Source of the DNA: Ignavibacteriota bacterium
Lineage (GTDB): Bacteria > Bacteroidota > Ignavibacteria > UBA10030
Reading direction: 5' to 3'
Length of the DNA stretch: 64,000 nucleotides
Assembly: GCA_963701295.1 (NCBI GenBank)
Contig: OY969585.1
Coordinates: 1,760,001-1,824,000 of the forward strand
Shown: positions 1 through 64,000 of the stretch, one piece after another
How positions within the stretch are numbered: the stretch's first letter is position 1
Layout: each line of letters starts with the position of its first letter
Position numbers and translations under genes: made by a program
The notes under the pieces: model-generated
Told to the model about the DNA's origin: nothing
Seen by the model: only the letters and a program-made list of their open reading frames with translations
The model's database searches: none

Positions 1-311
1 GAAAGATAAAAGTAGTTCCTAATCCATATATCGTAACAAATACTTGGGAGCCCCATAATCCTTATTCTAACGGGCGCGGAGAACGGCAACTTCATTTTAT
101 TCATCTACCTGCAAAATGCACGATAAAAATATTCAATGTAAGGGGTCAATTAGTGAATACGATTGAACATAATAATCCGCTTAATGATGGTACTGAGATA
201 TGGAATATGTTGTCAAAGGATAATCTAGAAATCTCTTATGGTATTTATATATTTCATGTAGGAGCAGCAGGTGTAGGTGAGAAAATTGGAAAATTTGTGG
301 TGCTCAAATAG
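1..311 (+). CDS. C-terminal end (partial gene) of a secreted protein with an atypical T9SS/FlgD-Ig-like sorting domain
   Basis: Frame 3 reads KIKVVPNPYIVTNTWE...RQLHFIHLPAKCTIKIFNVRG...WNMLSKDNLEISYGIYIFHV...KIGKFVVLK* (TAG 309-311). It is clearly homologous to the C-terminus of 8328-12176. Not in the ORF track because it runs off the window. Confidence 0.85.
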   Translation, partial: KIKVVPNPYIVTNTWEPHNPYSNGRGERQLHFIHLPAKCTIKIFNVRGQLVNTIEHNNPLNDGTEIWNMLSKDNLEISYGIYIFHVGAAGVGEKIGKFVVLK

Positions 312-328
312 AGAATGGAGCGAAGAAA

Positions 329-1348
329 ATGAGAAAATATATAAGTGTTATTCTAGGAATGCTGCTGATAGCGCAGATCAGTGTCTATGCACAGGGCGTG
401 ACGAAAGTTGGAACAACAGCAGCTGGTTTTTTAGGTATAGATATGGGACCGCGAGGTACGGCCATGGGCAGTGCCTATGTGTCGGTAGCAAATGATGTCA
501 GTGCGATGTATTGGAACCCAGCAGGGATTGCTCGGATCGACGGATTTGAGGCAAGCTTCACCAATACGAAGTGGATCGCAGACCTATCATTGAACTATGC
601 AGGTGCGGTGTTGCCATTAGGAGATGTCGGGAACATTGGTATCAACGCGACATTTCTAACGATGGATCAAATGGAGCGAACGACCATCGAGCAGCCGGAT
701 GGGACGGGGGAATTTTTCGACGCGGGCTGCTATGCGTTTGGGTTGAGTTATGCCCGCAACTTGACGAACCAATTTGCCATCGGCATAAATGCCAAATATA
801 TCAACGAGCGGTATTACCACAGCAACGCTACTGGGTTTGCTTTGGATGTGGGTGCACTATTTGACACAAAATTCAATGGGTTAATGCTGGGCATGAGCAT
901 CTCAAACTACGGAACGAAGATGCAGTTGGATGGCGAGGATTTTCGTGTGCAGCACGATATTGATGTGAGTGTCTCAGGGAATAATCCTAACATCAATGCG
1001 AATCTGGCGACCGATCCATATGACCTGCCGTTATTGTTCCGTGTCGGGATATCTATGGATGTCCTCAAAGGTGCAGCAAACAGTAACCTGATCATTTCCG
1101 TTGATGCGCTGCATCCAAGTGATGATGTGGAATCGGTAAACGTTGGCGGTGAATATGTTTTTAATAACATATTGGCGCTTAGGGCCGGCTACAAAGGATT
1201 GTTCGCAAAAGATTCTGAACAGGGTTTTAATTTTGGTGGTGGGGTATGGTATACGATAGGAACAACCACTTTACATTTTGATTATGCATACATTAATTTC
1301 GGTATCTTGAATTCTGTACATATGTTTAGTATCGGTTTGGGACTTTAA
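329..1348 (+). CDS. PorV/PorQ-like (UPF0164) outer-membrane beta-barrel
   Basis: Signal peptide, KVGTTAAGFLGI..GPRGTAMG and YWNPAGIA motifs, beta-barrel-like C-terminus; paralog of 12189-13223. Confidence 0.8.
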   Translation: MRKYISVILGMLLIAQISVYAQGVTKVGTTAAGFLGIDMGPRGTAMGSAYVSVANDVSAMYWNPAGIARIDGFEASFTNTKWIADLSLNYAGAVLPLGDVGNIGINATFLTMDQMERTTIEQPDGTGEFFDAGCYAFGLSYARNLTNQFAIGINAKYINERYYHSNATGFALDVGALFDTKFNGLMLGMSISNYGTKMQLDGEDFRVQHDIDVSVSGNNPNINANLATDPYDLPLLFRVGISMDVLKGAANSNLIISVDALHPSDDVESVNVGGEYVFNNILALRAGYKGLFAKDSEQGFNFGGGVWYTIGTTTLHFDYAYINFGILNSVHMFSIGLGL

Positions 1349-1656
1349 AGACAATTTATTCCTTTTTTAGAATACATAATCCGAAGCTTACTTCGGAAAA
1401 ATAGATTCTTGATAAAAAAAATGCTGGTATAACGACAGAAGAATAAATTATTTCTTCATCAGAATAACAGTCGTGGTGCGCAAACTCAGATGAGCAGCGA
1501 GAAAACAATTCTCTTTCCCTCAACATATGTTCCAACAGGAACGAGATGGGATTTTGATGGTATTCAATTCTCCCCAAGAAGCTCGAATCGATATTCTCAG
1601 AATAATCAAAATTAATAAGTATAAAGCATCAAAAAAGCAAAGCTGCGATTTTCTAT

Positions 1657-1895
1657 GTAGTGGAGGAGATCTATTCGGCTACTTATAGCTTGGTAGAAGT
1701 CCACATAATGCATTCTGATTTCCCGCCTATCAGTGAATCGTGATCGTAAAATCGTAAGGAGGATAGATAAATGGGAATATTAGAACTATGAGACAAACAA
1801 GCCGATTCGCCTGGGGGCGTTTTATTTCTTTTCGGAGAGAGAGTGGAAACTTGACCGAACTCGATTCTGAATTTGAGATTTCTTTCAACGATTTG
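1657..1895. repeat. Degenerate copy 1 of an att-like element (homologous to 33325-33680)
   Basis: Shared blocks 'ctattcggcta..tagcttg.tagaagtccac.taatg', 'ggatagat.aatggga.a.t.agaacta.gagaca.a.aagc' and 'atttcttttcggag.g.gag' are found again at 33.3-33.7 kb. Confidence 0.75.
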
Positions 1896-1993
1896 TTAAA
1901 AATATAATCACTGAAAATTCTACTTACATAAAGTTTTATTGCAACAAGGGAGAACCATCTCAAAGTTATACGCGAAGGTTTTTAAATTAATAC

Positions 1994-2140
1994 CTACAGA
2001 TGGCGGATCTGATCTGCGTATCGACGACTAACGATAAGCTCGGTTTCTCTCTTGTCTTTGAGTCTCACTTTGTATCGTCCGGCGAACCATTTGACAAGCT
2101 CACGAATGAATTTCACATTGATGATGACGGCGCGATGAAT
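1994..2140 (-). pseudogene. Fragment: C-terminal LytTR DNA-binding domain of a response regulator
   Basis: RIHRAVIINVKFIRELVKWFAGRYKVRLKD...ELIVSRRY matches the LytTR pattern (RIHRSxIVN...L.VSRRY); N-terminus missing. Confidence 0.75.
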
Positions 2141-2333
2141 GCGCCTTGGCACTGTTGATGAAGGGAAAACGGTCTTATTCATTCTGCTGCGGTCAAATCC
2201 ACTTGAGGATATTCGAAATGCCGATCAGATTGAAAGTGTATTCCTGCGCAGCCGCTATTTCAACTGGGCTTATTTGAATCAACTTCAAGCGGGTAATTGT
2301 GATAAAACTAGGACGATTATATTGTTGCAGTAA
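2139..2333 (+). pseudogene. Fragment: C-terminus of an amidohydrolase-family protein
   Basis: LGTVDEGKTVLFILLRSNPLEDIRN..IESVFLRSRYF resembles the amidohydrolase tail (GTIExGKxADLVLLxxNPLEDIxNTxxIxxVxxxG). Confidence 0.65.
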
Positions 2334-2591
2334 TGATACCCCAGAGTATTCTGAGTGGCTTTAATTGTAGAAAGAAAGCTTTTCTGGTCTGTAAAAATTG
2401 TTTTCTCTTGCCTTTGTGCAATAGCTTCTTTATGTTTGACACGTTATATGTGGCACGTGTACACAATATGGAAGCAGTGAGAAGTTAGAGTAGGAAGAAA
2501 TCTCGAGTGAATAATCTTATCTCAGAGAAGTTCAACATTCTTTCTCCGCTTGTGTTACTTAAATACATCGTTTTGTTGAAAGGAATGTTCG

Positions 2592-4115
2592 ATGAAGTTT
2601 CCCCGTAGTAGCGGAATATTATTGCATCCAACATCGTTACCCGGGCCCTATGGTTCAGGTGACCTTGGTGCTTCAGCATATCATTTTGTCGATTGGTTGG
2701 TTTCGGCGGGTCAAACTCTTTGGCAAATGCTTCCTTTAGGTCCTGCAGGTATTGCAAACTCACCATATATGTCACTTTCTGCTTTTGCAGGAAATCCCTT
2801 ACTCATTGATCTCCAGGAATTATGCACACTCGGTTGGCTAACTCAAGAAGATCTTGCAAGTAAATCGGTTGAAGAAGGTACGAAAATCGATTATCAATCT
2901 GCAACACAATTTAGGATGGCCACTCTTGTAAAGGCATCGAACATATTTTTTATTCAAAGTGGAATGGAGGATCGAAAGCTATTTGACAAGTACTGTATGG
3001 CTGAAAAATCATGGCTTGAAGATTATGCACTCTTTCAGGCATTGAATCAAAAATATTGTCAGATGGAATGGTCATCATGGGATTACGATCTCGTACATCG
3101 TACATCAGCCGCATTGAAGAATGCTCGAAAGGAACTTGAAGACCTTATCAACTTTCACAAATTTACTCAATGGTGTTTTGCGCGTCAATGGCACAGTTTG
3201 AAGAAATACGCTAATGATCGAAACATAAAACTTGTTGGTGATATTCCCATTTTTGTAGCTCATCATAGTGCAGATGTTTGGTCAAATCCAGGTGATTTTT
3301 TCTTAGATGAAAAGAGGCTACCTACCATTGTTGCAGGTGTTCCTCCAGATTATTTCAGTGAGGACGGACAACGCTGGGGCAATCCATTATATAGATGGAA
3401 TGTCATGAAAAGGGAACAATACAAATGGTGGATCGAACGTTTCAGAAAAACATTTGAATTATTCGATATACTTCGTATTGACCACTTTAGAGGATTCGAG
3501 GCATACTGGGAAATTCCGGCTAAAGAAAAGACAGCACGAATTGGTCGATGGGTCAAAGGTCCCGGTGAAGATCTTTTTAAAACAGTAAAACAAAAATTGG
3601 GCAATTTGCCTATTATAGCCGAAGATCTTGGAGTTGTAACACAGGAAGTCGTAACACTCCGAAAGAAATTCAAATTCCCGGGAATGAAAGTATTACAGTT
3701 TGCATTCTCTACAGATCAGAATGACGCTTTCCTTCCGCATAATTATGACAGGAATTGTGTTGTGTACACGGGAACACATGATAATGACACGACTATAGGA
3801 TGGTATGAGAAAGCATCAGAACATGAACGTGACTTTATCAGGCGGTATTGTAAAACAGATGGACGCAAAATTAATTGGGATTTGATCAAACTATCTCTTC
3901 AATCCATTGCCGAGATGGCCATTCTTCCATTTCAAGATATATTAGATCTCGGAAGTGAGGGAAGGATGAACTTCCCTGGTACTATCGATGGGAATTGGGA
4001 ATGGCGATTTACATGGAACGAAATTAAGCCATGGATGACAGAACAGTTGTTTGAGTTGACTACTCTTTATGGACGATGTAACTCTGATAAGATAAAACTT
4101 CAACAAAAAAAATAG
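2592..4115 (+). CDS. malQ: 4-alpha-glucanotransferase (amylomaltase, GH77)
   Basis: SSGILLHPTSLPG, GDIPIFV, GVPPDYFSEDGQRWGNPLY, RIDHFRGF, IIAEDLG, YTGTHDNDT motifs. Confidence 0.97.
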   Translation: MKFPRSSGILLHPTSLPGPYGSGDLGASAYHFVDWLVSAGQTLWQMLPLGPAGIANSPYMSLSAFAGNPLLIDLQELCTLGWLTQEDLASKSVEEGTKIDYQSATQFRMATLVKASNIFFIQSGMEDRKLFDKYCMAEKSWLEDYALFQALNQKYCQMEWSSWDYDLVHRTSAALKNARKELEDLINFHKFTQWCFARQWHSLKKYANDRNIKLVGDIPIFVAHHSADVWSNPGDFFLDEKRLPTIVAGVPPDYFSEDGQRWGNPLYRWNVMKREQYKWWIERFRKTFELFDILRIDHFRGFEAYWEIPAKEKTARIGRWVKGPGEDLFKTVKQKLGNLPIIAEDLGVVTQEVVTLRKKFKFPGMKVLQFAFSTDQNDAFLPHNYDRNCVVYTGTHDNDTTIGWYEKASEHERDFIRRYCKTDGRKINWDLIKLSLQSIAEMAILPFQDILDLGSEGRMNFPGTIDGNWEWRFTWNEIKPWMTEQLFELTTLYGRCNSDKIKLQQKK

Positions 4116-4335
4116 TTTCACTGCAATATTAACTAAAATGAGAAAATGATAAGTAGTATATAGTCGACTGCTGTTAAAAGATATAAAAACTCCGCTTTTT
4201 CTAATAAATAAACAAATTTTGTACCATTGGTTCTGACGATGCACGCTCTTCCATCAGAAGAATACAGATTCCTCAAGAGATCTTTAAAATAATTTGAAAT
4301 AATACTTGACTCTTAAAAAGAAAATCCGGAATTTT

Positions 4336-4349
4336 TGGAAGCGCTTCCA
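4336..4349. promoter_or_regulatory. LacI-family operator
   Basis: Perfect palindrome TGGAAGCGCTTCCA with central CG, 21 bp upstream of the likely ATG (4371) of the LacI gene; TTGACT -35-like hexamer at 4306. Confidence 0.8.
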
Positions 4350-4370
4350 CAAAAATTGAACGTTGAGATC

Positions 4371-5405
4371 ATGACGCCGACAATTTACGATATCGCTAAG
4401 AAAGCAAAAGTGGGAATAGGGACTGTTTCGCGTGTGTTCAACAACCATCCTAGTGTTTCCAAAGAGACAAGGAATCGTGTTCTTCACATTGCGAACAGGA
4501 TGGATTATCACCCTCATCCGTATGCACGAGGTCTTGCTAGTAAACGAACAAACTCAATCCTTGCGATTATCCCGTACTTTACAACATTCTTCTTTGTTGA
4601 GATTTTACAAGCAGTCCAGGCCATTCTTGCAGAATCAGAATGCGACCTTATTCTTCACGGAGTCACTCACCCAGATCATGCTGAAGGGACGTTAAAGAAA
4701 AATACCGTGCGGGGCAGAGTGGATGGGATGCTTATTTTTTCACTGAAGATGCCGGATAAATTTGCTCGTGAATATGTTAATTCACGTGTTCCTGTAGTTC
4801 TTGTTGATACGTATCATCCAGATTTTGATTCATTTACAGTCGAGAATGTCCGAGGTGCATATATTGCTACGAATTATCTCATATCACTCGGACATACACG
4901 TATTGGAATCCTGAACGCGAATCTCGAGAGCCCTCCAGCACGTGAGCGTTTAAAAGGTTTTAAAAAGGCATTGAGAGAAGCACAGATTCCAATTGAACCA
5001 TGTTTGATAAAATATAGCAGGTCGGCTCATCTTGATGGGTTTACACATGAAGACGGGTATGAGATGATGAAACAATTCCTTTCTCTCGGCGCACGCAGAC
5101 CAACTGCTGTTTTTGTGACAAGTGATATTCAAGCATCCGGCGCATTAGAAGCAATGAATGAGAAGGACGTTCGCTGCCCAGAAGACATTACTGTGGTCGG
5201 CTTTGATGATATTGAATTAGCACGACATATAGGATTGACCACCATGAGGCAACCTATGGTGGAGATGGGGTCGCTTGCGGTTCAACGTTTGTTTGAACGA
5301 ATGAAAGATCCAAACTTAAAGCCTATCTTTAAAACGTTTCTTCCAACGCTTGTTGTTCGTCGAACATCGTGTTCGATTCACCCTGTAAGAAAAATGATTC
5401 AATAG
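4371..5405 (+). CDS. LacI-family transcriptional regulator
   Basis: TIYDIAKKAKVGIGTVSRVFN HTH plus sugar-binding domain. Start moved to ATG 4371 because the ORF-track start at 4335 overlaps the operator. Confidence 0.95.
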   Translation: MTPTIYDIAKKAKVGIGTVSRVFNNHPSVSKETRNRVLHIANRMDYHPHPYARGLASKRTNSILAIIPYFTTFFFVEILQAVQAILAESECDLILHGVTHPDHAEGTLKKNTVRGRVDGMLIFSLKMPDKFAREYVNSRVPVVLVDTYHPDFDSFTVENVRGAYIATNYLISLGHTRIGILNANLESPPARERLKGFKKALREAQIPIEPCLIKYSRSAHLDGFTHEDGYEMMKQFLSLGARRPTAVFVTSDIQASGALEAMNEKDVRCPEDITVVGFDDIELARHIGLTTMRQPMVEMGSLAVQRLFERMKDPNLKPIFKTFLPTLVVRRTSCSIHPVRKMIQ

Positions 5406-5478
5406 TAAACGGAATGAGTATAGATTTTTATTCATACAACAAATTGATAGGAAAAAACAGGAAATAAGGAGAACCATT

Positions 5479-8325
5479 TTGATACGCATATTGACTCCTC
5501 TCTTGCTGGTATCGCTCCTACTTTCTTTCGCGCTTGGTGGATCTACAGGAAAGATTGCAGGAGTCGTAAAAGATAAAAAATCGGGCGATCCAATTGTTGG
5601 GGCAAACGTAAGAATTGAAGGCACTAATTTTGGAGGGGCTACCGATTTTGATGGTAAGTACTTCATCATTAATGTTCCTCCCGATGATTATAGTTTAAAT
5701 GTAACGATGATAGGTTACACACCTTCCAAAATAACAGGTGTACGCGTCAGGGGCGATCTGACTACTGCTATAGATGTTGAACTCTCCGAGACGATTCTGC
5801 AAGTTGGCCAAGAAGTTGTTGTTGTTGCTGAAAGACCGCTCGTTCAAAAAGACCTTACAGCGAAAACGGCTATTGTAAGCGGGAACGAGATATCTGTGAT
5901 GCCGGTGACAGAAATTAGTTCGGTCATTTCGATGCAGGCGGGATTTGTTGCGGGTAGTCTTCGAGGCGGGCGTGTTGGTGAAGTAGCGTATTGGATTGAT
6001 GGAGTACCTGTGATGGATGCATATGATGGAAGTCAAGTTGTTGAGGTGAATAAAAGTCTTGTACAGGAACTTCAAGTAATATCAGGAGCATTTAATGCCG
6101 AATATGGACAGGCGATGTCAGGTATTGTGAACATCTCATCCAAAGAAGGAGGTGAGAAGTTTACAGGCGGCTTAGGAATTTATGGCGGCGATTATCTTCC
6201 AACAAATGATGGAATTTTTCCGGGCGAAAACTTTAAGTACAATAACATACGAAATATCGAAGGGAATTTAAGCGGTCCTCTTTTTACCAATGATCTTACA
6301 TTCTTTGCTAATGCTCGATATATTTATTTCAACGGATATGAAAAGGGTTATCGGAGATTCAATCCATGGAATCTCTCTCAAGATGTACAACTTCCATCAG
6401 GAACTGATACGTTAGTATCTGTGGTCCCGGGCGGATTGGGAGATAGCTCTGTTGTTCCCATGGACTGGAGTAAACGATCTTATGCTCAGGGTAAACTGAC
6501 ATGGCATATCTCTTCACTGATGAAGCTTTCGGTAAATTATATTTACGATAATAGAATAAATAAAAAGTTTGACCCAAATAATGACCGGATTTATTTCTAT
6601 AACCCGGATGGGAAGGGAAATGAATATAATCTGAGTAACACATTGATTTTTCAATTTAACCATTCTCTCAGTCCGAGCACTTTCTATACAATTGGAGGAT
6701 CCGTTTTTTTAAAAGACTATAAGTACTATTTATATGATTTACAATACAAAGACTCAACAACAGCCCAGGGGGATCATATTAAATTAGAAGTTGTGGATCC
6801 CTATGGTCCTCATTATGTAGATCCCCAATTGTCAGTTGCACTTCCATATAGTTTCATGACTGGTGGTACAGATCTCAATCGATCTCATCGTTCTACAGAA
6901 ACGGGACTTCTCAAGTTTGATTTGACCAGTCAAATTGATGGGATGAATATGATTAAATTCGGTGTAGAGTATCGTTCACACATTATTCAAAATGAAAGCA
7001 TTACCTTGATCAAAGCTGGTTCACAAACGGGGTTCGATTATGTGAATGTTCCACAGTCAGTTGTCTATATTCGAACAGAAATCCCAGATATCACAGCCCC
7101 CGGACACGATTACTATGAGCATCATCCAAAAGAGTTTTCCTCATATATCCAGGATAAAATGGAATATAAGAATGTCATTGTTAATGTCGGATTGAGGTTT
7201 GATTACTTTAATCCGGATGGTCAGGTGTTGAATGATTCGCATCCAGATCCCAATGATCCTCTTCATTATATGTATACTGTCGATGATCCGAGTATTGACG
7301 CTCCAATACGTGTTGATCATCTTAATATGAGTCTTCAAGATCGAGAAGCTTTTTGGTACAAACAGGCATCAATAAAGTACGCCGTAAGCCCGCGTTTAGG
7401 AGTTTCTTTCCCGATTACAGACAGAGGAATTGTTCATTTCTCGTATGGTCATTTTTTCCAGATTCCACATTTTGAAATACTCTACGAAAATCCTAGATTT
7501 AAAATCAGTCAAGCTACCTCGGATAACGCGGGAACAATGGGTAATGCTGACCTCAATCCAGAACTAACTGTGAGTGCGGAACTTGGTGTGCAGCAACAGT
7601 TATCGGATGATATCGCTTTTGACATGACAGCATATATGCGCGATATTCGAGGGCTCAGTGGAACACAGGGCGATGCCATCCATATCTTTAGTGGAGGACA
7701 GTATTACCAATATACCAATAGTGACTTTGGAATAGTTAAAGGTATCGTATTAACAATAGATAAAAAGTTTTCAAATAGTATCACCGCACGGATAGATTAT
7801 ACATATCAGATTGCATCCGGAACTGCATCCGATCCTCAGCAAGCTCAAAAGGCAAAGGCTGGTGGAGCGCTTCCTGATGTTGAGATGGTTCCTTTGAATT
7901 GGGATCAACGGCATACTCTCAATATCTCATTAAATTATTCAATGAATAATTGGGGTATAAGTTCTATCATTCAGTATGGTTCTGGAAAACCGTATACTCC
8001 TGCACTTCAGTACAGTAATATGGTGTCCACTTTGGTTACAAATAGTCAAATCCAACCACCGACTTTTGATTGTGATCTTCGCGCATATTACGAGATTAAT
8101 TTTAAGCCTGTAAAGATGGTGTTTTTCACGCGCGTATTTAATCTGTTTGATACCAGGAACCAGACGAATGTCTATCCTTCCACCGGTCGTTCCGATTATT
8201 CTCGTGATGCGGATATTGCGAGAACAACTTCAATGGTTGTAAATACCGTAGACCAATGGTTCACTGATCCTACAAGGTACTCAGAACCGCGCCGTGTTGA
8301 ATTTGGTTTGAATCTGGAGTTTTAA
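5479..8325 (+). CDS. TonB-dependent receptor with N-terminal carboxypeptidase-regulatory-like domain
   Basis: GKIAGVVKD..GANV.IEGT..GGATDFDGKYFI, plug motif ISGAFNAEYGQAMSGIVN, C-terminal EPRRVEFGLNLEF. Confidence 0.9.
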   Translation: MIRILTPLLLVSLLLSFALGGSTGKIAGVVKDKKSGDPIVGANVRIEGTNFGGATDFDGKYFIINVPPDDYSLNVTMIGYTPSKITGVRVRGDLTTAIDVELSETILQVGQEVVVVAERPLVQKDLTAKTAIVSGNEISVMPVTEISSVISMQAGFVAGSLRGGRVGEVAYWIDGVPVMDAYDGSQVVEVNKSLVQELQVISGAFNAEYGQAMSGIVNISSKEGGEKFTGGLGIYGGDYLPTNDGIFPGENFKYNNIRNIEGNLSGPLFTNDLTFFANARYIYFNGYEKGYRRFNPWNLSQDVQLPSGTDTLVSVVPGGLGDSSVVPMDWSKRSYAQGKLTWHISSLMKLSVNYIYDNRINKKFDPNNDRIYFYNPDGKGNEYNLSNTLIFQFNHSLSPSTFYTIGGSVFLKDYKYYLYDLQYKDSTTAQGDHIKLEVVDPYGPHYVDPQLSVALPYSFMTGGTDLNRSHRSTETGLLKFDLTSQIDGMNMIKFGVEYRSHIIQNESITLIKAGSQTGFDYVNVPQSVVYIRTEIPDITAPGHDYYEHHPKEFSSYIQDKMEYKNVIVNVGLRFDYFNPDGQVLNDSHPDPNDPLHYMYTVDDPSIDAPIRVDHLNMSLQDREAFWYKQASIKYAVSPRLGVSFPITDRGIVHFSYGHFFQIPHFEILYENPRFKISQATSDNAGTMGNADLNPELTVSAELGVQQQLSDDIAFDMTAYMRDIRGLSGTQGDAIHIFSGGQYYQYTNSDFGIVKGIVLTIDKKFSNSITARIDYTYQIASGTASDPQQAQKAKAGGALPDVEMVPLNWDQRHTLNISLNYSMNNWGISSIIQYGSGKPYTPALQYSNMVSTLVTNSQIQPPTFDCDLRAYYEINFKPVKMVFFTRVFNLFDTRNQTNVYPSTGRSDYSRDADIARTTSMVVNTVDQWFTDPTRYSEPRRVEFGLNLEF

Positions 8326-8327
8326 TT

Positions 8328-11300
8328 ATGAAGACTATCACTTATTCCATTCTTTTTTATTCGATCATCTTCTTGAGCGTTGCGAGCGTTTTCGCACAGA
8401 CTCAGGAACCGAGCGGCCGTGTCTATCGGCGATTTGCAATTATGAACGGAAACCAGGTGATGACTGTATTTGGCAATTACGGCGTCATTGGTCAGCCAGC
8501 AGAACAAGGATACAGAGGTGCATGGAAATATCCGAACAATGGATATCTTGGAGATGTAAGCCCGTTAATTGGTGCTGAGGTAAGGTACGATTCGGTGTTC
8601 AGAAATGGCCAGTGGGTGCATAACTTTCACTCTGTTGCCACCTGCCCGGTCGATCGTCCGACACTATTAACGGATACAGATCCCCGGACGGGAAAGTACT
8701 GGACCTTCGAACCAGAAGCTGGATATTTTAATCCGAGTAAAGAAAAAGTCGCTATGAGCGATGATAAAACTTCGTGGCCACCGACGTGGCCGGATAAAAC
8801 GGGAGATCCTACGGATCCAGGTTGGCCTGGTTCCTGGAATGGCTATTTTGGTAAAAACAAAAAAAATGCTGATCTGGAAACATATTTCGTAATGGATGAT
8901 AATAATGACGAGCGTTTTAACAATGCAGCAAACAATCAATATGGAATAGCATTCAAACCTGATTCGACTAATCCAAGCAGGAACGGACTTGGTTTAGTGA
9001 TGAATGTGCGCGCAATGCAATGGGCACAGTTCCTAGCAAAAGATAATATTTTCTGGCTTTATGAAGTCACCAATACAGGGACGACAAATTACGATCGAGC
9101 AGTGTTTGGAATGCTTGTCGGGACCTATGTCGGTGTTACTTCGACAGAGGATTATGGTGAGTATGACGATGACTGGTCTTTTTTTGATGTGAATAATAAT
9201 CTCACTTATACCGGTGACATCAAAGCGATTAATGGCCGGTGTATGAAAAACCCTCTCTGGCAACCTACACCATGCAGCGGAGCGGGGCTAGTGGGATATG
9301 CATTTCTTGAAAGCCCCGGAAATCCCTATGATGGGATTGACAACGATGGAGATGCTGATTCTTCTTTGACCGGAAGGCTTGCCCCTCGATTTACTGCAGC
9401 AAGCTTTGATTCGACTTTGCTTACTGCGGGTATGCAAATTGTGTTGATCCGAGATGATTATAGTCGATATCTCTATACAATTCCTTCTGCTGATTCGGTT
9501 CAGATAACAACTCGTGGACTGACTCGATGGATTTATCCGGGGAAAACCTGGGTGAGCGAGGGGAATGTACTGCCTAATGGATCTATCAATCCAAATGCTT
9601 ATGACGGTGTTGATAACAATTATAATGGTCTTATCGATGAAAATTACTATCTGCATTATCGACAGGTGAAAAGAGAGCCGGATGGAACAATCCTTTTTGA
9701 TTTACTCCGGCCAGTAGCATATATCGATTATTTTAAAGGTATTGGCAATGATCCTTATAGTATGATCGATGAACGGCGCGATGATAGAATCGACAACAAT
9801 AAAAACTGGAACATTCTTCATGATGATGTAGGCAGAGATGGTATTCCCAATACAGGAGATTATGGCGAAGGAGATGGCCGGCCAACATCCGGTTATGATG
9901 ACAATGGAAATGATACAGGTCTTCCAGGTGAACCACATGTAGATAAAACAGATGTGAATGAGTCTGATCAAATTGGCCTGTCAAGTTTCTTCTATTTTAC
10001 CCCTGCCGGTAATTTCAAGATGGGTGATAAGGATACCATGTGGATATATCTTGCGCCGGGTTTCTTTGATGTACCGAATGTGATTCAGAATAATAGACCT
10101 GTTGAAGGCGCAGATGGAGATTTTATTTACGGGTCCGGGTATTTTCCGCTGCGCGCAAAAAAAACCGAACGATTTTCTCTCGCCCTGGTGTATGGAGGCG
10201 GTAAACAACAAGGGTACGATGTTGATGTTGCCGACTTATTGAAAAATAAGAAGACTGTTCAAAAGATTTATGATGCAAATTATCAATTTCCCCAACCTCC
10301 GGATTTGCCGACTCTGACAGCTGTTCCGGGTGATAAGCAAGTAACGCTCTACTGGGATCGGGTTGCAGAACAGACAATCGATCCTCTTCTTCAAACTAAA
10401 ACGTTTGAAGGATATAAAATCTATCGCTCCACTGATCCAACCTTTAACGATATTCTAACGGTCACAGACGGATCTGGTTCAGCTGTTGCATACCGGCCAT
10501 TAAAGCAATACGATTTAATAGATGGGATTACTGGATATTTTCATACGTCAGGTGAGTTATATAATGATATTTCAGGGTTTGCATACTACCTTGGGAGCGA
10601 TAATGGCATTGTACATAGCTATGTCGATAGTTCTGTTCAGAATGGAAGAACCTATTATTATGCGTTAGTTGCTTACAACCATGGCGATGAATATTTGGAA
10701 ATTCTTCCCGCTGAGAATAAAATCAGTATTTCAATTTCACCAACAGGTGCCGTGACTCTCGGTCAGAATTGCGCTATGGTTGTGCCCAATGCGAAGACTC
10801 TCAATTATCTTCGTCCAGCGAATGGAGTGCTGCTTGATCATCTTTCTGGTGTTGGGACGGGAGATGCTTACTACAAAGTGGATGATGATACGAAAACTAC
10901 AGGACATCGTTATCGGGTCGAATTTCTCGATACACAAGTGGATGGAGTCGATAATAATAGTAATGGACTTATCGATCTGGCCGACTCTACGGAGTGGGAT
11001 CGCCTGACAGTAAATTATAGCGTAAGAGATTTGACCGAACGTACTGACACTCTCGTTTCTATGGATACAACGCTTGTCACCTTGCAGCGGAAGAATTTTG
11101 TTCCGGGAACAATAACCGTCTATAATGCACAAGGCTTCGTCGTACCGGATTCATTATATAAGTTAAACTCTAAATCTGGTCAAATCCGGGGAATGCGTAG
11201 TGGAACATTTCCTCCGGGACTGTATACAATCAAGTATCAATATTTTCCAGTCTATCAGAGTCAGTATATCCGTGGAACTCCATTTGTAAGTGATAGTAAG

Positions 11301-12176
11301 GATGCTGATGTGTTCGACGGAGTGGAAATTATTTTCAACAATCCTTGGGATGTTGTCAAGGTTGATTCATTAACGAAATGGATCAGCAGTAAATTAGGGT
11401 ATCGATTAAATATGTTACCAATAGATTTGTATGACAATCAAGGGCAGCCCTTAGCGAAAGGATATAAAAAACCTTGTGATTATGAGTTTCAATTTGATTC
11501 GACTGCATTCATAGATACTTCATATGCGGACCCGATTCTTGGAACGGATCCGGTTCCTACGAATTTCCGGATTTATAATAAAACGGAGAAAACATTCGTC
11601 AAATTTAGTTATACGACATTAAACTTTGATACCCGTGGAAGGCTCTCCCCCAAAGATGATATCTTCCTTTATGAAAAAAATCCACGTGGCGGAATGAGTT
11701 ATTCATGGGAATTATTTTTTGACTCCAATGATGGTAAGGTCATTCCATATCATAAAAATGATACACTTCTGATCATCACATCAAAACCGTTTGAACAAGG
11801 TGATACTCTGACGTTTATGACAACGAAACCAACGTTAGATAATACCCTGACACAAACTGCATTATCAAGAATTCGTGTCGTTCCCAACCCATACGTTGTA
11901 GCATCGACGCTTGAATCGCCATTACCCCCCAGCGTCACTAGTGGTCGCCTCCGTCGGATTGACTTTATTCATTTACCTGCATCAGCAAAAATTCATATCT
12001 ATACTTCGCGTGGTGATCATGTCATTACATTAGTACATGATGGAAACATAGAAGATGGACATGTCTCGTGGAATTTAAAATCAAAAGAGAATCTCGACGT
12101 AGCATTCGGGGTATATTTCTATGTAGTGGAATCTTCAGTTGGCACTAAAACCGGTAAAATTGCGATTATTAAGTAA
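8328..12176 (+). CDS. Large secreted protein (1282 aa): DG(I/V)DN acidic repeats, FN3 domain, atypical C-terminal sorting domain
   Basis: Signal peptide; YDGIDNDGD / YDGVDNNYNGLIDE / DGVDNNSNGLID repeats; LTAVPGDKQVTLYW..EGYKIYRS FN3; ends IRVVPNPY...TGKIAIIK. Confidence 0.75.
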   Translation: MKTITYSILFYSIIFLSVASVFAQTQEPSGRVYRRFAIMNGNQVMTVFGNYGVIGQPAEQGYRGAWKYPNNGYLGDVSPLIGAEVRYDSVFRNGQWVHNFHSVATCPVDRPTLLTDTDPRTGKYWTFEPEAGYFNPSKEKVAMSDDKTSWPPTWPDKTGDPTDPGWPGSWNGYFGKNKKNADLETYFVMDDNNDERFNNAANNQYGIAFKPDSTNPSRNGLGLVMNVRAMQWAQFLAKDNIFWLYEVTNTGTTNYDRAVFGMLVGTYVGVTSTEDYGEYDDDWSFFDVNNNLTYTGDIKAINGRCMKNPLWQPTPCSGAGLVGYAFLESPGNPYDGIDNDGDADSSLTGRLAPRFTAASFDSTLLTAGMQIVLIRDDYSRYLYTIPSADSVQITTRGLTRWIYPGKTWVSEGNVLPNGSINPNAYDGVDNNYNGLIDENYYLHYRQVKREPDGTILFDLLRPVAYIDYFKGIGNDPYSMIDERRDDRIDNNKNWNILHDDVGRDGIPNTGDYGEGDGRPTSGYDDNGNDTGLPGEPHVDKTDVNESDQIGLSSFFYFTPAGNFKMGDKDTMWIYLAPGFFDVPNVIQNNRPVEGADGDFIYGSGYFPLRAKKTERFSLALVYGGGKQQGYDVDVADLLKNKKTVQKIYDANYQFPQPPDLPTLTAVPGDKQVTLYWDRVAEQTIDPLLQTKTFEGYKIYRSTDPTFNDILTVTDGSGSAVAYRPLKQYDLIDGITGYFHTSGELYNDISGFAYYLGSDNGIVHSYVDSSVQNGRTYYYALVAYNHGDEYLEILPAENKISISISPTGAVTLGQNCAMVVPNAKTLNYLRPANGVLLDHLSGVGTGDAYYKVDDDTKTTGHRYRVEFLDTQVDGVDNNSNGLIDLADSTEWDRLTVNYSVRDLTERTDTLVSMDTTLVTLQRKNFVPGTITVYNAQGFVVPDSLYKLNSKSGQIRGMRSGTFPPGLYTIKYQYFPVYQSQYIRGTPFVSDSKDADVFDGVEIIFNNPWDVVKVDSLTKWISSKLGYRLNMLPIDLYDNQGQPLAKGYKKPCDYEFQFDSTAFIDTSYADPILGTDPVPTNFRIYNKTEKTFVKFSYTTLNFDTRGRLSPKDDIFLYEKNPRGGMSYSWELFFDSNDGKVIPYHKNDTLLIITSKPFEQGDTLTFMTTKPTLDNTLTQTALSRIRVVPNPYVVASTLESPLPPSVTSGRLRRIDFIHLPASAKIHIYTSRGDHVITLVHDGNIEDGHVSWNLKSKENLDVAFGVYFYVVESSVGTKTGKIAIIK

Positions 12177-12188
12177 GCGGAGACGGTT

Positions 12189-13223
12189 ATGATGATCAAA
12201 AAAAACAAAGAACTCGGAACTCTTGCAGCGATCGCATGTGTTTTTTTATTGGGATATTCAGAATCTAATGCACAATCTAAAATTGGCACGACAGCAGCTC
12301 AATTCTTAGGTATTCCGGTTGGAGCACAGGCTTTGGGTATGGGTGGAACATCAGTTGCCGCAATGTCTGATGTCGGAACAATTTACTTTAATCCTGGTGC
12401 ATTTGCACAAGCTCAGAAGACAGAAGTGCTGGTCTCATCAACGGATTGGCTTGTCGGCTCGAAACTACGATGGTTAGGAGCGATGGTGAATTTCGATGGA
12501 ACGAATGCTTTTGGTTTAAGCATAACTCAACTTGATTACGGTGAAGAAGAAGTCACAACTGAAGACAACCCTGATGGAACAGGCGAACGATGGTCTGCAC
12601 AGGATTTCGCGGTGGCACTTTCCTACTCCCGCAATTTAACTGATCGCTTTTCTATCGGAGGCTCTGCAAAATATATCAGCCAATCAATCTGGAACGAATC
12701 AGCGAGTACGTTTGCCTTTGATATCGGATTATTGTTTGTCACCGGATTTCATGATATGCGCCTCGGAATGTCCATAGCGAATTTTGGCGGTAATATGACG
12801 ATGGACGGACGCGATCTTAAGAAGGTTATCGATATCGATCCCAGTGATGCAGGTTCTAACAAACTCAATGTAGCCAAATTAAATACCGATCCATGGCCCA
12901 TCCCATTGTTGTTCCGCGTCGGGCTTGCGATGGATGTTCTCAAGAGTGAATTATGTACGCTTACGATTGAAAGTGATGCACTTCGTCCTAGCGATAATGT
13001 TGAAGTGGTGAATCTTGGAGCTGAAGTAACACTTTTAAATATTATTTGTCTGCGTGGCGGGTACAAATCTCTGTTCCAAACAGATTCGGAAGAAGGATTG
13101 ACTCTTGGAATCGGCGTGAAATATGCTGAACCAAGTTCTATGGGGTTGGAAGTAAATTATGCCTATCAGCAGTTTGGCCGATTTGGCAATATCAATACAT
13201 TCTCGGTTGCAGTGTGCTTCTAG
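12189..13223 (+). CDS. PorV/PorQ-like (UPF0164) outer-membrane beta-barrel
   Basis: KIGTTAAQFLGIPVGAQALGMG and YFNPG motifs, C-terminal Phe; paralog of 329-1348. Confidence 0.8.
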   Translation: MMIKKNKELGTLAAIACVFLLGYSESNAQSKIGTTAAQFLGIPVGAQALGMGGTSVAAMSDVGTIYFNPGAFAQAQKTEVLVSSTDWLVGSKLRWLGAMVNFDGTNAFGLSITQLDYGEEEVTTEDNPDGTGERWSAQDFAVALSYSRNLTDRFSIGGSAKYISQSIWNESASTFAFDIGLLFVTGFHDMRLGMSIANFGGNMTMDGRDLKKVIDIDPSDAGSNKLNVAKLNTDPWPIPLLFRVGLAMDVLKSELCTLTIESDALRPSDNVEVVNLGAEVTLLNIICLRGGYKSLFQTDSEEGLTLGIGVKYAEPSSMGLEVNYAYQQFGRFGNINTFSVAVCF

Positions 13224-13377
13224 CCCATGAGTTATGATGTGTAATAAATTCAATCACCGAAACAATCATCAATAAGGAAAGGGATCATACTATTGAAAGC
13301 GTACATGGAAAGAGGTCAAAACAATTGTTTGAAACAAAACTATTAATATCTTTTCAAAAAAGATAGAAGGAGGAATT

Positions 13378-15489
13378 ATGAAATACAAAATTATCGTTTT
13401 TCTTCTTATGAGCATGATGTTTGTGTTTTATTCATCAGTTGCTCAAACAATAGATACTGTCACCGTGACATTCCTGATCAATACTTCCACAATACCCGAT
13501 ACGATGAAAGCAACGTCAACCGTACAAGTTCGCGGCGACACTCCGCCGCTCTCGTGGGACAGTTCAATCCCGCTGTTCAAGAACGATTCAACCAAAGTAT
13601 TCGCGAAAAACATCGGAGGCGACTATTGGACGGCGACGGTGAAGTTCCCGCTCAAACGTGATTCAAGTAAAACGATTCTATACAAATTCTTCACAAACGT
13701 AAAGGATTCAATCGTGGAGAGTGATGTCGGTTGGGAAAACAACTTAACAGGTGTGGGTCAAAATGGAAATCGGATGCTAAAAATCGGTCCGTATACCGGG
13801 AATACAGACACCGCTATTGCTCTTCAGTATGCAAATGGCAGAACGATCCAAGCACAATTTTGGAAACCGTACGTTCCTTCGGCTGACAGTGTGGCTGTAA
13901 TGTTTCGTGTGAATATGCAAGCAAATGAAGGCTTCAACAAATCGACCATGAAGCTGGGTGTCCGCGGTGATATGGCACCATTATCTATGAGCACTACAAT
14001 TTTTCTCAAAAAGGAATCGTCGCATGGTAACGGTGGCCAGGATCCGTATGACGGAACAAATTTCTGGTCTGCAGTAGTGAAATTCCCCAAAACCGCTGTA
14101 GCAGATACTGTCCATTACAAATTTGTTATCCATGCCCTCGCAGATGATTCGGCTGCATCTCCGGCCTATGAAAACAATATAACTGCCGCTCCGGATGTAG
14201 GAGCAAATGGTTATCGATTCTTTAATTTCCGTCCCGATATGCCGGACACCACACTCTACTGGAAATTCTGGCAAAATATGCCGCCGGGGATCATTGCCTT
14301 TTCGGATAACGTTATCATTACTTTCCGTGCAGATCTTGCCAGAGCAATTTCAGAAAATGGATTTGCTTATGGTGATACACTTGTAGTACGTTCCGGCTAT
14401 ATCAACAGTGCTTCTTCAATCCGAGAAAAGAAAATGTTAAGGGTCGGTGCGTCTTCGAAGTACCAGGTCGTTGATACCGTGACCACGAAGCTTAGGACAC
14501 CACTCTTTTATCAATATTATGAAACGCCATTAAGTGGTGAAATAAGAGAGATTTATTATAACTTTGCAGATCCCGGAACCGGTGCAGAATCAGAGAAACG
14601 CAGGGACACAATGTCTGCGTATACATTAACAATTCAGGACACGATTATTTCGACGTCAGAAGAACACCGAATGCCAAGGTTCCAAAATATGAATCCATTG
14701 TCTCAAAATGTTCTTGTCACATATACATGCGATGTACGTCCTGCGATCTATGAACTGAAAGCCGGAAAACAACTGATTTCGACAAATATCACAAACTATC
14801 TTATTACTGATCCAGACAGCGTATTGATCGATGGAGTTTGGATGGATGGTCCGGCGGTTGGCGGATGGGATATAGGTGGTGCTTGGGGAGCAGATCGTCG
14901 GTTGGTTGATACTGCTAAGATGTGGGATGATGGCACTCATGGTGATCTTGTAGCTCATGATTCCATTTTCACACTTCAGTATTTTTATACAACCTCTACA
15001 ACACTTGGACCTACGACAATTGGACAGGAATTCAAATTCGGTATTTATGGATGCGATAATGAAGGCGGCTATGGGAATAACCACATTGAGAATATCAATG
15101 ATGCGAATCCGACTTATACACTAGCCTCGCAGTTTGGTAGCATCGATCCGGTCTTCTACAGTGCCTGGGATTATACCAATGAACGTCCAGCAGGCGCAAC
15201 CAGTGTTAAAGGAGCAGGAATCCCGTTGGCATATAGTCTTGCGCAAAACTATCCGAACCCCTTCAATCCATCGACTATGATCAATTACGAAATCAAACAA
15301 TCAGGGTCAGTTACACTGAAGGTGTTTAATGTGCTGGGACAAGTAGTTGCCACATTGACTGACGGGAAACAAGAAGCTGGCAAACATTCTATTAAGTTTG
15401 ATGCTTCTCGGTTTTCCTCTGGCATATATTTTTATCAGATCACTGCTGGCAATTTTATTGCTACAAAGAAGATGATGCTCTTAAAGTAA
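13378..15489 (+). CDS. T9SS type-A-sorted protein with repeated CBM20/starch-binding-like modules, no catalytic domain recognised
   Basis: Four related VTF/VMF...V.G modules, MWDDGTHGD motif, LAQNYPNPFNPST...KKMMLLK sorting domain. Confidence 0.7.
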   Translation: MKYKIIVFLLMSMMFVFYSSVAQTIDTVTVTFLINTSTIPDTMKATSTVQVRGDTPPLSWDSSIPLFKNDSTKVFAKNIGGDYWTATVKFPLKRDSSKTILYKFFTNVKDSIVESDVGWENNLTGVGQNGNRMLKIGPYTGNTDTAIALQYANGRTIQAQFWKPYVPSADSVAVMFRVNMQANEGFNKSTMKLGVRGDMAPLSMSTTIFLKKESSHGNGGQDPYDGTNFWSAVVKFPKTAVADTVHYKFVIHALADDSAASPAYENNITAAPDVGANGYRFFNFRPDMPDTTLYWKFWQNMPPGIIAFSDNVIITFRADLARAISENGFAYGDTLVVRSGYINSASSIREKKMLRVGASSKYQVVDTVTTKLRTPLFYQYYETPLSGEIREIYYNFADPGTGAESEKRRDTMSAYTLTIQDTIISTSEEHRMPRFQNMNPLSQNVLVTYTCDVRPAIYELKAGKQLISTNITNYLITDPDSVLIDGVWMDGPAVGGWDIGGAWGADRRLVDTAKMWDDGTHGDLVAHDSIFTLQYFYTTSTTLGPTTIGQEFKFGIYGCDNEGGYGNNHIENINDANPTYTLASQFGSIDPVFYSAWDYTNERPAGATSVKGAGIPLAYSLAQNYPNPFNPSTMINYEIKQSGSVTLKVFNVLGQVVATLTDGKQEAGKHSIKFDASRFSSGIYFYQITAGNFIATKKMMLLK

Positions 15490-15502
15490 GCAATGATCCA
15501 TA

Positions 15503-15536
15503 GATAAGGCGGGAAGAGATTCCCGCCTTATCATTT
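15503..15536 (+). terminator. Intrinsic terminator-like hairpin
   Basis: GATAAGGCGGGA-agagat-TCCCGCCTTATC followed by attt. Confidence 0.65.
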
Positions 15537-17391
15537 GATGATTCCTTCCTGTGTTGCATCGCATCGAATGAATAAATATTCCCTGAATATTGTATTGCTC
15601 TGTGTTTGTATATCTGCCAGCAGAACTCAACCTATTGAAAATCAAGGACCGTATATTGCCAGAGCAGGGAATATATATATATCTGAACAAGAATTTTTAG
15701 AACGGTATGAACTTCTTCCAGGCCAATATCGGAATCGCCAAAATAATGTTGAAGAATCAAAACTTGTTTTCCTGTATTCTTTGATAGCTGAAAAGCTATT
15801 GGTGCAGGAGGCAGTAGCTCGTCACATTGATCAAGATAGTTTGTATCAAGTAGCCATAGAAGGTATAAAGAAAAAGTTGGTGCGTGACCAGCTCTATCGA
15901 GAAGAAATAAGCGGGAAAGTCAAAGTGACGAAGGCAGAGATACAAAAAGCTGCGATTGATGCACGCCGCCAGCTCTCCATTTCGTTTCTTTATTTTGAAG
16001 ATAGTACGGATGCAGCGTTTGTCAGGAAGCAACTCAAAAATTGTAAACAATTCAGCCATTTTCAAATTGATACCGCTATGGCAATTATCTGCGATACGGT
16101 TACATTACAGTGGGGCGAAGCAGAAGCACCTATTGAACAGGCAGGATTTCTATTAAAGAAGGGGGAATGTTCACCGGTTATAGAAGCTTCAACAGGATAT
16201 TATATACTTCATTTAGAAAAAGAATCTCCCAATCCATTTTATATTGCCATGCAGCCAGGTGTTCTTAATGAGCGAGTTGAGACGAAACTCCGGCTCAGGA
16301 AAGAAAAAGCACGGTTTGATGAATACGTACAAAATGTTCTTCATACGAAAACCGGTTTTTCTCTTCCTCGTCCATTTAAAATCGTTGCACAGACATTGAA
16401 CACTATTTGGAAAGATGTACCCCCGGCAACAGAACAGATGATAACAGATTCTCTTCTGGAGATCGTGCAAGAGCGGTGTCATTCGATTCTACAGGATTCA
16501 ATGGAAGTGGTCGGTTCTTCATGGTGGAGTGTGCAAGATGTATTATTTAAATTGCGTGGTAAGATTTTTAAAATTGATCCAAGTCGCACAACGGGAATCG
16601 CAGCACAATTGAACAGCCATCTGCGTATTCTGGTGCAGCAAGAATTACTCTCAGAAGAGGCGCTTTCCAGGAAACTGGATGAACACTGGTCCACGAAAAA
16701 GGAATTGGATGTTTGGTGTCAACAGATACTTGCCAAGTACGAAGAAACTGATATTCAAAGAAAGGTTCAACTATCCGATCAAGAACTATTTCAATATGTC
16801 TCGGAAACATCTCCTGATGTGCACTTTCCTCGCGTCCAAATTCGAGAATTACATACGACGGATGCAACAGCCATGGAACATGCTCTTGCTGAGGTACATT
16901 CGGGAGTTCCATTAGACGAGGTTATTCGGAAACGCTCAAGCGACGCTCACTCTGCACAGAATGGCGGACTTTCAGAGGGATTCACAATTAATACACGGCA
17001 ACCGCTCGGCATACTTTCGTGGAGAATGAATGTGGGTGCGCAACAGGGTCCTATTCATTTGAAAGATGACTATATTTACTTTGAGCTTATCAAAAAAGAA
17101 TTACCTGCCGGAGTAAGTGATTCGTCCTTTACTGCGGCAATGCAAAAAGCTGCTTCAGCAGCGCATTCTCTCAAGCAGAAAAAAATATTAGATGCTTTTA
17201 TCGCGAAGAGTGCTCAACAACGTGGGTACGATATCTATGAAGATCGATTGAAGCTTCTCAAAGTAACGAGTGCACCGATGATGACCTATCGTATTCTCGG
17301 ATTTGGAGGAAGAATGTTTGCGGCTCCTTTCGTGACCCGGCTGGTTGATTGGATAGGTGTTGAGAATCCGGACAATATCGTAGTACCATGA
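15535..17391 (+). CDS. SurA/PpiC-like peptidyl-prolyl isomerase or chaperone (start uncertain)
   Basis: IAEKLLVQEA, GECSPVIEASTGYYIL and SSDAHSAQNGGL are rotamase-like motifs. Confidence 0.65.
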   Translation: MMIPSCVASHRMNKYSLNIVLLCVCISASRTQPIENQGPYIARAGNIYISEQEFLERYELLPGQYRNRQNNVEESKLVFLYSLIAEKLLVQEAVARHIDQDSLYQVAIEGIKKKLVRDQLYREEISGKVKVTKAEIQKAAIDARRQLSISFLYFEDSTDAAFVRKQLKNCKQFSHFQIDTAMAIICDTVTLQWGEAEAPIEQAGFLLKKGECSPVIEASTGYYILHLEKESPNPFYIAMQPGVLNERVETKLRLRKEKARFDEYVQNVLHTKTGFSLPRPFKIVAQTLNTIWKDVPPATEQMITDSLLEIVQERCHSILQDSMEVVGSSWWSVQDVLFKLRGKIFKIDPSRTTGIAAQLNSHLRILVQQELLSEEALSRKLDEHWSTKKELDVWCQQILAKYEETDIQRKVQLSDQELFQYVSETSPDVHFPRVQIRELHTTDATAMEHALAEVHSGVPLDEVIRKRSSDAHSAQNGGLSEGFTINTRQPLGILSWRMNVGAQQGPIHLKDDYIYFELIKKELPAGVSDSSFTAAMQKAASAAHSLKQKKILDAFIAKSAQQRGYDIYEDRLKLLKVTSAPMMTYRILGFGGRMFAAPFVTRLVDWIGVENPDNIVVP

Positions 17392-17437
17392 TAGAAAATT
17401 GAAATTGTAGAATCTTAATATCAATTACGAGGTCATA

Positions 17438-20400
17438 TTGAAGTCAATTTCTTTTTTCTTGATTGCATTTTATATTTGTGTAGTACAAACGTTCGCACAA
17501 GACAGTGTTGATGTAACATTTCGATATAAACCTACGGTTTCCGCGACACGAGTTTATGTTCCAGGTGAATTCAATTCTTGGGCAAATAATAGCTCTGGGA
17601 CAATATCTTCAAGTAATACAAATGCTGTTATGACCTTTGACAACGCATCACGATCGTGGTACCGAACGGTTAGATTACTTGTCGGGTGGATCGGAGGTGC
17701 AATTAATGGCGCGTATCAGTATAAATTTAATGTCAACGGAACAAGCGATGGTTGGACAAATGATCCACTTAATCCACGAACAAATCCAGACGATAACAAC
17801 AATTCCTTTCTTTATGTGAAGGATCCAACGATCTATCAATTCATTCCGAATCAAGTTTCTGGACTTGTAAGAACAGGTACGCCGGTGATTACAGCTTATA
17901 TTTTTCCCAAAGTTGGCGCATCTGTAGATACATCTACCATCAGTATAACGATAGATGGAACACAATATAAAAACATTGGCGCTCATTACGATACATCGTC
18001 AAAACAGTTGACTTTTCCAATACCATCATCCCTCCAAAACGGGAAGCATATAGTATTTCTTTCAGTCGGCTCTTCGGCAGGCGGTACAAATGCTGATACT
18101 GTCAACTTTACGACGCAAGCCGGTTTTATTCAGATCACGACACAGGGAGGATATGTTACATACAATCCTATAAGAATGATTCGCGGTGTCGTGATGGATA
18201 CGTCTATTCACAGTGTAAAACTTATTCGCAATTCTATAGATACAACAAACGTTTCCGTTTCAAATGGATTGTACAGTATCATCGATACATTGGTCGAAGG
18301 AATGAACAGTTTCAAAGCAATTGTTGATGCGAACGGAGCATTTGTGAGTTCCGATTCAATAATGTTTACATTGTGTATAAATCACACGCCATATGCAAAA
18401 GCATTGATGAGCTCCTATACATCAAGTCAAGTAACGTTGAGTGCCGTGGGCAGTACTGATCCGGATGGGAAGACACTGACCTTTACGTGGATAGACGATG
18501 CCAAAACTCCATTACGGCTCAATGGCCAACACGGTTCAACTGTAACGATAACAAAGCCAACACAACCCGGTGAATATTATTTTTATTTAGCTGCGTCTAA
18601 CTCTTCCGGTTTGACAGATACGATACGTTCATATTTTACAATTAATGACGATGGTTCATGCACGAGTCCGACAATTGTCAGCAATCCGGAATGGGCGAAA
18701 CGTGCACGCGTCTATTTTCTTTTTCCGAAAGCCTTCACATCAACAGGAACAATTCCTGCAGCGGCGCAGCGTCTTCAATACATTCATGATATGGGATTCA
18801 ATGTTATTTGGATGATGCCCGTGATGAAGAATGCCTACCCGATAGATCAGCATTACGGACCGGGCTATAATATAGTGGATTTCTATACTGTCGCACCGGA
18901 GTATGGCACGAATAACGATTTTAAAAATTTCGTTTCACAAGCACATTCACTAGGAGTAAAAGTTATTCTCGATGTAACACCGAATCATACAAGCCGATTT
19001 CATCCATGGTCTGTAGATGCACATTTATTTCATGAAGATTCGCAGTATTGGACATGGTACGAACATAATGAAATAACAGCTAATACAAACGGACTTGGCG
19101 ATGCACTGGATGCAGATGGATTCAATTACTACAGCGGCTTCAGCGATCAGTTATTGAATTACAATTGGAAAGATATCGATGCGCGTACTGAAATGATCAA
19201 CGCGTACAAATACTGGATCAAGTATTTGGATCTGGATGGCTATCGGTTCGACGTGTATTGGGGACCGCATCGCCGTTATGGCGAAGTGTATATGGGAGAT
19301 CCGGTTCGTGAAGCTCTGAAGCATATTAAACCGGATATTCTACTTCTTGGCGAAGATGACGGTACCGGTGTAGGCACACAATATATCTATGCCGACGCGG
19401 GCGGTGGTCTTGATGCAGCGTATGATTTTAAATTGTATTTCAATGATATCGAAAGTTTTGGATTCACATCTGCGGCTGTAGATAATCTCGATGCTGATGT
19501 CAGTAATAACGGTTATTACCCTGGTCCAAATTCACTCTATATGAGATTCATGGAATCGCAGGACGAGGATCGTATTACATATTTCTATTCCAATGGCAAT
19601 TCGCTTGATGCAACGACTACCTTCAACCGTACTAAGCCGATGGCAACTACAATATTTTCTGTGCCTGGTTTTCCGATGATCTGGAACGGTCAAGAAGTGG
19701 GTTGGGGATACGGAATTTCCGGTGCGAAAGAAGATCGTAACCGCAGCACCATTGGGTGGAATTTTCAAGGAGGACCAATTCTCATTCCGCATTATCAACG
19801 ACTCGCTTGGATTCGCGGTACGTTCCCGGCGTTTGCGACTCAAATATTTGAACGCATCGAAACTGGAAATGGTACTGTGTACGGCATTTTGCGAAAGTAT
19901 CAAAACGAAAATGCAATCTCATTATGTAATTTTGGAAATGTGAGTGCATCGGTTTCGTTAACGCTGACTGCAACCGGAACGCCGAATGTGCTGCTGCCAG
20001 ACCCGCAAGATGGAAAAACATTTTACGCGAGTGATGTATATAATGACTCGATATATCAAATTACGTTCACGAGCGGGACGACAAATTTTTCTATGAATAT
20101 TCCTGCATATGGTTCTGCAGTATTGATTATATCTGATTCGGTGAAGAAAATATCTATGCCGACAATAACCTCTGTGAAAACGAATACTGCTGCTTTATTA
20201 CCGACAGCATTTGAACTATATCAAAACTATCCTAATCCATTCAATCCAAGTACCACCATCCAATTTGCTGTCCCCAAAACTGGACGATTGAGTATACGCA
20301 TTTTTAATTTGCTTGGCGAAGAAATTGCTGTGATTGCAAATGGTAACTATACAGCAGGTATGTATCAAGTAATATGGGATGGGCACATCCACGATGGTTT

Positions 20401-20482
20401 AACTGCATCCTCCGGCGTTTATTTTGTACATCTCGAAGCTGGTACTTACATGGCTACGAAGAAAATTGTTCTCATGAAATAA
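17438..20482 (+). CDS. Secreted GH13 alpha-amylase-family enzyme with N-terminal CBM48-like domain and T9SS type-A sorting domain
   Basis: VYVPGEFNSW..YQYKF; DVTPNH, GYRFD, LLGE, ESQD catalytic regions; LYQNYPNPFNPST...KKIVLMK. Confidence 0.9.
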   Translation: MKSISFFLIAFYICVVQTFAQDSVDVTFRYKPTVSATRVYVPGEFNSWANNSSGTISSSNTNAVMTFDNASRSWYRTVRLLVGWIGGAINGAYQYKFNVNGTSDGWTNDPLNPRTNPDDNNNSFLYVKDPTIYQFIPNQVSGLVRTGTPVITAYIFPKVGASVDTSTISITIDGTQYKNIGAHYDTSSKQLTFPIPSSLQNGKHIVFLSVGSSAGGTNADTVNFTTQAGFIQITTQGGYVTYNPIRMIRGVVMDTSIHSVKLIRNSIDTTNVSVSNGLYSIIDTLVEGMNSFKAIVDANGAFVSSDSIMFTLCINHTPYAKALMSSYTSSQVTLSAVGSTDPDGKTLTFTWIDDAKTPLRLNGQHGSTVTITKPTQPGEYYFYLAASNSSGLTDTIRSYFTINDDGSCTSPTIVSNPEWAKRARVYFLFPKAFTSTGTIPAAAQRLQYIHDMGFNVIWMMPVMKNAYPIDQHYGPGYNIVDFYTVAPEYGTNNDFKNFVSQAHSLGVKVILDVTPNHTSRFHPWSVDAHLFHEDSQYWTWYEHNEITANTNGLGDALDADGFNYYSGFSDQLLNYNWKDIDARTEMINAYKYWIKYLDLDGYRFDVYWGPHRRYGEVYMGDPVREALKHIKPDILLLGEDDGTGVGTQYIYADAGGGLDAAYDFKLYFNDIESFGFTSAAVDNLDADVSNNGYYPGPNSLYMRFMESQDEDRITYFYSNGNSLDATTTFNRTKPMATTIFSVPGFPMIWNGQEVGWGYGISGAKEDRNRSTIGWNFQGGPILIPHYQRLAWIRGTFPAFATQIFERIETGNGTVYGILRKYQNENAISLCNFGNVSASVSLTLTATGTPNVLLPDPQDGKTFYASDVYNDSIYQITFTSGTTNFSMNIPAYGSAVLIISDSVKKISMPTITSVKTNTAALLPTAFELYQNYPNPFNPSTTIQFAVPKTGRLSIRIFNLLGEEIAVIANGNYTAGMYQVIWDGHIHDGLTASSGVYFVHLEAGTYMATKKIVLMK

Positions 20483-20496
20483 AAGCAAACAATACG

Positions 20497-22860
20497 ATGA
20501 GTCGATCCATCTTCAAGAAGTATATCCTTCCCATCTTTTGCAGTTCCTTAATGTTCTCAACGATACTTGCACAGCCACGGAACCAAATAGATAGTATGAG
20601 TTTTACTCGAGTAGGCCAACGTCAGACAGTCACTTCATCCCATGACTCATGTCCAAAGACAGGTAAGCCCCTTTATCTGAATATTATCTGGCATCAACAT
20701 CAACCACTCTACCTTGACCCGGCGAAAGATCAGTTGCAGGGGCCCTGGGTGAGAACTCATGGAACCAAAGATTATTACGATATGGCCGCGCTGGTGGGGA
20801 AATATCCGGAGATTCATTGCACGATCAACCTTACGTCGTCGTTGTTATATCAGCTTGATGATTACTATGTTCAAAGATTGAAACCATTCGTTGATCTGAA
20901 AAAAAATCGGATTGATTCGAAAAAGTTTCTGAACGAATATGGGGGAAAAACCGATCCGTGGATCGATCTGGCGTTGAAACCGACAGCAGAATTTACCGGG
21001 GATGAACTCTCGTTCTTATTATACAACCTGTGGAATGCATTTGGGATCAGCGATGTTATGATCAATCGCTTTCCACAGTACAACGCTCTGAAGGAAAAAT
21101 ATAAGACTTTCGGTGTGGGGAACCTTTCTCAGCAGGATCGTCGTGACATAAAGTTCTGGTTCTTTTTAGCATATTTCGATCCAGATTTCTTTGAACAACG
21201 CATAGCACTTGCGAATGGGCTGACCGTCGATGTACGGGATCTCATCGAAAAACGAAGTGATGGAACTTATACACTGAAAAAGACCATCAGTGAAGATGAC
21301 TGCAATAGGATTATCGCCGAGACGTACAAAATACTTTCAGCGATTATACCAATCCATAAAAAGCTCATGTATCATCCTGATTCGTATAAAGGTCAAATAG
21401 AGATTGTTACGACTCCGTTTTACCACCCTATTCTCCCTTTAATCTATGACAGCGATTTAGAAAAAATCTGTCAACCAAACGACCCAGTCCCTTCCCGATT
21501 TCACTACCCGCAAGATGCGGATGCCCAGGTAGCAAAAGCTGTTGCCTACTATACAAAACAGTTTGGTATACCTCCGACAGGGATGTGGCCAGGTGAAGGA
21601 TCAGTTGCCAACGATGTCATTCCGATTTTTACAGCACACAAAATCACATGGATAGCTACGGATGAAAAAATATTAGCCCGTTCAACGCCGAATAACCAGC
21701 CGAAGTACTATCCATACACTTTACAAAGCGATACTGACAGAAATCAGGGCATCGTTGTTGTTTTTAGGGATACAGAGCTCTCGGATAAGATTGGTTTCAC
21801 ATATAAAAATTATCATGGCGAAGATGCAGCAGGTGATTTTGTGAAAAGTGTGTCGAAGTATGTACCGAGAGAGGATGATTCTGATCGACTTCTCACTGTC
21901 ATTTTGGATGGCGAAAATGCATGGGAATCGTATCGGTATGATAACGATGGGAAAGAATTTCTCAATGCACTGTACAGAAAGCTGTCCGGGTTATACGAAA
22001 CAAATCAGGTGAAAACCGTGACGGTAACAGAATATATTAAAGGAAACCCAAAACGAAATATTCCTGCGCATCCTCTGGTTTCAATTCCAAAACTTCAATG
22101 GCTCTGGCCCGGCTCGTGGATCAATGCAAATTACGACACATGGATTGGTGAAGTTGAGGAGAATCAAGCGTGGGAATATCTTCTCACAGCCAGAAAAGAC
22201 CTTGAACAATCGGGTTTACAGGCGCCTGATCCGAAAGCTCTCGCTCCAAAAAAAGGAACACAATCCTGGTTTGCCTACAAGGCATGGGAATCGATGTACG
22301 CCGCTGAAGGATCCGATTGGTTCTGGTGGTATGGCGATGATCAAACTGCTCCCGGAGGAGACAAACCGTTTGATAGGGCATTCATTACTTTGATCAAGAA
22401 TGTTTACAGCTTTTCGCAACAAACAGGTGTAGAAATGCCAACAAGAGAATTTCTGCCAATCATTGTTGATAATGTAGATGCCGTAGGTAAGGAACAGGGA
22501 ACGATGGCACAAAGCAAAAAGGATATGGTAACCGTGCTCTTTCAGGTTGATGCGACAAAAATTCAAGTTCCGAAATCAATTTACATCGTCGGCAATCTCA
22601 ATGAACTTGGCAATTGGACACCCAATCTTATTAAGATGTATGACGATGGAACGCATGGTGATGAGAAAAAAGGCGACGGTATTTGGTCGATTGAATTGCT
22701 GGTGCCATTGAATATCAAAGTGGAATATAAATATACCAATAGCGGCTACGAGGGTGTCTGGGTGCCGAGCGAAGAGTTTCCGGCGAATAATCGTGAACTT
22801 ATGATTACAGCAAAGCCAGGCGAGCGCCAGTCTGTCAAAGATATATTCGGTTTAAAATAA
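20497..22860 (+). CDS. GH57 amylopullulanase-like enzyme with C-terminal CBM20
   Basis: HQHQP, GMWPGEGSV, ILDGENAWE, AEGSDWFWW; IYIVGNLNELGNW CBM20. Start placed at ATG 20497, which gives a signal peptide. Confidence 0.9.
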   Translation: MSRSIFKKYILPIFCSSLMFSTILAQPRNQIDSMSFTRVGQRQTVTSSHDSCPKTGKPLYLNIIWHQHQPLYLDPAKDQLQGPWVRTHGTKDYYDMAALVGKYPEIHCTINLTSSLLYQLDDYYVQRLKPFVDLKKNRIDSKKFLNEYGGKTDPWIDLALKPTAEFTGDELSFLLYNLWNAFGISDVMINRFPQYNALKEKYKTFGVGNLSQQDRRDIKFWFFLAYFDPDFFEQRIALANGLTVDVRDLIEKRSDGTYTLKKTISEDDCNRIIAETYKILSAIIPIHKKLMYHPDSYKGQIEIVTTPFYHPILPLIYDSDLEKICQPNDPVPSRFHYPQDADAQVAKAVAYYTKQFGIPPTGMWPGEGSVANDVIPIFTAHKITWIATDEKILARSTPNNQPKYYPYTLQSDTDRNQGIVVVFRDTELSDKIGFTYKNYHGEDAAGDFVKSVSKYVPREDDSDRLLTVILDGENAWESYRYDNDGKEFLNALYRKLSGLYETNQVKTVTVTEYIKGNPKRNIPAHPLVSIPKLQWLWPGSWINANYDTWIGEVEENQAWEYLLTARKDLEQSGLQAPDPKALAPKKGTQSWFAYKAWESMYAAEGSDWFWWYGDDQTAPGGDKPFDRAFITLIKNVYSFSQQTGVEMPTREFLPIIVDNVDAVGKEQGTMAQSKKDMVTVLFQVDATKIQVPKSIYIVGNLNELGNWTPNLIKMYDDGTHGDEKKGDGIWSIELLVPLNIKVEYKYTNSGYEGVWVPSEEFPANNRELMITAKPGERQSVKDIFGLK

Positions 22861-22880
22861 ACCTATCAAAGGAAACATGC

Positions 22881-24167
22881 ATGCGGCGCATTCAAGAACA
22901 ACTGACAAAATCATTCTACGTGTTACTCAGTTTACCGTCAACGGCAATGGGATTTGCACTCTCCATACAAATATCTGCGTTGAGCTGGCTGCTGACTACG
23001 AAATACAATCTCCACATCGATGAAGTCGGATTTGTGTGGGCAGCCGGACCGCTTGCCGGAATTTTTGGTCAAGTCTTAATCGGATTAATTAGCGATAAGG
23101 TCTGGTTCTGGGGTGGACGCCGCCGTCCGTTCGTGTTGATTGGCGGAGTGCTTGCATCGGGAATGCTCTTAGCGTTGCCGAACATCGGTATCATAAGTGG
23201 AAAACTGGGTATAGGCAGCTTGCTGGTGGTCGCAATTGCGGTGGCATTGACGCTCGATCTGGCGATCAACATCAGTTTCAATCCGACCCGCTCCATCATT
23301 GCTGATGTGACACCAGAAGGGAATCCGCGCACCAAGGGATACACTTGGATGCAAACCATCTCCGGCTTTTTTGGTGTGCTGGCATATGTTATTGGTGCAA
23401 CACTTGGGAATTACGTTCTCATCTATGTTGGCGTGGTGCTCGTGTTTCTCTTTTCTATCGTTCCGATGTTCTTTATTACTGAAAATAGAGAGCTCAAAAC
23501 CGCCGAGGAAGAAGCGAAGAGCAAGACAGCAACGGAATGGGGGCAGCTCTTTAGAGTTTATTTCGCGCATGGATTTTCATGGATCGGTATTCAAACCATG
23601 TTTGTCTACATTATTGCTTTTATTCAACAAAAATACTTTTCAGGTGTGACTGATCAAGAAATTATCAATGCACATTCGGGGCAGATTATTGCAATCGCGT
23701 TTGCAGTTCTGAATACTATTGGGTTTATCCTACCGGCATTTGTTCTCGAGCCTCTTGTCGAAAAGATAGGCCGTGTGAAGACGCATATACTCTGTGTTGC
23801 GATTATGTCGTTGGGATATTTTGGAATTGTTTTCCTCGGCAGCACACCAATGATTCTCTATGTACTGATGGCTGTCGCCGGTATTGGCTGGGCAGCAGTG
23901 GTAAGCTTGCCATTTGCAATTATGACGGAAAAGATCGATCAGAGCAGGACAGGATTCTTTATGGGCATATTCAATCTGTCAGTTGTTTTACCCCAATTAT
24001 TGGTAAGTCTGTTCGTCGGAACTATCATCAAAAATGCCATTGACAAAAATATTATTTTCATTATAAGTAGTGTGTCGCTGGCACTATCCGCATTGCTCTG
24101 GATGATGGTGAAGGAAAAACGGATTGACGGTAGAGCAAAATCATCTGTGTGGCCTTCGTCGCATTAA
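22881..24167 (+). CDS. MFS sugar transporter (maltose/sucrose SLC45-like)
   Basis: Multi-TM hydrophobic pattern, SDKVW..GRRRPF, GFFMGIFNLSVVLPQ. Confidence 0.9.
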   Translation: MRRIQEQLTKSFYVLLSLPSTAMGFALSIQISALSWLLTTKYNLHIDEVGFVWAAGPLAGIFGQVLIGLISDKVWFWGGRRRPFVLIGGVLASGMLLALPNIGIISGKLGIGSLLVVAIAVALTLDLAINISFNPTRSIIADVTPEGNPRTKGYTWMQTISGFFGVLAYVIGATLGNYVLIYVGVVLVFLFSIVPMFFITENRELKTAEEEAKSKTATEWGQLFRVYFAHGFSWIGIQTMFVYIIAFIQQKYFSGVTDQEIINAHSGQIIAIAFAVLNTIGFILPAFVLEPLVEKIGRVKTHILCVAIMSLGYFGIVFLGSTPMILYVLMAVAGIGWAAVVSLPFAIMTEKIDQSRTGFFMGIFNLSVVLPQLLVSLFVGTIIKNAIDKNIIFIISSVSLALSALLWMMVKEKRIDGRAKSSVWPSSH

Positions 24168-24193
24168 AAATGAACCGATAATCAAATTGATTT

Positions 24194-26617
24194 ATGAGTA
24201 AAATTGCGAAATTTAAAAGCACGTATGCGATTGTCCTTCTGTTTAACCTGATCGGTTTTTCTGTACAGAATTATGCCCAGGAAATTACCGATCTCATTCA
24301 GCCCGTAAAAATAAGTTACGGGCGAGTGGATACTATTTTGGTGAGCGATCTCTTCTATGCAAAAACATATGATCTAGAATTTGGCGCAAATGATAATGTC
24401 CAAATAAGTTATAATAGAGATCAGAACACAGTTGTCTTTCAACCGGTAAATAATTTCCTTGGTGCGACTTTCGTCGAATTCACTCTTGGAGGTGCGGTAT
24501 ATCAGATTCCCATTATCGTTCAAGGATCAAGTTCATCTCAGCAGCTGCATACATTTTCGTATAAACCGCTGGAGAAGGTGAAAAGAGTAGTAGTGACAGG
24601 AAGCTTCAATAATTGGAGCAGAGAAAAGGATCAGTTGCTTGATAAAGGGAACGGTGTGTATGAATTAACTCTGCCGTTGGATCCCGGAAACTACATCTAC
24701 AAATATATTGTCGATGGGAAAGAAATAGTCGATCCTGTAAATTCCGAAAAAGCGCCGACAGGATTTGATAATTTCAATTCAGTTCTGCGAATCAGTGAAA
24801 CAGATACCGTTCAGATGTTTCTCCATGTCGGTTCATTCAAAGAGTCAAAGGATCGAGTGTCCTTATCATTTATCTATGAAAACTCTGTTGATTCATCATC
24901 TCTCAATAGCAAAGAGATTATCGCGCTCTTAGATAATCAAAAAGTCAACTCAAAAAAAGTTACTCTCGAAGCAAACACGATCAACATTCAATTGACAAAG
25001 AAAGAACTCAAAGGAGAGAAAACGCTTCGAGTACTTGTTTCTCGGAAATGTAAAACAACCAACATACAACAAGCGATCCTTTATAATGGAATTCCTACGG
25101 GACAGTCAACATCTCTGTGGTCCTGGTATGATGGTTCGATCTATTCTATTATGATTGATCGCTTTGCTGATGGTGATAAAACAAACGATAAACCTGTTGT
25201 GCACGATTCCATCTTTTATCCGGCAAATTATCAGGGAGGGGATTTCAAAGGAATCATCAACAAAATTGAGGAAGGGTATTTTGATTCATTGGGCATCAAT
25301 ATACTTTGGATTTCCCCTGTCAACGATAATCCGGATGTTGCTTTCCGCGAGTATCCTCCCCCGCACCGATGGTATAGCGGTTACCATGGCTACTGGCCAA
25401 TCAGCGAGAAGAGAGTTGAAGAGAAATTTGGCACGATGAGGGATTTAAAGCAACTGGTTGCAAAAGCACATAAGCATAAAATAAAAGTATTGTTGGATTT
25501 TGTTGCTCATCATGTGCATATCGATCACCCTTTCTACAAGAAACATCCTGAATGGTTCGGCACTTTGGATTTACCCGACGGAAGGAAAAATTTACGTCTT
25601 TGGGATGAACAGCGGCTAACGACATGGTTCGAACCCTATATGCCATCGTTTGACTTTACGAAATCAGTAGAAGCGTTGAACGTGGTTTCCAATAATGCAA
25701 TCTGGTGGTTGAAAGAAACTGGTGCCGATGGATTTCGTCATGATGCAGTGAAGCATGTTCCTAATAGTTTCTGGCGGACACTGACACGGAAACTTAAAGA
25801 ACAGATTGAGGTGCCGATGCATAAGAAAGTGTATCAAATTGGCGAAACATTCGGTGAATATGGTCTCATCGGATCGTATGTGAACAACGGCCAGCTCAAC
25901 GCGCAGTTTAATTTCAACCTGTCGTATTTTGCTATTCCTGTCTTCCTTGAAAAAGATCGGTCGTTTTCTGCCATCGATTTTCATATTAAAAAGTCATTCG
26001 ATACGTTTGGATATAACCATATCATGGGAAACATCATGGATAGCCACGATAAGGTGCGTTACATGGCATATGCTGATGGAAAAGTGAAGAATCAAGGTGT
26101 CGATACGCGGGAGATGGCATGGAATAATCCACCAACGGTAGATCATGCCTCGAGCTATAAGAAAGCAGAATTGTACTATGCATACATGTTCACAATTCCA
26201 GGGTTGCCGGTAATTTATTATGGCTCAGAATTTGGCATGACCGGTGTTGACGATCCTGATAATCGCCGCATGATGCGTTTCGGCGACCAGTTATCTATCT
26301 TTGAAAAGAGAATGTTGAAAGAGACGAGCAAGATCGTGAAAATGCGCAATCAGCATTCGGCATTGCGCTACGGTGATTTTTATACGTTGAAAGCAGATAC
26401 CAGCATGTATGCGTATGTGCGTTCCGATTTCCATGAGCGGCTTCTTGTGATTTTAAATAAAACAGAAGGGGCTCAGGAAGTTGTTCTTCATCTTCCGGAT
26501 ATCTATCAAGCTCAACTGTTGATCGACGTGCAAAGCGGAGAGATAGTGCGCATTCACCAACATCAAGCGAGTATTATTGTTCCTTCGATAGGATGGCGTA
26601 TATTTAGTATCAAATAA
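24194..26617 (+). CDS. GH13 alpha-amylase/neopullulanase-like enzyme with CBM48
   Basis: VVTGSFNNW..YIYKYIVDG; DFVAHH, GFRHDAVKH, IGE, DSHD, DPDNRRMM. Confidence 0.9.
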   Translation: MSKIAKFKSTYAIVLLFNLIGFSVQNYAQEITDLIQPVKISYGRVDTILVSDLFYAKTYDLEFGANDNVQISYNRDQNTVVFQPVNNFLGATFVEFTLGGAVYQIPIIVQGSSSSQQLHTFSYKPLEKVKRVVVTGSFNNWSREKDQLLDKGNGVYELTLPLDPGNYIYKYIVDGKEIVDPVNSEKAPTGFDNFNSVLRISETDTVQMFLHVGSFKESKDRVSLSFIYENSVDSSSLNSKEIIALLDNQKVNSKKVTLEANTINIQLTKKELKGEKTLRVLVSRKCKTTNIQQAILYNGIPTGQSTSLWSWYDGSIYSIMIDRFADGDKTNDKPVVHDSIFYPANYQGGDFKGIINKIEEGYFDSLGINILWISPVNDNPDVAFREYPPPHRWYSGYHGYWPISEKRVEEKFGTMRDLKQLVAKAHKHKIKVLLDFVAHHVHIDHPFYKKHPEWFGTLDLPDGRKNLRLWDEQRLTTWFEPYMPSFDFTKSVEALNVVSNNAIWWLKETGADGFRHDAVKHVPNSFWRTLTRKLKEQIEVPMHKKVYQIGETFGEYGLIGSYVNNGQLNAQFNFNLSYFAIPVFLEKDRSFSAIDFHIKKSFDTFGYNHIMGNIMDSHDKVRYMAYADGKVKNQGVDTREMAWNNPPTVDHASSYKKAELYYAYMFTIPGLPVIYYGSEFGMTGVDDPDNRRMMRFGDQLSIFEKRMLKETSKIVKMRNQHSALRYGDFYTLKADTSMYAYVRSDFHERLLVILNKTEGAQEVVLHLPDIYQAQLLIDVQSGEIVRIHQHQASIIVPSIGWRIFSIK

Positions 26618-26640
26618 TACCATGTTATAATTAGAATATC

Positions 26641-28170
26641 ATGACTAAACCTCGATTAAACTTTTGGCAAATCTGGAACATGAGTTTTGGATTCCTTGGA
26701 ATTCAATTTGGCTTTGCATTACAAAATGCAAACGTCAGCAGAATTTTTGAGACGCTCGGAGCGAAGATTGACGACATTCCGATTCTCTGGATTGCTGCGC
26801 CTGTAACTGGCTTGATTGTTCAACCGATTATCGGACATATGAGTGATAAAACATGGGGAAGGCTTGGACGACGACGACCGTTCTTCTTATCTGGCGCTCT
26901 TGCAGCATCGCTTGCGTTGTTAGTGATGCCGAATTCCCCAGTGCTGTGGGTTGCCGCGGGAATGCTATGGCTTATGGATGCATCCATCAATGTTTCGATG
27001 GAACCATTTCGCGCATTTGTTGGTGATATGCTTCCATCTGAGCAGCGGACGATTGGTTTTTCGATGCAGAGTTTCTTTATTGGCACAGGTGCTGTCATCG
27101 CTTCTGCATTGCCCTATATGATGACGAATTGGTTCGGGATTTCGAATACGGCGCCATCTGGAACTATTCCGGATTCCGTTAAATATTCGTTTTACTTTGG
27201 CGGTGCGATTTTTTTCTGTGCAGTTCTTTGGACGGTTGTCAGAACGAAAGAATATTCACCGGAAGAATTAGCAAATTACTCCAAGGCAGACAGTGATTCT
27301 TCAAAAATGAAAGATGAAAACAGCATAGCTTCTTTTATCTCATCAGAAAAATTCCGACGTGATGGACTTGTCTGGCTTGTTGTTGGATTGGTTGGTTCCT
27401 TGGTAGTATGGTTGGTTTTCCATCAAACTGACTACGGTTTGTATGTCTTGTTCGTTGGTTCGGCAATCTTTGGGATTCTTCAATTGATTGTTTCCATCTT
27501 TACTAAACAAGAAAAGACTGAAAACGGAATGATAACAGTATTTAATGATTTTTACCAGATGCCTAAAACCATGAAACAATTAGCAGTCGTCCAGTTCTTT
27601 TCCTGGTTTGCATTGTTTGCTATGTGGATTTATACGACACCGGCTGTCACACACAATATTTTTGGTGCAACCGATCCAACTTCTGAAATTTATAATAGAG
27701 GAGCCGATTGGGTTGGTGTATTGATGGCAGTCTATAACGGTTTTGCTGCTGTGATGGCATTTGTGCTTGTATGGTTGGCGAAGAAAACTAATCGGAAGAC
27801 AGTCCATTTGATTAGTCTTGTGTGTGGTAGCTTGGCACTTTTTTCTTTTTACTTTATCAAGGATCCGAATTACCTTCTCGTCTCTGAGCTAGGAATCGGA
27901 CTTGCATGGGCTTCAATTCTTGCTATGCCGTATGCGATTCTCGCTGGTTCTCTGCCGGCACAGAAGATGGGTGTGTATATGGGGATCTTCAATTTCTTTA
28001 TTGTCATTCCACAAATTACCGCAGCGGCAATTCTTGGCTGGTATGTAAAGCATGTATGCGCTGGCGATGCGATGTACGCACTTCTGCTTGGCAGTGCTTC
28101 CATGCTTCTTGCCGGACTTCTGGTGCTTCGCGTAAGTGATGTTGATGAAACTGTCATACGTAAAAATTGA
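26641..28170 (+). CDS. MFS maltose transporter
   Basis: KPRLNFWQIWNMSFGFLGIQFGFALQNAN, GRRRPFF, MGVYMGIFNFFIVIPQ. Confidence 0.92.
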   Translation: MTKPRLNFWQIWNMSFGFLGIQFGFALQNANVSRIFETLGAKIDDIPILWIAAPVTGLIVQPIIGHMSDKTWGRLGRRRPFFLSGALAASLALLVMPNSPVLWVAAGMLWLMDASINVSMEPFRAFVGDMLPSEQRTIGFSMQSFFIGTGAVIASALPYMMTNWFGISNTAPSGTIPDSVKYSFYFGGAIFFCAVLWTVVRTKEYSPEELANYSKADSDSSKMKDENSIASFISSEKFRRDGLVWLVVGLVGSLVVWLVFHQTDYGLYVLFVGSAIFGILQLIVSIFTKQEKTENGMITVFNDFYQMPKTMKQLAVVQFFSWFALFAMWIYTTPAVTHNIFGATDPTSEIYNRGADWVGVLMAVYNGFAAVMAFVLVWLAKKTNRKTVHLISLVCGSLALFSFYFIKDPNYLLVSELGIGLAWASILAMPYAILAGSLPAQKMGVYMGIFNFFIVIPQITAAAILGWYVKHVCAGDAMYALLLGSASMLLAGLLVLRVSDVDETVIRKN

Positions 28171-28189
28171 ATTGAGGAAGAAGTGAAAA

Positions 28190-30004
28190 ATGCGTAAGGC
28201 ATTTGTTAAGCTTACTATAGTACTATTGATCCTTGTACAAGGAGAGTATGCTATGCAAAAAAAGCTGCTAGCTCTGGAAGGGAAATGGATATTCCAAGTG
28301 GATTCATTGAATAAAGGATTATCAGAGCAATGGTATAGTACTACGTACAACCGCAGCAAATGGATTGAAATAGAAGTTCCTGGTTCCTGGGATCGCTATC
28401 ATGGTATGGCAACGTATGATGGGGTTGGATGGTATGCACGAACAGTAGAGGTAAAAGAAATTATTCAGCCGCTTTCAATATTCTTTGGCGGAGTAGATGA
28501 TGACGCCGATGTATGGGTGAATGGGACGAGGGTTGGAACGCATAATGGATACAGCGAGCCGTTTAGTATGCCGATTGATCAAGCGGTGAGAGTGGGAACA
28601 AATGAAATTGTCGTACGCGTGATTGATAATAGCGGCCCAGGTGGAATTTATAAACCGGTAGCAATCGTTCCGACGGGTGAACTCGACCAATTGCTTCGAA
28701 CAAAATATGCTAAGATGGAAGCAAAAAAAAGTGCCGAGTGGGTGAAAGACGCGATCATCTATGAAGTTTATCTCCGCTCATTTTCAAAAGAAGGAACCCT
28801 CAAAGCACTCGAATCAAGGATCCTAGAGATCAAAAAGCTGGGAACGACAGTTGTCTGGCTGATGCCGATTCACCCGGTTGGAAAGATTCATCGGAAAGGG
28901 TTGCTTGGGAGTCCATATTCGGTTCAGGATTACTACGCGATTAATCCGGAATTCGGAACGCTAGACGATTTCAAATCATTAGTAAATACTTTTCATCAAC
29001 AAGGATTGAAAATAATTATCGATCTTGTAGCAAATCATACTGCCTGGGATAATCCGATGCTGAGAGAACATCCGGAATGGTACACGCACAATGCATCCGG
29101 AAAAATTATTTCGCCTAACCCGGATTGGACAGATGTTGCTGACCTTAATTACGATAATCAAGAGTTGCGAAAGTACATGATCACGATGATGAAATACTGG
29201 GTGCATGATATTGGAATAGATGGTTATCGCTGTGATGTGGCTGAACTTGTTCCGACAGACTTCTGGGAGACTGCCGTAAAGGAATTAGAAACGATCAAAC
29301 CGGTACTGATGCTGTCGGAGGGGACGCTTCCGGAACATCATGTCAAAGCATTCGATTTGACATACTCGTGGAATATGTATGATGTTCTTGAAAAGGTCAT
29401 AAGAGGTTCGACGCCAGCAACAATTTTTCATGATCTTTTGAAAATGGAGTCGTATCAATTCCCGCGTGGCTCGCTGCGGATGCGTTTCAACACCAATCAT
29501 GACAAAAATGCATGGGATGGACCTGCGGTAGAAAAATTCACTCCACAAGGAGCGAAAGCTACAGCTGCGCTCGTGTTTACCTATCCTGGAGTTCCTTTGA
29601 TTTACAACGGCGAAGAAGTTGGGAATAATAAGAAATTGGGGCTATTCGAAAAAACAGATATTGATTGGTCAAAGAATGATGATTTCAGAATGTTGTATGA
29701 AAAGTTGTCATTACTCCGCAAGAAGCATCCGGCATTGGTCGACGGTTCGTATTCGGCAGTGCAGAATTCTGACAGAAAACAAGTGTTGTCCTTCATTCGG
29801 ATCAAAGGAGAAGATTCGGTCCTTGTTGTCCTTAATTTTAGTTCAACCGCTATAAAAGTGGACCTAGTACTTCCATCAAATTCAAACAACACGTGGACGG
29901 ATTTCTTTACAAATAAAATTTATGAACCGACGAGTCATCAATACAATATTGCATTACCCTCATTGGGATTCGTTGTCTTAAACCCGTCACAGAAAGTCAG
30001 ATAA
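28190..30004 (+). CDS. GH13 alpha-amylase-family enzyme with N-terminal GH2-type sugar-binding domain
   Basis: N-terminal LEGKWIF..VPGSW..YDGVGWY..FGGVDDDADVWVNG; C-terminal DLVANH, GYRCDVA, LSE, NHD. Confidence 0.88.
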   Translation: MRKAFVKLTIVLLILVQGEYAMQKKLLALEGKWIFQVDSLNKGLSEQWYSTTYNRSKWIEIEVPGSWDRYHGMATYDGVGWYARTVEVKEIIQPLSIFFGGVDDDADVWVNGTRVGTHNGYSEPFSMPIDQAVRVGTNEIVVRVIDNSGPGGIYKPVAIVPTGELDQLLRTKYAKMEAKKSAEWVKDAIIYEVYLRSFSKEGTLKALESRILEIKKLGTTVVWLMPIHPVGKIHRKGLLGSPYSVQDYYAINPEFGTLDDFKSLVNTFHQQGLKIIIDLVANHTAWDNPMLREHPEWYTHNASGKIISPNPDWTDVADLNYDNQELRKYMITMMKYWVHDIGIDGYRCDVAELVPTDFWETAVKELETIKPVLMLSEGTLPEHHVKAFDLTYSWNMYDVLEKVIRGSTPATIFHDLLKMESYQFPRGSLRMRFNTNHDKNAWDGPAVEKFTPQGAKATAALVFTYPGVPLIYNGEEVGNNKKLGLFEKTDIDWSKNDDFRMLYEKLSLLRKKHPALVDGSYSAVQNSDRKQVLSFIRIKGEDSVLVVLNFSSTAIKVDLVLPSNSNNTWTDFFTNKIYEPTSHQYNIALPSLGFVVLNPSQKVR

Positions 30005-30093
30005 ACTCACAAGGCCATTCATCATCCGTACAGGAATAACGATCGGGGAAATATCATATTGTGAGACGGTGGATCTCTATGGGGAGCATATTT

Positions 30094-32358
30094 ATGAAAA
30101 AAGTTTTGACTGTATTATTCGTTGTGTTTTCATCCGTAGCATCCAGCCAGGCTCTCTTATTTAGATCGGAATCCTTTTCTATTTATTCAACAAAAGTAGT
30201 GCAAGAAAAATACGAAGCATCTGCAGAATCGCCGACCAGGATAGTCTCCAATTATAAGGGTTCAGACCAAAGCCAAATTCACATTGGAACTTTGCAAGAA
30301 TTAATTACAAAAGAATGGACGTTGACGAAAGATATCTCTCCGTTCCCACAATTTCATTCCGATTTTGTTCTTGTGGATGCATTATACACAAAAGCGTTGG
30401 AGGAAATGCTTCTCGATGTTCGCACAGACGGTGCATTTATGGCTGGCGCGAAATGGGATGGCGTTTGGACGCGCGACATCAGCTACAGTATTCTTCTATC
30501 ATTAGCCATTGTCAATCCAGATGTCGCCAAAGTAAGCCTTAAAGCGAAGGTAAAAAACAATCGTATCATTCAGGACACAGGAACGGGCGGTTCTTGGCCG
30601 GTGTCAACAGACCGTGTGGCATGGGCACTGGCCGCATGGGAGGTATATGTCGTAACGGGCGATGAAGAATGGTTGCACTATGCGTATTCAGTAATAAAAA
30701 ATTCTACTCAGGATGATATGCAGAATGCAGTTAACCCATCAACCGGATTAATGAATGGCGAATCGTCATTTCTTGATTGGCGGGAACAAACATATCCGCG
30801 GTGGATGGACCCGAAGGATATTTACCAGTCGCAGGCACTTGGAACAAATGCTGTTCACTTCCGAACATACAAGATTCTTGCGGAGATGGCAAGCTTGTGT
30901 GGAGATAATCCGGAAAAATATTCACAAAGAGCTGAGGACATCAAAATTGGAATCGATCGTTATCTCTGGCTGGAAGACAAAGGATATTATGGACAGTATC
31001 TCTATGGAAGAGTCTTTCACTCGGTCTCGCAAAAATCAGAAGCTCTTGGCGAAGCTTTGATGGTTCTTTTTGATATTGCCAAGAATGGAAGGGCGAAGAC
31101 GATCATCTCGAAAGCACCGGTCGTGGAGTTTGGTGTTCCTTGTATCTACCCGCAAATCCCAGACATTCTTCCATATCATAACAATGCCATTTGGCCGTTC
31201 GTCGAGGCATATTGGACTTGGGCATCGGCGAAAGCAGGCAATGTAAAATCTGTCGAACACGGTTTAGCATCGATCTATCGAGCGGCAGCACTTTTCAATA
31301 CCAATAAAGAGAATATGGTCGCGGGCAGCGGCGACTATGTGGGAACGCAGATCAATTCTGATCGTCAACTTTGGAGTGTGGCGGGTTGTCTGGCAATGGT
31401 ATACCGGATTTTCTTTGGTATGTCGTTTACCAAGGACGGGCTTGCCTTTACTCCGTTTGTCCCGTCTGCATACGGGGGAAACAAATCGCTTTCAAATTTC
31501 AAATACCGGGATGCAGATCTTACAATTAATCTGAAAGGGACGGGGAGTAAAATAAAATTGGCACTGCTGGATAGCGTAATACTACCGGTTGCAGTAATTT
31601 CATCTAAGTTAAAAGGAAAACATACGCTCGATATTCTTTTAGAGCATACTCCTAATGAGAACACCTCGATCAATCTTGTGCAGAATGAGTTTGCTCCTGA
31701 AACGCCAATGGTCAGGAAGGAGGGGGAGAAACTGGTCTGGCAAAACATCGCTGACGCATATATATATCACATCTACAAAAATGGTTGGAAGTTCGCCGAA
31801 AGCCAGAAAGAATACTTTACTCTTCCAAAGAACGCGGGTATTTCTGAATTCCAGGTACTGGCGGTGAATAACAAAGGGTTCGATTCTTTCCTCAGTGAAC
31901 CGGTAGAAGTTGTGAATAACAAGGATGTCACGGTTCTTGATGCATCAGAAGCAAAGCTTCCCTTGCAGAGCGAATACAAAGGCTTTACCAAGAAGGGATA
32001 CATTTGTTTAGAGAAAGATGGAAAACAAAAGGTGGAATTCAAGAAGGAAGTACAAAGAACAGGTTTATATCGCATCGACATCAGGTACGCAAATGGAAAT
32101 GGCCCCATCAACACCGACAATAAATGCGCCATTCGGACTTTGCTAGTGAATGATAAATCTGTCGGCTCAATTGTCATGCCACAGCGCGGGGCCGGCATCT
32201 GGAGCGATTGGGGATTCTCAAGTTCTTTGTTCGTCAGAATTGAAAAGGGGATCAATACGTTTGCTCTTGTATTTACTCCCTTCAATAGTAATATGAATGT
32301 GGATGAAAACATCGCTCTTCTTGATGACTTCCGCTTAACATTCGTTTCAGATAAATAG
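30094..32358 (+). CDS. (alpha/alpha)6 glycoside hydrolase, glycogen-debranching-like, with C-terminal CBM35/CBM6-like module
   Basis: WDGVWTRDISYS, QDTGTGGSWPVSTDR, GESSFLDWREQTYP, YHNNAIWPFV, YANGNGPINTDNKCA. Confidence 0.75.
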   Translation: MKKVLTVLFVVFSSVASSQALLFRSESFSIYSTKVVQEKYEASAESPTRIVSNYKGSDQSQIHIGTLQELITKEWTLTKDISPFPQFHSDFVLVDALYTKALEEMLLDVRTDGAFMAGAKWDGVWTRDISYSILLSLAIVNPDVAKVSLKAKVKNNRIIQDTGTGGSWPVSTDRVAWALAAWEVYVVTGDEEWLHYAYSVIKNSTQDDMQNAVNPSTGLMNGESSFLDWREQTYPRWMDPKDIYQSQALGTNAVHFRTYKILAEMASLCGDNPEKYSQRAEDIKIGIDRYLWLEDKGYYGQYLYGRVFHSVSQKSEALGEALMVLFDIAKNGRAKTIISKAPVVEFGVPCIYPQIPDILPYHNNAIWPFVEAYWTWASAKAGNVKSVEHGLASIYRAAALFNTNKENMVAGSGDYVGTQINSDRQLWSVAGCLAMVYRIFFGMSFTKDGLAFTPFVPSAYGGNKSLSNFKYRDADLTINLKGTGSKIKLALLDSVILPVAVISSKLKGKHTLDILLEHTPNENTSINLVQNEFAPETPMVRKEGEKLVWQNIADAYIYHIYKNGWKFAESQKEYFTLPKNAGISEFQVLAVNNKGFDSFLSEPVEVVNNKDVTVLDASEAKLPLQSEYKGFTKKGYICLEKDGKQKVEFKKEVQRTGLYRIDIRYANGNGPINTDNKCAIRTLLVNDKSVGSIVMPQRGAGIWSDWGFSSSLFVRIEKGINTFALVFTPFNSNMNVDENIALLDDFRLTFVSDK

Positions 32359-32377
32359 ACGATTAAGAACTTACCTC

Positions 32378-33262
32378 ATGCTCTATCGTGATTTTGGAAA
32401 TGCAGGATTCAAGGTATCTGTTCTGGGATATGGGGCTGGAATGCTTGGTGCAGATCATCTTTCAGAGAAAAATGCCGACCAATTACTCAATCGAGTTGTT
32501 GATCTGGGAATGACATTGATCGATACCGCGCGCGGGTATGGTAGATCTGAAGAACGTGTTGGAAGATTTCTCCAGCATCGTCGTCATGAAATCATTCTTT
32601 CGACAAAAGTAGGATATGGAATTCCAAGTCATCCCGATTGGACGTATGAGTGCGTTCAAGCCGGTATAGAGGAAGCGTTGCGCCGACTAGGGACCGATTA
32701 CATCGATATTGTGCACCTGCATTCTTGTCCACGGAATATTTTAGAAGAGGGAGGATCGCTTCGTGCTTTAGAGAATGCTGTCGCATCCGGCAAAGTGCGA
32801 GTTGCAGCATACTCGGGCGAGAATGAAGCGCTGGATTGGGCAGTTCATTCAGGCAGATTCGGAAGTGTCGAGCATTCGGTGAATATCTGTGATCAGCGTG
32901 TTATCGATGGAGCGTTGACGCTGGCAACATCGCTAAGATTAGGTATTATTGCGAAACGTCCGTTAGCGAATGCACCGTGGCGCTTTATCGAGTGTCCGAA
33001 AGGAGAATATGTCGAAGAATATTGGTGGCGCTGGAAGACGATGAATCTTGATACGCGGGGACTTGAATGGCAGGAATTAGCATTACGGTTCTCTGCGTTC
33101 ATGCCAGGTGTAAGCTCGTGCATCGTAGGAACATCCCAAATCAGTCACGTTCTTGAGAACATCCACTATATTGAAAATGGTCCGTTAGATGAGGACCATA
33201 CCTCGCTCATCAGGAAAGTGTTTCGTGAAAACGATCCAGGCTCGTGGATTGGACAAATATGA
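32378..33262 (+). CDS. Aldo/keto reductase
   Basis: IDTARGYGRSEE, LSTKVG, LRRLGTDYIDIVHLH. Confidence 0.92.
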   Translation: MLYRDFGNAGFKVSVLGYGAGMLGADHLSEKNADQLLNRVVDLGMTLIDTARGYGRSEERVGRFLQHRRHEIILSTKVGYGIPSHPDWTYECVQAGIEEALRRLGTDYIDIVHLHSCPRNILEEGGSLRALENAVASGKVRVAAYSGENEALDWAVHSGRFGSVEHSVNICDQRVIDGALTLATSLRLGIIAKRPLANAPWRFIECPKGEYVEEYWWRWKTMNLDTRGLEWQELALRFSAFMPGVSSCIVGTSQISHVLENIHYIENGPLDEDHTSLIRKVFRENDPGSWIGQI

Positions 33263-33324
33263 ATACTTCAATGTATACAAACAAGAGCATATGTCATGGA
33301 AAAATCGGACCCTCAAAACCGTTT

Positions 33325-33680
33325 GTAGCGGGGAAGACCTATTCGGCTATCGCTAGCTTGTTAGAAGTCCACGTAATGTAATACTGATTTTCTAAATTGT
33401 CATCGTAACCGAAATCGTAACACAAGTTAGCTTGACTCTGGCTTGGGTCATAAATGAAGTTACGATTTTATGATGGATATTCTGTTAACAGATTTGTGAA
33501 ATCATTTTTTGTACTTTCAATAAATCGTAACTGTAAAATTGTAAGGAAGGATAGATTAATGGGACAATCAGAACTACGAGACAGATAAGCTGATCCGCTG
33601 GAGGCATTTCATTTCTTTTCGGAGCGGGAGAGTGAACTTGATCGAACTCAGTCCCGAATTCGAAACTCTTTTCATCGATT
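33325..33680. repeat. Copy 2 of the att-like element, starting with the tRNA-Met 3'-end sequence GTAGCGGGG
   Basis: Homologous to 1657-1895 with ~130 extra bp; contains repeated ATCGTAAC motifs. Confidence 0.75.
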
Positions 33681-34328
33681 TTCAATAATTTCCATGCAAT
33701 ATTAGTTAATAAGAATGGTCTTATATCACACATTGAAAGTTCCGATGGTGAGCCATTCTATAATGACCTCCTTGCTATAATCAGATTTTTTTACCAATGG
33801 GTGAATAAGCGAAGAATCGTTTTGGTGCAGGGAACTTTTGTCGTGTAATATTTGTCTATCTATTTGTAACCATCGAAGCCGTTGAGTAATCATGAAGATA
33901 ATGTAATTAAAACAGCATGTTTCGTTGCGGAATAAAAAATGAAAGGACAAAGATCTATAGAACCTTGATGACCTTTTAAAGCGAATAATACTTTCGCCGG
34001 GGTAAATATGCTGGTTCGATCTGCTTCAAATTACATAGTAGATTTATTAAGTCATTTCATACCACCTGCACATCTGTGCGGTAGAACTTCCCCTTTTCTG
34101 GGAGGTGATACAAGGTGGTTTTTTTTGTCATCATCGATCGTTTCCCAAAGAGGAAATTTCTTAGCGGAGAGAGACTTTCCTCGGGTCGGTGTATTGAACG
34201 GATTACGGTTGATCTGGGCATCACGTTGCTAGCTGTCTCCACATACTTTATCGCGCAAGCCGTTCTGCCATTTACCTCCGTTTCCAAGCACTATAATCTT
34301 TATAAAAAAATACGTTAATAGATTCGAT

Positions 34329-35144
34329 ATGAAAAAAATAAATTATCACGCTTCATTTTTACAAAGTATATATTTTATAATCTATTTAATCCTGTCTTCA
34401 GTCATAATATTTACTCCGATAATAATCACGGGATCTGTCTATATAACAGAAAAATTTATCCTTGATGAAGAAATAGCCGAAGTGTTTCTTCTTTGCATTC
34501 TGTTTTCGCTGAGTATTTTGATATTTAAATTATATAAACAAGAAGCTTTTAAACAAGAAGAATTCATTAAAAAAATGAAAAATGATAAAAAGACGACCGA
34601 GGAAAGGCTTTTTGATTCACTAAGTTATATTGGTAAAGTAAATGTCCAAATTGAAGAAATGAAGTCAATATTTAATACTACGAACACATATCCGGAAACA
34701 AAAAATGATTTTAAAAAAACTTTTCGTTTCCTTAGCGAGCGCGTTCTTGGAATTGTAAATACAAATTGGGCTTTATTGAGAATAATTAACAGCAATACCC
34801 AGAGAACAATCAGCGAGTGCTTTGAAACACGGCAAGGTTTTTCATGTCAGTATCCTCACGTGAGCAATAGAATGATCCTTGAAAAACAACTCATTTCGCC
34901 TTTTACTACAGTCATTTCGAATTCGCAAAATTTAAATATCCTCGTTTGTTGTACTATGCCCATTGATAAAATCAGCAATGATCAACGTGTGTTTATTCAA
35001 GCTATTATAAATGAGATTATTATGCTGTTCATTATTTTAAATTCCTCATATTACAAAAACGGAAATACTATATTTGAAGAAAATATATCTATTAAAAAAC
35101 AGAGTAACAATAATTTATATCCGATGACAGCATATATGCGATGA
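34329..35144 (+). CDS. Hypothetical membrane protein (two N-terminal TM helices)
   Basis: 271-aa AT-rich ORF with hydrophobic N-terminus; no family recognised. Confidence 0.7.
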   Translation: MKKINYHASFLQSIYFIIYLILSSVIIFTPIIITGSVYITEKFILDEEIAEVFLLCILFSLSILIFKLYKQEAFKQEEFIKKMKNDKKTTEERLFDSLSYIGKVNVQIEEMKSIFNTTNTYPETKNDFKKTFRFLSERVLGIVNTNWALLRIINSNTQRTISECFETRQGFSCQYPHVSNRMILEKQLISPFTTVISNSQNLNILVCCTMPIDKISNDQRVFIQAIINEIIMLFIILNSSYYKNGNTIFEENISIKKQSNNNLYPMTAYMR

Positions 35145-35537
35145 TGGTTCGTTTGAAGTAACCTCGCATATCTTGCTCCTTTCATTACCTTCAAGGGTAT
35201 ATGAAGCTGTCTCTTTTATCGGACAGCCCTTGCATTTCAACGAATGCTTGTCGCATTATCGAATTAATTTGTGGTAAGATCTTTCAAAAGGATAATGGAA
35301 TCCAATGAAAATAATTCTCAACAGATTAACTTTACCTTACCCGTATAAAAAGATCTGAAAGAGGTACGGGAAGTGTTGAATGAGACATGAGACATGGACT
35401 TTTTAGAATTATATTGGATAAAACGAAAATATAAATAATTTCAGTTTCAATATGTTCGATTCTGTAAAATAGCACATATGAGAAAATAATTCACATGCGC
35501 TCTGGTTTGGAGGTTCATCTCGGGGTCATGAAAGAAA

Positions 35538-35660
35538 AGAGGCCGAAACTTTTCAGAATCGGCCTTTCGTGTAGCGGGGCCCAAAGTATAGTCTAAAGAA
35601 ACTTCTTAACATATAGTTAAATCGTATAAATTCTTCTCTGGTAAAGCTTTATACGGTTTC
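35538..35660. mobile_element. att-like junction: hairpin, tRNA-Met 3'-end copy and inverted repeat
   Basis: AGGCCGA..TCGGCCT hairpin, then GTAGCGGGG at 35571 (same as the tRNA 3' end on this strand), then AAATCGTATAAA..TTTATACGGTTT. Confidence 0.5.
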
Positions 35661-36134
35661 ATTGTCGAATTATGCACATTTAAAATTCTACAAAGACACT
35701 AAATCCTGTCATTTATTAGAACGTTAAGTGAGGTCAAGATGATTTTGGACCATGGTAATATGGTGCATTATTCGCTTGTAAACATTGACGAAATAGATAA
35801 AAGTTGGCAAATGGAACTAGACCCGTCGTTTACTGGTCAACCTTCAAAAAACCGGGAGACAAAATAGGAAAGTACTGACGCGATAAATTGACAAGAGGTT
35901 GGTGAAATTACGACAGATATTGTCCTCGAAACCTTTTAAGTTTAAATAGACACTCAGGAGGGATACCGTGCTGTGCAGAATGAGTCGGCAAGATGAAATA
36001 GAGACAGAGGAAGAATATAAAACTCGCAGAAATCTATTATATGAACAAGCAGAGAATACGAGTATCGACGGATGGAGAAGTATAAAAGAGAAAGACGCCA
36101 CGCACATTGTCCAACAGAAAGGAAGGAAAGAATT

Positions 36135-36638
36135 ATGAAGAACGAGAATAAGGAGATTGTAAAACAGTATATCGAAAACATCTTGAATACTGGAAATGCC
36201 GAAGATCTATCGACGTTTATTTCACCCCACTATACCGAGGTCCTTAACAATAAGAGGTATCATCTGGGGATTAAAGGAATCCGGAAAAAAATCACGGGAA
36301 TCCGCGAGATATATCCCGATTTGAAATTATCCATCGATGTACAAATTACCGAAGGCGACTGGGTTGTTACGAGCTACATCATGAACGGAACACAGGTCGG
36401 TAGCTGGATGGGTATCAGACCGACAGGAAAAACCGTTGAAGTCCGGGGAGTCAATATAGACAGGGTCGTTGATAGTAAAATAACGGAACATGAAAGCAGC
36501 ACGGATCTCGTTGATCCGTTAATAGAATTCAATCAACACTCGCAACACTCAACACATTGGATCAAAGATAATTTGCAGAATAAATTTGTTGCAAAGAATG
36601 AAGATGTTAAGACCATATGCGAAACGGAGGTTGCATAA
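36135..36638 (+). CDS. SnoaL-like ester cyclase
   Basis: ENKEIVKQYIE..YPDLKLSI...EGDWVV...GTQVGSWMGIRPTGKTVEVRG..RVVDSKITE. Start at ATG 36135 after an RBS. Confidence 0.85.
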   Translation: MKNENKEIVKQYIENILNTGNAEDLSTFISPHYTEVLNNKRYHLGIKGIRKKITGIREIYPDLKLSIDVQITEGDWVVTSYIMNGTQVGSWMGIRPTGKTVEVRGVNIDRVVDSKITEHESSTDLVDPLIEFNQHSQHSTHWIKDNLQNKFVAKNEDVKTICETEVA

Positions 36639-36660
36639 CCATAAATACTTTTCCTTCTTT

Positions 36661-36693
36661 TCAAAGGTGTTTGCGAAAGCAGGCACCTTTTGA
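36661..36693 (+). terminator. Intrinsic terminator after the SnoaL-like gene
   Basis: AAAGGTGTTTGC-gaaa-GCAGGCACCTTTT. Confidence 0.7.
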
Positions 36694-36882
36694 ATCGTCA
36701 CCCCAATATTCCATCACACAAAACCACTCAAGAAAAACAAGTGCATTTAATGCTTGATTTTGGGTTGAGGATGCCGCATATTTGCACTGTACGAGATAAG
36801 AGAGGAGAGTTAACTTATCTCGTTTTCACCAGACGCCGACAGGACGAATCTTTTTTATCTAGACAAGGTGAAGAGCGCTGAA

Positions 36883-36912
36883 TTGACAAGGGAAGTGAGA
36901 AATAGTTAGGCT
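36883..36912 (+). promoter_or_regulatory. Candidate cassette promoter (Pc-like)
   Basis: TTGACA (36883)-18 bp-TAGGCT (36907), pointing into the array. A second candidate is TTGATT-17-CATATT at 36754-36782. Confidence 0.5.
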
Positions 36913-36979
36913 GCAATATGCAGTCTAACACACAAAAAAGCGTATTAGGCTGCGATATGCAGTCTAATCAGAGTTAGCC
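36905..36979 (+). mobile_element. attI-like primary recombination site
   Basis: Two direct 23-bp near-palindromes TTAGGCTGC(A/G)ATATGCAGTCTAA, then GTCTAAT-caga-G|TTAGCC. GTTAGCCAGCGCAA is the exact reverse complement of TTGCGCTGGCTAAC at the end of cassette 1. No attC stem lies upstream. Confidence 0.7.
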
Positions 36980-36995
36980 AGCGCAAAGGATTATA

Positions 36996-37589
36996 ATGAG
37001 AAACGCTATCATAGTAATGCTAAATATTGTTTTTCTTCAAGGTCTTTTCAGTCAAGACTCAACCAAAATCATGGATATGGAACTATCACCAAAAGGCGAT
37101 ATTGAACTCCAATATGTAGATAGCGATTCTTGCCTTTGCATGGATGTCTGGTTGATTAGTCAAGAAGATTCAACACAGAAATTTATATTAGATTCTGCTA
37201 CTACTCTAGGTACAAAGTATTTCTTTTCTCCAGATGAGAATTGGATAGCTGCAAATTTTGAATATGTTAGCAATTACAGAACGGTTATTCTTTTTAAACG
37301 TGTTGAAGGTATTCGGTACAAGAAAGTCGAGAATGCTCAAATTTATGAAAAAGGTGTCGAATTTATGGCGAAGATCAGGCATCTTCGTAATGTTCCAGAA
37401 TTTGGACATAGTATAGCTGAGATATTAAAATGGTCACCAGACTCGAAATCATTTCTTTTCAAAATTCGTGCTTGGGATAACAATCAGGGATTCACCATTA
37501 GGGATTGGACAAGTATATTTAATGTAGAATTACTTTCGGTCTCAGGAGATAAACGAAATAATGGTTGGCTTATTCATGAGCGTAAATAA
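36996..37589 (+). CDS. Cassette 1: secreted hypothetical protein
   Basis: Signal peptide, RBS directly after the GTT site, WD40/TolB-like FSPDENW and WSPDSK motifs. Confidence 0.75.
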   Translation: MRNAIIVMLNIVFLQGLFSQDSTKIMDMELSPKGDIELQYVDSDSCLCMDVWLISQEDSTQKFILDSATTLGTKYFFSPDENWIAANFEYVSNYRTVILFKRVEGIRYKKVENAQIYEKGVEFMAKIRHLRNVPEFGHSIAEILKWSPDSKSFLFKIRAWDNNQGFTIRDWTSIFNVELLSVSGDKRNNGWLIHERK

Positions 37590-37601
37590 TTGATTTGCGC
37601 T

Positions 37602-37760
37602 GGCTAACCAGCGGCTCAAACTGACCGAATGAGCGTCGGTACGTTAAGCATGGCGCGTAGATGTGTAGATGTTTAATAATAAACTTTTCAGCATGGACTT
37701 GTTTCGTTTAATGTGTTTTGAAAGTTATCAGTGCGGCAGCTTAGCCGCCATCCGTTAGGC
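37602..37760 (+). repeat. attC site 1 (159 bp)
   Basis: GGCTAAC..GCGGCTCAAACTG.....CAGCTTAGCCGC..GTTAGGC. Confidence 0.9.
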
Positions 37761-37784
37761 GCCACCATGTAAAAGAAGTGACGA

Positions 37785-38456
37785 ATGCTCATACAATTAC
37801 TAAATCAAATGGTAGCCTGTAAACAGTGTAGTTTTACCGACGAGAAGTATCCCCCATTGGCTCCAGTCCGATTAGCAGATGTTGCAAAGGTTATGCTTAT
37901 TGGGGAAAATCCTTCGTGGGAATTTGGTCAACGTGTTCCATTTGATGGAATTACATACAGTGGGCAGGCACTTCATAAGTATTATATTGTTCCAATGAAG
38001 AAGGCTTTCAATTTTAGAGAGACTGATTTTTGGATAACTGATCTTTTCAAATGCCGTTATAGAAAAGAAGTGCTTCGCAATAAACGTGTTATGCAGAAAT
38101 CAATCTTCGACAATGCCAAATTGTGCGCAACAAGTTGGTTGCTCGCCGAAATCAAGTTTATTCAACCCATAGTCATTTTAACACTTGGAGATAAAGAAGT
38201 CTACCAAAGACTCCGTAAAATCTTTAACTTATCGTCGTGTCCTACAAAATTCGCAGAAGCAGCATACAGGTTACATTCTATTGTTATAGGAGGACACAAA
38301 TGCCAACTTTTTCCTACTTGCCATCCAGATATTTCTTATTTAAATCCCCGTAAACGCGATGCGAGTTGTAAATGGTCAAAACTGCACCAAAATCAATTTA
38401 TTGAAGTTTTGAAGACAGCGTCGATATTCGGCGATACAAGGATGTTGTCATTGTGA
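37785..38456 (+). CDS. Cassette 2, gene A: uracil-DNA glycosylase superfamily protein
   Basis: CxxC, VMLIGENP, ITDLFKC, LxxEIxxIxP.VILTLG and HP motifs of Fe-S UDG families. Confidence 0.8.
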   Translation: MLIQLLNQMVACKQCSFTDEKYPPLAPVRLADVAKVMLIGENPSWEFGQRVPFDGITYSGQALHKYYIVPMKKAFNFRETDFWITDLFKCRYRKEVLRNKRVMQKSIFDNAKLCATSWLLAEIKFIQPIVILTLGDKEVYQRLRKIFNLSSCPTKFAEAAYRLHSIVIGGHKCQLFPTCHPDISYLNPRKRDASCKWSKLHQNQFIEVLKTASIFGDTRMLSL

Positions 38457-38495
38457 CTAAAGAAATTCTATATTCTTTTGCAAGGAGATAAGAAA

Positions 38496-39209
38496 ATGAA
38501 GAGACTTCCAGTTTGCATATATATTGTCTTAATGCTTGCAATTGTCAATCTCAATTGCCAAAATAAGCATGATCAAACTACATTTAAAAATCCAGCACAA
38601 ACATATGAATCTCACACAGAATCTGACTCAGCTAACATGAGTGATGTACCACATGATGTCAGACGTGTTTTTCTCGGCAACGGCTACAGAGAAGCACAAT
38701 GGGGTATGTCCACAAAACAAGTGTCTGATTTACTTCGCGCAAAGATACTTTATCATGACAAAGTCATCACAGACGGAGATATTTTCATCTCTTATAATCT
38801 TGGTGGTGGAAAGTCGGTTACCTGTTATTTTTATAAGAATCTTTTCTATCGAGCAGAGTATTCACCTTCATTCAAAGATGGCGATGAGATTGCTGGTGAA
38901 GCAGTTCTTCACGGTCTGACAGATAAGTATGGTCAGCCGAGACAAATAGGGGGAATGGTAAACGCATGGACAGAATCCCCGCTCATAGTGTACCAATGGG
39001 ATGATGATAGTACTGAAATCAGGTTCCAGATGTGGGATCCTGAGCCACTAAAACGAGCTGGTGGTCTTTATCCAAGCTCGACGATAGCAGTCTCTTACAA
39101 ATCGAAATTTATTTCCATAAAGAAAGAATCGGAGTTGTCGGAATTAAACGACAAAGTGCGCAAGAAATCCGTGCAAGAAAAATTGAAATCTTTAAAAAAT
39201 GACTTCTGA
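38496..39209 (+). CDS. Cassette 2, gene B: probable lipoprotein
   Basis: MKRLP..AIVNLNC lipobox-like signal; GYREAQWGMS motif; RBS AGGAG. Confidence 0.7.
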   Translation: MKRLPVCIYIVLMLAIVNLNCQNKHDQTTFKNPAQTYESHTESDSANMSDVPHDVRRVFLGNGYREAQWGMSTKQVSDLLRAKILYHDKVITDGDIFISYNLGGGKSVTCYFYKNLFYRAEYSPSFKDGDEIAGEAVLHGLTDKYGQPRQIGGMVNAWTESPLIVYQWDDDSTEIRFQMWDPEPLKRAGGLYPSSTIAVSYKSKFISIKKESELSELNDKVRKKSVQEKLKSLKNDF

Positions 39210-39237
39210 TTTTATTCATTTTGATAAACATGGCGGC

Positions 39238-39393
39238 GCCTAACCAGGCGCTCAAGCTGACGGAATGAGCGTAGGTACGTTAAGCATGGCGAGTATAGGT
39301 TAGTACAAAATTGAAAGTTATCAGCGTGAACTCAGTTCGTTTAGTGAATTATGAAAATTATCAGCGCCGCAGCTTAGCGCCCATCCGTTAGGC
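39238..39393 (+). repeat. attC site 2 (156 bp)
   Basis: GCCTAAC cag GCGCT[C]AAGCTG[A]CGG ... CCGCAGCTTAGCGC ccatcc GTTAGGC. The two unpaired bases give the canonical extrahelical G and T on the bottom strand. Confidence 0.93.
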
Positions 39394-39592
39394 CGCGCGT
39401 GCGGTGCGCAAGTTATGTATTTTATTTTTATAGAAAGTTTTGTTGTTACGAGTGTTTGAGTGCTGTCTACGTCGTGCCGTTAAAATTGAATATTCGTTTG
39501 CACCGCACGCGCAAGTATCTATTTCGTTGAGTACATTTTGAAAGTATCGGTCGTTGTCTTTCGACCAATGGTGATACAATTAAAATCTGTTG
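39394..39592. other. Cassette 3: ~200-bp cassette with no convincing ORF
   Basis: Bounded by GTTAGGCC and GGCCTAAC; contains a 13-bp perfect inverted repeat. Confidence 0.7.
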
Positions 39593-39745
39593 GCCTAACC
39601 AAGCAACTCAAGCTGACAGAATGAGCGTTGGTACGTTAAGCATGGCGCTTAGAAATTATTGTTTAAAAGATATTATAATAAACTTATTTTGTATTCAGCA
39701 ACTTGCGGCATATCAGCGCTGCAGCTTAGTTGCCGTCCGTTAGGG
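39593..39745 (+). repeat. attC site 3 (153 bp)
   Basis: GCCTAAC..GCAACTCAAGCTGACAG...CTGCAGCTTAGTTGC..GTTAGGG, with compensatory changes relative to attC2. Confidence 0.92.
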
Positions 39746-39755
39746 CGCAAATCAA

Positions 39756-40301
39756 ATGATGCTTTATATTATTGCTATACTATTTGTTATTAACTTTATT
39801 TCATTCCCTATATTTGCGATAATACTTATGCGTCCATCGAAAGTTCCTGCTCGCATAGATAAAGCAACTGGGAATTGGATAATCTACTATGGCTCACGTT
39901 ATAGGAAATTGGCAATAATTTATGTAGTGCAAATTCCGTTTTGTTTGCTTTGTATATTTTATTCGCTTATTGGTTCGTTCAAAATCGATGCTTTTATTTA
40001 TGTCTACCTTCCAGTAGTTATGTGTATTTATAGTGGGATAGGAATGTTTGTTGCTACATTCCGATATCATATAGAACTTACTCAGGATGCTATCATTGAA
40101 AATCGTATAATAATGAAACCTAGAACTATAATTTGGAATGATGTTAAAAGTATCTTAAACATAGGCTACTCTATTCGTATAACCTCTGTTGATGGACAAA
40201 TAATTCGCATTTCTAAATTAATGAATGGGTGCTCAACTTTTATTGATGTAATAAAAACAAAATTACCTCAATCAATAATCAAAACTATAAAAATTCTCTG
40301 A
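39756..40301 (+). CDS. Cassette 4: membrane protein, possible bacterial PH-like C-terminal domain
   Basis: Three hydrophobic segments, then IELTQDAI...RTIIWNDVKSI. Confidence 0.7.
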   Translation: MMLYIIAILFVINFISFPIFAIILMRPSKVPARIDKATGNWIIYYGSRYRKLAIIYVVQIPFCLLCIFYSLIGSFKIDAFIYVYLPVVMCIYSGIGMFVATFRYHIELTQDAIIENRIIMKPRTIIWNDVKSILNIGYSIRITSVDGQIIRISKLMNGCSTFIDVIKTKLPQSIIKTIKIL

Positions 40302-40307
40302 TTTGCG

Positions 40308-40464
40308 CCCTAACCAGGCGCTCAAGCTGACGGAATGAGCTGGGTGCAATTTACATGGCGAGCAATGTATTTGTTCTTAATAATTCAGTTGGTAGCGTGA
40401 ACTCGTTTCGTTTTGTGCAACTTGATAATTATCAGCGCCGCAGCTTAGCGCCGGTCCGTTAGAA
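40308..40464 (+). repeat. attC site 4 (157 bp)
   Basis: CCCTAAC cag GCGCTCAAGCTGACGG...CCGCAGCTTAGCGC..GTTAGAA. Confidence 0.92.
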
Positions 40465-40553
40465 CGCACAAAGAACCAATATCTTTTGTACGTATCTATC
40501 GGCAATATATTCGCTTTGTAACAGTCATGCTACCAGATTGAAAGTGATGAGTA

Positions 40554-42956
40554 ATGAAATACCAAAACATAAGAGAAGAAGAACTAAAAAATAAAGTAGC
40601 TCAGGATTATTTTTGGCTTTACGACTGCTCCAAAATTATTGGCAATGTTGATTTTTGCGTTTGTATGATTGAAAGCAATAAGAAATTATTTGAACAAGAA
40701 TCATTATTGTGGGCAGAAGCAAAAAAAGGTTCTTCGGATATTTATAATTCTATTGTTCAACTGATATTAACCATCGGCAAGGCGCGGACTTTTGATAAAT
40801 ATCTCCCGCCTTCGATGTTGGGTGCTTTCGATTGTGAGAAAATAGCCTTCATTCCGTACAATGAAATATATGATGTGTTTTATTTAAACGACTTTAATTG
40901 GAATGTTACACCCTCAAACTATGAATCAAGAGAGTTCAAATTAATTCACAATAAAGTCAAGACCATCATCGATACAAAAACCCTGCTTTATTATTTTGAA
41001 GATGATGACAGAGACTTAAAGAGGTTTATTAAAAGCAATTTTATTGTTGGCAAGTTTGGTTTAACAAAAATCAAAATTGACAAGAACAATTTTATGGTGA
41101 TTTACAACAAGTGGTTACAAGCCGTAAAGCCGACCATTGCAGTAAATTGGGACATTGCAAAAAAGAGTGGAATTATTGATGGAGATTTTTACTTAGCCGA
41201 TTTACTTTCACAGGAAAACAATACTCTAAAAGAAAAATTATTTGTTTTACTAAGACATGATCATTATGAACTTGATAGAAAATTTGATGAGTCAGGAATG
41301 TTTAGCAGTAAGCGCACCGACTTTTCTGACAAGCAGGTGGCGCACACACAATTTTGGAATAAATACGAGAGACCGCCAAAAGAAGAATATTGGGACTACA
41401 TTGTAGAGCGTAGAGATTTACTCGTTCCTCAAGATGTTAGAGAAAGAAAAGGAAGCTTTTTTACTCCTCAAAATTGGGTAGAACTTTCTCAAAAATATCT
41501 GACAGATGCTTTAGGCGAAGATTGGCAAGATGAATATTATGTTTGGGATTGTGCAGCGGGAACAGGGAATCTAATTCATGGTCTTACAAACAAATATAAT
41601 TTATGGGCTTCTACATTAGATAAGCAAGATGTTGAAGTAATGCATGACAGAATAAAGAACGGTGCGAACCTATTAGACGATCATGTGTTTCAATTTGATT
41701 TTCTAAATGATGATTTTGCAAAACTCCCGAAATCACTGCAAAATATAATAAAGAACCCTGCGAAACGAAAAAAAATTGTTGTTTATATTAACCCGCCATA
41801 TGCTGAGGTGTCTAGTATAGGGAAAAAAGGAAAAGCAGGTGTGAATCAATCGAAGGCACATGATAAATATTCTGATAAAGTCGGAACAGCAGGCAGAGAA
41901 GTTGCCATAATATTTCTTGCTAGAATTTATGACGAATTAAATGGTTGTTTAATTGCTGAGTTTTCAAAGTTGAAAGCATTACAAGGTTCGGCGTTTAATG
42001 ATTTTCGCAATTATTTCAAAGCCGAACTACTCAAATCGTTTGTTGTTCCTGCTTGGACATTTGATAATGTCAAAGGAAAATTTCCAATAGGATTCAAAGT
42101 ATGGAATACGGATAACAAAATACCGTTTAAAAGAACACGCTCAGATGTTTACAATGACAATGGTGAATTAATTGGCAAAAAAACATTTTCAGTAATTGAA
42201 AAAAGTAACTTTATAAATAAATGGATAAGCCAGTACAAGGTCAAGAATAATTTTATAGGTTTTTTAGCTGGAACAAATGGAAACGACTTCCAACAAAATG
42301 GAATCGTTTACATCCTAAATAAAAAAGAGCAGATGGCTAATCCGCGTGGTATATGGATTAATGCAAATAATCTTATTCCTGTTTCAATTTACTATGCAGT
42401 TAGAAGATGCATGGAACAAACATGGCTTAATGATAGAGACCAATTCTTATTTCCACAAAAAGGATGGGAAAACGATAAAGAGTTTCAGAATGATTGTCTT
42501 ATGTTCACTCTATTTAACACTCATATTCGATCACAATATGGAGTAAATAATTGGATTCCTTTTACCGAGCAAGAAGTCAATGCCAGGGAGAATTTCGATA
42601 GTAATTTTATGAGCCAATATATAAATGGCAAATTAAAAAATGAACAACATGGCGACTTGTTTGGTTCACAAAAACAGAGTCTAACACCCCTATCGTTTTC
42701 TTCAGAAGCGAATGAAGTGTTTAATGCCGCCCGCAAATTATGGAAATACTATCATCATCAACCGTATTGTAATGTAAATGCTTCCTTGTATGACATTAGA
42801 GAACATTTTCAAGGTCGAAACGATGATGGGAAAATGAATAATAAAAGTATTGATGAAACTTATATGAAACTCATCACTGGCTTGCGAGATAAATTGAAAC
42901 AACTTGCCATGAAGATAGAACCCAAAGTGTATGAGCATGGATTCTTAAAAGTATGA
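40554..42956 (+). CDS. Cassette 5: fused endonuclease/N6-adenine methyltransferase (type IIG-like restriction-modification protein)
   Basis: N-terminal E..VDF...WAEAK PD-(D/E)xK-like motif; KGSFFTP, VWDCAAGTGNL (SAM binding), YINPPY (catalytic). Confidence 0.75.
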   Translation: MKYQNIREEELKNKVAQDYFWLYDCSKIIGNVDFCVCMIESNKKLFEQESLLWAEAKKGSSDIYNSIVQLILTIGKARTFDKYLPPSMLGAFDCEKIAFIPYNEIYDVFYLNDFNWNVTPSNYESREFKLIHNKVKTIIDTKTLLYYFEDDDRDLKRFIKSNFIVGKFGLTKIKIDKNNFMVIYNKWLQAVKPTIAVNWDIAKKSGIIDGDFYLADLLSQENNTLKEKLFVLLRHDHYELDRKFDESGMFSSKRTDFSDKQVAHTQFWNKYERPPKEEYWDYIVERRDLLVPQDVRERKGSFFTPQNWVELSQKYLTDALGEDWQDEYYVWDCAAGTGNLIHGLTNKYNLWASTLDKQDVEVMHDRIKNGANLLDDHVFQFDFLNDDFAKLPKSLQNIIKNPAKRKKIVVYINPPYAEVSSIGKKGKAGVNQSKAHDKYSDKVGTAGREVAIIFLARIYDELNGCLIAEFSKLKALQGSAFNDFRNYFKAELLKSFVVPAWTFDNVKGKFPIGFKVWNTDNKIPFKRTRSDVYNDNGELIGKKTFSVIEKSNFINKWISQYKVKNNFIGFLAGTNGNDFQQNGIVYILNKKEQMANPRGIWINANNLIPVSIYYAVRRCMEQTWLNDRDQFLFPQKGWENDKEFQNDCLMFTLFNTHIRSQYGVNNWIPFTEQEVNARENFDSNFMSQYINGKLKNEQHGDLFGSQKQSLTPLSFSSEANEVFNAARKLWKYYHHQPYCNVNASLYDIREHFQGRNDDGKMNNKSIDETYMKLITGLRDKLKQLAMKIEPKVYEHGFLKV

Positions 42957-43036
42957 TTCATATCAGTTGAAAATAATTTCACACGAGTTATAGCGAATAT
43001 AAATATCAAATCAGACAAGAAAAAATACTTTGTGCG

Positions 43037-43185
43037 TTCTAACCAGGCGCTCAAGCTGACGGAATGAGCGCGGGTACAAAAGTCCGCGCGAAGAAGGTAA
43101 GGTTTAAAATTAGAAATGGGTTCGGCGCGAGGAAGGTACAATTGGAAGGTCTTAAGTACCGCAGCTTAGCGCCCATCCGTTAGGC
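43037..43185 (+). repeat. attC site 5 (149 bp)
   Basis: TTCTAAC cag GCGCTCAAGCTGACGG...CCGCAGCTTAGCGC ccatcc GTTAGGC; different central sequence. Confidence 0.92.
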
Positions 43186-43273
43186 AACACGAAATAGCAT
43201 TTACAAATATTGCATTAGCTTAACTTATATTGATGATACAGATTATTTAATGTAACCTTAAAAATACACTTCG

Positions 43274-43879
43274 ATGAAATATCTTCTGATAATTGGGATG
43301 ACTCTTGGCATTGCAGCAGTTTGGATGTTTTACAATAAACCTGAACTCGAAAAGTTTAATTATTCGATAACATTTCCCTGGAAAGTTGAAAATAAAAATA
43401 TATTAGATTGCAGTATTGAGATAAATTCTGAGAATTCAGAACTGTATGTGAACGATAATATTTATTTTAGAGTTAAAATATTCAATTATAATTCTGACCT
43501 ATTTATAAGACAACTTAAGGATAGAAATATATTATTTACAATGAGTGGATTGGAACCGACAGAACATATTGATTTAATTTATAATCAAGATGAAAATATT
43601 TTTAAAGGCAGCGGTTTCCTTAAATTTAAATTTGCAGGTAATTATTCATTTCAAACTGGTTATGATTCTAATGATAAAATTACTCCATCATTAGGATTAT
43701 TTTCATCTAATCTAACTATTCCAATATTACCAACTCTTCAGAAATATCAAGTTGAATTAAACGATAGATTATTTTTTCAGAGTAAATTAATTCTGGTTTT
43801 GACAATTGTTACACTTACTTTAACTTTGATGCAATTATTTAATATGAGAAACAAAGCTAATAAACGCGATAAAGCATAA
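43274..43879 (+). CDS. Cassette 6: hypothetical protein, hydrophobic at both termini
   Basis: 201-aa, very AT-rich ORF between attC sites. Confidence 0.65.
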   Translation: MKYLLIIGMTLGIAAVWMFYNKPELEKFNYSITFPWKVENKNILDCSIEINSENSELYVNDNIYFRVKIFNYNSDLFIRQLKDRNILFTMSGLEPTEHIDLIYNQDENIFKGSGFLKFKFAGNYSFQTGYDSNDKITPSLGLFSSNLTIPILPTLQKYQVELNDRLFFQSKLILVLTIVTLTLTLMQLFNMRNKANKRDKA

Positions 43880-44012
43880 GGGTTTCGGATGTATCCAGTC
43901 TCTATTTACTGTATTATGGATTTTAAATAATGGATATAAACGCAACTCGACTCCCATTTACTTTTCATGATGCAGACAGCATATTTGTAATTGTAATATT
44001 CTACACTGTGTT

Positions 44013-44171
44013 GCCTAACCAGCAACTCAAGCTGACGGAATGAGCGTTGGTACGTTAAGCATGGCGAATAGAGGTTCAGATGTTTAATAATAAACTTTTC
44101 AGCATGAACTTGTTTCGTTTTCAGCAACTTGCGGGTTATCGTTGCCGCAGCTTAGTTGCAATCCGTTAGGT
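44013..44171 (+). repeat. attC site 6 (159 bp)
   Basis: GCCTAAC ca GCAACTCAAGCTGACGG...CCGCAGCTTAGTTGC..GTTAGGT. Confidence 0.92.
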
Positions 44172-44210
44172 GCAATTGATTTTACAATTTTTTAAAAAGG
44201 AGGAGACCTT

Positions 44211-46286
44211 ATGAAGAAAATATTATTTGTGATTAATAGTTTAATACTTTTGTCAACGACAACTTTCTCTCAATGGGTTCAAACCAATGTGCCTGGAGGT
44301 GGATTTATTACATCTTTCGCATACATTGATGCAAATATTTTTGCCGGAACAATTGAATCAGGTATTTTCCTTTCTACAAATGGAGGGACAGATTGGGTGC
44401 CTGTAAATTCGGGATTGAATAATCTTTATATTCGTGGGCTTGCAGCTAATGGAAAAAATCTTTTTGCCAGTACTTGGCAGGGTATGTTTCTTTCTACGGA
44501 TAATGGCAAAAACTGGACATCCATTAATACAGGGTTAACGCCAGGGGTGTTTTGGACTCCTTTCGCGAGTGATACAAATATTTTTCTTACGACTCTTGAC
44601 GAAGGAGTTTTCTTGTCAACTAATAATGGCGCAAGTTGGACTACGGTCAATACGGGATTAACCAATTTACGTATTAATGCTTTTACTAAGAAGGATTCAA
44701 ATCTTTTTGCAGGCACAGACGGGGGTCTATTTCGTACTACAAATAATGGCACGAGTTGGGTTCAACTCGATATGGGATTAACAAATACCGGTATTAATGC
44801 TCTTATGGCAATTGGTTCGAATCTTTATGCCGGAACCAGCAATGGAGATATTGTTTTTTCTACTAATAATGGTGCGACCTGGAATAAAAGCATCATTGAG
44901 CCATATACACATGTTCATACTTTTGCAGTTCGTCTCAGTGGAACAGGAGACACCATACTATTTGCAGGTACAAATGGGAACGGGGTTTTAAAATCCACAA
45001 ATAACGGCGCAAGCTGGACGAGAATAAATACAGGATTATCAGCTACAGATGTATCCGCTTTATTAGAGTTTGGAACAAGCCTCTTGGCAGGAACGGAAGT
45101 TGGTGTTTTTCGCACTGACAACGATGGCGCAAATTGGAATGAAAGCGACTCTGGCTTATCGGCAACGGAAGTCCATACGTTTTATACAAAGGGTTCAAAT
45201 ATTTACGCCGCTACTTGGTCGAGCGGAGTATTTGTTTCCACCAATGATGGTTCGAATTGGACACGCCTAAACGCTGGAAGAAATCTATACAATATTTCAT
45301 CACTTGTCGTAAGCGATTCGAATATCTTCGTTGGAACTTTAGGCGATGGTATATTTATTTCCTCCGATAACGGTGCTACATGGTCAAATCCAGGATTGAC
45401 ATTTATTTATACTCTTGCTATTTCCGGTTCATACATTTTTGCTGGGACAACTAGCGGTGTCTTTCTTTCCACCGACAATGGTGGTAGTTGGAATGCGTCC
45501 AATAATGGATTAACAAATATGCAAGTATGGAAATTAACAGCATACAATAATAATATTTATGCCGGGACCGACAGTGGCGGTGTTTTTGTTTCGAGCAATA
45601 ATGGTTTAAGTTGGACGTCTCTTGGGGTAGTATCGCCGAATTATTACGTGAACTCGATAGTAGTTCGTGATACAAATATATTTGCAGGAATTTATAGAGG
45701 TGGTGTTTCCCTTTCTACGAACAATGGCACAAGTTGGAATACCGTTAATACCGGCTTGACTGATTTGAATATTTTTGACCTTGCTGTCAGCGGTAAAAAT
45801 ATATTTGCCGGAACTCAGTTGGGAGGGATTTTCCTTTCAACTGATAATGGAACTAGTTGGGCTTCTGTAAATTCCGGATTGGCAAATTCTCCAGTATATG
45901 CTCTTATGGTGATTGATGGAGACCTCTTTGCTGGAACTAGTGGATCTACTGGATCCGTTTGGAAACGGTCTCTCTCTGAGATGATTACCACTGAAGTGAA
46001 AGATAATCTTAATAAGGTTCCTACTCGTTTTGCTCTTGAACAAAATTATCCGAACCCATTCAATCCGAGTACGACTATCTCATTTAGTCTCCCATCAAAA
46101 TCTTTTGTGATGCTGAAAGTATTTGATATTATGGGTAGAGAAGTCACAACTCTTATCAATAAAGAGTTATCTGCTGGAAATTATAATCAGGAATGGAATG
46201 CGATAAATATGTCAAGTGGAATTTATTTTTATCGATTGCAAGCCGGAGCGTTTGCTGAAACAAAAAAACTTGTTCTACTGAAATAA
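44211..46286 (+). CDS. Cassette 7: T9SS-sorted BNR/Asp-box beta-propeller protein
   Basis: Signal peptide, many FAGT..GVFLSTNNGxSW repeats, LEQNYPNPFNPST...KKLVLLK. Confidence 0.9.
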   Translation: MKKILFVINSLILLSTTTFSQWVQTNVPGGGFITSFAYIDANIFAGTIESGIFLSTNGGTDWVPVNSGLNNLYIRGLAANGKNLFASTWQGMFLSTDNGKNWTSINTGLTPGVFWTPFASDTNIFLTTLDEGVFLSTNNGASWTTVNTGLTNLRINAFTKKDSNLFAGTDGGLFRTTNNGTSWVQLDMGLTNTGINALMAIGSNLYAGTSNGDIVFSTNNGATWNKSIIEPYTHVHTFAVRLSGTGDTILFAGTNGNGVLKSTNNGASWTRINTGLSATDVSALLEFGTSLLAGTEVGVFRTDNDGANWNESDSGLSATEVHTFYTKGSNIYAATWSSGVFVSTNDGSNWTRLNAGRNLYNISSLVVSDSNIFVGTLGDGIFISSDNGATWSNPGLTFIYTLAISGSYIFAGTTSGVFLSTDNGGSWNASNNGLTNMQVWKLTAYNNNIYAGTDSGGVFVSSNNGLSWTSLGVVSPNYYVNSIVVRDTNIFAGIYRGGVSLSTNNGTSWNTVNTGLTDLNIFDLAVSGKNIFAGTQLGGIFLSTDNGTSWASVNSGLANSPVYALMVIDGDLFAGTSGSTGSVWKRSLSEMITTEVKDNLNKVPTRFALEQNYPNPFNPSTTISFSLPSKSFVMLKVFDIMGREVTTLINKELSAGNYNQEWNAINMSSGIYFYRLQAGAFAETKKLVLLK

Positions 46287-46295
46287 TGCAATTGC

Positions 46296-46426
46296 ACCTA
46301 ACCAGGCGCTCAAGCTGACGGAATAAGCTGAGTGCTATTTACATTGCGTTTATAAATAATGAACTCTCTTTGTTGGCAGTAAGTTGAGGTTTCCGTCCGC
46401 CGCAGCTTAGTTGCCATCCGTTAGGC
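46296..46426 (+). repeat. attC site 7 (131 bp)
   Basis: ACCTAAC cag GCGCTCAAGCTGACGG...CCGCAGCTTAGTTGC..GTTAGGC. Confidence 0.9.
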
Positions 46427-46438
46427 GGTCAACACTCC

Positions 46439-47038
46439 ATGCAAAATTCTGAATTCGATATTGCTTTTGAGATCATCCGGAACTCCTCTCACAACAATGT
46501 GTATTTGGTTGGGATCGATGGTTTAGGAGGATCTGGGAAGAGTACGTTGGCAGAAAGAATTCGCCAACACCTAGAGACCGCACAATTAACCGTAACTATA
46601 GTTCACAATGATGATTTCTATTTGCCCTCTGCGATTCGGAGTAAACTTTCGCCACAACTCAAGCCCATTGGCGCTGACTTTGATTGGATACGTCTCCGCG
46701 ATCAAGTTCTTGTGCCATTACGCTCAAATCAGATCGCAGACTATGTCAGGTATGATTGGCCATCGGATCGATTAGCTGAGTGTCATAAAATCCAACCATA
46801 TGGAATTGTACTTATCGAAGGCGTTTATTCCACACGTGCAGAACTTCGTGATCTGTACGATTATCGCGTTTGGGTAGACTGTCCAAGTGAGTTACGTCTC
46901 AGTAGAGGGGTCGCTCGTGATAGAACTGTTGCTCTTTCTCTTTGGGTGGACGAATGGATGCCGGTGGAAGAACGATATTACAACGAGCATCGTCCTGATA
47001 CCTTTGCTCATGTTATGGTAAACAGTGCTGCCGCCTAA
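46439..47038 (+). CDS. Cassette 8: uridine kinase-like P-loop kinase
   Basis: GIDGLGGSGKST, HNDDFY, FDWIRL, YDW, IEGVYS; its stop codon lies inside the attC inverse core (GCCTAAC). Confidence 0.85.
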   Translation: MQNSEFDIAFEIIRNSSHNNVYLVGIDGLGGSGKSTLAERIRQHLETAQLTVTIVHNDDFYLPSAIRSKLSPQLKPIGADFDWIRLRDQVLVPLRSNQIADYVRYDWPSDRLAECHKIQPYGIVLIEGVYSTRAELRDLYDYRVWVDCPSELRLSRGVARDRTVALSLWVDEWMPVEERYYNEHRPDTFAHVMVNSAAA

Positions 47039-47186
47039 CAAGGCGCTCAAGCTGACGGAATGAGCTCACTGCAATTTGCATGGCGAGCAGAGGTCGGTAC
47101 AAAATGGAAAGAACCAGCATGAACTTGTTTCGTTTTGTGTATATTGAAAATTATCAGTGTGGCAGCTTAGTGCCCATCCGTTAGGC
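47033..47186 (+). repeat. attC site 8 (154 bp)
   Basis: GCCTAAC aag GCGCTCAAGCTGACGG...GGCAGCTTAGTGC ccatcc GTTAGGC. Confidence 0.9.
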
Positions 47187-47227
47187 GCAATTGATTTTTA
47201 CAATTAGTAAAATACAGAGGAGGTGTT

Positions 47228-49331
47228 ATGAAAAACATTTTATTTATTGTTGCTATTTTATTGCTTTTATCAGCGGAATCTTTTTCTCAATGGGTTCAAA
47301 CCACCGCGCCGGGAGGCGGATATATCACATCGTTCGCTTACAACGGCACAAATATTTTTGTCGGAACATATGAAGCCGGTATTTTCCTTTCTACGAATAA
47401 TGGTACAGATTGGACGCCTGTAACTTCGGGAGTGCTTTATCCCGGTATTCGCGCACTTGCAACTATTGGAACAAATCTTTTTGCTGGTACCTGGGGCGGT
47501 ATGTATCTTACTGTGGATAGCGGCAAAAACTGGACATCCATTAATGCAGGATTAACGACAGGTGCGATCTGGGCACTTATAGCGAGTGGTACAAACCTTT
47601 TTGCTGGGACTGATGATAAAGGAGTCTTTCTGTCTACTAATAACGGCACAAGTTGGACTGAGGTCAGCACGGGATTGACAAATTTACGTGTTAGGTCTTT
47701 TGCTCTCAAGGATACAAATCTTTTTGCAGGCACAGACGCGGGCGTCTTTCGTTTTACCAATAATGGCACGAGCTGGACTGAAGTCAACACAGGATTGACG
47801 CATACGTATATTACAGCTCTTATTGCAAGCGGAACGAATCTTTTTGCCGGTACCAGTTCCGGAGATTTTTGTATTTCTACGGATAATGGAGATACGTGGA
47901 ACACCACCAACTTCATGGATCCATATTATTATGCTATAACTTCCTTTGCAGTTCATACAAATGGTACTGGCGATACACTACTCTTTGCCGGTGATGCGGG
48001 AGGCCATGGGGTTTTTCTCTCCACAAACAATGGTGCAAGCTGGGCCAAAGTCAGGTACTGGGTTAACTGCCATTTCTGTATTTGCGTTAATGGAATATGG
48101 AACAAGCCTCTTTGCGGGAACGGAAATCGGAGTTTTTCTCACGAACGATAATGGCGCAAATTGGAATGAACGAGACTCTGGCCTGTCAGCAACGGAAGTC
48201 CATGCATTTGGTACAAAAGGCTCAACTCTTTATACTGCTACATGGAATAACGGAATTTTCGTTTCCATAAACGATGGATTGAATTGGACGCATGTCAATA
48301 CCGGAATGAACATATACAGTATTTCATCACTTGCATTAAGTGGTTCAAATATCTTTGTTGGATCTTGGGGTGAAGGTTTCTTTATTTCTACCGATGATGG
48401 TAGCACATGGTCAAATAGCAATAGAGGACTGACTGATAGAAATATTCAAACTCTTGCACTCTCTGGATCAAATCTATTCGTAGGGACCCAAAGTGACGGT
48501 ATTTTCATGTCCTCAGACAATGGTCTAAGCTGGAATGCTGTCAATAACGGATTATCAAATTTGGATGTGTTTAGCTTAACAGTATTCAATACCAATATAT
48601 ATGCCGGGGCGAACAATGGCGAGGTTTTTGTTTCGAACAATAATGGTTCAAGTTGGACATCCCTTGGTGTTTTAGCACCGAATTATCAAGTGCGGTCTAT
48701 TCTCATTTCCGATACAAATATTTTTGCCGGAACTCTAGGCAAAGGTGTTTTTCTTTCTACAAACAACGGCACAAGCTGGAATGCTGTTAGTACCGGTTTG
48801 GTCGATTCGAATGTTTTTGTTCTTGCTGTCAGCGGTAAAAATTTATTTGCAGGAACCTGGCTCGGGGGTGTTTTTCTTTCTACGAACAATGGAACTAGTT
48901 GGGCTTCTGTAAATACTGGATGGCCTAATACTCCGGTATATGCTCTTAAAATCCTTGATGGAAATCTCTTTGCTGGAACAAGTTGTGGAGCAAGTAGCGG
49001 AGCTATTTGGAAACGACCTATCTCTGAGATGATTACATCTGTCGGGCAAGCGTCTTCTCAGCTACCAAAGATTTATAACCTTCAACAGAACTATCCGAAT
49101 CCGTTCAATCCAAGCACATCAATTTCATTTAGTCTACCATCAAAATCTTTTGTCACGCTAAAAGTATTTGATATTATGGGTAGAGAAGTTGCAACAATTG
49201 TCTCTGAAGAAATGTCGGCAGGAAGTTACTCGAGACAATGGAATGCGGCAAATATGTCAAGCGGAGTATATTTCTATAGAATACAAACGGGCCTATTTAC
49301 CGAAACAAAAAAATTACTATTGCTTAGATAA
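47228..49331 (+). CDS. Cassette 9: T9SS-sorted BNR beta-propeller protein, paralog of cassette 7, with one apparent +1 frameshift at ~48054
   Basis: ORFs 47228-48151 and 47946-49331 are colinear with 44211-46286. Removing one G from CAGGTACT restores WAKVSTGLT. Confidence 0.85.
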
Positions 49332-49340
49332 TACAATTAC

Positions 49341-49356
49341 GCCTAACCAGGCGCTC
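49341..49356 (+). repeat. Truncated attC site 9 (left arm only)
   Basis: GCCTAACCAGGCGCTC then abrupt loss of similarity. Confidence 0.8.
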
Positions 49357-49383
49357 CATATATATAAGAAAAGTTTTTTATTT

Positions 49384-49992
49384 ATGACTTCCAACGACAG
49401 CAAAAAAGATATTGAAAGTTTCAACCGCTGGTCTCGCACTTATGACAACTCTTGGATTCAACGATATGCCATTCGCGTGCATGCAGAAATGCTCGATGTT
49501 GTTACCCACGAAATTGCTACGCCGAAGGCCGTCCTTGATATCGGATGTGGGACTGGGCAGCTGTTGCACAAAGCTCGTGCGCTTTACCCGTCGGCGCAAT
49601 TATTTGGTATTGACTCAGCGGAAGGCATGGTTGAACTCGCTCGTGGTCGGATACCATCTGCCACAATTTATTTGGGCGCGGCAGAGTCTTTGCCGCTGTC
49701 TGATTCCTCCGTCGATGTCGTGTTAAGTAGCATTTCATTTCATCATTGGAGTGACCAATTTGCAGCGCTCCGAGAGATAAGTCGTGTTCTTTGTCAAGGG
49801 GGCTGCTTCTGCTTGGCTGATATATCCATGCCAGTATGGCTCGCGAAATTCATTCAACATATCAAGGTAAAGAGTCCCGTAGCGACGAGTCAATTCTTCG
49901 AAGAAGCAGGATTGCAAGTTAAAATTCAGCATCGTACCTTCACACGCTTTGTTTGGTTAACTCTTGGTGTCAAGGGATCGAGAAATGTTTGA
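49384..49992 (+). CDS. Cassette 10: class I SAM-dependent methyltransferase
   Basis: VLDIGCGTG, GIDSAEGM, AESLPLSDSSVD, SFHHW. Start set at ATG 49384; the ORF-track extension overlaps the previous gene. Confidence 0.9.
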   Translation: MTSNDSKKDIESFNRWSRTYDNSWIQRYAIRVHAEMLDVVTHEIATPKAVLDIGCGTGQLLHKARALYPSAQLFGIDSAEGMVELARGRIPSATIYLGAAESLPLSDSSVDVVLSSISFHHWSDQFAALREISRVLCQGGCFCLADISMPVWLAKFIQHIKVKSPVATSQFFEEAGLQVKIQHRTFTRFVWLTLGVKGSRNV

Positions 49993-50039
49993 TTATCATC
50001 GGACATATCTGACAAATACATATTGGACTTAATGCTGCT

Positions 50040-50226
50040 GCCTAACCATTTTAAAAAGGAAAGAGTCAAGTACATAATATACTCCCGATGCATCCCGCAA
50101 AATCGGAAAGGGAATGAACTTGATTCGTTTTCAACAATTTGAAAGTTACTAGCGCGGCGGTCCCGCTGTACGGGATCCTCAATTTGATCTTCGATCAAAT
50201 CGGGACTTAGTGCTGATCCGTTAGGC
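50040..50226 (+). repeat. Degenerate attC site 10 with inserted palindromes
   Basis: GCCTAAC at 50040; TGAACTTG..TTCGTTT..TTGAAAGTTACTAGCGCGGC remnant; CTTAGTGC..TCCGTTAGGC at the right end. Confidence 0.65.
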
Positions 50227-50351
50227 CGCCTCAAGAAAATATCTTACCGTGTTAAAGGAATGATACCGCTCGAAACACGCTTGAGAATGCAAATGTTGAA
50301 TAAGAAATAGTTGTTCAACACGTTATTCTCGGTATTTTCCAATTCATCCAG

Positions 50352-51106
50352 ATGGAAAGGCATATAATTCAAATCTCTGTCCGCTGGTATGGCGAGCTCA
50401 ATGACAATCTTCCAGCGGAACAACGGGGTACGTCACCTCTCTTCATCGAATTGAATCTGGCGTAGCAATTGGTGAATTTGTGTCCCAATTTGGAATTCCA
50501 TTCGATCGCATTGATCTTGTACTTGTAAACGGCGTCTCGGTGGATTCTAGACATCAATTGAAGGATAACGATCGTATCGCCTTATTTCCGGTATTCGAAA
50601 GTTTCGATATTGCTTCTGTCACGAAAGCTCGAGAGCATCCTCTTCGTCAGCCGAAATTCATTCTTGATGTTCACCTCGGAAAACTTGCCAATCTTCTTCG
50701 AATGCTCGGATTCGACACACTATATCGAAACGATTACACAGACAATATTCTTTGTAGAATTTCTCTTAAGGAGAATCGAACTCTCCTGAGTAAGGATAAA
50801 TCCTTGATCGAAACCGAGAGTCTCACTCATGCATATTTGGTCAGGAATAAAAATTCACGTCTTCAGCTTATTGAAGTTCTCGATCGATTTCAACTTTTCG
50901 CTCTTGCTGCTCCTTTCACACGGTGCATTGAATGCAATTTAACGCTCCAAAAAGTCGATATGGTAAAAATTCTCTCCCGTATTCCCGAAAAAGTGAAGGA
51001 ATGGTGTACCGAATACCAATGGTGCAGTGCTTGCAATAGAATCTACTGGAAAGGCTCCCACTATCAGAAGATGCAGGAATTTATATCGTCTCTTCCTGAA
51101 AAATAG
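50352..51106 (+). CDS. Mut7-C RNase (ubiquitin-like + PIN + Zn ribbon), apparent frameshift at ~50425-50431
   Basis: ISVRWYGELNDNLP (frame from ATG 50352) continues in another frame as FGIP..IDLVLVNG..FILDVHLGKLANLLRMLGFDT..RCIECN..C..CNRIYWKGSH. Confidence 0.85.
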
Positions 51107-51150
51107 TTATACGACAGCAGGTATTTTAAAAGCGGAATTATAAAATCGGA

Positions 51151-51322
51151 GAAGAAATGCCAACAGGAAGTTACTCGAAACAATGGAATGCTGCGAATAT
51201 GTCGAGTGGAATATACTTCTATCGTTTGCGGGTTGGATCATTTACTGAGACGAAGAAACTGATTTTGCTTAAGTAAAGGGCAATTGCACCCAAACCCACC
51301 GGTCAACTCGACAGAATGAGTG
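51151..51322 (+). pseudogene. Relic cassette: last 41 codons of a third T9SS-sorted gene plus a decayed attC left arm
   Basis: [41 protein letters not shown] (51151-51276), then CAATTGCACCCAAAC..TCAACTCGACAGAATGAG, resembling CAATTGCACCTAAC..TCAAGCTGACGGAA at 46290. Confidence 0.75.
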
Positions 51323-51540
51323 TGAGTGTCAAAAGACAAGAGAAATAAATCAGCACATCAAAGTTTTACCCATAAACTAAGAAATCCTCACCGATTTCCA
51401 TCGATGAGGATTCTTCTTTAGACTTAGTAGCGGGGGCCACGCCTACGTTTCACTTCGGCGGGCAGGCAGGATGCCGATTTAAAACAAATCGGCATTTCAC
51501 AAAAAACGTTCAACTTGAATTTAAACCATCCAATTACTAT

Positions 51541-51583
51541 AAAAACAGAAAACCCCAGACAAACTGGGGATTTTCTGTTTTTT
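51541..51583 (-). terminator. Intrinsic terminator downstream of tRNA-Met
   Basis: AAAAACAGAAAACCCCAG-acaaa-CTGGGGATTTTCTGTTTTT. Confidence 0.85.
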
Positions 51584-51584
51584 G

Positions 51585-51657
<73 letters not shown>

Positions 51658-51855
51658 ATCTTTAGTAATTTAATATACAATCATTTTGATGCTCAGTCAA
51701 GGTGCTTTTTACTGCAATCAAAACTCAACTTAATAAAAAGTAAATTTAAATTTGCCTGCTAATCTGTCCTCATACCAGGATTGTGTGATATAACTTTACT
51801 CAAGTGCTATTCACTTGTGACTCTCTCCTGTCGTACCTTCTTGCATTTTCTGTGA

Positions 51856-52998
<1,143 letters not shown>

Positions 52999-53060
52999 AA
53001 ATTCAGAGGTGTTTCTTTCTGCCCGTTGCGACCAACTTCGGGCAGATTGTTATTTTCCAT

Positions 53061-53096
53061 CGGGCTGACGACTGATCGTGTCGAAGCCCGTTTTTT
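53061..53096 (+). terminator. Terminator-like hairpin after gap
   Basis: CGGGCT...AGCCCG followed by TTTTTT. Confidence 0.55.
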
Positions 53097-53171
53097 ATAT
53101 ATAGAAATCATACTTCAAAAAACTCCTCTAACGGGGGTTGCAAACATCCATTTCTCTTTCTGGAGAAGATT

Positions 53172-54437
53172 ATGAATAAAAAAACTGTGACCGATATTGA
53201 TTTCAAAGGAAAGCGCGTGATTATGCGTGTAGACTTTAATGTACCGCTTAAGAACGGCGTCATTCAAGATGATGTTCGTATGCGTGCAGCGCTGCCTACT
53301 ATTAATTATATTCTCGAAAAGAAACCAAAGTACCTTGTGCTGATGTCTCACCTCGGCGATCCGAAAAAGGATACAGAGAAGGCAAAAGAGAAAGCCGAGA
53401 AAGACGGCAAACCGTTTGATGAAGCAAAATTCATCGAAGGCAAATTCAAGATGAAGCCGGTGGTAGAACATCTATCCAAACTTCTTGGTAAGCCTGTGAA
53501 ACTTGCTCCGGCGGCAATTGGCGCCGAAACCAAAGCAATGGTAGACGGTTTGAAGGATGGAGAAATTCTGATGCTCGAGAATACGCGCTTCCACAAGCAG
53601 GAAACATCAAAGGATCTTGCCGATCGTGAACAGATGGCGAAGGAACTTGCGTCGTATGGTGATGTGTTTGTCAACGATGCGTTCGGAACCGCACACCGCG
53701 CACACGCCTCTACGGAAACAATTGCACATTACTTGCCTGCAGTTGCAGGATTCTTGATGGAGAAAGAACTTGCCTATCTTGGCAAGGCAGTAGAGAATCC
53801 GGTGAAACCGTTCGTTGCGATCATCGGCGGTGCTAAAATATCCGGCAAAATTGACGTTATACAAAATTTGATGGGAAAAGTCGACGCACTCCTTATCGGC
53901 GGCGGCATGATGTTTACATTCTATAAAGCACAGGGAATGGAAATTGGGAAATCATTGTTAGAACAAGATAAGGTTGATCTCGCAAAGAAAATATTAGATG
54001 AAGCGAAAGCAAAGAACGTGAAACTGCTCCTGCCCATTGATTGTATTATCTCCGATAAGTTCGACAATGCAGCTGCAACGAAAACAGTGAATATCAACGC
54101 TATTCCCTCTGATTGGATTGGGATGGATATCGGTCCTGAGACGATCAAGTTGTTTGTAAGCGAAATCTTGAAAGCGAAGACGGTGGTATGGAACGGCCCA
54201 ATGGGTGTATTCGAAATGTCGAATTTTGCAAAAGGAACCACGGCGGTTGCCCAAGCGTTAGCAGATGCAACGAAGAAAGGCGCTACTACGATTGTTGGCG
54301 GCGGAGATTCTGCATCAGCAATTGCGCAAGCCGGGCTCGACAAAGCTGTTTCGCATGTATCCACGGGCGGTGGAGCTTCGCTGGAGTTTTTGGAAGGCAA
54401 AATTCTTCCCGGCGTTGCGGCGTTGAATGACAAATGA
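53172..54437 (+). CDS. pgk: Phosphoglycerate kinase
   Basis: [42 protein letters not shown]. Confidence 0.98.
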
Positions 54438-54450
54438 AAGGTGGCAAATA

Positions 54451-54517
54451 AAAAGTAAAAGGTAGAAGGTAAGAGGTAGAGGGGAAAAGGCAGAAGGTAG
54501 AAAGTAGAAGGTAGAAG
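54451..54517 (+). repeat. Degenerate heptamer tandem repeat (AAGGTAG-like)
   Basis: aaagtaa aaggtag aaggtaa gaggtag ... aaggcag aaggtag aaagtag aaggtag, about 9 units. Confidence 0.75.
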
Positions 54518-54641
54518 AAGATGGACTGTTGGCGAAAGGCTGAATATTGACAACTTTCTCTATCAATCACAAAATTTCCAAATCACTGAATCATGAAATC
54601 ATCATATTTTAGAATTGTCTATCGGAAATCGAAAATCATAA

Positions 54642-55556
54642 ATGGCTTACGGCAATCAAGGTAATTATTATCGTCCATCGATGTTCGGGGGATTTCAATT
54701 CTTCCCGCCGGTGGTAAAAACGTTGTTACTCACCAATACAGCAGTATTTATTTTGATGTGGTTCTTCGGATCATTTCACATCGGAGAAATAGGTTTCAGA
54801 AGAATCTTCGATGAATTTTTTGGACTCATGCCTTGGGGCAATGGTTTTTTCCCCTGGCAGCTTATCACGTACCAGTTTGTGCATGCAGATTTCTGGCATC
54901 TCTTCTTTAATATGGTGTTTGGACTGTGGATGTTTGGAATGGAGGTTGAGCATGCATGGGGTTCCAAAAAGTTCCTGATTTATTATTTATCCTGTGGAGT
55001 GGCAGCAGGAATTTCACAATTAGTTCTCTCACCAATATTCGAACCAGCACTCGGTCCGACAGTCGGCGCGTCTGGTGCAATTTATGGAGTACTCATTGCC
55101 TTCGCAGCAATGTTCCCGGATCGATACATTTATCTTTACTTCTTGATTCCCTTAAAAGTGAAATACTTCGTTATGATACTTATTGTCTTCGGCGTTCTAT
55201 CGGTCGGTGGACAAGGAAATGTCGCAAATCTTGCCCATCTCGGCGGTGCGCTTGCAGGGTATCTTTACATTTTGTATGATCGACGGCGTCTTATAAGCGG
55301 GAGGAAAAACTCGGGAACTTTTCAGTCGAGCATGGCATCTGCACTGTGGAGCAAGCCAAGTAGTACCGCAGGTGATGTGGTTGATGCAAAGGTATTCGAT
55401 ATCGATGAATCGAAATCATTTGAATCAAAAGAAAAACCGATCGATGCGCAAAAACGCATTGATGACATTCTCGATAAGATCAGCCGCAGTGGATATCAGA
55501 GTCTGTCAGAAGAAGAAAAGAAGATTCTCTTTGAAGCCAGCAAGCGGATGAATTGA
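54642..55556 (+). CDS. Rhomboid-family intramembrane serine protease
   Basis: WQLITYQFVH..HLFFNM, VGASGAIYG, AHLGG; C-terminal IDDILDKI..SGYQSLS.EEK.IL domain. Confidence 0.93.
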   Translation: MAYGNQGNYYRPSMFGGFQFFPPVVKTLLLTNTAVFILMWFFGSFHIGEIGFRRIFDEFFGLMPWGNGFFPWQLITYQFVHADFWHLFFNMVFGLWMFGMEVEHAWGSKKFLIYYLSCGVAAGISQLVLSPIFEPALGPTVGASGAIYGVLIAFAAMFPDRYIYLYFLIPLKVKYFVMILIVFGVLSVGGQGNVANLAHLGGALAGYLYILYDRRRLISGRKNSGTFQSSMASALWSKPSSTAGDVVDAKVFDIDESKSFESKEKPIDAQKRIDDILDKISRSGYQSLSEEEKKILFEASKRMN

Positions 55557-55597
55557 TGGAGTAGATGAGTCTTTGATCAGATGAGTAGTTGAACAAA

Positions 55598-56686
55598 ATG
55601 GAAAAACACGAGACATATAAGGTGAGCAGACGAAGGAAAACCCGGCAAGTGAATGTCGGCGGCGTCAAAGTCGGCGGTGATGCGCCGATCTCCGTTCAGA
55701 CGATGACAAAGACGAAAACCGATGACATCGCAGGAACTGTCGCACAAATTAAGGCTGCAGCAGAGGCAGGTGTCGATATTGTTCGCGTAACAGTGAACGA
55801 CAAAGAAGCGGCAGCCGCGATGGCGGAGATTGTAAAGCAGTCACCGGTACCGATCGTAGCGGATATTCATTTCAATCATGTTTTTGCATTGAAGGCGATA
55901 GAAGCCGGCGTTGCGAAAGTCCGACTCAATCCTGGCAATATTGGTTCGAGGGATCGCATCCAACAAGTGCTGGCAGCGGCAAAAGACCGAGGCATCCCGA
56001 TTCGCATCGGTGTCAATTCCGGTTCTCTGGAAGAAGATATTCTTCAAAAACACGGATATCCAACGGCAGAAGCGCTGTTCGAAAGCGCGATGCGGCATGT
56101 GCAAATCTGTGATGAACACAATTTTAAGGATGTTGTCATTTCCGTAAAATCCACCGATGTGAAATTGATGATTGAAGCATACAGATTAGTTGCAGAGCGA
56201 ACGGATATTCCTCTTCATCTTGGTGTGACAGAAGCCGGACCAACACGAAGCGGTACCATCAAATCGTCGGTAGGTATCGGTGCGTTACTGGCCCAAGGAA
56301 TTGGAGATACGATTCGTGTTTCGCTGACCGATGACCCGGTGAAGGAGGTCGAGGTCGGGAAAGAAATTCTGCGTTCGCTTAGCCTTGCCTCTCGCAATAT
56401 CGAGTTGATCGCTTGTCCGACCTGCGGACGGATTGAAGTGGATCTCTTTAAAATTATGGGCGAGTTGGAAGAAAAACTTGCCGGCATAAAAAAATCGGTA
56501 TCGATTGCAGTGCTCGGTTGTGTCGTCAATGGCCCCGGTGAAGCAAGCGCAGCAGATATCGGCATTGCCGCAGGCAAAGGAGTTGGAATTCTTTATCGTA
56601 AAGGTGAGATGATCAAGCGTGTCAAAGAAAGCGAGATTGTTTCAACTATTGTAGAAGAAGTGGAAAAGTTTCAGCCAAGGAATTGA
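55598..56686 (+). CDS. ispG: (E)-4-hydroxy-3-methylbut-2-enyl-diphosphate synthase
   Basis: VGGDAPISVQTM, ADIHF, RLNPGNIG, IRIGVNSGSL, ACPTCGR, GCVVNGPGEA. Confidence 0.97.
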   Translation: MEKHETYKVSRRRKTRQVNVGGVKVGGDAPISVQTMTKTKTDDIAGTVAQIKAAAEAGVDIVRVTVNDKEAAAAMAEIVKQSPVPIVADIHFNHVFALKAIEAGVAKVRLNPGNIGSRDRIQQVLAAAKDRGIPIRIGVNSGSLEEDILQKHGYPTAEALFESAMRHVQICDEHNFKDVVISVKSTDVKLMIEAYRLVAERTDIPLHLGVTEAGPTRSGTIKSSVGIGALLAQGIGDTIRVSLTDDPVKEVEVGKEILRSLSLASRNIELIACPTCGRIEVDLFKIMGELEEKLAGIKKSVSIAVLGCVVNGPGEASAADIGIAAGKGVGILYRKGEMIKRVKESEIVSTIVEEVEKFQPRN

Positions 56687-56966
56687 ATAGGGCATGTCCA
56701 TTACTCTAAGGTCTCTATCATTCGGCTGCCGTACTATGCCGGCCCTCAGTTCTACTGAAACTCCACAGCTTTCCACTCGACGTACAAAATAGCATAATCT
56801 CGAAAGTCAGCGGTTTGCCACCTTTTTTGTTGTATCCCTCTCTCATTTCCCCATCTTACATAAATTAAAAATAATATAGAACTGTAAACCTTTTGTTCCC
56901 TCCTCTGTCTAACTTACATAGTTCACAGAGAAAGAATATTCGCAATAATAAAAGGAAAAACATACT

Positions 56967-57443
56967 ATGAAAAAACTCGGAGTATTCGTTGCGGCCGCAC
57001 TCGTAATGGTGAGTACCAACCTGTATAGCCAACCAGCGGAGGGTAGAGGACCCCGTAAATTTATTGAACAATTGAAGTTGACTGAAGGGCAAAAAAAGGA
57101 TTTTGAAAAAATCCATGTTGACATGGAGAAACAAGAAATCGCCCAGAAAGCAAAAAAGGAAACAGCACGAGTTGAGCTTCGGCAATTATTCAAGGCAGAC
57201 AATCCTGATAAATCAGCTATTGAGAAAAAAATGAATGAGATTGCGGATCTTGAAGTGCAAATGCATATGATCAGGATCAACTCATGGTTCGACGTTAATA
57301 AACTGCTGACCCCGGAACAGCAAAAGACTTGGAAAAAGGCGCTTGAGTATGGTTCTGAAATGCAATGGAGGAAGATGGGGATGGACCATCGTGGTGGACA
57401 TTCTATGCTGCCTCATCATGAAGAGCCGATGCCAAAGAAATAA
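56967..57443 (+). CDS. Spy/CpxP-family periplasmic chaperone
   Basis: Signal peptide; LKLTEGQ and LLTPEQ (LTxxQ) motifs. Confidence 0.85.
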   Translation: MKKLGVFVAAALVMVSTNLYSQPAEGRGPRKFIEQLKLTEGQKKDFEKIHVDMEKQEIAQKAKKETARVELRQLFKADNPDKSAIEKKMNEIADLEVQMHMIRINSWFDVNKLLTPEQQKTWKKALEYGSEMQWRKMGMDHRGGHSMLPHHEEPMPKK

Positions 57444-57470
57444 TCGATATTGAATAGCTCTGTCTGGATA

Positions 57471-57509
57471 AGAGAAATGGGTCGGGAGATACTCTCGGCC
57501 CATTTCTCT
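57471..57509 (+). terminator. Hairpin/terminator
   Basis: AGAGAAATGGGTCGGGAG-ata-CTCTCGGCCCATTTCTCT. Confidence 0.7.
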
Positions 57510-57609
57510 GTACATCCGTAACACTCTGAATTGTTTCGTGGAACTCCGCACTCCTTTTAAGAGTTAATAGGAGAAAGGAGAACAATAAATAATTACTCAG
57601 GAGACAATC

Positions 57610-57972
57610 ATGGCAGAGCAATTAACAAAAGATACATTTCTGCAAAAAGTATTTGACTATGAACAAAATAAAGAATGGAAATACCAAGGGGATATCCCCG
57701 CTATTATAGACTTTTGGGCGCCATGGTGCGGGCCATGCCGAATGGTAGGGCCGATCATTGATGAGCTCTCAAAAGAATATGCCGGTAAGGTGAACTTCTA
57801 TAAAGTGAACGTGGATGATGAACAGGAACTTGCGGGAATCTTTGGTATACGCAGCATTCCTTCGATGTTGTTTGTTCCGAAAGAAGGGAAACCAAAGATG
57901 TCTGTTGGTGCGCTTCCGAAAGAAGCACTTGTTGAAGCGATTGAGACTGAATTAAGTGTGTCGGTAAATTAA
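57610..57972 (+). CDS. trxA: Thioredoxin
   Basis: IDFWAPWCGPC. Confidence 0.95.
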   Translation: MAEQLTKDTFLQKVFDYEQNKEWKYQGDIPAIIDFWAPWCGPCRMVGPIIDELSKEYAGKVNFYKVNVDDEQELAGIFGIRSIPSMLFVPKEGKPKMSVGALPKEALVEAIETELSVSVN

Positions 57973-58188
57973 TAGATTCTGATATACAAGAACTCCGATG
58001 AACCTTTTATGTGTGTCGGAGCTGGAAAAATCCGCAGAAATATAAAATATAACACGCTGCACTAGCAATTATTCCGTCTATTTACGTAATAATCCCCTCC
58101 ATTTAACCTTTGCGCTTTCCCTTGCTTTTCTTTAACTTCTTTTGTCAGCAGACAGCATAACGAATCCACCGTTGTATAATGGAGTTAT

Positions 58189-58734
58189 ATGAACACAAAT
58201 CATATCTCTTGGATCGTTCCTGGTTATCTCTTCCTTTGTCTCATCATCTCTGGATGTTTTACTCCGAAAGAATTAAACACCGAATCCATTCCAGCCATCA
58301 AGAACTTTGATTTGAAGCGATACCTTGGCATGTGGTACGAGGTAGCACGCCTGCCGCATTCTTTCGAAACCGGACTGGATCGTGTTACGGCAACATATAC
58401 ACTTCAGGAAGATGGCACAATTAAAGTCCTTAACAAAGGTTTCGATACTTCCAAGGGAGAGTGGAAAGAGGCGAGTGGGAAAGCATATATACCGGATTCT
58501 TTGGCAGGGGCGCTTCTCAAGGTTAGCTTCTTTTGGATATTTTACGCCGATTACAAAGTAGTCATACTCGATACGGTGAATTATTCTTATGCTATGGTTA
58601 CGAGCAGTTCGAAGAAATATTTATGGATTTTGAGCAGGTCGCCCCAATTGGAACAACCTATCTATGATGAGCTTGTTCGAAATGCAACTGAGTGGGGATT
58701 TAATACTTCCCAGTTATATAAAGTACCTCAATAA
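58189..58734 (+). CDS. Lipocalin (Blc-like) lipoprotein
   Basis: IISGC lipobox, FDLKRYLGMWYEVARL, YLWILSR. Confidence 0.92.
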   Translation: MNTNHISWIVPGYLFLCLIISGCFTPKELNTESIPAIKNFDLKRYLGMWYEVARLPHSFETGLDRVTATYTLQEDGTIKVLNKGFDTSKGEWKEASGKAYIPDSLAGALLKVSFFWIFYADYKVVILDTVNYSYAMVTSSSKKYLWILSRSPQLEQPIYDELVRNATEWGFNTSQLYKVPQ

Positions 58735-58773
58735 TAGAGGAATATACTCTTCTACCAAAAAAGGAGTTCTACC

Positions 58774-59601
58774 ATGGATCTTCAAGACAAATGTGCTATT
58801 GTTACCGGCGGGGCACTGGGAATCGGCCTTGCAACCTGCAAGCGTCTTTTAGCAGAAGGTGTGAAAGTTACGATTTGGGATATTAACCAAGCCGCATTAA
58901 AGACGGCAAAAAAAGAACTTGCAAAACTTGGCAAGGTGCATTTCTATCAATGTGATGTAGCGAATAAACGGCAGGTACAGAAGCATGTGAAGATCGCTCA
59001 AAAAGAGATGGGACGCGTTGATATCCTCATTAATAATGCCGGGTATGTGTCGGGCGGCGATTTACTTGATCATCCAATTGAAGATTGGGAAAAGACCATC
59101 GATGTGAATCTCAAGGCGCTCCTCTACACAACGTATGCAGTGCTTCCCGAAATGTATAAACGCGACAACGGACATATCGTTAATATATCTTCAGCGGCAG
59201 GCACTATTGGTGTGGCCGGTCTTTCTGTCTATGCGGCAACAAAATGGGCAGTTTGGGGATTAACCGAATCACTTCGGATGGAGGCATTGAACAATGGAAA
59301 GGCCGGAGTGAAGTATTCGACTATTCATCCAGGGTATATTGCGACTGGGATGTTTGAAGGGGCAAAACTTGGTATCCCGGGCCGTTGGATTGTCCCACTC
59401 GTAAAAAATCATGACGTAATCGCAAAAGCAATCGTTGAGGATGCACTGAAGAAAGAAAAATATTCGCCTAAACGTCCGCGCACAGTCAATCTAAATCTTC
59501 GATTCCGCGCGCTTATGCCGGATCGGTGGTTCCAACGCTTCCTCATCCTGATGGGAGTTGCAAGAAGTATGAAAACGTGGTATGGAAGGAGAAAAAAGTA
59601 G
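58774..59601 (+). CDS. Short-chain dehydrogenase/reductase
   Basis: TGGALGIG, NNAG, YAATK. Confidence 0.93.
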   Translation: MDLQDKCAIVTGGALGIGLATCKRLLAEGVKVTIWDINQAALKTAKKELAKLGKVHFYQCDVANKRQVQKHVKIAQKEMGRVDILINNAGYVSGGDLLDHPIEDWEKTIDVNLKALLYTTYAVLPEMYKRDNGHIVNISSAAGTIGVAGLSVYAATKWAVWGLTESLRMEALNNGKAGVKYSTIHPGYIATGMFEGAKLGIPGRWIVPLVKNHDVIAKAIVEDALKKEKYSPKRPRTVNLNLRFRALMPDRWFQRFLILMGVARSMKTWYGRRKK

Positions 59602-59697
59602 GTAAGTAGTTCCCGCCGAAGGCAGACCCGCCAGACTGTAGAGCGGGCTGGTGTGCCTCCGGCACAAAAAATTGAGTAATTCAAGAATGAGGATACT

Positions 59698-61268
59698 ATG
59701 CCTGTAAAGAAAAAAACAATTTCTATCAATCCCGCAACGGGAAAAATCATTGGTCACACACCAGTGAACACTGTGGAAGAACTCGAACGTGCTGTTGCAC
59801 TTGTGAAAATCGCACAGCCCGATTGGATAAAGCTTAGTTTCGATGAACGGGCAAGCCATCTCTTCCGTATTCGCGATTACATCGTAGAGAATACTGACCG
59901 CATTGCGGATATTATCTCAAGAGATAACGGCAAAACGAAGATAGATGCACTCAGGTACCTGAAGTGCTTCCTATTGCAATGGCGATCACGTATTATGCAA
60001 AAAATGCTAGAAAAGTGTTGAAGAGAAAGCGGCTCCGCGGCGGAAGTGTTCTCACGATCAACAAGCGTTCGTATGTAGATCGGGTACCAGTTGGGGTTGT
60101 CGGCATTATCAGTCCATGGAATTATCCGTTTGCGATTCCATTTCATGAAATTGCCATGGCATTGATTGCCGGAAACGGTGTTGTGCTGAAAGTTGCAACA
60201 CAAACACTCGAAGTCGGCAAAATGATCAAACAATGTGTGGAGGCGGGCGGATTGCCGGAGAATCTTTTCTCACTCATTAATATGCCCGGGAGCGTAGCGG
60301 GAGATGCTTTTTTGAATTCCGGAATCGATAAACTCTTTTTTACCGGTTCAGTTGCCGTAGGTAAACAATTGATGGAGAAAGCCGCAAATCGCCTTATTCC
60401 TGTTTCACTTGAACTTGGTGGAAACGATGCAATGATCGTTTGCAGTGATGCCAATTTACACCGTGCAGCAAGCGGAGCACTATGGGCTGGAATTTCTAAT
60501 TCGGGACAATCGTGCGCCGGAGTTGAACGGATTTATGTGGAAGCAGATATCTATGAAGCATTTATTTTTTTATTGAAAAAGAAGATGAGTGAGCTAACAC
60601 AAGGCGTGGATGTGGATTCAAATGTTGATATTGGTTCAATGACAACTTTGCAGCAGTTGAAGAAAGTTCAGCAACATCTGAAAGATGCTCTGAAGAAGGG
60701 AGCTAAAATATTTCCTGAAATTACAAAAGTGAAGAAGGGCGAAAAAGGGTTGTTTCATCAGCCCATGATTCTGGAGAATGTTTCGGATGATATGATGGTG
60801 ATGAACGAAGAAATCTTCGGCCCTCTGCTTGCCGTGAAGAAAGTCGGAAGTATTGAAGAAGCAATTGCCCGCGCAAATGCTTCCATCCTTGGCCTTACTG
60901 CCTCTGTGTGGACAAGAAACAGGAAGAAAGGGCATGAAATTGCATCACAGCTCGAAGTTGGTTCAGTGACGATCAATGACCATCTGATGAGTCACGGGCT
61001 TGCGGAGACACCTTGGGGTGGTTGGAAAGAGTCTGGCATCAGCCGGACACACGGATTTATCGGACTTGAGGAAATGACCCAAACGCGTTGTGTGGTAGAC
61101 GATATTCTTCCCTGGGTTCAAAAAAACATGTGGTGGTATCCGCACAGCAAAAAAGTATACAATGGATTAAAAGGAGCGCAGGAGTTCCTGTATTCAAAGA
61201 AACCGGGAAAGAAACTTTCAGGCGGTTTACGGCTTGTACAGGTATTCTTGAGAACATTTAAAAAATAA
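59698..61268 (+). CDS. Aldehyde dehydrogenase, apparent frameshift at ~59954-59959
   Basis: SINPATG N-terminus in one frame; ISPWNYP, FTGS, LELGG, GQSC, EEIFGP in the next. Reading AGGTACCT as AGTACT gives IDALSTEVLP. Confidence 0.9.
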
Positions 61269-61321
61269 AAAAGCGGAGACAGCATTGCTGCCCCCGCATG
61301 TAAAAGGTCCATCGAAATATA

Positions 61322-61952
61322 TTAGAATCTAAGACCGGCAGTTAAGATAATGCCATTGTTAAAGACTTTTGCATCGCTGTCTTTCCCGAGCTTTGTTTGA
61401 CCCAATACATAGCGTGCATCGATCTCTAAAATTAAAAATTCGACACCAACACCAACAACAATAGAGAAATCGTTCTTTGTTATTTGATCTTTAATATCGG
61501 TTTCAGTAGAGCTTGACGGCAATCCAGGTAAATTCGAATTTACTTCGTCTTTATTCTTTGCTGAAAGTAATATACCGTATGATACTCCACCTTCTATGTA
61601 AGGACTAAATATGGGTATTGGTAAATTAAATTTTACGAGTACCTGGAATGTCTATATAGTCGCCACTCAGTGTAATTTTTTCAGTGACATAACTATTTCC
61701 AGTGTTGGGTTCATAGATACCCCCTTTTTGGATATACATTACTTCCGGCTGGATAGCAAGCCCCGCTATTAACCCAATCTTATAAGATATTCCACCCGCT
61801 ATGCCGAGTTTGTGTGTAGGATCAACTCCACCTAGCGATTTATCAGCTCCACTAAACGTTGCGAGATCAATACCTCCCTTAATACCAAATTGGGAAAATG
61901 CTACAGATACGGCAAGAAGCGTCATCAGTGAAACTAATAGAATTTTTTTCAT
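61322..61952 (-). CDS. Outer-membrane beta-barrel (PorT/porin family), apparent frameshift at ~61643
   Basis: QFGIKGG..AIQPEVMYIQKG..DYIDIP; removing one base gives VLVKFNLP..PYIEGG..DARYVLG..LTAGLRF. Confidence 0.85.
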
Positions 61953-62285
61953 AAGAGAATCCTTTATGTTAATATGTGATGTAGTGAACTCTGGTATCTG
62001 TCCAGAATAACCTCAGAAGTATAGATAAAACAAAAATCATGTTCAAGAGGAAATCCCCCCCAAAAAAAATAGGAAGAAGAGTAGCTTATTATGAAGTAAA
62101 ATCAGCAAAAGAAGGTGGTATAAATATTGACAACGGTCACAACAATTGCCAAACAGCAGTGAAGGAAAGTTTATGGGCTTTCATGTGATTAATTGGTTTC
62201 GCGCTTTTGTTATTGGACATAAGAAAATGAGTACAAAATAAAAGCCGACGTTCCACACGTAGGCTTTCTTTGAAAGAGAGTAAGT

Positions 62286-62660
62286 TTATCCTTCGTTTTC
62301 TTTCTTTTCTTTTAATTTTTTTGATGCTATGAGATAGAAAACGATTAAGGCAAGTCCGCCGAAAATTAATATGCTTCCAAAGATTGCAGTTTCCTCATGA
62401 AATCCAAAGTAATATTCAAGTTGCTGGCCGACGAGTAATCCGATGCCGGCAAAAACAAAGAGGAGTCCCCATTTAAGATTGCTGAGCGTACTTCCTTGCC
62501 ACATCCGGAAGGGAGAGGTTGATTTAAAATCAGCAGGATTAATTCCTTTTTCGATCATTGCTATTCGTTCTTTATGACGACCTTCAAAAAATTTCCAGAG
62601 AACAACTGCAATTGCACAAAAGAGGAAAATGGGAATAAAAGCACCAATAAATTGAATCAT
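62286..62660 (-). CDS. Small membrane protein associated with an ECF sigma (DUF6249-like)
   Basis: RHKERIAMIEKG, LKWGLLFVFAGIGL; divergent from the sigma gene. Confidence 0.75.
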   Translation of the reverse strand: MIQFIGAFIPIFLFCAIAVVLWKFFEGRHKERIAMIEKGINPADFKSTSPFRMWQGSTLSNLKWGLLFVFAGIGLLVGQQLEYYFGFHEETAIFGSILIFGGLALIVFYLIASKKLKEKKENEG

Positions 62661-62804
62661 TGTTTTCTCCAGGTATTATGATTGATGTTGATTGACTGCT
62701 TTAGTAACTTTGACCTGTAGTTTGAAGAAAAGGTTTCAGGAAAATTTCGGAAACCTATCTGCACAAAACTTGGTCTAAGTTTTTATGAATGCCGGTAGAT
62801 TTAG

Positions 62805-63401
62805 ATGAGTGATACGGATAGAGAGATAATCCAGCGTGTCCTGGATGGGGATGTACAATCCTTCGGCATTCTTGTTGATAAACACAAAGCCAAAGCAATG
62901 ACGCTAGCGATGCGAATATTGAACAACCGCGAAGATGCCGAAGAAGCATTGCAGGATGCTTTTGTGCGTGTGTATCGCGCATTATCTTCATTTGAATGGA
63001 AATCGAGTTTTTCTACGTGGTTCTATCGGATAGTCTATAATACATGCACGACAATGATTGGAAAAAGAAACGGAAAACATCACATTTCGCTAGATGGTGT
63101 GGATGAAGATGGACCGCGAGTGGAGATCGAGTCGGATGAACTGCAGCCCGACATGAGAATGGAATCCGACGAATTTTCTAAGATTGTTCGTGAAGAAGTA
63201 GAAAAATTGCCATCGGCATACGGAAACACTTTTACATTATTTACTATTCAAGATATGAGTTACGAAGAAATCGTTCAAGTCACCGGATTGCCGCTCGGCA
63301 CAGTTAAGGCGAGGCTCTTTCGGGCACGCGCAATGCTGCGAAAGGCAATTGTGAAGCGAATGGATCACTTCCCCGTAATAAAGGAACAAGAAGGATATTG
63401 A
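62805..63401 (+). CDS. ECF sigma-70 factor
   Basis: DAEEALQDAF, FSTWFYRIVYN, SYEEI..TGLPLGTVKARLFRAR. Confidence 0.95.
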   Translation: MSDTDREIIQRVLDGDVQSFGILVDKHKAKAMTLAMRILNNREDAEEALQDAFVRVYRALSSFEWKSSFSTWFYRIVYNTCTTMIGKRNGKHHISLDGVDEDGPRVEIESDELQPDMRMESDEFSKIVREEVEKLPSAYGNTFTLFTIQDMSYEEIVQVTGLPLGTVKARLFRARAMLRKAIVKRMDHFPVIKEQEGY

Positions 63402-63404
63402 AAA

Positions 63405-63953
63405 ATGGAACATCTTTCTTTTGACATTATTTGTAGAATTGCAGATGGAGACATGTCGCAAAGTGAAATAGAATTATATTTGACTCATTGGAAGTCTTGC
63501 CAATCTTGCCAGCAAGAAATTGAGCTGCAGCGATCGATAGTAAAAGTATCACGCAAAGCACAACTTGTCAATCCATCTAATAGTTTTGTGAAGAATATTC
63601 TCGATGTAATTCTCCCTTCTCAAAGGAAGAGATGGTACGAATGGCTTCTTCACAATATGGGCAATGTTATTGCAATGGCATCGGTTCTTGCCTTTTTGGC
63701 GTATATATTTTCAATAACCGATATCGGTGCTTTTCAAAATGATAAATCTACTGAAGTTAAACTGATTCTGGAATTTCTTAAAATTATCCAGGATGGCAGC
63801 CAGCAGATCGGCAATTATCTAACACCGAAATTTCCTATTCAAAACATTGGCGCATTTCATATGCATACTATCGTCTTTGCTTTACTGGCAATTATTTTGC
63901 TTGTGTTTATTGATCGAATTGCTGGTCATTTCTTTCGTCATTTAAAGGCTTAA
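63405..63953 (+). CDS. Zinc-binding (ZAS) transmembrane anti-sigma factor
   Basis: HxxxCxxC (HWKSCQSC), TM segments, directly downstream of the ECF sigma. Confidence 0.85.
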   Translation: MEHLSFDIICRIADGDMSQSEIELYLTHWKSCQSCQQEIELQRSIVKVSRKAQLVNPSNSFVKNILDVILPSQRKRWYEWLLHNMGNVIAMASVLAFLAYIFSITDIGAFQNDKSTEVKLILEFLKIIQDGSQQIGNYLTPKFPIQNIGAFHMHTIVFALLAIILLVFIDRIAGHFFRHLKA

Positions 63954-64000
63954 TCCGTATTTTTTATACCCACCTTGACTTTTCTGTATTCATGTAGTAT

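Follow-up and report, generated by a model that had tools for sequence, protein, structure and literature searches.

An integrase-less integron cassette array with its own attI in an Ignavibacteriota genome, probably supplied by a distant integrase

How does an integron cassette array come to stand on a chromosome without an integrase gene beside it, and does it merely decay there or still receive cassettes? The question is raised by a 64-kb stretch of an Ignavibacteriota chromosome (the whole of which is called the window here), in which a first-pass annotation made from the letters alone had described such an array.

A family of long attC sites

The array and the island around it comprise the following features, with positions counted from the start of the window.

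35522..35579, minus strand: left island boundary, a hairpin and a 9–10-nt copy of the tRNA-Met 3′ end; abuts the tRNA in relatives with an empty site
36730..36837, minus: slice of a type-B intI with a frameshift (gene nt 132–237); 81% identity to the intact intI of relative G010, intI DNA profile E=1.1e-13
36754..36782, plus: candidate cassette promoter TTGATT-N17-CATATT within the intI slice; similar motif in five other remnants of the genome
36883..36912, plus: second, weaker promoter candidate by sequence, TTGACA-N18-TAGGCT, spanning the junction
36889..36903, minus: 15 nt shared exactly with the resident intI; meets attI at a GTT
36905..36979, plus: attI; two palindromes, boxes at 36905, 36923, 36944 and 36962, 4-nt spacer, crossover G|TT at 36973
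36996..37589, plus: cassette W1 gene, 197 aa, no family
37602..37760, plus: attC 1, 159 bp
37785..39209, plus: cassette W2, two genes, one of the uracil-DNA glycosylase superfamily (223 aa), the other without family (243 aa)
39238..39393, plus: attC 2, 156 bp
39387..39738, plus: cassette W3, 352 bp, ORF-less, with a terminal stem; contains attC 3 (39593–39745, 153 bp)
39756..40301, plus: cassette W4 gene, 181 aa, no family
40308..40464, plus: attC 4, 157 bp
40554..42956, plus: cassette W5 gene, 800 aa, no Pfam family
43037..43185, plus: attC 5, 149 bp
43274..43879, plus: cassette W6 gene, 201 aa, no family
44013..44171, plus: attC 6, 159 bp
44211..46286, plus: cassette W7 gene, 691 aa, product with BNR repeats and a sorting domain for type IX secretion
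46296..46426, plus: attC 7, 131 bp, arms of two types
46439..47038, plus: cassette W8 gene, 199 aa, a uridine-kinase-like P-loop protein
47033..47186, plus: attC 8, 154 bp
47228..49331, plus: cassette W9, a frameshifted W7 paralogue in two reading frames, 74% DNA identity
49341..49357, plus: truncated attC, left arm only
49168..49992, plus: ORF of a SAM-dependent methyltransferase whose domain lies in the 3′ part; translation probably starts further downstream
50040..50226, plus: damaged attC; R″ is followed by the scar of an IS110-family insertion, with the left IS end at 50047–50108
50480..51106, plus: Mut7-C RNase domain gene
51151..51437, plus: array tail, with a sorting-domain fragment, a decayed attC left arm (51288–51322), a hairpin and a tRNA-Met 3′ piece
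51585..51657, minus: tRNA-Met, anchor of the island

Searches for the left and right arms of the repeats returned eight matches each in the window, all on the plus strand and all inside 37602–47186; shuffled windows gave on average 0.32 left-arm and 0.00 right-arm matches and never reached eight. Together with the lengths measured from the inverse core RYYYAAC to the core GTTRRRY – both found in all eight sites – this bears out the first-pass count of eight intact repeats of 131–159 bp, seven of them at least 149 bp long, and the three decayed repeats reported alongside them are all real (49341–49357, 50040–50226 and 51288–51322).

The window repeats are attC sites, predicted from their sequence to recombine as folded bottom strands under IntI. 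The extrahelical bases that define attC (G16 and T23/24, with six pairs between them; PMC5027507) had been read from the window and recur throughout the genome: on the bottom strand, the 88 unique sites carry G at position 16 in every case and T at position 23 in 85. The reported co-variation of the arms also holds, with the variable positions paired in more of the 88 sites than in shuffles – sp4 in 67 vs 42, sp5 in 64 vs 36, L1 in 71 vs 53 and m5 in 73 vs 47, p<0.001 for each, with the reservation that copies related to one another are not independent. Within the window the arms match in six of eight sites, that of W7 being a mismatched chimera and that of W8 pairing only in part. R″ is complementary to the start of its own cassette in all eight window cassettes and to that of the next one in two; genome-wide, it agrees with its own cassette start at 326/348 positions vs 242/348 for the neighbour. 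Bottom-strand folding, on which the first-pass reading had been made to depend, stands as far as the boxes are concerned, R and L pairing with a computed probability above 0.1 in seven of the eight window sites (64/94 genome-wide), but not for whole-site energy, which was no better than that of shuffles in the three attC tested (z −0.08, −1.54 and −0.43, the first site trimmed by 3 nt). Minimum folding energy is lower on the top strand in seven of the eight window attC, and level in that of W5.

Compared with canonical attC as portrayed by Nivina et al. 2016 (PMC5027507) and Bouvier et al. 2009 (PMC2727003), the R″/L″/L′/R′ boxes are common to both, as are the extrahelical G16 and T23, six pairs apart. 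The differences lie in length – 57–141 bp there, 120 to about 217 bp here – and in the arm spacers, ‘usually five to six’ each there, 5 and 8 nt here; the published values describe a typical range rather than a strict criterion, and the present family falls outside it. Across the genome, 92 of 94 sites exceed 141 bp and the second spacer is 8 nt long in all 94, the search pattern having favoured this family’s geometry, while three of the five nucleotides of the 5-nt spacer are able to pair. An apparent 227-bp site (F10) proved to be a mis-parse, the longest real sites measuring 217 bp.

One intact integrase and ten arrays

The first-pass annotation held that the locus had kept attI and lost intI, and both claims are borne out. 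At the head of the array stands a site with a G|TT crossover that is identical at 66 of 68 positions to the attI adjoining an intact intI elsewhere in the genome; here it adjoins no intact intI, and upstream lie only remnants, at 36730–36837 and 36889–36903. The further claim that the 64 kb hold no tyrosine recombinase is correct insofar as neither PF00589 nor TIGR02249 finds a match, and needs amending for the short intI remnant at 36730–36837. The 15-nt piece next to attI has only three copies in the genome – at this locus, at another intI-less platform (G) and inside intI itself – and matches the resident intI exactly, whereas the intI of the closest relatives has no match there within three mismatches. 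Since these 15 nt of intI are joined to attI at GTT, 352 bp covering the intI 5′ end and the leader would have been deleted. A reading of the leader as a single intI fragment with a 100-bp insertion was ruled out, as relatives show two fragments of different intI lineages. The motifs in the intI slice and across the junction with attI suggest a putative cassette promoter (Pc); neither candidate (36754..36782, 36883..36912) is among the calls of a sigma-70 scan. The start and end of the first cassette are complementary over 15 nt.

The genome, a single contig that is 99% complete, contains one intact intI, at C1:3566706-3567665, 1.77 Mb from the array. It gives the only TIGR02249 match above the cut-off (453 bits vs 265; model positions 1–313 of 315, no stops), and qualifies as an integron integrase by this score, its full length, and the catalytic motifs and IntI-specific insertion, as read from its translation against the consensus. 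About 130 attC-like repeats and nine near-identical IS copies occur in the genome, and the cassette arrays number ten. Seven are headed by the same attI, six of these, including the window array, being intI-less; the main integron retains its own attI and array, and arrays B, the start of C and H have no recognisable attI head. With at least two attC and no intI nearby, the window array falls under the definition of a CALIN and not under that of a complete integron, which has an intact intI beside the array.

In four aligned intI-less copies, attI is 91–100% identical and the leader 73–75%, and the intI-less copies carry this genome’s attI variant, not that of G001/G010. Behind the intI-less attI of resident type lie 26, 9, 29, 10, 31 and 5 attC matches, vs 1, 2, 1, 0, 0 and 2 behind attI of types B and C (p=0.001, the sites not being independent); this comparison of six with six excludes the intI-bearing array, a coreless type-B match at C1:3346894 and two degenerate type-A sites (14 and 0 attC matches). 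Recombination between non-cognate attI and IntI is described as poor (PMC8946536).

Cassettes recur between arrays. Three exact pairs of cassette units, with 0 mismatches – A11=D10 (1968 bp), A7=D21 (436 bp) and D14=F7 (460 bp) – are shared between intI-less arrays, have different neighbours, and lose identity no more than 5 nt from G|TT on both sides; their upstream attC arms differ, and two of the three lack an IS. The remaining pair, A11=D10, includes an IS that interrupts its attC, so folding should be hindered there. None of the window cassettes is exactly duplicated at another place, the nearest being W3 (93–95% over the whole cassette, arrays A and F), and the intI-bearing array shows no close sharing besides the IS. 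The window platform and platform G have the same intI-less leader (94%) and no common cassette beyond sorting-domain similarity; platforms E and F likewise share an intI-less leader (92%; 89–95% in G009), their cassettes having nothing in common apart from the IS and sorting-domain-type similarity, and F therefore gained a cassette after intI loss.

A tRNA-Met island and the supply of cassettes

The array had been called sedentary. Its bottom strand does lie on the leading-strand template (skew and a dnaA-like motif place the replication origin near 977 kb), an orientation also found in eight of the nine other arrays, but the array sits within an insertion at tRNA-Met. Of 12 relatives examined, four lack this insertion and have an empty tRNA-Met site, four hold the tail module there, and in the other four the site is otherwise occupied or uninformative; the fixed locus of a sedentary chromosomal integron is thus lacking. 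The case for an island comes from longer matches and these empty sites rather than from the 9-mer of the tRNA end, whose count is not enriched (13 seen vs 11.6 expected). The tail module also terminates E and F as well as parts of array C. Within the genus there are three circulating IntI/attI lineages. G002 and G008, with intact type-B IntI, have intI-less type-B attI heading arrays of 15 and 8; this cognate pattern fails in G009, where a type-A IntI accompanies type-B arrays of 5, 3, 1 and 1 vs type-A arrays of 6, 1 and 1, and in G006, with a type-C IntI and a type-B array of at least 6.

Taken together, these data make it likely that a single distant integrase loads and reshuffles cassettes in this attI-headed array in trans. 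The first-pass annotation had offered loss of intI and service in trans as alternatives; with intI remnants here, an intact intI elsewhere and ten arrays, both would apply. The components are observed: the attC array, its attI, the one intact intI and five other intI-less arrays behind the same attI. To judge from the junction, the platform would have been copied from the resident integron lineage, would have lost the intI 5′ end and leader when the deletion joined two GTT points, and would have come to lie behind a slice of another intI, which would supply the cassette promoter. tRNA-anchored islands may then carry such platforms between sites. IntI-like exchange of cassette copies at exact G|TT is seen for arrays A, D and F, and for the window array we infer both such exchange and recent loading at attI. 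Conservation of attI above the leader was dropped as proof of continued use: the same contrast is present in complete integrons from other species (96% for attI vs 77% for the leader), so that it gives by itself no date after intI loss. Three relatives carry two intact intI genes, and recent loss at some platforms is therefore possible.

It is unlikely that a loaded complete integron came on the tRNA-Met island and then lost intI, leaving attI unused and an array that only decays or loses cassettes. The upstream intI remnants, the decayed tail, the frameshifted W9, the IS scar and the want of an exact copy of any window cassette would all fit, as would the finding, in G006 and G009, of non-cognate attI followed by loaded arrays, and intI loss has been proposed as an origin of CALINs (10.1101/030866). 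Yet platform G shares the intI-less junction and holds different cassettes, attI and all eight proximal attC are intact whereas the intI remnant is eroded, and other intI-less arrays of this genome contain cassette copies without a mismatch.

Those exact copies also bear on whether cassettes spread without IntI, with the similar attC repeats and the IS copies serving as substrates of gene conversion or homologous recombination, which we consider very improbable: the repeats and IS copies do supply homology, and A11=D10 contains an IS, but identity in all three pairs ends no more than 5 nt from G|TT on both sides, upstream arms differ and the IS is absent from two. Only the slimmest chance is given to a piece split off the main integron by rearrangement, or to a cluster seeded by off-target (attG) insertion. 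Both are proposed CALIN routes, and three arrays of this genome lack a recognisable attI head; the main integron, however, still has its own attI and array while the window array has a separate, full attI, and attG differs from attI, insertion of attI1 into genomes being reported as not significant in rate (10.1101/2022.09.11.507474). Reads of this uncultured organism show no rearrangement in three DNA runs (shares 0.06–0.08), which at 85% likeness mostly represent relatives’ contigs with joints that are not usable, among them one skipping 35570–51584 that rests on a 28-nt side.

Loading in trans may point further, to a distributed integron; this wider reading is tentative. One integrase would serve at least six platforms of promoter and attI, mobile without an integrase on tRNA islands, and about 7% of the chromosome would make up a cassette network spread over many loci, in which several first positions are expressed. 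Mismatched attI types would stall until a matching integrase arrived, and the integrase would be adapted to attC whose 5/8 spacers and lengths of up to about 217 bp lie beyond the geometry described so far.

Relation to known integrons

Going by the names attached to its gapA relatives, the host belongs to the FCB group, for which Ignavibacteria is a plausible assignment. Integrons in Ignavibacteriae are already on record (PMC9024848). CALINs are defined regardless of attI, which is not searchable for most integrons, and are portrayed as mostly small (83% with fewer than six sites) and as decayed arrays or sources of cassettes (10.1101/030866; Neron et al. 2022, PMC9024848); compared with these accounts, the window array keeps a cognate attI and is one of six such arrays, with 5–31 attC matches, that apparently receive cassettes. 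The sedentary integrons of Vibrio and Xanthomonas, as presented by Loot et al. 2017 (PMC5371416) and in 10.1101/2025.06.18.660453, occupy one locus, whereas here there are ten loci, three IntI/attI lineages in the genus and arrays on tRNA-anchored islands. Another comparison is with class 1 integrons with tandem attI1 and delta-attI cassettes, whose extra attI copies are described as staying recombinogenic (PMC12901181); there, the extra copies lie within one mobile integron beside its intI, and here they head separate arrays up to 1.8 Mb away. In the literature searched, which covers CALINs as such, we found no account of attI-bearing CALINs loaded in trans.

CALINs occur about as often as complete integrons, and their usual reading as relics or donors stems from attI not being searchable in most lineages. 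If intI-less arrays retain a working attI, a genome would offer several first positions with high expression, and its load of cassettes would be divided over many loci. This genome, in which a single integrase coexists with three attI types and distant arrays hold exact copies of the same cassettes, makes trans-loading testable, and its long 5/8 attC family broadens the substrate range assumed by detection tools and recombination models. As to content, PADLOC found zero defence-system matches in W1–W6 and W8, and Rfam nothing besides the tRNA in 33000–53000; for the 800-aa product of W5, Atlas features provide a lead towards an N6-adenine methyltransferase or Eco57I-like protein.

The attC family in the window and the genome

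The window array is a real cassette array headed by a real attI, with one distant integrase in the genome, and is by definition a CALIN. Between 37602 and 47186 the plus strand has eight left and eight right arms – shuffled sequences never reach eight – and these delimit intact sites of 131–159 bp, as the first-pass annotation had described. The three decayed repeats that it claimed were also recovered, one of them carrying an insertion scar:

49341, plus strand: damaged attC, left arm
50040–50226, plus strand: damaged attC carrying the left end of an IS110-family element
50047–50108, plus strand: the IS110-family scar (IS left end) inside that site
51288, plus strand: damaged attC, decayed arm

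Every insertion of the IS110-family element lies immediately behind the R'' box of an attC of this family (e.g. L115:823–1917). The genome holds 12 left and 11 right ends; nine of the copies share about 100% identity, and two stand at 82%.

The claimed attC signature of extrahelical G and T and co-varying arms extends to 88 unique sites genome-wide: on the bottom strand, G16 is extrahelical in all 88 and T23 in 85, and four variable arm positions co-vary beyond shuffles. Folding of the bottom strands gave a divided answer, with the R and L boxes both paired (computed probability >0.1) in seven of eight window sites but whole-site folding energy not beyond shuffles in the three sites tested. 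R'' is complementary to the start of its own cassette in all eight window cassettes, in runs of 8–16 nt, as against two of eight for the start of the next, which marks the units as former circles that have since been reordered.

An nhmmer search with the attC profile gave 179 matches at E<0.01, with some sites split into two half matches. Besides several singletons, the matches make up ten arrays, which together cover about 255 kb, or 7% of the genome. Cutting at crossover points yielded 126 units, of which 94 were fully parsed, with attC lengths from 120 to about 217 bp (median 159) and a first spacer of 5 nt in 90. Compared with canonical sites, described as 57–141 bp long with spacers usually of five to six bases (PMC5027507), the family is longer (>141 bp in 92 of 94) and has a second spacer of 8 nt (94 of 94). 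An apparent length of 227 bp was a mis-parse. Two 217-bp variants, B3 and B5 (C1:1156307–1166514), are distinguished by an insert immediately behind L''; their array has no recognisable attI.

A type IX sorting motif is encoded by 18 of the 126 units (84 such motifs in the genome), and 11 of the 126 have no ORF reaching 60 aa. Among cassettes common to several arrays, the most frequent type has no ORF and carries a GC-rich terminal stem (39387–39738; arrays A, D and F). Window cassette W5 encodes an 800-aa protein with methyltransferase-like motifs (40554–42956), which has no Pfam, NCBIfam or PADLOC match; its Atlas neighbours are first clusters without a name and then N6_Mtase/Eco57I at 0.96, and it is possibly an undescribed restriction-modification protein.

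The integrase and the head of the array

None of the 14 PF00589 matches in the genome falls inside the 64-kb window, so that the reported absence of a tyrosine recombinase there stands. The first-pass annotation had left open whether intI was lost or the array is served in trans; for the latter, the genome (one contig, C1, of 3.64 Mb, 99% complete) offers a candidate, a single intact intI at C1:3566706–3567665 (319 aa, divergent from its own array), the one TIGR02249 match over cut-off. A 3' fragment of this resident gene (at C1:581744, within C1:581736–582118; 98% identical over 45 aa) adjoins a partial tRNA-Glu copy where an apparent island ends. Intact intI is present in 13 of 16 genomes of the genus, three of which have two copies, and the proteins form three groups, A (the resident type), B and C, with members of different groups sharing about 60% identity.

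Positions 36905–36972 match the stretch between the resident intI and its first cassette at 66 of 68 sites, and the first window cassette starts at G|TT 36973. Five further arrays without intI begin at this same attI (C1:224104, 2464753, 2834172, 3172114 and, as a half site, 3446594). Four of them retain the leader – the intI–attI stretch – in part or whole; these leaders are 73–75% identical to that of the resident integron and stop at or close to the start of intI. In place of the leader, the window platform and platform G have a common 175-bp mosaic (94% identical). Two intI pieces precede the window attI:

36730–36837, minus strand: slice of a type-B intI, frameshifted (81% to relative G010; profile E=1.1e-13)
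36889–36903, minus strand: exact 15-nt piece of the resident intI, with copies only in intI, the window and platform G, each followed by GTT

The simplest account would be that 352 bp were deleted from a GTT within intI to the outer box of attI, through IntI or through microhomology. The same middle slice of intI occurs at five other places in the genome (profile E from 2.6e-9 to 0.17), and also precedes intI-less attI sites in relatives; the slices contain the motif TTG(A/C)TT-N17-(C/G)ATATT. Since Pc of class 1 integrons lies within intI1 (PMC8946536), the slice has probably been retained as the cassette promoter; a consensus promoter scan did not list this motif in the window leader.

The inner-box gap of the attI core is 4 nt in types A and C and 5 nt in type B (window 36969–36972; relatives' L043–L057), and all three types use the same attC family despite this difference. 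A 150–190 bp repeat (C1:2834337–2834486, 3446774–3446959, 2387601–2387756 and four more places) directly precedes three attI platforms in this genome and one in G009.

Evidence on service in trans

Cury et al. count intI loss among the origins of CALINs, point out that a search for attI was not possible, and propose that cassettes of a CALIN may leave it and integrate anew at the attI of the integron (10.1101/030866); the accessible text of later work restates such mobilisation (PMC11389934, PMC9668308, 10.1101/2025.06.18.660453). In the largely open-access main texts searched, none describes a single integrase loading multiple arrays that carry attI but lack intI; the Cury and Neron tables may list Ignavibacteriae arrays and attC lengths.

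There is good comparative evidence that the intI-less arrays of this genome receive cassettes. Three whole-unit identical pairs (A11=D10, A7=D21 and D14=F7, by array letter and cassette number) sit in separate intI-less arrays among different neighbours, their identity stopping within 5 nt of G|TT. Arrays E and F have a common intI-less junction, present in G009 too, which places the loss of F's intI before about 8% divergence and the gain of its 0-mismatch cassette after that loss. The window platform and G also have their junction in common, with no common cassette beyond sorting-domain similarity. Besides its type-A sites, the genome has attI of the other types without intI, five of type B and one of type C; 0–2 attC matches follow them, as against 5–31 behind type A. 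The attC score declines with distance from attI (rho −0.31, 128 matches). Against trans service count the interruption of the A11/D10 attC by an IS and two features of the window array: none of its cassettes has an exact copy elsewhere in the genome (W3 is 93–95% identical to A9 and F5), and none is closely common to the intI-bearing array. We consider it likely that the distant integrase serves the window array in trans.

Five relatives' genomes, picked for few contigs, gave 33 matches to the attI core pattern (3, 7, 8, 10 and 5; reversed control 4, 0, 3, 4 and 0). Thirty were fetched, and 29 scored with the attI profile, four of them having helped to build the profiles; five have a full intI next to them, and of the other 25, eight have a partial intI (one very weak). 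In G002 and G008, whose intact IntI is of type B, type-B sites without intI are followed by 15 and 3 attC matches (G002) and by 8 (G008); this cognate pattern fails in G009 and G006, and further intI genes may be missing from the relatives' draft genomes.

tRNA-anchored islands

Segment 35522–35579 directly adjoins the 3' end of tRNA-Met in G009 and G005, and in G010 and G006 it is found nearby, so that 35580–51578 is an insertion; 12 relatives' regions were compared, four of them different or cut short. The tail of the window array lies beside the tRNA in G001, G002, G012 and G014, in G002 with five attC matches and one weak one. The same tail closes arrays E and F and parts of C, three such tails having 33–40 nt of tRNA-Met and then common sequence beyond, like a joined attP. 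Other arrays lie between genes for tRNA-Phe, -Arg or -Ser and incomplete copies of the same genes. The platforms appear to ride tRNA-anchored islands.

Nine of the ten arrays are oriented in the way described as limiting excision in sedentary integrons (PMC5371416). Array A (C1:224172–261402; 26 attC matches, 21 scoring at least 80) is the sole large array opposing replication direction. Left of the island, at 13378–32358, genes for alpha-amylase form a cluster with those for other glycoside hydrolases, and some of them include type IX sorting domains. An extra short copy of the tRNA-Met 3' end at 33324–33334, followed by sequence like that at C1:2440885, may be the trace of an older island boundary farther out.
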